24,000 bases of DNA from Oceanococcus sp. (GTDB lineage Bacteria > Pseudomonadota > Gammaproteobacteria > Nevskiales > Oceanococcaceae), in assembly GCA_041625325.1 (NCBI GenBank), contig JBFJTN010000007.1:15425-39424 (forward strand), written 5' to 3'. Position numbers and translations under genes: made by a program. Positions 1 to 24,000 of the stretch are shown one piece after another; the first letter of the stretch is position 1, and each line of letters opens with the position of its first letter. The notes beneath the pieces are model-generated. The model was not told the DNA's origin. It saw nothing but the letters and a program-made list of their open reading frames with translations, and did no database searches.

Positions 1-564
1 CGTACCGCTGAGCACAAGACCTTCAACTGCCACTGCTCCGACTTTGCCCAAAGCCAAGGCGAGTGCCGCTGTAGCGCCATTGGAATGCCCCATCCAGATC
101 GCTCGATCGCTAGCAACGCAATACTGTTGAGCCAACCATTGGGGCAGCGACCTGTATCGCTTCAGACCTTCCATGCTCAAGCGGCCCATCGCTCCGACAT
201 AGGCAATCACGTAGCCTCGCGCCGTCAGACTGGCAGTCAGTCCTGCATGCCGCTCAACCATGCCTGACGACATTCCGGCGGGAGGGAGGACTATTACCAG
301 TGGCCACAAGCGATCTGCCGTGTAGTTGCGGGGCACCCGGACAAGGTGGGGAACGGGCGGCAGCCCCGATGCAGGGCTTTCAGAGGCTGGATTGCCGGTC
401 TGGCAAGCGGCCGGCACTGGCCCCGATAGAGGTGCCGGTACCACTGCGGCAATCTGCGGCTGAAGCCTGTCCCCCCAATGAATCAGTCCGGAAAACCGCA
501 GCAGCAACCCTGCGGCCGCGATCGTCAGCAAGGCCGCAGTCAGCCACAATCCCGCCTGCTTCAA
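1..564 (-). CDS. alpha/beta-fold hydrolase (esterase-like), C-terminal part cut by window edge
   Basis: Not in the ORF track because it runs off the left edge and has a TTG start. The reverse-strand frame is open from 564 to 1 (188 codons). It reads (M)KQAGLWLTAALLTIAAAGLLLRFSG (signal/TM-like) ... WPLVIVLPPAGMSSG ... IWMGHSNGATAALALA, with a GxSxG nucleophile elbow (G-H-S-N-G). The TTG at 564-562 overlaps the stop of the upstream hydratase gene. Confidence 0.5.
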   Translation of the reverse strand, partial: MKQAGLWLTAALLTIAAAGLLLRFSGLIHWGDRLQPQIAAVVPAPLSGPVPAACQTGNPASESPASGLPPVPHLVRVPRNYTADRLWPLVIVLPPAGMSSGMVERHAGLTASLTARGYVIAYVGAMGRLSMEGLKRYRSLPQWLAQQYCVASDRAIWMGHSNGATAALALALGKVGAVAVEGLVLSGT

Positions 565-1262
565 CGCGCAGCGGCGCGGGCGCTGAGTCTCGCAGCTGTC
601 ATGCGCTCTGGATTCCAGTAGCTCGCGAAGTCACGCTGAAAGGCGTCCGCCTCCTCTCTCCCGACTTGAAGAACCCCTGCGCGCAGCGCCCTTTTCGCCT
701 CGGCATAAGCACTTTTCGGGTGTGCCGACATTTTCCCTAGCATTTCCCTTGCACAAGCATGCGCATCGTCCGCCACCATATCGACCAACCCGAGTGTCAG
801 AGCACGGTCCGGATCATGAAGATCAGCGCCCAGCAGGATTGTTTCCAATGATGCAGCAGGAATGCGATACCGCAAAAGAGCAACAGCCTGGGGAGGATAC
901 AGAATGCCCAATGCGACACCGGGCATGCCGATTCTCACCTTTTGCGCATTGCACAGTATCCTCTGATCGCATGCTTGGGCCAGAAGACACCCCCCAGCAA
1001 TGGCATGGCCGTTAATCGCGGCGACAGTAGGTGCCGGATGCAGAAACAGCCGCCTGACCAGTTCATCTATCAGTCCGATAAGATTGCGGATTTCCTCAAC
1101 GCCCCGCAAGCCGGTATCAAGTCCAGCGCAAAATGCGTTTCCGGCACCAGAGATCAACAGCGGCTCATCACCTGCCTCATCCAATTCCGACAGCAACGAT
1201 GACAGATTTTCTGACGACAAGGTGTTGGGCCCCTTGCCACGGATAAATATTTCACGTGTCAT
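561..1262 (-). CDS. enoyl-CoA hydratase/isomerase (crotonase) family protein
   Basis: 233-aa ORF with crotonase-fold segments LLISGAGNAFCAGLD and VAAINGHAIAGGCLLAQACD. ATG at 1262, 7 nt after the stop of the upstream gene. Confidence 0.85.
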   Translation of the reverse strand: MTREIFIRGKGPNTLSSENLSSLLSELDEAGDEPLLISGAGNAFCAGLDTGLRGVEEIRNLIGLIDELVRRLFLHPAPTVAAINGHAIAGGCLLAQACDQRILCNAQKVRIGMPGVALGILYPPQAVALLRYRIPAASLETILLGADLHDPDRALTLGLVDMVADDAHACAREMLGKMSAHPKSAYAEAKRALRAGVLQVGREEADAFQRDFASYWNPERMTAARLSARAAAR

Positions 1263-1269
1263 CCGACGA

Positions 1270-1740
1270 TTACCCAGGCATGCTCCGATTCAACAGGTGC
1301 CGTCCAAGCAGCCCCACCTGGGCGAAAGCCGTGACAACCGCGAGCAGAAACATCAGATAAACCGCGGTGTTCGCCAGCCCCGCTCCACCCGACAGTCCGC
1401 GAACACTCCAGAGTGCAGCCAGTGCGAATGCAATGCTGTTTAACCAGGCCGTTGAGTGGACGCACAGCGAGAAACCAAACCACAGGCGCTCCGGCAGCTG
1501 GGCCGATCGGGCAGCCATAGCGAAGACCAGCACAACAATGGCATTGATCAACGCCCCTAGGTGAGCTCTGCGCCATGCATCGACATCACCGACTGAGGCG
1601 AGCCCGATCTCCCAGGGAAAGGGCCACACCTCTACCCTGCCGATCAGCACGAAGGTGTATACGAGACCTAGCAGCAACCCCATCGCGAACAAGGCACATC
1701 CGCTGATTAGGAGGCCGTTGAACTCGCGTGGCTCATGCAC
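1270..1740 (-). CDS. small integral membrane protein, about 4 TM helices, family not recognised
   Basis: 156-aa ORF. The GTG start at 1740 overlaps the ligase stop by 8 nt. Hydrophobic helices: LLISGCALFAMGLLLGLVYTFVLIG, LGALINAIVVLVFAMAA, WLNSIAFALAALW, AVYLMFLLAVVTAFAQVGLLG. The coding call rests on operon packing and TM pattern only. Confidence 0.55.
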   Translation of the reverse strand: MHEPREFNGLLISGCALFAMGLLLGLVYTFVLIGRVEVWPFPWEIGLASVGDVDAWRRAHLGALINAIVVLVFAMAARSAQLPERLWFGFSLCVHSTAWLNSIAFALAALWSVRGLSGGAGLANTAVYLMFLLAVVTAFAQVGLLGRHLLNRSMPG

Positions 1741-3358
1741 TCAACTCGCTCCATGCGACACCCTGATATTCCGCTCGCATGGCTTTTTTATCGAATTTCC
1801 CGGTCGAGGTCTTGTGCAGTTCATCAACAAATACATAAGCCTCAGGCAACATCCATTTCTCCATGCGCGCAGACAGGAATTGGGTCAGTTGCCCGCCATC
1901 CACCGTCTCACCGCTTCGTTTGACTACCACTGCGAGTGGTCTTTCACCCCAACGATCATGAGGTTTGGAGATCACGGCCGCCTCAAGTACGGCTTCATGG
2001 GCCATGATCTCGTTCTCGAGATGAACCGAGGAGATCCACTCACCGCCTGATTTAATCAGATCTTTGGTCCGGTCGCTGATACAGATGAACCCATCCGGCT
2101 CAAGACTCGCAACATCTCCCGTGCACAGATAGCCATCCTCTGTGAACTTGTCCGAGGCATCACCTTCACTGATGTAATCGCCCGTGATCCAGGGGCCTCT
2201 CAGCTGGATTTCCCCCGTGGCCTGTCCATCCCACGGTTGGCTGCGACCGTCCTCACCAACAATTCTTGCGCCGACGAAGGGCGCCAGTGCCCCAGCCTTG
2301 GCTCTCTGCTTGAATTGCGCGTCTTCGTCGTGCATTCGATGCCAGGGGCGCAATTTAGATATTGCGGCAAGTGGTGAGGTTTCCGTCATGCCCCAACCCT
2401 GAACGATGCTATGGCCGAATTTCTGAAAGTTTCGAATCATGCTTTCCGGCACCGCGGATCCGCCAACCAGCATCCGCATGGCTTGGAGATTCCAGTCCGA
2501 TCCCCTTTCCTCAAGAAGCTCCGCAATCCGCGTCCATATTGTTGGAACTCCCGCCGTGACCGTGACCTGTTCTGAGTCAAACAACTCCAGAATGCTCTCG
2601 CCATCGAGATGTGGCCCGGGCAAAACAAGTTTCGCGCCGACCATTGCCGCCGAATAAGGCATTCCCCATGCATTCGCGTGAAACATGGGCACAACCGGCA
2701 ATGCCACATCGTTGCACGACAGCCCGATGCAATCCGGCAGTGCGGATACCATGGCATGGAGGCAGCTTGAACGATGCGAATAAACCACACCCTTGGGTCT
2801 GCCAGTTGTGCCGGATGTGTAACAAAGTCCGCATGGAGCGTCCTCATCAAGGACAGGGATTTTCCGCGATTCGCCCTGGTCGGCGAGAAACCGCTCATAA
2901 TCCTCCATGCCCTCCGGCACATCCGCCCCAGTCAACCGCACGACAAAGATGCGCTCGAAGGACACTGACTCCGCGAATGCGGAGAACAATGGAAGCAGCA
3001 CGTCATCGATGATCAAGAAACGATCTTCGGCGTGATTGACAATCCAGGCAATGTCCTCTGGCGGCAGACGCAGATTCAGTGTGTGAAGAATGCCGCCCGC
3101 ACGAGGGATGCCGAAATAGGCCTCCAGGTGCTGAACATGATTCCAGCACAAAGTTGCCACGCGCTCCCCGACTTGCAAGCCCGCATTCAAAAGGGCCTGA
3201 GCCAGAGCTTCTGATCTACGGTGAACCTCGCCGTAGTTCGATCGCGATAAGGATCGGTCAGGGAGCCGGCTCACAACCTCGACTTCGGAAAACTGCGTAC
3301 CCGCCCTTTCGATGATGTCGTTCAGATTGAGCGGCACCTTCATCATCGTTGATTGCAT
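1733..3358 (-). CDS. AMP-dependent acyl-CoA synthetase (medium/long-chain fatty-acid--CoA ligase, AlkK/FadD-like)
   Basis: 541 aa. Adenylate-forming signature [17 protein letters not shown], then GWGMTETSP, then a C-terminal [10 protein letters not shown] lysine motif. Confidence 0.9.
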
Positions 3359-3382
3359 CGTTTATACGTCCTGTGGGAATTG

Positions 3383-5008
3383 TCAGGCAGCTCGCGCCTG
3401 ATGGTCATTTTCTTCTGCGGAATCAGCCAAGATGGCGCGCGCGCACATTTCACCAATCACCATGCATGGCGCGTTGGTGTTGCCACCGATCAGGGTGGGC
3501 ATGATGGATGCATCGGCAACCCGCAATCCCCTGAGCCCACGAACCCGCAGTTGGGGATCCACGACGGCCGAGTCGTCCACGCCCATTTTGCAAGTTCCGA
3601 CCGGGTGGTAGATTGTCTCTGCGCGCGAGCGAATATCCGCCACGATGTCTTCATCGGTAATGCACTGCTCACCAGGCGTCACTTCTCCGCCGTTGATCTT
3701 GGCGAACGCCGGCATGGCGAAGATCTTTCGCGCCAACTTCACGCCCTGGATCAGCTCACTCATATCATCCGGATGGCTGAGGTAATTTGGAGCAATTCGC
3801 GGCGCGTCCTTTGGATTGGCGGAGTGCAAGCCAATGCTTCCGCGGCTTTTCGGCCGCAACTGGCACACGTGCAAAGTCGCACCATATCCGGGGACAAATG
3901 AACGGCCATGGTCCTTGAGGTAAGTCGGCAGAAAGTGAAATTGCAACTCCGGTCGCTTAGATTTCGGGCTCAGCTTCGCGAAACCGCCGGACTCTGAAAC
4001 ATTGCTGGAAAGCAGACCACCACGGCCGGAGAAGAAATCAATCAATCCCTTCACGGCTCGAGGGAGGAATGACAGAGCCAAGCCGACAGCCTGCTTGCTG
4101 TCGTCCTTGATCATGACTGTCATGTCAAGGTGATCTTGCAGGTTCTTCCCCACACCTGGCAGTTCGTGAACCAGAGGCACCCCTGCCTGCTTCAACTCCC
4201 CTGCATCACCCACCCCTGACAGCATGAGCAATTGGGGAGAGTTAACGGCTCCGCCGCAGAGCACCACCTCCTTGCGGCAGTTCAAGCGCTGGACTTTGCC
4301 ATCAATTTCCACTTCGACACCTGTCGCGGTGCCATTCTCCAGACATATACGGCTGGCGAGTGCACGAGTGAGCACCGTCAGATTGGACCGCCCTTCCGCC
4401 ATCCCCAGAAAAGCACGAGCAGAACTCCAGCGACGTCCGTTTTTCTGCGTCACCTGATAGTAACCGGCGCCTTCCTGTTCCGCGCCGTTGAAATCGTCAT
4501 TGCGGGAAAGACCTGCTTCGCAAGCAGCCTGAATGAATGCTTCGGAAAGTGGGTTTCTGCTCATTCCATCCGCGACATTCAATGGCCCACCAGCGCCGTG
4601 GTATGCGCTTGCGCCACGCTCATTGTTCTCCTGAGCTTTGAAAATTTTCAGGAGATTCTCGCTTTCCCAACCCTCACACCCCAGCGCAGCCCACTCATCG
4701 TAATCAGCTCGGTGGCCCCGGATATACACCATCGCATTGATGGAGCTCGACCCCCCAAGCGTCTTGCCACGCGGCCAGAACAATCTGCGGTTGTCCAGTG
4801 CGGCCTCCGGCTCTGTTTCATAACACCAGTTGTATGTCGGGCGTCCGATTAATCCGACGACCCCCAATGGGGTGTGAATCAGCGGACTGTTGTCCGGCGG
4901 TCCCGCCTCCAGCAGACATACCGTCGATTTTCCATCTGCTGACAACTTTTCCGCCAGCACGCAACCCGCAGAACCAGCACCAACGACAATGTAGTCAAAA
5001 ATTTTCAA
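3383..5008 (-). CDS. GMC-family FAD oxidoreductase (AlkJ-like alcohol dehydrogenase / choline dehydrogenase-like)
   Basis: 541 aa. N-terminal Rossmann motif DYIVVGAGSAGCVLAEKLS..LLEAGPPD, GMC signature GKTLGGSSSINAMVY, C-terminal HPVGTCKMG. TTG start at 5008 preceded by GGAGG 5 nt upstream. Confidence 0.9.
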   Translation of the reverse strand: MKIFDYIVVGAGSAGCVLAEKLSADGKSTVCLLEAGPPDNSPLIHTPLGVVGLIGRPTYNWCYETEPEAALDNRRLFWPRGKTLGGSSSINAMVYIRGHRADYDEWAALGCEGWESENLLKIFKAQENNERGASAYHGAGGPLNVADGMSRNPLSEAFIQAACEAGLSRNDDFNGAEQEGAGYYQVTQKNGRRWSSARAFLGMAEGRSNLTVLTRALASRICLENGTATGVEVEIDGKVQRLNCRKEVVLCGGAVNSPQLLMLSGVGDAGELKQAGVPLVHELPGVGKNLQDHLDMTVMIKDDSKQAVGLALSFLPRAVKGLIDFFSGRGGLLSSNVSESGGFAKLSPKSKRPELQFHFLPTYLKDHGRSFVPGYGATLHVCQLRPKSRGSIGLHSANPKDAPRIAPNYLSHPDDMSELIQGVKLARKIFAMPAFAKINGGEVTPGEQCITDEDIVADIRSRAETIYHPVGTCKMGVDDSAVVDPQLRVRGLRGLRVADASIMPTLIGGNTNAPCMVIGEMCARAILADSAEENDHQARAA

Positions 5009-5026
5009 ACCAAGCCTCCATTCCGG

Positions 5027-5818
5027 CTAGAGCGCGCAACCAATGGGGTCGACCTGAGCCCCTGCAGGCGTGTCCGGACAGGCGTCCATGAGGTTCTCGA
5101 CACCGTCACCATCCAGATCCGGGTTCTCATTGACCGGCACCACGGACGCTCCTGCCCCATCATTCTCGGCAGGTGGCGGCAATGCTTCGCCGAACGGAAT
5201 GATCAGGCCCACCTGGGCTGTGATTTCGTTGAATGAATTGTTTCTTTCCGGCGTAACCGTGCTGCCACTGTGCGTATCGGCCCTAACCCCGATTTCGCCA
5301 CGAAGCAGCATATCCACCGGCCCCAGTGCGAGCCTTCCACTTGCGATGCCGGCACCCAGGCTCCAAATAACGGCATCGTACTTGTCGCCTCCGTCAGCGT
5401 CCGACTCATACTCCCCGAGTGCGAGGCCCAGATAGCCGTATACGTTCCCGAGGCTTGGATACACCAACCCTCGAAAGCCAATGGACTGCAGTTCCCCATC
5501 GCTCGCGCCCACATCTTCGCCGGCACCAAATCGCTCTGATTGCAGTAAAGCTTCCGCACCAAATTGGCGCGTGACCTGCCAACCGGCGCCGATCGCAAAG
5601 CCCGTCGTCATATCGTCGGCCTGCCTTGCGCCGTCCGTTTGTGTTCCACCGATGAGCATCGTCGCGTAATAGCGGGAGTGCAGGACCAAGGCCGCGGGAC
5701 TCATGAACCCATACTCTCGATCTTCGCCCTGCGCGCCGACAAGCCCGGGCGTCAGCAATGCGGCGCCTCCAACAGTCAGAAGGAAAGCGCGGACCACGCT
5801 TCTGGATTTTGTCTTCAT
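5027..5818 (-). CDS. small outer-membrane beta-barrel protein with one C-terminal thrombospondin type-3-like repeat
   Basis: The track ORF starts at TTG 5830. I prefer ATG 5818, which lies directly behind the purine-rich GGAGAGGAG. Signal peptide MKTKSRSVVRAFLLTVGGAALLTPGLVGA/QG. Amphipathic beta-strand pattern (FGAEALLQ, IGFRGLVYP, ITAQVGLIIPF). C-terminus DLDGDGVENLMDACPDTPAGAQVDPIGC. Confidence 0.7.
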   Translation of the reverse strand: MKTKSRSVVRAFLLTVGGAALLTPGLVGAQGEDREYGFMSPAALVLHSRYYATMLIGGTQTDGARQADDMTTGFAIGAGWQVTRQFGAEALLQSERFGAGEDVGASDGELQSIGFRGLVYPSLGNVYGYLGLALGEYESDADGGDKYDAVIWSLGAGIASGRLALGPVDMLLRGEIGVRADTHSGSTVTPERNNSFNEITAQVGLIIPFGEALPPPAENDGAGASVVPVNENPDLDGDGVENLMDACPDTPAGAQVDPIGCAL

Positions 5819-5853
5819 GCTCCTCTCCAATTTGCACCGAACCAGTGTGTATT

Positions 5854-5870
5854 GTGTATAGTGACGCTAT
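5854..5870 (+). promoter_or_regulatory. shared regulatory motif, site A (GTGTATAGTGACGCTAT) in the divergent control region between the OM-barrel operon and the thioesterase genes
   Basis: 15/17 identical to site C read on the minus strand (GTGTATAGTAACACTAT, 21669-21653). It also matches site B, which carries a 7-nt insertion. Overlaps a possible TTGCAC(5832-5837)-N19-TATAGT(5857-5862) promoter on the + strand. Confidence 0.45.
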
Positions 5871-5964
5871 CTATTATTCTGAGTCAACCGCCTGCTATGC
5901 GAAATCTCTGCACTCGCGATGAATTTCGCCGCTCCTGCAAGGCAGAACCGTCAGGGACGTAATT

Positions 5965-6450
5965 TTGAACACCGGACTATCCCCAACATCACCACAAGAC
6001 ATCCGAAAGCTCGCCCAGGATTTTTGTAACGCCGTTCCCCACAACATCGACCTTGGCCTAGAGATTCTGCCCAGCGAGGCCGGCCAGGGACTGATTAGGC
6101 TTACTCCCAAAGCCTCATTGGTGGGTGACCCCCAAACAGGGCATATATTCAATAGCGTTCTTCTGTCTATGGCAGATGCCTGCGCAGGTTTGACGACCTA
6201 TTTGAATATAGATGAGCCCGTATCAATCGCCACGCTGGACTTGAGGATGGACTATCTATATCCGGCTCCTGGCGATCAACGGCTTCTCTGCCTCGGGACC
6301 TGTTTGCGTCGGACACGGGATATCGCGTTCATCCGATGCACGATCACCACTGAAAGTTCACAGGAACTGCTGGCGATTGGAAATGCCGTATTCATGCTGG
6401 GGACGGCGCGGCCCATCTCCCAGGCTGACCATTTGGAATCAATTCAATGA
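5965..6450 (+). CDS. hotdog-fold thioesterase, PaaI/DUF4442-like
   Basis: 161 aa. TTG start with AGGGA 7 nt upstream. Segment GHIFNSVLLSMADACAGL followed by a beta-rich C-terminus is typical of PaaI-type hotdog proteins. Confidence 0.7.
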   Translation: MNTGLSPTSPQDIRKLAQDFCNAVPHNIDLGLEILPSEAGQGLIRLTPKASLVGDPQTGHIFNSVLLSMADACAGLTTYLNIDEPVSIATLDLRMDYLYPAPGDQRLLCLGTCLRRTRDIAFIRCTITTESSQELLAIGNAVFMLGTARPISQADHLESIQ

Positions 6451-6899
6451 ACGCAGGAAACTCCACCGCCACTGCCAAGGCCTCGCTCGCGGACCTTTGC
6501 AGGGAATGGCAGAAATTGCTCGATGACATTCCCTATGCCAGGCACCTGGGTTTGCGGGCCGAAGTGCACGATGAAACGCTGTGCGTGGCGATGCCATTTG
6601 AGGATCGGCTTGTAGGCAATATGCTGTTGCCTGCCATTCACGGCGGAGCCATCGGGGGGCTGATGGAGATTGCCGCAATGGTGGCGTGCTCCTCCGCGGT
6701 GCGCTCCAGCCGCATGCCCAAGCTTATTGACTCTACCACCGATTACCTACGCAGTTGCAAGGCCGAAAAAACCTGGGCATCTGCCCAGATGGTCAGGCAG
6801 GGTCGCCGCGTGGTTGCCGTTAGAACGACAACCTGGCAAGGAGAAAGAAGCCGGCCCGTTGCAACCGGACGCATGCACCTTTTAACACCCGTACAGTGA
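6447..6899 (+). CDS. hotdog-fold thioesterase, PaaI-like (paralogue of the preceding gene)
   Basis: 150 aa. ATGA start/stop overlap with the preceding gene. Motif LPAIHGGAIGGLMEIAAMV (HGG...D/E-type PaaI signature). Confidence 0.7.
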   Translation: MNAGNSTATAKASLADLCREWQKLLDDIPYARHLGLRAEVHDETLCVAMPFEDRLVGNMLLPAIHGGAIGGLMEIAAMVACSSAVRSSRMPKLIDSTTDYLRSCKAEKTWASAQMVRQGRRVVAVRTTTWQGERSRPVATGRMHLLTPVQ

Positions 6900-7031
6900 G
6901 CCTGGCGCAGTTCCCACTCAAACGCGGCGGTCCCTGCGACGGAACCCGCCTCCGGCGTTGCCCCCCGCCGACCCGGGTCTTTCATAGGGCAATGGCCTCG
7001 CTCGCATCACAACATCACTAGCCATGGTCAG

Positions 7032-7057
7032 CCCCCCCCCCTGCATGGGCGCCCATG
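7032..7057. repeat. C10 homopolymer (7032-7041) followed by the perfect 14-bp palindrome CATGGGCGCCCATG (7044-7057), upstream of the multicopper oxidase gene
   Basis: Read directly from the sequence. Lies in the 206-nt non-coding gap 6900-7105, about 50-75 nt upstream of ATG 7106. Function unknown. Confidence 0.6.
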
Positions 7058-7105
7058 GAAAGTCGGTAACATAGATCGTCGAGAACCAACCCCCTGACCA
7101 CTGCC

Positions 7106-8650
7106 ATGCGAAACCAGGAATCCGGAAGCATTCATAGGACCGTCTGGCTTGGCGGGACTCTGGCTGCCCTTATTTTGGGGGCCTCGCTACTCAAGCTCAG
7201 GCTGACCGCACCCCCTCTGCCCGAGGACGTGATCGAGGTACCCTGCCCCGTGGCAGAAATTCCGGACGAATGGCGGCATGCCCAAATTGTCGATGGCGTT
7301 GCAGTCGAGGCCGACCCCTCCTGCCATCCGGATGACCCGAATCTTGTCGCGGCCGCGGTGCTCGGGACGAACCGTGCCGTCTCCGCACTGATGAGGACGC
7401 GGCTTGCACGGGACGCCGTCACCAAAGGACGAGACCTGGATGGCGACGGGGATCCGGATGAGATCGAAATCAGGCTTGAAATTACCGAATTGAACGGGCA
7501 CTCGCCCGATATCGAACAGCCAGCCCTTCAATTTCCGATTGCCCCCGGCATCTTCCCTGGTCTCTGGGTTTTTACACCAAAAACCAGAGGAATGGCGACT
7601 ACCGACTTCCTCAGCAATACCGCTCACGAGGTGTTGCGGCTGCCATCCCCTGTGATTCGCGTGGAGCAAGGTGATCAGGTCACGATCGTCCTCGAGAACA
7701 CTCACTATTTCCCGCACACGATTCACTTACATGGAGTTGACCATCCCTTTCTTCAGGAAGACGGTAGCGGAAATGACGGAGTTCCGATGGTCAGTGAGAT
7801 GCCGGTGCTACCAGGAGAGGCGAAACGATATAAGTTGTCGCCCCGGAAAGCCGGCACCTTCTTCTATCACTGCCACGTGCAGCCGCAGACCCATATCCTC
7901 ATGGGCCTGGCAGGGATGCTGGTCGTAGAGGAAAACCGACCCAACAACAAAGTTCAGACTCTGAATATCGGCGGTGGGCGCGTGCGATTTCGATCAGTGG
8001 CGTCGCAGGAAAACTACGATCGCGAGTACGACCTGCACTACCAGGAGATGGATCATCAACTTCATTCCCTGATCCAGGAGACCGGCCAACCCGAAGTCCT
8101 CGCGAGAAAGATGAATCGCGAGTACAAGATTGCAGAACGCAATCCCAATTACTACTTGCTCAATGGCCGCTCTTTTCCGCTGACCCTCCGGGAATCCCTT
8201 GTGATCGTGGCGCCCGACGAACGGGTCAAATTGCGAGTGCTCAATTCCGGGGCGAACACGAATTACCTGCACCCGCATGGCCACAAGCCAATTGTCACCC
8301 ATCTCGATGGCGTCAGGCTGGCACAACCCATTACCCGCGACGTCATCGCGATCGGTCCTGCGCAGCGGGTCGATCTCGACCTGATCACCAGGAACGATGG
8401 GCTGCACAGCTATGGCCAGGGTACTTGGTTGATGCACGATCACCACGAACCGGCCGTCACAACCAACGGCATCAATCCTGGCGGCGACATTTCAATGATC
8501 GTGTACGAAAGTCATCTGCAGCCCGATGGCATGCCCAAAACCCACGGGCGCCTCGACATGTTCTTTAATCCAGCCTACTACCGAGGGGAAGTTCCCGTCT
8601 GGGAGCACTTGGCTCCAGATCTGTATGGCGCAAAGATGCCCTCACATTGA
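7106..8650 (+). CDS. membrane-anchored multicopper oxidase family protein
   Basis: 514 aa with an N-terminal TM anchor (VWLGGTLAALILGASLL). Copper motifs: HTIHLHG (aa 204-210), YHCHVQPQTHILMG (254-267), HPHGH (389-393), HDHH (444-447). An acidic DLDGDGDPDE loop is also present. No obvious SD before the ATG, so the start is less certain. Confidence 0.8.
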   Translation: MRNQESGSIHRTVWLGGTLAALILGASLLKLRLTAPPLPEDVIEVPCPVAEIPDEWRHAQIVDGVAVEADPSCHPDDPNLVAAAVLGTNRAVSALMRTRLARDAVTKGRDLDGDGDPDEIEIRLEITELNGHSPDIEQPALQFPIAPGIFPGLWVFTPKTRGMATTDFLSNTAHEVLRLPSPVIRVEQGDQVTIVLENTHYFPHTIHLHGVDHPFLQEDGSGNDGVPMVSEMPVLPGEAKRYKLSPRKAGTFFYHCHVQPQTHILMGLAGMLVVEENRPNNKVQTLNIGGGRVRFRSVASQENYDREYDLHYQEMDHQLHSLIQETGQPEVLARKMNREYKIAERNPNYYLLNGRSFPLTLRESLVIVAPDERVKLRVLNSGANTNYLHPHGHKPIVTHLDGVRLAQPITRDVIAIGPAQRVDLDLITRNDGLHSYGQGTWLMHDHHEPAVTTNGINPGGDISMIVYESHLQPDGMPKTHGRLDMFFNPAYYRGEVPVWEHLAPDLYGAKMPSH

Positions 8651-8667
8651 AAGAGGACCGTAACCCT

Positions 8668-9096
8668 ATGCCACTGAGAAAATTCGCTTTTTTTTTCGTA
8701 CTTGGCGTTTGCGCGAGCGCCACCGCTCTTTCGGCGCCGCCGGAAACCCACAGTCAACCGGGACGCTCAAGTCATCATGGCAAGGCCACACCAAGTGGCC
8801 TCTCCATAAATTTCTTGAAACCGCCTGAAGCCACTCGCATTCAGGCTGGAGAAAGCTATACGGTCGAGGTTGCAACTGAAGGTTTCAACACGTCGGGCGA
8901 TCACTGGCACCTCTACCTTGACGGCGAACTCCGAGCCATGGTTGGCGCCGGCAGGACCAGCTATCTGCTCACGCTGCCGGAGGACATTGCTATTGGCGAG
9001 CATGAACTCAAGGTCACAATCTCCAATTCAGATCACGAGGAATACGACCTTGCGGACTATCGAACCATTGTCGTAGTTCCCGGCCCAACACCTTGA
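8668..9096 (+). CDS. secreted small His-rich protein, DUF4399-like (possible metal-binding Ig-like domain)
   Basis: The track ORF begins at TTG 8647. ATG 8668 is preferred, with AGAGGA 10 nt upstream. Signal peptide MPLRKFAFFFVLGVCASATALSA/PPE, then SSHHGK. GDHWHLYLDGE and IGEHELKVTISNSDHEE resemble the DUF4399 pattern as I remember it. Confidence 0.5.
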   Translation: MPLRKFAFFFVLGVCASATALSAPPETHSQPGRSSHHGKATPSGLSINFLKPPEATRIQAGESYTVEVATEGFNTSGDHWHLYLDGELRAMVGAGRTSYLLTLPEDIAIGEHELKVTISNSDHEEYDLADYRTIVVVPGPTP

Positions 9097-9140
9097 ATCA
9101 TCCGCAGGGATCTTTTAATTCTCACCGAGTGACGTATGCC

Positions 9141-9701
9141 ATGCCCCGTTTGCTTTCGTCGCTCCTACTGCTCTATTCGACCTTCGTCAGCTCGGCGCTC
9201 GCGGCAACAGGCCCGGGGCACCGCATGATTTGGGATGCAAATGGCATGGTCATGGGCGAGAACACAGGCGACGCACTGCCTGAGGGCTGTAATGCCATTT
9301 CCGGTGATGTCGAGATTCATGTCAATGTGGGCAGGAAATGGGCAAGACCCGGACAGGTATTTGGCTACGATCGGAACGAATGGTCCGTGCCACCTTGCAG
9401 CAGAGTCACAGTGAAATTGCAGAATCACGACAATATTCGCCACATGTGGATGCTGCATGGCCTACCCCACTACCTTTATTTTAGGGGCATGTTCCACCTG
9501 GAGGCCGAGGGGGGAAGATCGATGCGCGGCACCTTCATCGCTCCAAACGGCCACCAGACCTATCTTGTTCACTGCGATATGGCGCAGCACACCGAAAAGG
9601 GTCTCAAGGCGCAGCTGAAAGTGGGAGCTGGAGGACCCGACATTCCCAACGTCTTTCGTTCCGAAGCTCCAACGCCAAAAGCGGATGTTCCGGAAAGGTA
9701 A
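9141..9701 (+). CDS. secreted cupredoxin-like copper protein (atypical ligand set)
   Basis: The track ORF begins at 9093. ATG 9141 gives a clean signal peptide MPRLLSSLLLLYSTFVSSALA/ATG. Candidate Cu ligands are RHMWMLHG (H-x4-H-G) and LVHCDMAQHTEKGL (H-C-x4-H-x4-L). Confidence 0.6.
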   Translation: MPRLLSSLLLLYSTFVSSALAATGPGHRMIWDANGMVMGENTGDALPEGCNAISGDVEIHVNVGRKWARPGQVFGYDRNEWSVPPCSRVTVKLQNHDNIRHMWMLHGLPHYLYFRGMFHLEAEGGRSMRGTFIAPNGHQTYLVHCDMAQHTEKGLKAQLKVGAGGPDIPNVFRSEAPTPKADVPER

Positions 9702-9896
9702 GGCGTCAAAACAGGGAGCTTGGTTTCTTCTCAGGCCGGCTCGCGAATTTCCCCTGGCGCAAGGCCCTTTCCTGCCCTGAGAATTCCGCCATTCACCGGT
9801 TCCGGCCCCGCGATCCGACCTGTGCCGCGAAATCGAGTCACCTCTCAATGAAAAGCAATTGACCCGCAACCGCATGCTGAAATGCCGGGAGAAATA

Positions 9897-11393
9897 TCAA
9901 TGGAAGTCCTGCAGCCGCCAGGTAAACCCGATCTGTAACTGCCAGGTATCCATATGCACCTCAACCACCTGGTCTCTGGAATCCGGTCCGGCATCTACCT
10001 GGACAAGGGCGCCGGCCAGAAGATCGCCAGGGGAGCCCCCTCTTAATTCAATATTGCTCAAGCCATTTGTAACCCGCCGGCGAGCGCGAATCGCGTAGGA
10101 CACGGCAAGACCGATGTTGAGCCGAGAAGAATGATCCCAAGATAAGCCTGTCGCGATATGCTGACCGCCCACTGCGGGCGCCAGAACGGTCATGATCGCA
10201 TTATGTTCCTTTATCGGACTACCACCTCGACTGTAACCAGCTCGCCAGACCACGCGATCAAAATGCACCTGATACCCCAGCTTGACTACCGTCATCGCGC
10301 CCCAACCGAAACCGGGCCCTTTTGATCCGGCCAGACAATATTCACTGTCCTCCCTGGCAAGTGCGCCACCTGCTACAAATCGAGGCAGGACACATTGATT
10401 CACGAACTCACTCATGTCCGGCGATGCTGCGTATGGACGAATCTGGTCAAACCGCACCTGATCCCAATCCAGCATGACGCTCTGCCGATCCGTCAGACGC
10501 AGATGAATGCCGACATTGAAATTGCCCGGTATATCCAAAGAGGCCCCAACAAGAGCCCCTCGGTAGCGATCAAACTCTGTCTGACGCATTCGCGGCTGAT
10601 ATGAAACCCCGAATTCAAACCAATCCTTGGGTCGCAGGTGCAGGCCAACTCGATACCCGAAGCCCCAGGAATAATCCTGGCCTCGGTCGGACACATTGGC
10701 TGAATCCACCGAATATGGCGAAAAGGCCGACAATCCTCTCAGTTTCAATTCCTGGACGCCCAGCAAGGGCGCAAACCCAATGGCCAACCACTCCGCCGGC
10801 CGATAGCTGACACTGAGGTTTGCAACAATCTGAGTAAGCTGAATTCCCGCATCTGCACGTTGCGCACCGCACCGGTCACCCACGTTGCCGCCAGAAAGAG
10901 GAAAACCACCGGCGAAATCGCCAGAGCAACGCGATTCCGCACCAGGAATTCCGCGGGCGATAGCGGCACTGCCTTCGGTCAGCGTGGTGCCCAATCCCGC
11001 TCCATACACACCGACCGCCCAAGCCCAGCGATCAGACACCCGCCATACTCTTGCAATGCTTGGAGCAAAACCGGGTTTGTAAACTGATCGATAATTACCA
11101 GCGTCATATTCGAACAGGGAGTATGCGGATTCGGAGGACGTTTCGGTAGCGCTGTAGCCAGCCGTAGGCAAGCCAATAGCCAAATCCCAGGTACTCCCAG
11201 ATTCCAGAAAGGTACCCGAGGCCGGGTTGCGCAATGTTGCCGCAGCGTCCCCCAGAAAAGCCGTACCAGCACCTGCCATGCCCACCTGCACAGCCCCTAC
11301 TCCCGGCAAGGCGCTGCCATTGAATGCAAATGCCGGATAGCAGGACGCCACCGCTGTCAGCGCCAAGAGCACTGATGAATTAACCGGGCTCAT
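9897..11393 (-). CDS. FadL/TodX-family outer-membrane channel for hydrophobic compounds
   Basis: 498 aa. Signal peptide ..TAVASCYPAFA/FNG. N-terminal hatch-like segment GAVQVGMAGAGTAFLGDAAATLRNPAS is typical of FadL/TodX. The rest is a long Gly/aromatic-rich beta-barrel body. Confidence 0.75.
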   Translation of the reverse strand: MSPVNSSVLLALTAVASCYPAFAFNGSALPGVGAVQVGMAGAGTAFLGDAAATLRNPASGTFLESGSTWDLAIGLPTAGYSATETSSESAYSLFEYDAGNYRSVYKPGFAPSIARVWRVSDRWAWAVGVYGAGLGTTLTEGSAAIARGIPGAESRCSGDFAGGFPLSGGNVGDRCGAQRADAGIQLTQIVANLSVSYRPAEWLAIGFAPLLGVQELKLRGLSAFSPYSVDSANVSDRGQDYSWGFGYRVGLHLRPKDWFEFGVSYQPRMRQTEFDRYRGALVGASLDIPGNFNVGIHLRLTDRQSVMLDWDQVRFDQIRPYAASPDMSEFVNQCVLPRFVAGGALAREDSEYCLAGSKGPGFGWGAMTVVKLGYQVHFDRVVWRAGYSRGGSPIKEHNAIMTVLAPAVGGQHIATGLSWDHSSRLNIGLAVSYAIRARRRVTNGLSNIELRGGSPGDLLAGALVQVDAGPDSRDQVVEVHMDTWQLQIGFTWRLQDFH

Positions 11394-11424
11394 GTGAAAA
11401 GTGGACCCTGACCACCTGGATTAT

Positions 11425-11439
11425 TTTTACAGCGTAAAA
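11425..11439. promoter_or_regulatory. inverted repeat TTTTAC-AGC-GTAAAA, candidate TetR operator in the 65-bp fadL-like/tetR divergent region
   Basis: Perfect 6-bp arms with a 3-bp spacer. Overlaps the -10-like TAAAAT (11435-11440) 18 nt upstream of the tetR ATG, and TAAAAA on the opposite strand facing the fadL-like gene. Confidence 0.4.
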
Positions 11440-11458
11440 TACCATATCATTTCTGCTT

Positions 11459-12052
11459 ATGCCCCGTCCACGATCTTCAGCCCAGTCCATCGAAGCAGCG
11501 CGTACTGCGTTACTAGAACATGCACTGTCCTTGTATTTGGAAGAAGGATTCGCTGGGCTGACGCTACGCAGGCTGGCCAAGCGAGCCGGCACGAGTCACA
11601 CCTACCCCTACCACTCTTTCGGCAATAAAGACGGTCTTCTGCTAGCACTACGTGTTTACGTTACGAAGCGCTTTGTCGCTGCCATCCTGGCCGCCGATCC
11701 GGAAGAACCGGTGTTGCCAGAGAGCAGATTGCGCGCCATGGCGCATGCAATGATTGAGTTCGCTCAGCACAGAACAGCTGAATACGTTCTCCTGTTTACG
11801 CTGGAGCAACCATCTCCGGACGCCTGTCCGGAGCTGATTTCAGAGCGCGAAGTGCTGTCATCCCACGTGAACCGGGTGGTGGAGAAATTTCAGGCGCGCA
11901 AAGGCAGGGAGGAAGATCCCGATGGTCTGACGCAAATTCTCTGGGCCTGCATTCATGGCTTGGCCAGCCTGCACATGGCCCGCCAGCTGGTGCACGGCCA
12001 GAGTCTGGAATCACTTCTTGGGCCGATGCTTGATCGCATCCTAGCCAAGTGA
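11459..12052 (+). CDS. TetR/AcrR-family transcriptional regulator
   Basis: 197 aa. N-terminal HTH EEGFAGLTLRRLAKRAGTSHTYPYHSFGNKDGLLLAL, followed by an all-helical C-terminal ligand domain. Confidence 0.9.
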   Translation: MPRPRSSAQSIEAARTALLEHALSLYLEEGFAGLTLRRLAKRAGTSHTYPYHSFGNKDGLLLALRVYVTKRFVAAILAADPEEPVLPESRLRAMAHAMIEFAQHRTAEYVLLFTLEQPSPDACPELISEREVLSSHVNRVVEKFQARKGREEDPDGLTQILWACIHGLASLHMARQLVHGQSLESLLGPMLDRILAK

Positions 12053-12077
12053 TGACCAAACCTGGCCGCTGTTTGCT

Positions 12078-12659
12078 TTACACGCCATTTGTACTTTTTC
12101 TTTCGGCCGTGAACACGTAAACGAGTAGCGATACGCCCATTGCCAGAATAAAACCGAGCAAATAGCCGGCGTAACTCTTCACGCCCACCTCGAAAGGAAA
12201 CACCGAACGATAGACTGTTTCACCGTCTCTGGCCGTCAGCATGCCAATGTACCAGCCGGCTTCGTCGAACTCATGGGAAAAGGTCAGACTGCCCCTGGGA
12301 TACTTGCTATAGGGCAGATTGACCAAGGTATTCCGCTCGATATCGTCTTCGTCGCCAAGATCGTCGTAGGTTCCACTCGCGCCGAGCCCGTTGACATCCT
12401 TGAGCACTCGAAACTCGACATCCATGCCTCGCAATCGACGCTCTATAAAATCCACTACGATAATGGCTTTGCCAAGCTCCGGAATGTCTTCACAGAATTC
12501 CTGAGTGGCGCGCGCTTCCGGTTGATAGCCGGTGAAATGCGCTCGCATTCCTCCGATATTCATGACACAAGTGTCATCCTCCACCGACACGCCTCCGTGC
12601 CCGGAAGCTGCGTGGGTGAACACGAGGGCGAGCAACGCGAAGAAAGACCGACGAGGCAT
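12078..12659 (-). CDS. CuMMO operon fourth gene: secreted domain plus C-terminal TM anchor (PmoD/AmoD-position, PmoD-like topology)
   Basis: The ATG at 12659 shares one nucleotide with the pmoB-like TGA (TGATG), indicating translational coupling. Signal peptide MPRRSFFALLALVFTHAASG/HGG. Cys/Met/His cluster DDTCVMNIGGMRAH, with a second Cys 25 residues later (EFCED). C-terminal helix YLLGFILAMGVSLLVYVF. Homology to PmoD was not verifiable by eye. Confidence 0.6.
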   Translation of the reverse strand: MPRRSFFALLALVFTHAASGHGGVSVEDDTCVMNIGGMRAHFTGYQPEARATQEFCEDIPELGKAIIVVDFIERRLRGMDVEFRVLKDVNGLGASGTYDDLGDEDDIERNTLVNLPYSKYPRGSLTFSHEFDEAGWYIGMLTARDGETVYRSVFPFEVGVKSYAGYLLGFILAMGVSLLVYVFTAERKSTNGV

Positions 12660-13891
12660 CAACCGAACACCGGAATCATGGGTCCGCCAAACTCGACCAG
12701 GTAACGTTGCCCCTTATCGTCGAAGAAGTGCAGGAGACCCGCAACCACGGCATCGGGGGAAGCGATCATCGTCGTCATACGCTCTGTCTCCCACAGCGCG
12801 TCGTCGGCATATATGGTGATGCGTTTCGTTTCGCCAGGCCCAATCGGCCCACCCTCCACTCTCAGAGCTTCAGCAGCCACCAAGTCGTGGCTGTCCCGGG
12901 GCTGGACATCCAGCACTTCACTGTTGATGAAGCGCAGGTTGCCCGCAGCGAATTCCCCAATGCGTAGCGGTCTGTCGCCCTGATTTGTAATATCAAATTC
13001 CACCTTGAAGCTACGGCCGGGAATGCGATACCGGGCCTCTTTTACTGAAAGCACGATCGGTGGCGAATTCAAAGGCGCCTTGGGACTATCGACTTTCCCC
13101 GTCTGCAGGGGCGTTGTAATCGGCCAGGTTTCTTGCGCATACATATATCCTCCGACGATCAAAGTCAGAGTAAGCACCAGATAGATGCCACCGATGCGCC
13201 TGTCAGCCGGAGTAAGAATCTCGTCGGCCTTCGCCGGCCCCAGTTCCGCAACATCACGAAACCTAGGCACAATGATCGGGCACTTGGTCAGCCAGTAAAC
13301 GAACCAGCTGAGGCCAACTGCGAACCAGAGAAACGACCAGAATTTGACGTTACCCCAGCCATAGGTCTCCAGATCAATGGTCTTTCCTAGCAGCGTTTCT
13401 GCCGTGTTGGAGAATTCCTCGTTGCCATTGACAACCTCGACCCAGAGGCCTGGCCCAATAATCGGACCCGTGCCTTTGACATTGATGACAGGATGCACGT
13501 GATAGCGCCCTGCTTTTCGTGCACGCATCCGAATCTCGTAATCGTAGAGATGACCGGCCTTGAACGACGTGGATCTAATCATCGGCACGCCGTTGACCCG
13601 CGAATCGAGGCGCACGAAGCTGGGCCCCGGCACCCCAATGTTGAGAAATGAGGTCCCTTCGATGCTTTCGACGTGGTGGGGCCAGAATTTGGATGGCATG
13701 AACTTGCCGCTTACCACGAGTTCCTCGTTGATCGCCAACTTGGTCGTGGAAACGTTCAAATCTATCCAGTGCACCGTACGCATCCTCAGCTGAGGCATCT
13801 GCGCACGTTCGCCATGCGCGAAAACGTACTCCGGAAATGTGATCATCAGCAGCAGGAGGAACCAGATGCCTGTCAGTTTGCTTTTCCGCAT
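12659..13891 (-). CDS. pmoB: copper membrane monooxygenase subunit B (PmoB/AmoB family)
   Basis: 410 aa. Signal peptide ..FPEYVFA/HGERAQ leaves an N-terminal His (His-brace). TVHW lies 15 residues later and GRYHVHP supplies the HxH pair. Two central TM helices (FWSFLWFAVGLSWFVYWL, IGGIYLVLTLTLIVGGYMY) sit between two beta-rich domains. RBS AGGGAG precedes ATG 13891, 9 nt after the pmoA stop. Confidence 0.9.
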   Translation of the reverse strand: MRKSKLTGIWFLLLLMITFPEYVFAHGERAQMPQLRMRTVHWIDLNVSTTKLAINEELVVSGKFMPSKFWPHHVESIEGTSFLNIGVPGPSFVRLDSRVNGVPMIRSTSFKAGHLYDYEIRMRARKAGRYHVHPVINVKGTGPIIGPGLWVEVVNGNEEFSNTAETLLGKTIDLETYGWGNVKFWSFLWFAVGLSWFVYWLTKCPIIVPRFRDVAELGPAKADEILTPADRRIGGIYLVLTLTLIVGGYMYAQETWPITTPLQTGKVDSPKAPLNSPPIVLSVKEARYRIPGRSFKVEFDITNQGDRPLRIGEFAAGNLRFINSEVLDVQPRDSHDLVAAEALRVEGGPIGPGETKRITIYADDALWETERMTTMIASPDAVVAGLLHFFDDKGQRYLVEFGGPMIPVFG

Positions 13892-13900
13892 GATTGCTCC

Positions 13901-14665
13901 CTATACGATTTTGCGGATCCAAATGGCTTTGGCCCCTAATGATCCAATCCAAACCCAGAACCAGTAGTTAAGAATATTGAGGAACCCCGCGAAAACCGCG
14001 GTGAGCGGGGTGACCGCTTCACCGAATGTTCTCAGGGTCGATTCTTCAATGATTCTCACGTACTCGGGAATTGCGGTCCGAATGTACTCGTACCCCATCA
14101 AATCGGCGACGGTCACCATGGTTCCATGCATTTCCAGAGGTACCTGAAACGGTGCCAGGAGAGGCCAGTTCAACGGGTATATCAAAAGACCGAAAGCAAA
14201 GCCCCCGAAGAGCCCGGTCCAGAAGAAACTGCGCGTGAGAAGCAGCATGCAATCCAACAGCAGTCCTAGCCCGATATAAGTCGAAGGCCAGACGAAATTC
14301 ATCGGGAAATCGGCGAACAGATGGAAATTGAGATATCGGCTGACCCAGGCTGCGGCGGTCAGGCACAAAATGGTGAGCGTTCCACCCAGCGGAAGCCGCA
14401 GACGATCCCAGAGCAGATATCCGAAAACGCCAGGCAGTACGGTGAGCGCCAAGGGGGTGACGAGTGGCCACCAGCGACGATCTCTCCAGTCGACCCAGTA
14501 ATCCCAGTCTCCGACCAGCAGGGCAAAGTGAAAGCTGAATATTCCTGCGAACAGCAGCACCACAAGCGGAATTGCAAGCAGGTCGACCTGGACGAAGAGC
14601 TTTCTCTGCTCCTGAGCTGAAGTCAGACCGTAAGGGGCCGAATCAGATTGAGTGAGATCAGACAT
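13901..14665 (-). CDS. pmoA: copper membrane monooxygenase subunit A (PmoA/AmoA family)
   Basis: 254 aa. Hallmark segments LLVGDWDYWVDWRDRRWWP and YIRTAIPEYVRIIEESTLRTFG. Multiple TM helices. Confidence 0.92.
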   Translation of the reverse strand: MSDLTQSDSAPYGLTSAQEQRKLFVQVDLLAIPLVVLLFAGIFSFHFALLVGDWDYWVDWRDRRWWPLVTPLALTVLPGVFGYLLWDRLRLPLGGTLTILCLTAAAWVSRYLNFHLFADFPMNFVWPSTYIGLGLLLDCMLLLTRSFFWTGLFGGFAFGLLIYPLNWPLLAPFQVPLEMHGTMVTVADLMGYEYIRTAIPEYVRIIEESTLRTFGEAVTPLTAVFAGFLNILNYWFWVWIGSLGAKAIWIRKIV

Positions 14666-14734
14666 GAGTTAACGATTCCGTCAGGCAGCCGCCAGCCACC
14701 CAATCAGGGCAGCTCAATTAGGGAACGGCTCGGT

Positions 14735-14772
14735 AAAAAAAGGAAGGGCACACGGAAACCGCATGTGTGCCC
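14735..14772 (-). terminator. intrinsic-terminator-like hairpin plus U-tract between pmoC and pmoA (attenuator or RNA-stability element)
   Basis: Minus strand reads GGGCACAC-atgcggtttcc-GTGTGCCC-TTCCTTTTTTTACC. The stem is 8 bp and GC-rich (14765-14772 / 14746-14753), the loop is 11 nt, and the T-run is the A7 at 14735-14741 on the + strand. It lies about 35 nt after the pmoC stop and about 70 nt before the pmoA ATG. Confidence 0.5.
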
Positions 14773-14806
14773 CTCCCTCGGGGGAGAACGCTAGATACCT
14801 TGGCGA

Positions 14807-15586
14807 TCAGCCATGAGATCCAGCGAGGGGCTTCGAACCGAGTTCAGGACTGGCGTCGCTTCCGACGACGCGACTGAGTTCAGTAATCCTACGGAGCATC
14901 TGAACCAACAGCCCTCCAGCCGCAAAGGCAGACCAACCGAGAAGTACGAACCCCCAGTGTATGGGTGCTGCGAAGAGTTCTTCCGCATAGAAGAAGGTAT
15001 GCCCCCACTCATTCAGGCCAAGGTTCGGCATGATCATGACCGGCCCTGCCACCACCAAAGCGAATGAAACGGAAATTCGATTTGCAAACTCCGGCAACCT
15101 GGTACGCGCATACACGAATGAAGTCATCGCGCTGATGATGAAGCACGGAATACCGAAGTAGAAAAGGACGATGTGAGTCGGCGTGAAATCCGTGTCCCTG
15201 ACCGTCACCTGATGCCACGCGGCATCGGCCTCGGTGAAGGGTGATGCCACAAGGTAGGCGATCAGCCCGAACATCAGTACCAGACTGAGCAGCACCAGAT
15301 ATCGACGTAGCTCTTCCGCCGGTTTCAGAGCATCCAGATTTTTGTCACGTGTCCAGTACAGCCAGCCAGCAATGCCGGCTCCGATCGCAGTGAGCACGGG
15401 CAGCTGAATGTAAAGAAGAGTCATCCAGTATTTCTGGAATTCCGGCGAAAAATAGTCGAGCCCGACAGTGAAAGAAGTCGCATGCTGATAAATGCGATAC
15501 ATCCCGAACACAACCCCGACGAAAAGTACCGCCATGAAAAATTTTGCCCAGGGTGCGCCTGGTGATTGGTAGTTCGTTTCAGACAT
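14807..15586 (-). CDS. pmoC: copper membrane monooxygenase subunit C (PmoC/AmoC family)
   Basis: The track ORF starts at 15673. ATG 15586 (MSETNYQSPGAPW..) is preferred, with AGGAGA 7 nt upstream, giving 259 aa. Motifs: GLDYFSPEFQKYWM, EADAAWHQVTVRDTDFTPTH (D-x3-H-x12-H), NEWGHTFFYAEELFAAPIHWGF (N-x3-H-x13-H). Confidence 0.92.
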   Translation of the reverse strand: MSETNYQSPGAPWAKFFMAVLFVGVVFGMYRIYQHATSFTVGLDYFSPEFQKYWMTLLYIQLPVLTAIGAGIAGWLYWTRDKNLDALKPAEELRRYLVLLSLVLMFGLIAYLVASPFTEADAAWHQVTVRDTDFTPTHIVLFYFGIPCFIISAMTSFVYARTRLPEFANRISVSFALVVAGPVMIMPNLGLNEWGHTFFYAEELFAAPIHWGFVLLGWSAFAAGGLLVQMLRRITELSRVVGSDASPELGSKPLAGSHG

Positions 15587-15644
15587 GTCGTTTTCTCCTA
15601 GAGATTGCACCGAGCTGCTCGCCTGATATTTTTCAGACACTGCG

Positions 15645-15673
15645 ACTGTACACCGGCCGTCGCAATGAGTCAA
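15645..15673 (-). promoter_or_regulatory. candidate sigma70 promoter of the CuMMO operon: TTGACT-N17-TACAGT
   Basis: On the minus strand, the -35 TTGACT is at 15673-15668, followed by a 17-nt spacer and the -10 TACAGT at 15650-15645. The predicted 5' UTR to ATG 15586 is about 50 nt. Confidence 0.4.
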
Positions 15674-15696
15674 TAGCGTCTAGCATTACTATACAT
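15673..15696 (-). promoter_or_regulatory. shared regulatory motif, site B (minus strand ATGTATAGTAATgctagacGCTAT), abutting the -35 of the pmoC promoter
   Basis: TGTATAGTAA is identical to site C and GACGCTAT is identical to site A. The two halves are separated by a 7-nt insertion relative to A and C. Confidence 0.45.
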
Positions 15697-15812
15697 AGTG
15701 GGCACCGCCATATCCCAGCCGCCTGGCTGTGCGAGCAGGAACCAAACTTTTCCGGGACACCACCACGATGTGGCGAAGGAGCGTTTGTTGATGAGCCGTC
15801 ATGGAAGGCCGT

Positions 15813-16586
15813 TCAAGCGAACTGGGTATCCGACGTTTTCGAAAGAGGAGCTGGCTCCACCGACTCCGTCCGTTCCAAAAATGACTGCACATAGGCCTTC
15901 AACTTCCGCTGGTGAACAATGCTGAATATTGCATTGACCGCAGGAATGACAACTTCGACCAAGTTCCCTACCTCATCGGCCGACAGTGTTTGAATACGCT
16001 CCCGAAGGATGCTGATCTCGCGCTCCACCACCTGATCCGCGACCTCATAGATGAAAAACAGATCCTTCGGGCTGAAGCCTCGGTCCTCGCGGAGCCCCGC
16101 ATCACGAATTTTCAACCAGAGTCGAGTAATCTCCACATCAGATTCCGTGGCGACCCCGCTCTTGGCCAAGTAAAGGAAATCGCGCAATTCCTTCTGCTCA
16201 CGCCGGGACAAGCCCATCTCGCTCGCAAGTTCGCTCGGACTCGTATCCACAGGCAGATCCCCCTGATCCTGAATCAGGCGACTCCGGATCCCCGCGAGGA
16301 TGTCAAGTTGAGTCTTCGAAAATTCATAATCTTTCGAGCCCTGCAGCAAACTTTTGATCGCCTTGAGTGGCAAGAACCTCTCGTGCTGAAGCTTCTGGAT
16401 CAGCTGAAGCGTCTCCAGGTGACGATCCGAATACCAACCCAGATTTCGCGAAGTCTTGACCGGCGGGGGCAACAACCCCTCTTTCATGTAAAAGTGAATG
16501 GCTTGTCGGCTGAAACCGGATTTCGCCATAACCTCACTGATCTTATAGGGATGCCCAGGGGGTCCGACAGCCTTCTTTCTACTCAT
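15813..16586 (-). CDS. MerR-family transcriptional regulator with a long Cys-free C-terminal domain
   Basis: 257 aa. HTH YKISEVMAKSGFSRQAIHFYMKEGLLPPP...GWYSDRHLETLQLIQKLQ. Strong RBS GAGGAG. The roughly 170-aa helical C-terminal extension contains no cysteine. Confidence 0.85.
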   Translation of the reverse strand: MSRKKAVGPPGHPYKISEVMAKSGFSRQAIHFYMKEGLLPPPVKTSRNLGWYSDRHLETLQLIQKLQHERFLPLKAIKSLLQGSKDYEFSKTQLDILAGIRSRLIQDQGDLPVDTSPSELASEMGLSRREQKELRDFLYLAKSGVATESDVEITRLWLKIRDAGLREDRGFSPKDLFFIYEVADQVVEREISILRERIQTLSADEVGNLVEVVIPAVNAIFSIVHQRKLKAYVQSFLERTESVEPAPLSKTSDTQFA

Positions 16587-16616
16587 GCTCCTCTCGCGGC
16601 AATCTCAGCATTTCAC

Positions 16617-17591
16617 TCAGGGCCAATTATAGTCCCTCACCCCTGAATAGGTAGAAGCAAAAATCCTGCCACCGTGCATCAAAAGTCCGGTCAATGTTGA
16701 AGACTCATCGGTGGTTCCATCGACATCCAGATCGAGGTGATTCACATGGATTTTCCCTTCCCGCCTGCGCAACTCGAATACATCCCGTCCTGCAGCAAGC
16801 AGCACTTCCCCTGATGGTCCCGATTGTCCGCCAAATACGGATTTTGTCGTCCCCAGATCGACAGATTCCCAGGCACCGTCAATCGGTTCGACCGCGAAAA
16901 ATGTGCTGCCTCGCATCCCGGCGACAACGGCCCCGTGTTGCCCTGCCGGCACAATGGTGAACAAGGAGCCGTCGTACCCCACGTTTCCGACGCGCCACTG
17001 AGTACCGTCGGTTGAATGGGCGAACATGCCCATTTCACCCACCAGCAGGAGTGACCCATCATTGAGTTGACGCAACGTGTTGAGATGCGGGGGAAGGTCC
17101 TGAAACTCTTCCACATCAACAGGACCCCATGTGCCACCGCCATCTACTGACCGAAGGAACAGACCGAAGGCACCGACGGCAAAGCCCTCCCTTTCATTCA
17201 GGAAAAACACATCGAGAAATGGCTTGTTCAGATCTGGATGCCGATGAACGATCCGCCAGGTCAGACCACCATCCTTCGTCCTGAGAATGACCGCATCGTG
17301 GCCCACGGCCCAACCATCCTTTCCGATCAGATGCACAGCATTGAGCAGTGTACTGACCGGGCTGGGAACCTGGCGCCAAGCACCCTCTGCATCAGACCGG
17401 CGAAGAATAATGCCGCGTTCACCGACGCCCACAACCACTCCCTGGCTGGCGCTCACATCATTTATCTGGGCGGAAAGCGCCAATGGCATGATCACGGATG
17501 GAATCGCCTCGCTGGCGCTCACACCGAGCCAGGCCGGCGCCATTATCGAGATGCATAGCGTGAAAGCGATTTTTTTCTGACGACTGAACAT
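16617..17591 (-). CDS. secreted BNR/Asp-box beta-propeller protein (Ycf48-like)
   Basis: 324 aa with a signal peptide (KKIAFTLCISIMAPAWLGVSA/SEA). Repeated Asp-box-like elements: KDGGLTWRIV, VDGGGTWGPV, TDGTQWRV. RBS GAGGTG. Confidence 0.7.
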   Translation of the reverse strand: MFSRQKKIAFTLCISIMAPAWLGVSASEAIPSVIMPLALSAQINDVSASQGVVVGVGERGIILRRSDAEGAWRQVPSPVSTLLNAVHLIGKDGWAVGHDAVILRTKDGGLTWRIVHRHPDLNKPFLDVFFLNEREGFAVGAFGLFLRSVDGGGTWGPVDVEEFQDLPPHLNTLRQLNDGSLLLVGEMGMFAHSTDGTQWRVGNVGYDGSLFTIVPAGQHGAVVAGMRGSTFFAVEPIDGAWESVDLGTTKSVFGGQSGPSGEVLLAAGRDVFELRRREGKIHVNHLDLDVDGTTDESSTLTGLLMHGGRIFASTYSGVRDYNWP

Positions 17592-17621
17592 AAAACGGGC
17601 ACCTCGCGCCTGGAGCGCAAT

Positions 17622-20165
17622 CTAGAACTGATACTTGACGAAAAAGCCCAGGTTATCCCTGTCCTGATACAGGTTGTGCTGCCCAGCCCCCCAAAAAGCG
17701 TTGTAGGTGAGGTTGAGCGACAGAGACTCCTGGTAGCGAAGTTCAAGGATGGTGAAGAGCTGATTGCGTCCTTCAACAAAGTTGCCGCCAGGCCCGGGGG
17801 CATTACCCTGGATATCCGTCTGCCAGATCAGGAGCGGCGCAATGCTGATACCCGGCAGAACGGATTCATATCGAGTCAGGGCAACCAGGCGGTACCCCCA
17901 AGAAAACTCGTCAGCAAATGCTTCACGAGGAGCTTGGAATGGATTGAACCTCAAGCCATCGGGGCCAAAACTGCATGTTTCAGTAGCCGCACAGGCCAGC
18001 CGTGAGCGGTCGGCGCCACTACCATCGGCGCCCGCGCTCGCATGAGTGGTGGAAGACAAGGGCCCCTCAATCTGCAACTCATCGAAGCTGGGCATGTTGC
18101 TGACCCAGGTCGCAGCCAGTTCATGAAGCAGAATGACCTGATCTGCGCCGACCCAGTTCTCGGAGCCGCCAAGCACGCGGGTGGCCCCCAGATTGAACTG
18201 GAATACCTTCCCCGGAATCCAGCCCTGGATATAACTTTCGGGTGGCGTCTCGCCGAGCGGAATGTTTCGGTAGGCCTCAAGGAAACTTGGGAAGGAACGC
18301 CGGGAGCCCGGCACTGAGCCCACAGCGAGATTGATCGTGTCGAAACGGGGATGCTCACCGTTCTCATCAATGTAATCGTTGCGCGGGTACAGCGAATACG
18401 TGCTTCCGCCATCCTCGGTAAAGCCCAGCGTATTCGTGCTCCCCGCGCATTGAATATCCTCGTGATCGCAGCGCGAAAGGGACGGCCCCAGAGCGGTAAA
18501 CAGCACGTCAACCAAAGCAACCTGAAGCGGCACGTTGGGACGATAGGACAACTCGCCCTGGAAAGAATACTCGCCATAGGTGGTGTTGAAACTGACGCCA
18601 TACATCTGCAGGTCTTCCGGATACTCCAACAATACGTCCGGCTGGTCCAGCGGGACCACATTGGAGAACGGCTGGCCGGGCTTGGGAGTCAGCAAGCCTG
18701 CGAGACCAGTCAGAATCCCGGCCGGAGAAGTGATGCCCTGTTCTGCCGCCCCGAGATCATTCGCACCAACTGCCGGACTCAGAGCCAGCAACTCCCCGAG
18801 ATCTGTCACCAACTGCTCGACCCCGAGCGTAGAGCTGGACAAGGGCAGGTTATCGCAGACCTCGAGCAACTCGAAAGTATTTGTCGCATCAACTCCTGCC
18901 GCATTTCCTTCACGGCGGGCACAACTGGCGGTAGCCGAAATCGCACTGACATAGGGCAGCTTCGAGTGATAATTCATAAAGTAAAACCCGAAACCAGTCC
19001 CGTTATTCAACTCCTCGGCATAATAGTTGAGCGAAATACCGAATTGTCCCTGATCCCTCGGATTGCGATCAGCGATGCGATCAATTGTTGCCGAAGTATT
19101 CGCAATTGTGGTGAGCGGGTTATTGAGCGGAAATCCGACACGCTCGGTATCGATAGCCGAACCACCAAAGCTGGCATTGACGGTATCTTCTAGGTTATAC
19201 GTCCCCAGATCGGCGAATGACATCAGGCTTCCGGGGGTGGGAATCTCAATAGGCTCCCATTCGTATTGATAGTAAGCGTCCATCGACACGCCACCAAACA
19301 GAGGCATGGAAATGCGCGCCATACCGACCGGGGAGAACAGTTCCTCAAGCAGGCCAAAACCGATGCGATAGAGGCTGTTGACGTTTACCGGGTTGGCCTG
19401 GTTGATACTGTTGATGACAGCGACAGTGCTTTCGCCCCAGTTGATCTGCTGACGCCCAATACGGACCAATGCGACCCGATCTCCCGGCAACTCAAAAGTT
19501 CCGAAGATGTTGGCATCCAGCAAGTCGTAGCGCATGCCCAACTGACCGAGTGCTTCATCATCCTCACGAATGGCACGCACGGGAGCGCCGGCACCATAAA
19601 CAACGGGCAGGTATCGATTCTCGATCAGGTTTCCAGTCGGTCCCGGCGTGTCGGCGAATGCGACTTCGTCAGCATTCTCCGGAGTAATGGCATTCGGCTG
19701 ATTGGTCACAAAATCCTTGTAATTCGTATGATCGTAAATCGCGACCGTGCGGAGAAACAGCCCGAACTCACCTGAAGTAATGGTCAAATCCTGATTGAAC
19801 TTGAATGCCGCCTGCGTGATGTCGCCCTTGTCATAGAACAGATTGCCATCATCGAAGTTGTTTGATGCCATCCCCGGGGAGCGCGCAAGCTGCTCCGCCG
19901 GGTAGTTTTGCAGTCTGTGCAAACCCTGGCATGCCTGGTAGACCCCCCCACAAACATTCGGGTTGAGGCTGCCCTTGCCGACCAGATAATCCTTTCTGTC
20001 CTCGATACGCCACTGGGCGCCCAAGGTTGCCGTATTGTTCAGAACGGCCTGGAACGGTTGATCAAGCAGGCTGAAACTGAATGTCGCAGCAAAAGCCGAA
20101 GGTACTGCCGCAACCGCGCCGAACAGCGCCAGCAGCCCGTGCGAAACGGAACGTTTTACTGTCAT
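17622..20165 (-). CDS. DUF1302-family outer-membrane protein, unusually long (847 aa)
   Basis: The track ORF starts at 20219. ATG 20165 is preferred, with GAGGAGA 8 nt upstream. Signal peptide MTVKRSVSHGLLALFGAVAAVPSAFA/ATF. Family-like segments TLGAQWRIEDR and VALVRIGRQQINWGESTVAVINSINQANP, recalled from memory of DUF1302 consensus. The C-terminal ..FFVKYQF is typical of OM barrels. Confidence 0.7.
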   Translation of the reverse strand: MTVKRSVSHGLLALFGAVAAVPSAFAATFSFSLLDQPFQAVLNNTATLGAQWRIEDRKDYLVGKGSLNPNVCGGVYQACQGLHRLQNYPAEQLARSPGMASNNFDDGNLFYDKGDITQAAFKFNQDLTITSGEFGLFLRTVAIYDHTNYKDFVTNQPNAITPENADEVAFADTPGPTGNLIENRYLPVVYGAGAPVRAIREDDEALGQLGMRYDLLDANIFGTFELPGDRVALVRIGRQQINWGESTVAVINSINQANPVNVNSLYRIGFGLLEELFSPVGMARISMPLFGGVSMDAYYQYEWEPIEIPTPGSLMSFADLGTYNLEDTVNASFGGSAIDTERVGFPLNNPLTTIANTSATIDRIADRNPRDQGQFGISLNYYAEELNNGTGFGFYFMNYHSKLPYVSAISATASCARREGNAAGVDATNTFELLEVCDNLPLSSSTLGVEQLVTDLGELLALSPAVGANDLGAAEQGITSPAGILTGLAGLLTPKPGQPFSNVVPLDQPDVLLEYPEDLQMYGVSFNTTYGEYSFQGELSYRPNVPLQVALVDVLFTALGPSLSRCDHEDIQCAGSTNTLGFTEDGGSTYSLYPRNDYIDENGEHPRFDTINLAVGSVPGSRRSFPSFLEAYRNIPLGETPPESYIQGWIPGKVFQFNLGATRVLGGSENWVGADQVILLHELAATWVSNMPSFDELQIEGPLSSTTHASAGADGSGADRSRLACAATETCSFGPDGLRFNPFQAPREAFADEFSWGYRLVALTRYESVLPGISIAPLLIWQTDIQGNAPGPGGNFVEGRNQLFTILELRYQESLSLNLTYNAFWGAGQHNLYQDRDNLGFFVKYQF

Positions 20166-20221
20166 TAATTCATCTCCTCGGAAAATGGCGTCGGGGCACC
20201 CTCCCCGACGCCATGGCAACC

Positions 20222-21577
20222 CTATTTGGAAGCTTTGCGCTGGACCGAACTGGCTTCGAAGAACTTCTCGTCATACTTGACGGTCGTGTCGTAAGGCTGG
20301 TCTTCGTTAAACATGGCCGTCACGAAATAGCGCCCGGAATTGAAGTGATAAATAACTTCCGGAACCGTGGAGGAGGCCAGCACAGCCTGAAACTGAACGA
20401 GGTGACCTTCCTGGAACTGCATCAACTGACCCTGATGATCGTAGTCATCGATCATCACGATGTTCCAGGTGTCCTCATCGAAATACATGGTGCGCTTGCT
20501 GAACGTATGACGCTGATCTGGCTTGTTCTCCGCCTCCACAACCCACACGCGATGTAGTTCATAGCGTGGTAGATTCTGGTTGATATGGCCTGGACCAGCG
20601 ATGTCCGCATACTTCACTGAATTACCGGCAATCTTGTACGAGTTGTAAGGAATCAGCATTTCTCGCTTGCCCAGCAGCTTCCAGGTGAAACGTTCCAGGA
20701 CGCCGTTGTACATGTCGACCTGATCGTAAAACTGGTGACCATCCGTTCCCTCGTAGGGGTTGTCGCAGCAGACAGCTGGCGCCCTGCGAATCCTTTTCAA
20801 GGCCGGCGCGTACAGCCAGGCCGCGCGACCTTCTGGACCGAAACCGGCTTTTTCGTGCACCAGAATGTAGGTGCCCGCAATGCGCGGCGGAGAGATGGTC
20901 TGGGACAAGTAGCGGATGAATGTCGTGCCGGGAAGCAATTCGGCCGGATCGGGGTTGATGATGCTCGCGTAATCGAATTGCACATCCTCAACGATCTTGG
21001 TCAAGGAAAACTTTCCATCCGGCTGCACGATCATCTGATTGTTGTAGCGACGGATATTCTCACCACGCCACTTGGAACGATGGTTCCAGGGCAACTCCGC
21101 CCCGCTCCGGGGAATCGGGAAAGGGAACCCCACATACGCGCCCCGCGGGTTGTCCACACCTTCAAGCGATGCCCGCGTGGCGTTTTTCATGGTCTCTTCC
21201 TTGATCTTGTCAGGGAAATTGGCCACGCGACGCGTCGGATAGACAATCATTTTGTAGGTTTCAGGGTACCTCCGGAACAGTTCTTTGTGACCCGCAGACA
21301 ACTTGTCAGCGTGTTGCGCGAGATTCGCGGAGGACACGAGGTATGCTGGCCTATCAGCTTCGACTTCCGGATTCGAAGGGAATTCTCCGCTGAGCTTTCC
21401 GAAAGCCTCGATTGGCGTCCACTCCGGAATGCTTCCATCCTTGTTACCAGCCCGCTCCGCGCCGACAGGTGTCAGCGACTTGCCCAGCTCAGCCGCTTCG
21501 TCGGCGCTCACGCCCGCCAGAGCTGTTCCAGGGGCGGCTGCCAGCGCCGCCAAAAAAAGCCAATTGCCTCGTCTCAT
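20222..21577 (-). CDS. DUF1329-family periplasmic/outer-membrane-associated protein (LolA-like fold family)
   Basis: 451 aa. Signal peptide MRRGNWLFLAALAAAPGTALA/GVS. N-terminal AAELGKSLTPVGAERAGNKDGSIPEW matches my recollection of the DUF1329 consensus. RBS GGAGAG. Confidence 0.75.
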   Translation of the reverse strand: MRRGNWLFLAALAAAPGTALAGVSADEAAELGKSLTPVGAERAGNKDGSIPEWTPIEAFGKLSGEFPSNPEVEADRPAYLVSSANLAQHADKLSAGHKELFRRYPETYKMIVYPTRRVANFPDKIKEETMKNATRASLEGVDNPRGAYVGFPFPIPRSGAELPWNHRSKWRGENIRRYNNQMIVQPDGKFSLTKIVEDVQFDYASIINPDPAELLPGTTFIRYLSQTISPPRIAGTYILVHEKAGFGPEGRAAWLYAPALKRIRRAPAVCCDNPYEGTDGHQFYDQVDMYNGVLERFTWKLLGKREMLIPYNSYKIAGNSVKYADIAGPGHINQNLPRYELHRVWVVEAENKPDQRHTFSKRTMYFDEDTWNIVMIDDYDHQGQLMQFQEGHLVQFQAVLASSTVPEVIYHFNSGRYFVTAMFNEDQPYDTTVKYDEKFFEASSVQRKASK

Positions 21578-21648
21578 GCTGTCTCTCCACTGTGATTCCG
21601 ATTCCGCGCACCCAGCTTCGGGAGCACCCTCTGCCTGATGTGCGAATG

Positions 21649-21679
21649 TTGCATAGTGTTACTATACACGGTATATAAT
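21649..21679 (+). promoter_or_regulatory. candidate promoter of the RND gene, TTGCAT-N19-TATAAT, with shared motif site C (21653-21669, ATAGTGTTACTATACAC) inside the spacer
   Basis: Read directly: -35 at 21649-21654, -10 at 21674-21679. The spacer carries the dyads ATAGT-gtt-ACTAT and GTGT-tactat-ACAC. An alternative reading is TTGCAT-N17-TATATA. Confidence 0.4.
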
Positions 21680-21794
21680 CACAGCGGCGCTGGCAGATCA
21701 AGCCGTCTGGTCGATTTCGTAAGATTTGCCGATGTCGCATCGCCTTGCAGCTGCCAGCCGATCAGTCATTTACCTCCCAATCGGGGACGAACTC

Positions 21795-24000
21795 ATGCAT
21801 TCCAACAACCTCACCGGATTCAGCAAATGGTACGTCGACGTTACCGTTCCGCTGATTTTTTACAGGAGAGGTCCGCTTCTGACGGTACTTCTGCTGATCA
21901 CGGGAATCCTTGCCTGGCAGGCGTCTCAACTCCGACTGGATGCTGGGTTCGAAAAGATGCTTCCGCTTGAACATCCCTACATTCAGGTGTTCAAGCAGTA
22001 TGAAAAGGAGTTCGGCGGGGCCAACCTTGTACTGCTTGCTGTCAAGCAAAACGAGGGTGCCGGCGATATCTATCAGGCTGATTTCATGCAGACCCTGCGT
22101 GACGCCACTGACGCGATGTTCTTCCTGCCCGGAATGGATCGCTCAAGGGTCAGTTCCATCATGACCCCCGATGTCCGCTATCTGGAAGTCATGGAATATG
22201 GCTTTCGAGGGGGCAATGTCGTCCCCGCAGACTTTCGACCAACACCGGAGATGCTCGAACAGGTCAGAAAAAACGTTTCCAAAGCGGGAATTATCGGACG
22301 CCTGGTCTCCAATGATCAGACGGGCGCCATGGTTTTCGGGGAACTCCTCGAACGGGATCCCATCACCGGGGCAAAACTTGACTATTTCGAAACCGCCGAC
22401 CGGATTGAGGCTGTCCGTCAAAGGTTCATCAGCCCGGATCGTTATGAATTCGTGCTGAAGTCGGATCACGACAACCTGTCGGCTGGTGATGTCATCCACG
22501 TCGCGTACGAAGACCCGCGGAGCCTGTTCTTCCAGTGGGAAACATTCAATCTGCGATACCAAGGGCCGGACAACGCCTTCAAAACGGCCCCGTTCAAGGG
22601 CTCGGACTTCGAGATCAGAAAATCCGCAAACCCCGACTACAACCCGAACATCGATGTGCATGTGATCGGCTTTGCGAAAATCATGGGCGACGTCGCCAAT
22701 CACGCGGGAGAAGTCGTTGGCTACTTCGCCCTGACGATTTTCCTGGTCTGGATGGTGCTCTGGCTGTACACCGGCTCGCCTGTGATTTCTTTGTTGCCGC
22801 TGTCCTGTGCGCTTCTTGCAGTGGTGTGGGAGCTCGGGCTGCTGCACCTTCTTGGCTTTGGTCTCGACCCCTTCGCGATTCTTGTGCCCTTCCTCGTCGT
22901 TGCGATCAGCATCTCACACGGCATTCAAATTACCAGCTTCTGGCTACTGGAAGCCGCCGAAAAGAGCCTGAGCAGCTTTGACGCATCCCTGTCCACCTAC
23001 AAGCGACTCGTTGTCCCAGGGATCACTGCGCTGATCACGAATGTGGTGGGCTTCGCGACGCTTATGTTGATCCCCGTGGGGATCGTGCAGGAAATGGCCA
23101 TCAACGCCAGCCTCGGCCTGATTGCTGTCGTGGTATGCAAGAAAGTCCTCCTGCCCTGCATGCTGTCCTTCGCACCGATCAAGGACCCACAGAAATTCCA
23201 GGATCACCAATTCCGACGCGACAGGTTGCTCGCGCCGATCTGGCACAAAGCGTCCTACCTGACCCACAAGCCGATTGCCCTTATCGCCCTGGCAGCTGTC
23301 GCAGTAACATGGGGCTGGGCCGAGATCGTCAAACAGGATCTGGCCATCGGAGAACTCCACGCTGGCACCCCAGAGCTTCGACCGGACTCCAGATACAACC
23401 TGGACACTGACGCCATCGTAGAAAACTTCGCTATCGGCGTTGATGTCCTCAAGATTATTGGCGAGAGCAAAGCTGACAGCTGTATCCAGCATGAGGTCAT
23501 CGATACGATCGACCGGCTGTCCTGGCATATGCGGAACACACCGGGCGTCCAATCGACTTTGTCTCTGCCACAAATGCAGAAACTGGTCTACAACAGCTAC
23601 AACGAAGCGAACCCCAAGTGGAACACCTTGCCACGCGAATCAGGCGCATTGGTCGTCACCGTCCAGCCCTTCCCCAGTTCAACTGGTCTGCTGAACGAAG
23701 ACTGCAGTGCAATGCCACTTTTCGTTTTCACGGCAGATCACAAGGCCACAACTATCGATACGGTGATTGAATCCTTCCACGCGTTCAACGACACCCTCCC
23801 CTCCGAGTCACCGATCAGTTTCCGACTTGCAACTGGGAATGTCGGGGTCATGGCCGCCACCAACGAAGTCGTTCGAGATACAGAGCCGACAGTGCTGTTC
23901 TGGCTTTACCTTTGCATCGGATTCGCCGTCTTCATGTCTTTTGGAAGGACGCTTGTCGGCGTGATCTGCATCCTCACGCCGCTGATCGCTGTATCGGTCA
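21795..24000 (+). CDS. RND-superfamily (MMPL/HpnN-like) inner-membrane exporter, C-terminus beyond window
   Basis: Not in the ORF track because there is no stop within the window. I translated it manually: the frame from ATG 21795 stays open to 24000 (735 codons). It reads MHSNNLTGFSKWYVDVTVPLIFYRRGPLLTVLLLITGILAWQASQLRLDAGFEKMLP.., then a large periplasmic loop, then a TM bundle (VVGYFALTIFLVWMVLWLY..LLPLSCALLAVVWELGLLHLLGFGLDPFAILVPFLVVAISISHGIQ), then a second loop and the start of a second TM bundle. Confidence 0.8.
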   Translation, partial: MHSNNLTGFSKWYVDVTVPLIFYRRGPLLTVLLLITGILAWQASQLRLDAGFEKMLPLEHPYIQVFKQYEKEFGGANLVLLAVKQNEGAGDIYQADFMQTLRDATDAMFFLPGMDRSRVSSIMTPDVRYLEVMEYGFRGGNVVPADFRPTPEMLEQVRKNVSKAGIIGRLVSNDQTGAMVFGELLERDPITGAKLDYFETADRIEAVRQRFISPDRYEFVLKSDHDNLSAGDVIHVAYEDPRSLFFQWETFNLRYQGPDNAFKTAPFKGSDFEIRKSANPDYNPNIDVHVIGFAKIMGDVANHAGEVVGYFALTIFLVWMVLWLYTGSPVISLLPLSCALLAVVWELGLLHLLGFGLDPFAILVPFLVVAISISHGIQITSFWLLEAAEKSLSSFDASLSTYKRLVVPGITALITNVVGFATLMLIPVGIVQEMAINASLGLIAVVVCKKVLLPCMLSFAPIKDPQKFQDHQFRRDRLLAPIWHKASYLTHKPIALIALAAVAVTWGWAEIVKQDLAIGELHAGTPELRPDSRYNLDTDAIVENFAIGVDVLKIIGESKADSCIQHEVIDTIDRLSWHMRNTPGVQSTLSLPQMQKLVYNSYNEANPKWNTLPRESGALVVTVQPFPSSTGLLNEDCSAMPLFVFTADHKATTIDTVIESFHAFNDTLPSESPISFRLATGNVGVMAATNEVVRDTEPTVLFWLYLCIGFAVFMSFGRTLVGVICILTPLIAVSV

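Follow-up and report, generated by a model that had tools for sequence, protein, structure and literature searches.

The window analysed here, a stretch of 24,000 nucleotides from Oceanococcus sp., carries a four-component envelope module that runs directly into a CuMMO operon. On the minus strand, genes for a DUF1329 protein (AmeB-like; 20222..21577), an 847-aa DUF1302 protein (AmeA-like; 17622..20165), a Ycf48-like BNR beta-propeller (AmeC-like, COG4447; 16617..17591) and a 257-aa MerR-family regulator (15813..16586) follow one another with gaps of 56, 30 and 30 nt, and a further 226 nt (15587..15812) lead to pmoC. An RND gene of the HAE3/MMPL type (AmeD-like; 21795..24000, plus strand) diverges from the DUF1329 gene across a control region of 217 nt (21578..21794). 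These spacings are based on the start codons of an independent gene call on an identical Logan contig (L080). They reproduce exactly the gap sizes given in the initial annotation, which had also correctly placed the RND/MMPL-type gene as diverging from the module's control region and whose gene identities are borne out by Pfam and NCBIfam matches.

The CuMMO operon (12078..15586, minus strand) lies downstream of the module and has the gene order CAB followed by a PmoD-like fourth gene. It consists of pmoC (14807-15586; Pfam AmoC, E 1.8e-78), pmoA (13901-14665; AMO, E 3.1e-80), pmoB (12659-13891; Monooxygenase_B, E 4.9e-117) and a gene of 193 aa homologous to PmoD 6cpd (E 5e-12). The closest named relative of its PmoC is that of O. 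atlanticus (83% identity), followed by those of Nevskiales, Aquabacterium, Polaromonas and Rhodoferax. The other genes in the window encode a GMC alcohol oxidoreductase, an acyl-CoA synthetase, an enoyl-CoA hydratase, thioesterases and a FadL/TodX channel (9897-11393). The module is located in a hydrocarbon catabolic island.

Envelope proteins, operator sites and candidate regulator

The RND gene is cut at the end of the window, which, judging by orthologue length, contains about 735 of its roughly 875 codons; its orthologues in O. atlanticus are 874-881 aa long and 89% identical. Its Pfam MMPL (PF03176) score of 29.8 bits exceeds the cut-off of 20.5. Its top NCBIfam match is the HAE3 model TIGR00921 (E 3.5e-26), which for this incomplete gene stays below the curated cut-off. 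Weak similarities were seen to the HpnN model TIGR03480 (E 3.3e-4) and to Patched-SSD (E 0.0023), and a PDB sequence search with the protein returned no match. The BNR propeller carries a signal peptide and matches PSII_BNR/Ycf48 (PF14870, E 1.8e-20) and the Ycf48-like PDB entry 2xbg (E 2.7e-18).

DUF1329 matches PF07044 (E 2.9e-119) and LolA_like (E 7.5e-11). It has a type-I signal peptide without a lipobox cysteine, and its AF2 model (pLDDT 73.5) is matched by Foldseek to LolA3 9tp6 (5.6e-13), DUF1329 4z48, 3bk5 and 3buu; on this model it is predicted to be a periplasmic carrier of the LolA fold. The DUF1302 protein (PF06980, E 1.1e-149) begins with a signal peptide, ends in ...YQF and contains large loop insertions and 8 invariant cysteines (alignment A4). 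The best fold matches of its AF2 model (pLDDT 77.5) are the chitoporin 7vtz, OccAB1 5dl5 and AlgE 5iyu, and it is accordingly modelled as a long-form (847 aa) outer-membrane beta-barrel. The Foldseek matches of DUF1329 include structures cited for AmeB (PMC6394551).

A 20-bp palindrome related to ATAGTG-N8-CACTAT (at most 2 mismatches) was found by motif search at three sites, all of them intergenic. The four matches at these sites compare with 0.23 expected, and none of 100 shuffles got to 4. Site C (21653-21672), already noticed in the initial annotation and confirmed as real, lies in the divergent control region together with back-to-back -10-like boxes near 21676, TATAGT on the minus and TATAAT on the plus strand. 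Its CACTAT half-site is invariant across four lineages (alignment A5), and two other loci, L177 and the CYP153-linked L101, have an exact ATAGTG-N8-CACTAT in the same position. Site B (15673-15692) lies in the MerR-pmoC spacer, where it abuts a sigma-70-like promoter consisting of TTGACT at 15673, a 17-nt spacer and TACAGT ending at 15645; the 226 nt of this spacer contain no terminator-like hairpin. The site B element is kept in O. atlanticus, L177 and L179 (alignment A6), including exact palindromes. Site A (5851-5870, plus strand), a member of the same palindrome family, lies between a gene for an OMP beta-barrel (5027-5830, minus strand) and two thioesterase genes (5965-6899, plus strand). 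Since the pmoC promoter and the divergent module promoter have the same operator, they are probably co-induced; this common operator is the one indication, at the level of sequence, that the module here may be inducible.

The MerR-family protein (MerR_1 PF13411, E 3.1e-18) contains no cysteine at all, which argues against a metal-thiolate sensor. The metal-sensing MerR/CueR class was rejected for it on the absence of the C-terminal cysteine ligands, and the CueR, CadR and MerR models match it only at the N-terminal HTH and fall well short of their cut-offs. Among its relatives, the MerR at the end of the CYP153-linked module in L093 is 60% identical, those of L180 and L007 are 56% identical, and MerRs transcribed divergently from pmoC where the module is missing are 49% identical. 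The MerR-family protein of the window is possibly the one that binds the shared operator, although L177 has the operator yet no MerR gene at that position, which weakens this assignment.

Neighbourhoods of the module and of CuMMO operons

The adjacency of module and CuMMO extends beyond this genome, which supports the initial annotation's reading of the two as joined. The gene order is identical in O. atlanticus, in TARA contigs and in L179, and it is the same but for the missing MerR gene in L177 and L178; in all, the order is shared with O. atlanticus and two metagenomic lineages. CuMMO and module also occur together in other arrangements in Sinimarinibacterium (L095) and two Panacagrimonas genomes (L090, L180). 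Like the initial annotation, which knew of no described CuMMO system with such a module, a literature search found no CuMMO cluster described with it. The link is real, yet it is confined to one lineage: by tblastn on 10-kb flanks, in a non-random sample counted irrespective of kinship, just two of the 45 related pmoCAB loci have the full module within 10 kb. The proposal that the module is dedicated to the CuMMO is at odds with this survey. It is also contradicted by the orthologous modules (DUF1329 57-82% identical) that adjoin AlkB-rubredoxin or CYP153 genes in other Nevskiales.

AlkB-rubredoxin is followed by the module in an operon-like order in six loci (L096, L181, L102, L113, L171 and L173), and in Solimonas the order is alkB-RND-DUF1329-DUF1302-BNR with gaps of 9-77 nt. 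Solimonas sp. SE-A11 owns both enzymes and has the module with AlkB, not with the CuMMO. In L093, L101 and L177 the module is directly adjoined by a CYP153A cluster, the P450 of L093 being called CYP153A on its match to PDB 8b2p (E 2.6e-267). By the same kind of tblastn count on a non-random sample, 11 of the 15 complete modules flanked by 8 kb or more on either side lie within 10 kb of an alkane hydroxylase from one of the three classes; the other four (L098, L114, L116 and L174) have no hydroxylase within that distance. A paralogous type of module with the order A-B-D-C is present in L090, L171 and L173. The best reading of these neighbourhoods is that the module is an alkane-handling accessory in Nevskiales, not a CuMMO-specific part.

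Known systems of the same composition

In Gram-negative oil degraders, the handling of very hydrophobic substrates and products between the two membranes is poorly understood. The set of DUF1302, DUF1329, BNR and RND proteins is widespread, and the module resembles the known AmeABCD kind. The initial annotation had described the set as a cluster of unknown function recurring in Pseudomonas-like and marine Gammaproteobacteria, with a loose link to hydrophobic or esterified substrates. Both the recurrence and the link are supported (10.1101/072470; 10.1101/2020.07.04.188060), but the function is no longer a blank, since AmeABCD, which has the same composition, has deletion phenotypes (PMC6394551).

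AmeABCD of Castellaniella defragrans 65Phen, a tetrapartite system with an HAE3 RND pump, is required by its host both to grow on monoterpene hydrocarbons and to tolerate them, and the module here has the same composition of four protein families (PMC6394551). Without ameABCD, growth suffers on non-functionalised monoterpenes, whereas growth on the oxygenated derivatives and on acetate does not; limonene is tolerated less well and more Nile Red accumulates (PMC6394551). AmeABCD is likewise located in a hydrocarbon catabolic island, is inducible, and has been proposed to be an envelope-spanning exporter (PMC6394551). The two systems differ in layout: ameA-B-C-D form a single operon, whereas here DUF1329, DUF1302 and BNR are co-directional, the RND gene is divergent and a MerR gene is appended, so that the composition of a single co-directional A-B-C-D cassette is kept and its order is not. 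AmeA has 605 aa, in contrast to the 847 aa of the DUF1302 protein here with its large loop insertions and 8 invariant cysteines, and the Castellaniella host degrades monoterpenes anaerobically, whereas the module in the window adjoins a CuMMO.

The same four families are cofit in Shewanella, Kangiella and Pseudomonas (Price et al., 10.1101/072470), among them PP_0765/PP_0766 and PP_2018/PP_2019 of P. putida and Sama_1588-1591 of S. amazonensis. P. putida needs the four genes on Tween 20 and butyl stearate (Thompson et al., 10.1101/2020.07.04.188060), and a requirement of the P. putida and Shewanella sets on hydrophobic ester substrates is known from both papers. Unlike the module here, the Pseudomonas set is split over two separate loci, has a LuxR-type regulator and is not associated with an alkane hydroxylase. 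DUF1329 homologues from plasmids and from Pseudomonas are less than 42% identical to that of the window. AlphaFold predictions have DUF1329 binding either DUF1302 or the BNR-RND pair (PMC10866462), with an ipTM of 0.84 in another report (PMC13499233).

Three further systems share some features with the module. HpnN of Burkholderia and Rhodopseudomonas is also of the HAE3 family and, powered by the proton gradient, carries a hydrophobic lipid out of the inner membrane towards the outer one; unlike the module, it operates without dedicated periplasmic or outer-membrane partners (PMC6394551). The Lol pathway has in LolA the fold common to DUF1329, a soluble carrier that shields hydrophobic cargo through the periplasm, but it combines LolA and LolB with an ABC transporter and lipoprotein cargo, whereas the module combines its carrier with an RND motor and a beta-barrel receiver. 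FadL, AlkL and TodX are, like DUF1302, outer-membrane barrels from hydrocarbon-degradation clusters, and one of them is encoded within the window. They belong to a different fold family, with 14 strands and a hatch domain, and allow passive lateral diffusion without periplasmic or inner-membrane partners.

Proposed function and alternatives

We hold it somewhat probable that the module is an AmeABCD-type envelope system, an accessory of alkane islands whose cargo moves outward for the sake of tolerance, and that it has here come under the regulon of the CuMMO. The HAE3 RND pump would reside in the inner membrane with the Ycf48-like propeller as its periplasmic partner and, driven by the proton gradient, would extract hydrophobic molecules from that membrane. 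The candidates are the alkane substrate, the alkanol product and similar neutral lipids; because the module tracks three unrelated hydroxylases and shares its operator with the CuMMO, the likely cargo can be narrowed to alkanes or their immediate products. The pump would pass this cargo to DUF1329 as a soluble LolA-fold carrier, which would then dock on DUF1302, an outer-membrane barrel presumably of the 18-strand type. Net flow would probably be outward and would keep membrane hydrocarbon and alcohol tolerable while the membrane-bound hydroxylase is active. In Nevskiales, the module would thus be a standard accessory of alkane-oxidation islands, set beside whichever of AlkB, CYP153 and CuMMO occurs there; in the Oceanococcus-like lineage a pmoCABD operon would have been placed directly downstream of it, and the cysteine-free MerR between them may regulate both promoters. 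The presence of an envelope transport module in some non-methanotroph CuMMO clusters bears on their heterologous expression and on guesses about their substrate range, and O. atlanticus and the Solimonas isolates, which have sequenced genomes, are tractable organisms for such work.

Transport could also run the other way, and the same holds for AmeABCD. On this uptake reading, which the initial annotation had offered as delivery of poorly soluble substrate, the barrel would admit alkanes, which the LolA-like carrier would bring to the RND/BNR pair for insertion into the inner membrane near the hydroxylase, in analogy to NPC2 handing sterol to NPC1. We regard this uptake route as possible but doubtful. 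In its favour, the module is found directly beside the enzyme that starts alkane oxidation, for three non-homologous classes of that enzyme, and the RND gene has its weak similarity to Patched-SSD. Against it, characterised bacterial RND transporters are generally known to move cargo outward. The two characterised HAE3 members cited in PMC6394551, the HpnN hopanoid transporters, do so as well. The growth defect of the ameABCD mutant on non-functionalised hydrocarbons only (PMC6394551) and the inability of P. putida mutants to use exogenous fatty esters (10.1101/2020.07.04.188060) would fit uptake or a general envelope defect as well as export, and the Foldy authors proposed substrate transport with DUF1329 as the shuttle (PMC10866462). 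However, loss of ameABCD heightens sensitivity to limonene even when acetate is supplied and increases the accumulation of Nile Red (PMC6394551), which suggests a function in efflux or as a barrier, and the FadL/TodX homologue already in the window could provide independent entry of the substrate. Were the module the long-sought periplasmic route for alkanes, leading from DUF1302 through DUF1329 and BNR/RND to the hydroxylase as a counterpart of NPC2-to-NPC1, an Oceanococcus-type locus would be a ready-made, co-regulated cassette for uptake plus oxidation; we consider this rather unlikely.

Efflux could also concern something other than hydrocarbon, such as an outer-membrane component, a wax ester or a biosurfactant-like lipid, the export of which would make the cell surface compatible with oil or strengthen the barrier. 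Pleiotropic phenotypes led Price et al. (10.1101/072470) to propose export of a cell-wall component, and DUF1302/DUF1329 proteins are reported from outer-membrane nanopods of Delftia in work cited in the same paper. The HAE3 relative HpnN carries hopanoids towards the outer membrane, as cited in PMC6394551, and in Panacagrimonas L180 a wax-ester synthase (WS/DGAT) gene and an OmpA gene adjoin the RND gene. Among the loci examined, however, the module has no consistent neighbours from lipid biosynthesis, and both its close-packed operon with alkB and the existence of inducible copies on islands point to a role linked to substrate rather than a housekeeping one, which makes surface lipid export quite improbable. 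We find it very hard to believe that there is no functional tie at all, with a CuMMO operon landing next to a resident envelope system through mobile elements in one lineage. This would agree with the 43 of 45 related pmoCAB loci that are without a complete module within 10 kb, with the occurrence of a CuMMO in none of 80 metagenomic module loci, and with the IS3 transposases and integrases that border the O. atlanticus block; against it, the order is kept in four lineages with differing flanks, the module's operator is present at the pmoC promoter, and CuMMO and module are juxtaposed in three further arrangements. A helper specific to the CuMMO, be it an assembly factor after the manner of Ycf48, which serves photosystem II, or a supply of copper through the DUF1302 barrel, has next to no probability in our view: the BNR gene always accompanies the RND gene, even where organism or locus has no CuMMO, the module also occurs with the iron enzymes AlkB and CYP153, and the MerR has no cysteine for copper sensing. 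What speaks for such a helper is a lone DUF1302 gene (60% identical to that of the window) behind pmoCABD-copC-copD and before a DUF3450-ExbB Ton-like cluster in L091, L092 and L002.

Gene content and a shared operator

By its predicted gene content, from an ORF listing and Pfam/NCBIfam scans, the window is a hydrocarbon-oxidation island. Genes for an enoyl-CoA hydratase (561-1262), an acyl-CoA synthetase (1733-3358), a GMC alcohol oxidoreductase (3383-5008) and an OMP beta-barrel (5027-5830) lie on the minus strand, followed on the plus strand by two thioesterases (5965-6899) and a multicopper-oxidase (MCO) cluster (7106-9701), and then by a minus-strand FadL/TodX gene (9897-11393) and a plus-strand TetR gene (11459-12052). 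The copper membrane monooxygenase (CuMMO) is encoded on the minus strand by a pmoD-like gene (12078-12659; PmoD homologue, PDB 6cpd, E 5e-12), pmoB (12659-13891), pmoA (13901-14665) and pmoC (14807-15586). The same strand continues with a MerR-family regulator (15813-16586), a Ycf48-like BNR propeller (16617-17591), DUF1302 (17622-20165) and DUF1329 (20222-21577), from which an HAE3/MMPL-type RND gene diverges on the plus strand, running from 21795 to the window end, where it is incomplete. The RND, DUF1329, DUF1302 and BNR genes are here called the module. With start codons from an independent gene call on an identical Logan contig (L080), the gaps along DUF1329-DUF1302-BNR-MerR-pmoC are 56, 30, 30 and 226 nt and the divergent RND/DUF1329 spacer is 217 nt; the initial annotation had the layout and gap sizes right in every detail.

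The MCO cluster consists of a 514-aa MCO, a 149-aa uncharacterised protein and a 202-aa Cu-oxidase_2 protein. It recurs right behind pmoD in several distant CuMMO loci (L024, L039, L077, L052, L015), with the first MCO 51-63% identical. Possibly it is a copper module tied to the CuMMO that stands in for the copC-copD of Panacagrimonas and Sinimarinibacterium.

A 20-bp palindrome, ATAGTG-N8-CACTAT, occurs with at most two mismatches at three window sites, all intergenic: between the OMP beta-barrel gene and the thioesterases, upstream of the latter (5851-5870), upstream of pmoC (15673-15692), and in the RND/DUF1329 spacer (21653-21672). Four matches were counted against 0.23 expected, and four were reached in none of 100 shuffles. 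The "motif site C" previously noted in the divergent control region is part of this palindrome. A plain -10 box (TGTATAGT) was dropped as the shared motif, since alignment with three related lineages shows the palindrome to be the conserved unit, kept at both the pmoC and the module promoters. Exact copies lie 5' of pmoC in O. atlanticus and at two further loci (L177, L179), and in the divergent region of the module in L177 and the CYP153-linked L101. The operator is also found at a module without a CuMMO, which is most simply explained if the pmoC promoter became part of the regulon of the module. The copy at 5851-5870 extends this putative regulon beyond the CuMMO and the module.

The pmoC palindrome abuts a sigma-70-like promoter (TTGACT, 17-nt spacer, TACAGT ending at 15645), and the MerR-pmoC interval (15587-15812) holds no terminator-like hairpin; transcription of the CuMMO genes thus probably starts at a promoter of their own and is joined by read-through from the module. 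The putative divergent promoters of the module lie around 21650-21680. For the regulator acting at the predicted operator, the MerR-family protein is an obvious candidate. It shares 60% identity with the MerR at the end of a CYP153-linked module, and 49% with MerRs next to CuMMOs that lack the module. The assignment is tentative, since in L177 the operator persists with no MerR gene at that position. A copper- or metal-sensing MerR is ruled out, the window protein having no cysteine.

Association with three classes of alkane hydroxylase

The closest PmoC homologue from a named organism is that of Oceanococcus atlanticus (83% identity), followed by those of Nevskiales (Solimonas, Panacagrimonas, Sinimarinibacterium, Stagnimonas) and then of some Burkholderiales. 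Rochman and colleagues reportedly described relatives of this CuMMO clade in alkane-utilising Betaproteobacteria in 2020 (cited in PMC8630023). Exact-protein look-ups recovered the same order, RND and divergent DUF1329-DUF1302-BNR-MerR-pmoCABD, in O. atlanticus (GCA_002088235.1), TARA contigs and L179. L177/L178 have it minus MerR, with a P450-ferredoxin-AraC cluster past the RND gene. Since the flanks differ among these lineages, the block is kept as a unit. Three other layouts were seen. In Sinimarinibacterium, pmoCABD-copCD is followed by a hydrolase and a GMC gene and then by RND-DUF1329-DUF1302-BNR; in Panacagrimonas L180 about 9 kb separate the module, with MerR and P450 after it, from the pmo-copCD cluster; and in Panacagrimonas SAW216 it is a paralogous module (DUF1302-DUF1329-RND-BNR) that lies divergent to pmoC.

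The initial annotation had proposed that the module is dedicated to the CuMMO. This does not hold. In a scan that took one genome from each GTDB species, and whose hits excluded O. atlanticus and the source genome (Oceanococcus-type loci came from exact-protein look-ups), only 2 of the 45 loci with a complete pmoCAB of the window's CuMMO clade had a full module within 10 kb, and three had a lone DUF1302 only. Orthologous modules (DUF1329 57-82% identical), taken from exact look-ups and a metagenome scan, adjoin other hydroxylases. They lie right downstream of AlkB-rubredoxin, operon-like with gaps of 9-77 nt and an adjoining AraC regulator, in Solimonas sp. K1W22B-7 (L096), Solimonas sp. SE-A11 (L181) and two further loci (L102, L113), and modules of paralogous type are likewise AlkB-linked (L171, L173). 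Others (L093, L101) adjoin CYP153A systems, whose further genes encode a ferredoxin, a reductase, an AraC regulator and a GMC oxidoreductase resembling AlkJ; the P450 was identified by its match to structures of CYP153 alkane hydroxylases (8b2p, E 2.6e-267). The genome of Solimonas sp. SE-A11 encodes AlkB as well as a CuMMO (L010), and it is with AlkB that the module sits. Among the 80 metagenomic module loci no CuMMO was found.

A CuMMO, AlkB or CYP153 lies within 10 kb of 11 of the 15 complete modules having at least 8 kb on both sides. By our own rough estimate, in place of a computed control, with a few hydroxylase loci in a genome of 4-5 Mb only a few per cent of genes would fall within that distance. 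These adjacency counts were taken from tblastn or precomputed Pfam matches within 10-kb flanks in a non-random and partly redundant sample, and independence of the juxtapositions was judged by differing gene orders. Linkage of the four genes to one another and, as a set, to alkane hydroxylases is conserved, and the set has an operator in common with pmoC. CuMMO, AlkB and CYP153 have neither metal nor fold in common but share substrate and product, so the best reading of the module is as an accessory of alkane islands.

Several features of these neighbourhoods deserve mention. In L177/L178 (3336-18893) the module stands between the CYP153-type P450 cluster and pmoCABD, an arrangement that looks intermediate between linkage to CYP153 and linkage to a CuMMO. 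Three genes separate CuMMO-copCD from the module RND gene in L180 (1662-6632). They encode a PQQ alcohol dehydrogenase that carries a cytochrome c domain, a wax-ester synthase (WS/DGAT) and a protein of the OmpA family, a gene content that hints at a link to alcohol and wax-ester metabolism. A transglutaminase-core (PF01841) gene recurs beside the module (L085 497-1189; L177 6478-7161; L093 16524-17213; L101; L167), and BNR or MerR is often followed by a gene with an SOI domain (PF26512); both may be further members of the unit, whose equivalent position here would fall past the window end. In O. atlanticus and TARA contigs (L084-L089) IS3-type transposase genes and phage-type integrases or another IS border the RND-to-pmoD block, and the transglutaminase-like gene beside RND is truncated in four of the six loci (123 aa vs 230 aa), which suggests mobile-element traffic around the block. 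A plasmid-borne block was rejected: there was no megablast match in 72,556 plasmids, and plasmid DUF1329 homologues are less than 42% identical. Some related loci carry duplicate pmoC copies, tandem or inverted (L005 3001-4826; L006 9004-10741; L055; L071; L072), and many 50-57% PmoC matches are orphan pmoC genes without pmoAB, e.g. in Macondimonas and other Gammaproteobacteria MAGs.

Module proteins and possible roles

The set of DUF1302, DUF1329, COG4447/Ycf48-like BNR and HAE3 RND has already been described. In Castellaniella defragrans, AmeABCD is encoded in a monoterpene island and induced by alpha-phellandrene; the deletion mutant grows poorly only on non-functionalised monoterpenes, tolerates limonene less well and accumulates more Nile Red, and the authors proposed a tetrapartite exporter (PMC6394551). 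Compared at the level of protein families, the window locus has all four; it differs in gene order, appended regulator, long-form barrel and neighbouring enzyme. Price et al. reported cofitness of the four genes in Shewanella, Kangiella and Pseudomonas, and noted DUF1329 genes in islands for phenanthrene, p-cresol and steroids (10.1101/072470). In P. putida, genes of the four families are required on Tween 20 and butyl stearate (10.1101/2020.07.04.188060). Predicted structures suggest the DUF1302 barrel or the BNR-RND pair as partner of DUF1329 (PMC10866462), and a DUF1329 complex was predicted with ipTM 0.84 (PMC13499233).

Our models of the window proteins agree with this picture. DUF1329 is predicted to have a LolA fold (pLDDT 73.5; Foldseek matches LolA3 9tp6, DUF1329 4z48, 3bk5, 3buu) and DUF1302 to form an Occ/AlgE/chitoporin-like barrel (pLDDT 77.5), and a sequence search matched the BNR protein to Ycf48 structures. 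A sequence search of solved structures gave no match for the RND protein or DUF1302. All four are secreted or membrane proteins, and by fold they are a pump, a propeller, a lipid carrier and a barrel. The window DUF1302 is a long form (847 aa vs 605 aa for AmeA and 541 positions in the Pfam model), Nevskiales proteins being about 250-300 aa longer than both, with large loop insertions, a helical insertion at about residues 420-495 in the AF2 model, and eight cysteines (C72, C79, C415, C437, C566, C573, C725, C731) invariant in the DUF1302 alignment (A4), which suggest four loop disulfides.

The pump would take hydrophobic molecules from the inner membrane and hand them via the DUF1329 carrier to the DUF1302 barrel. 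To our knowledge, bacterial RND pumps in general transport outward. For this reason, and because characterised HAE3 relatives (HpnN) also move cargo outward (cited in PMC6394551) and the ameABCD mutant is hypersensitive and dye-retaining, we lean towards an outward direction, serving tolerance or membrane homeostasis for the substrate or the alkanol. The same parts could work as an uptake or delivery route, which we consider unlikely, or export an envelope or surface lipid, which seems rather improbable.

Mere hitch-hiking beside the CuMMO we regard as very unlikely, and an assembly or copper role specific to the CuMMO is scarcely credible. Copper uptake draws on a lone DUF1302 that follows copCD and precedes a Ton-like cluster; for the four-gene module it was set aside, since AlkB and CYP153, which are iron enzymes, have this module beside them too.

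As the initial annotation had supposed, our literature search found no paper linking the module to a CuMMO, nor any linking it explicitly to AlkB or CYP153; in one P. aeruginosa study it merely appears in a table near an almA-like gene. The module type is known and its context beside a CuMMO is new. Of more use is the finding that the module associates with alkane hydroxylases across classes, since this opens the function of a widespread "DUF" system to testing.

The lone DUF1302, 60% identical to that of the window, follows pmoCABD-copC-copD (a cytochrome c fusion) and a 166-aa gene (L091 16716-20795; L092; L002 16647-19040), and a DUF3450-ExbB Ton-like cluster comes next; these three loci have no DUF1329, RND or BNR gene. 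DUF1329 paralogues adjoin DUF3450-ExbB-ExbB-ExbD-TPR clusters at other loci (L131; L134 702-11326; L136; L144). Judging from these gene orders, a Ton-like motor may take the place of the RND pump for some of the barrel or carrier paralogues.
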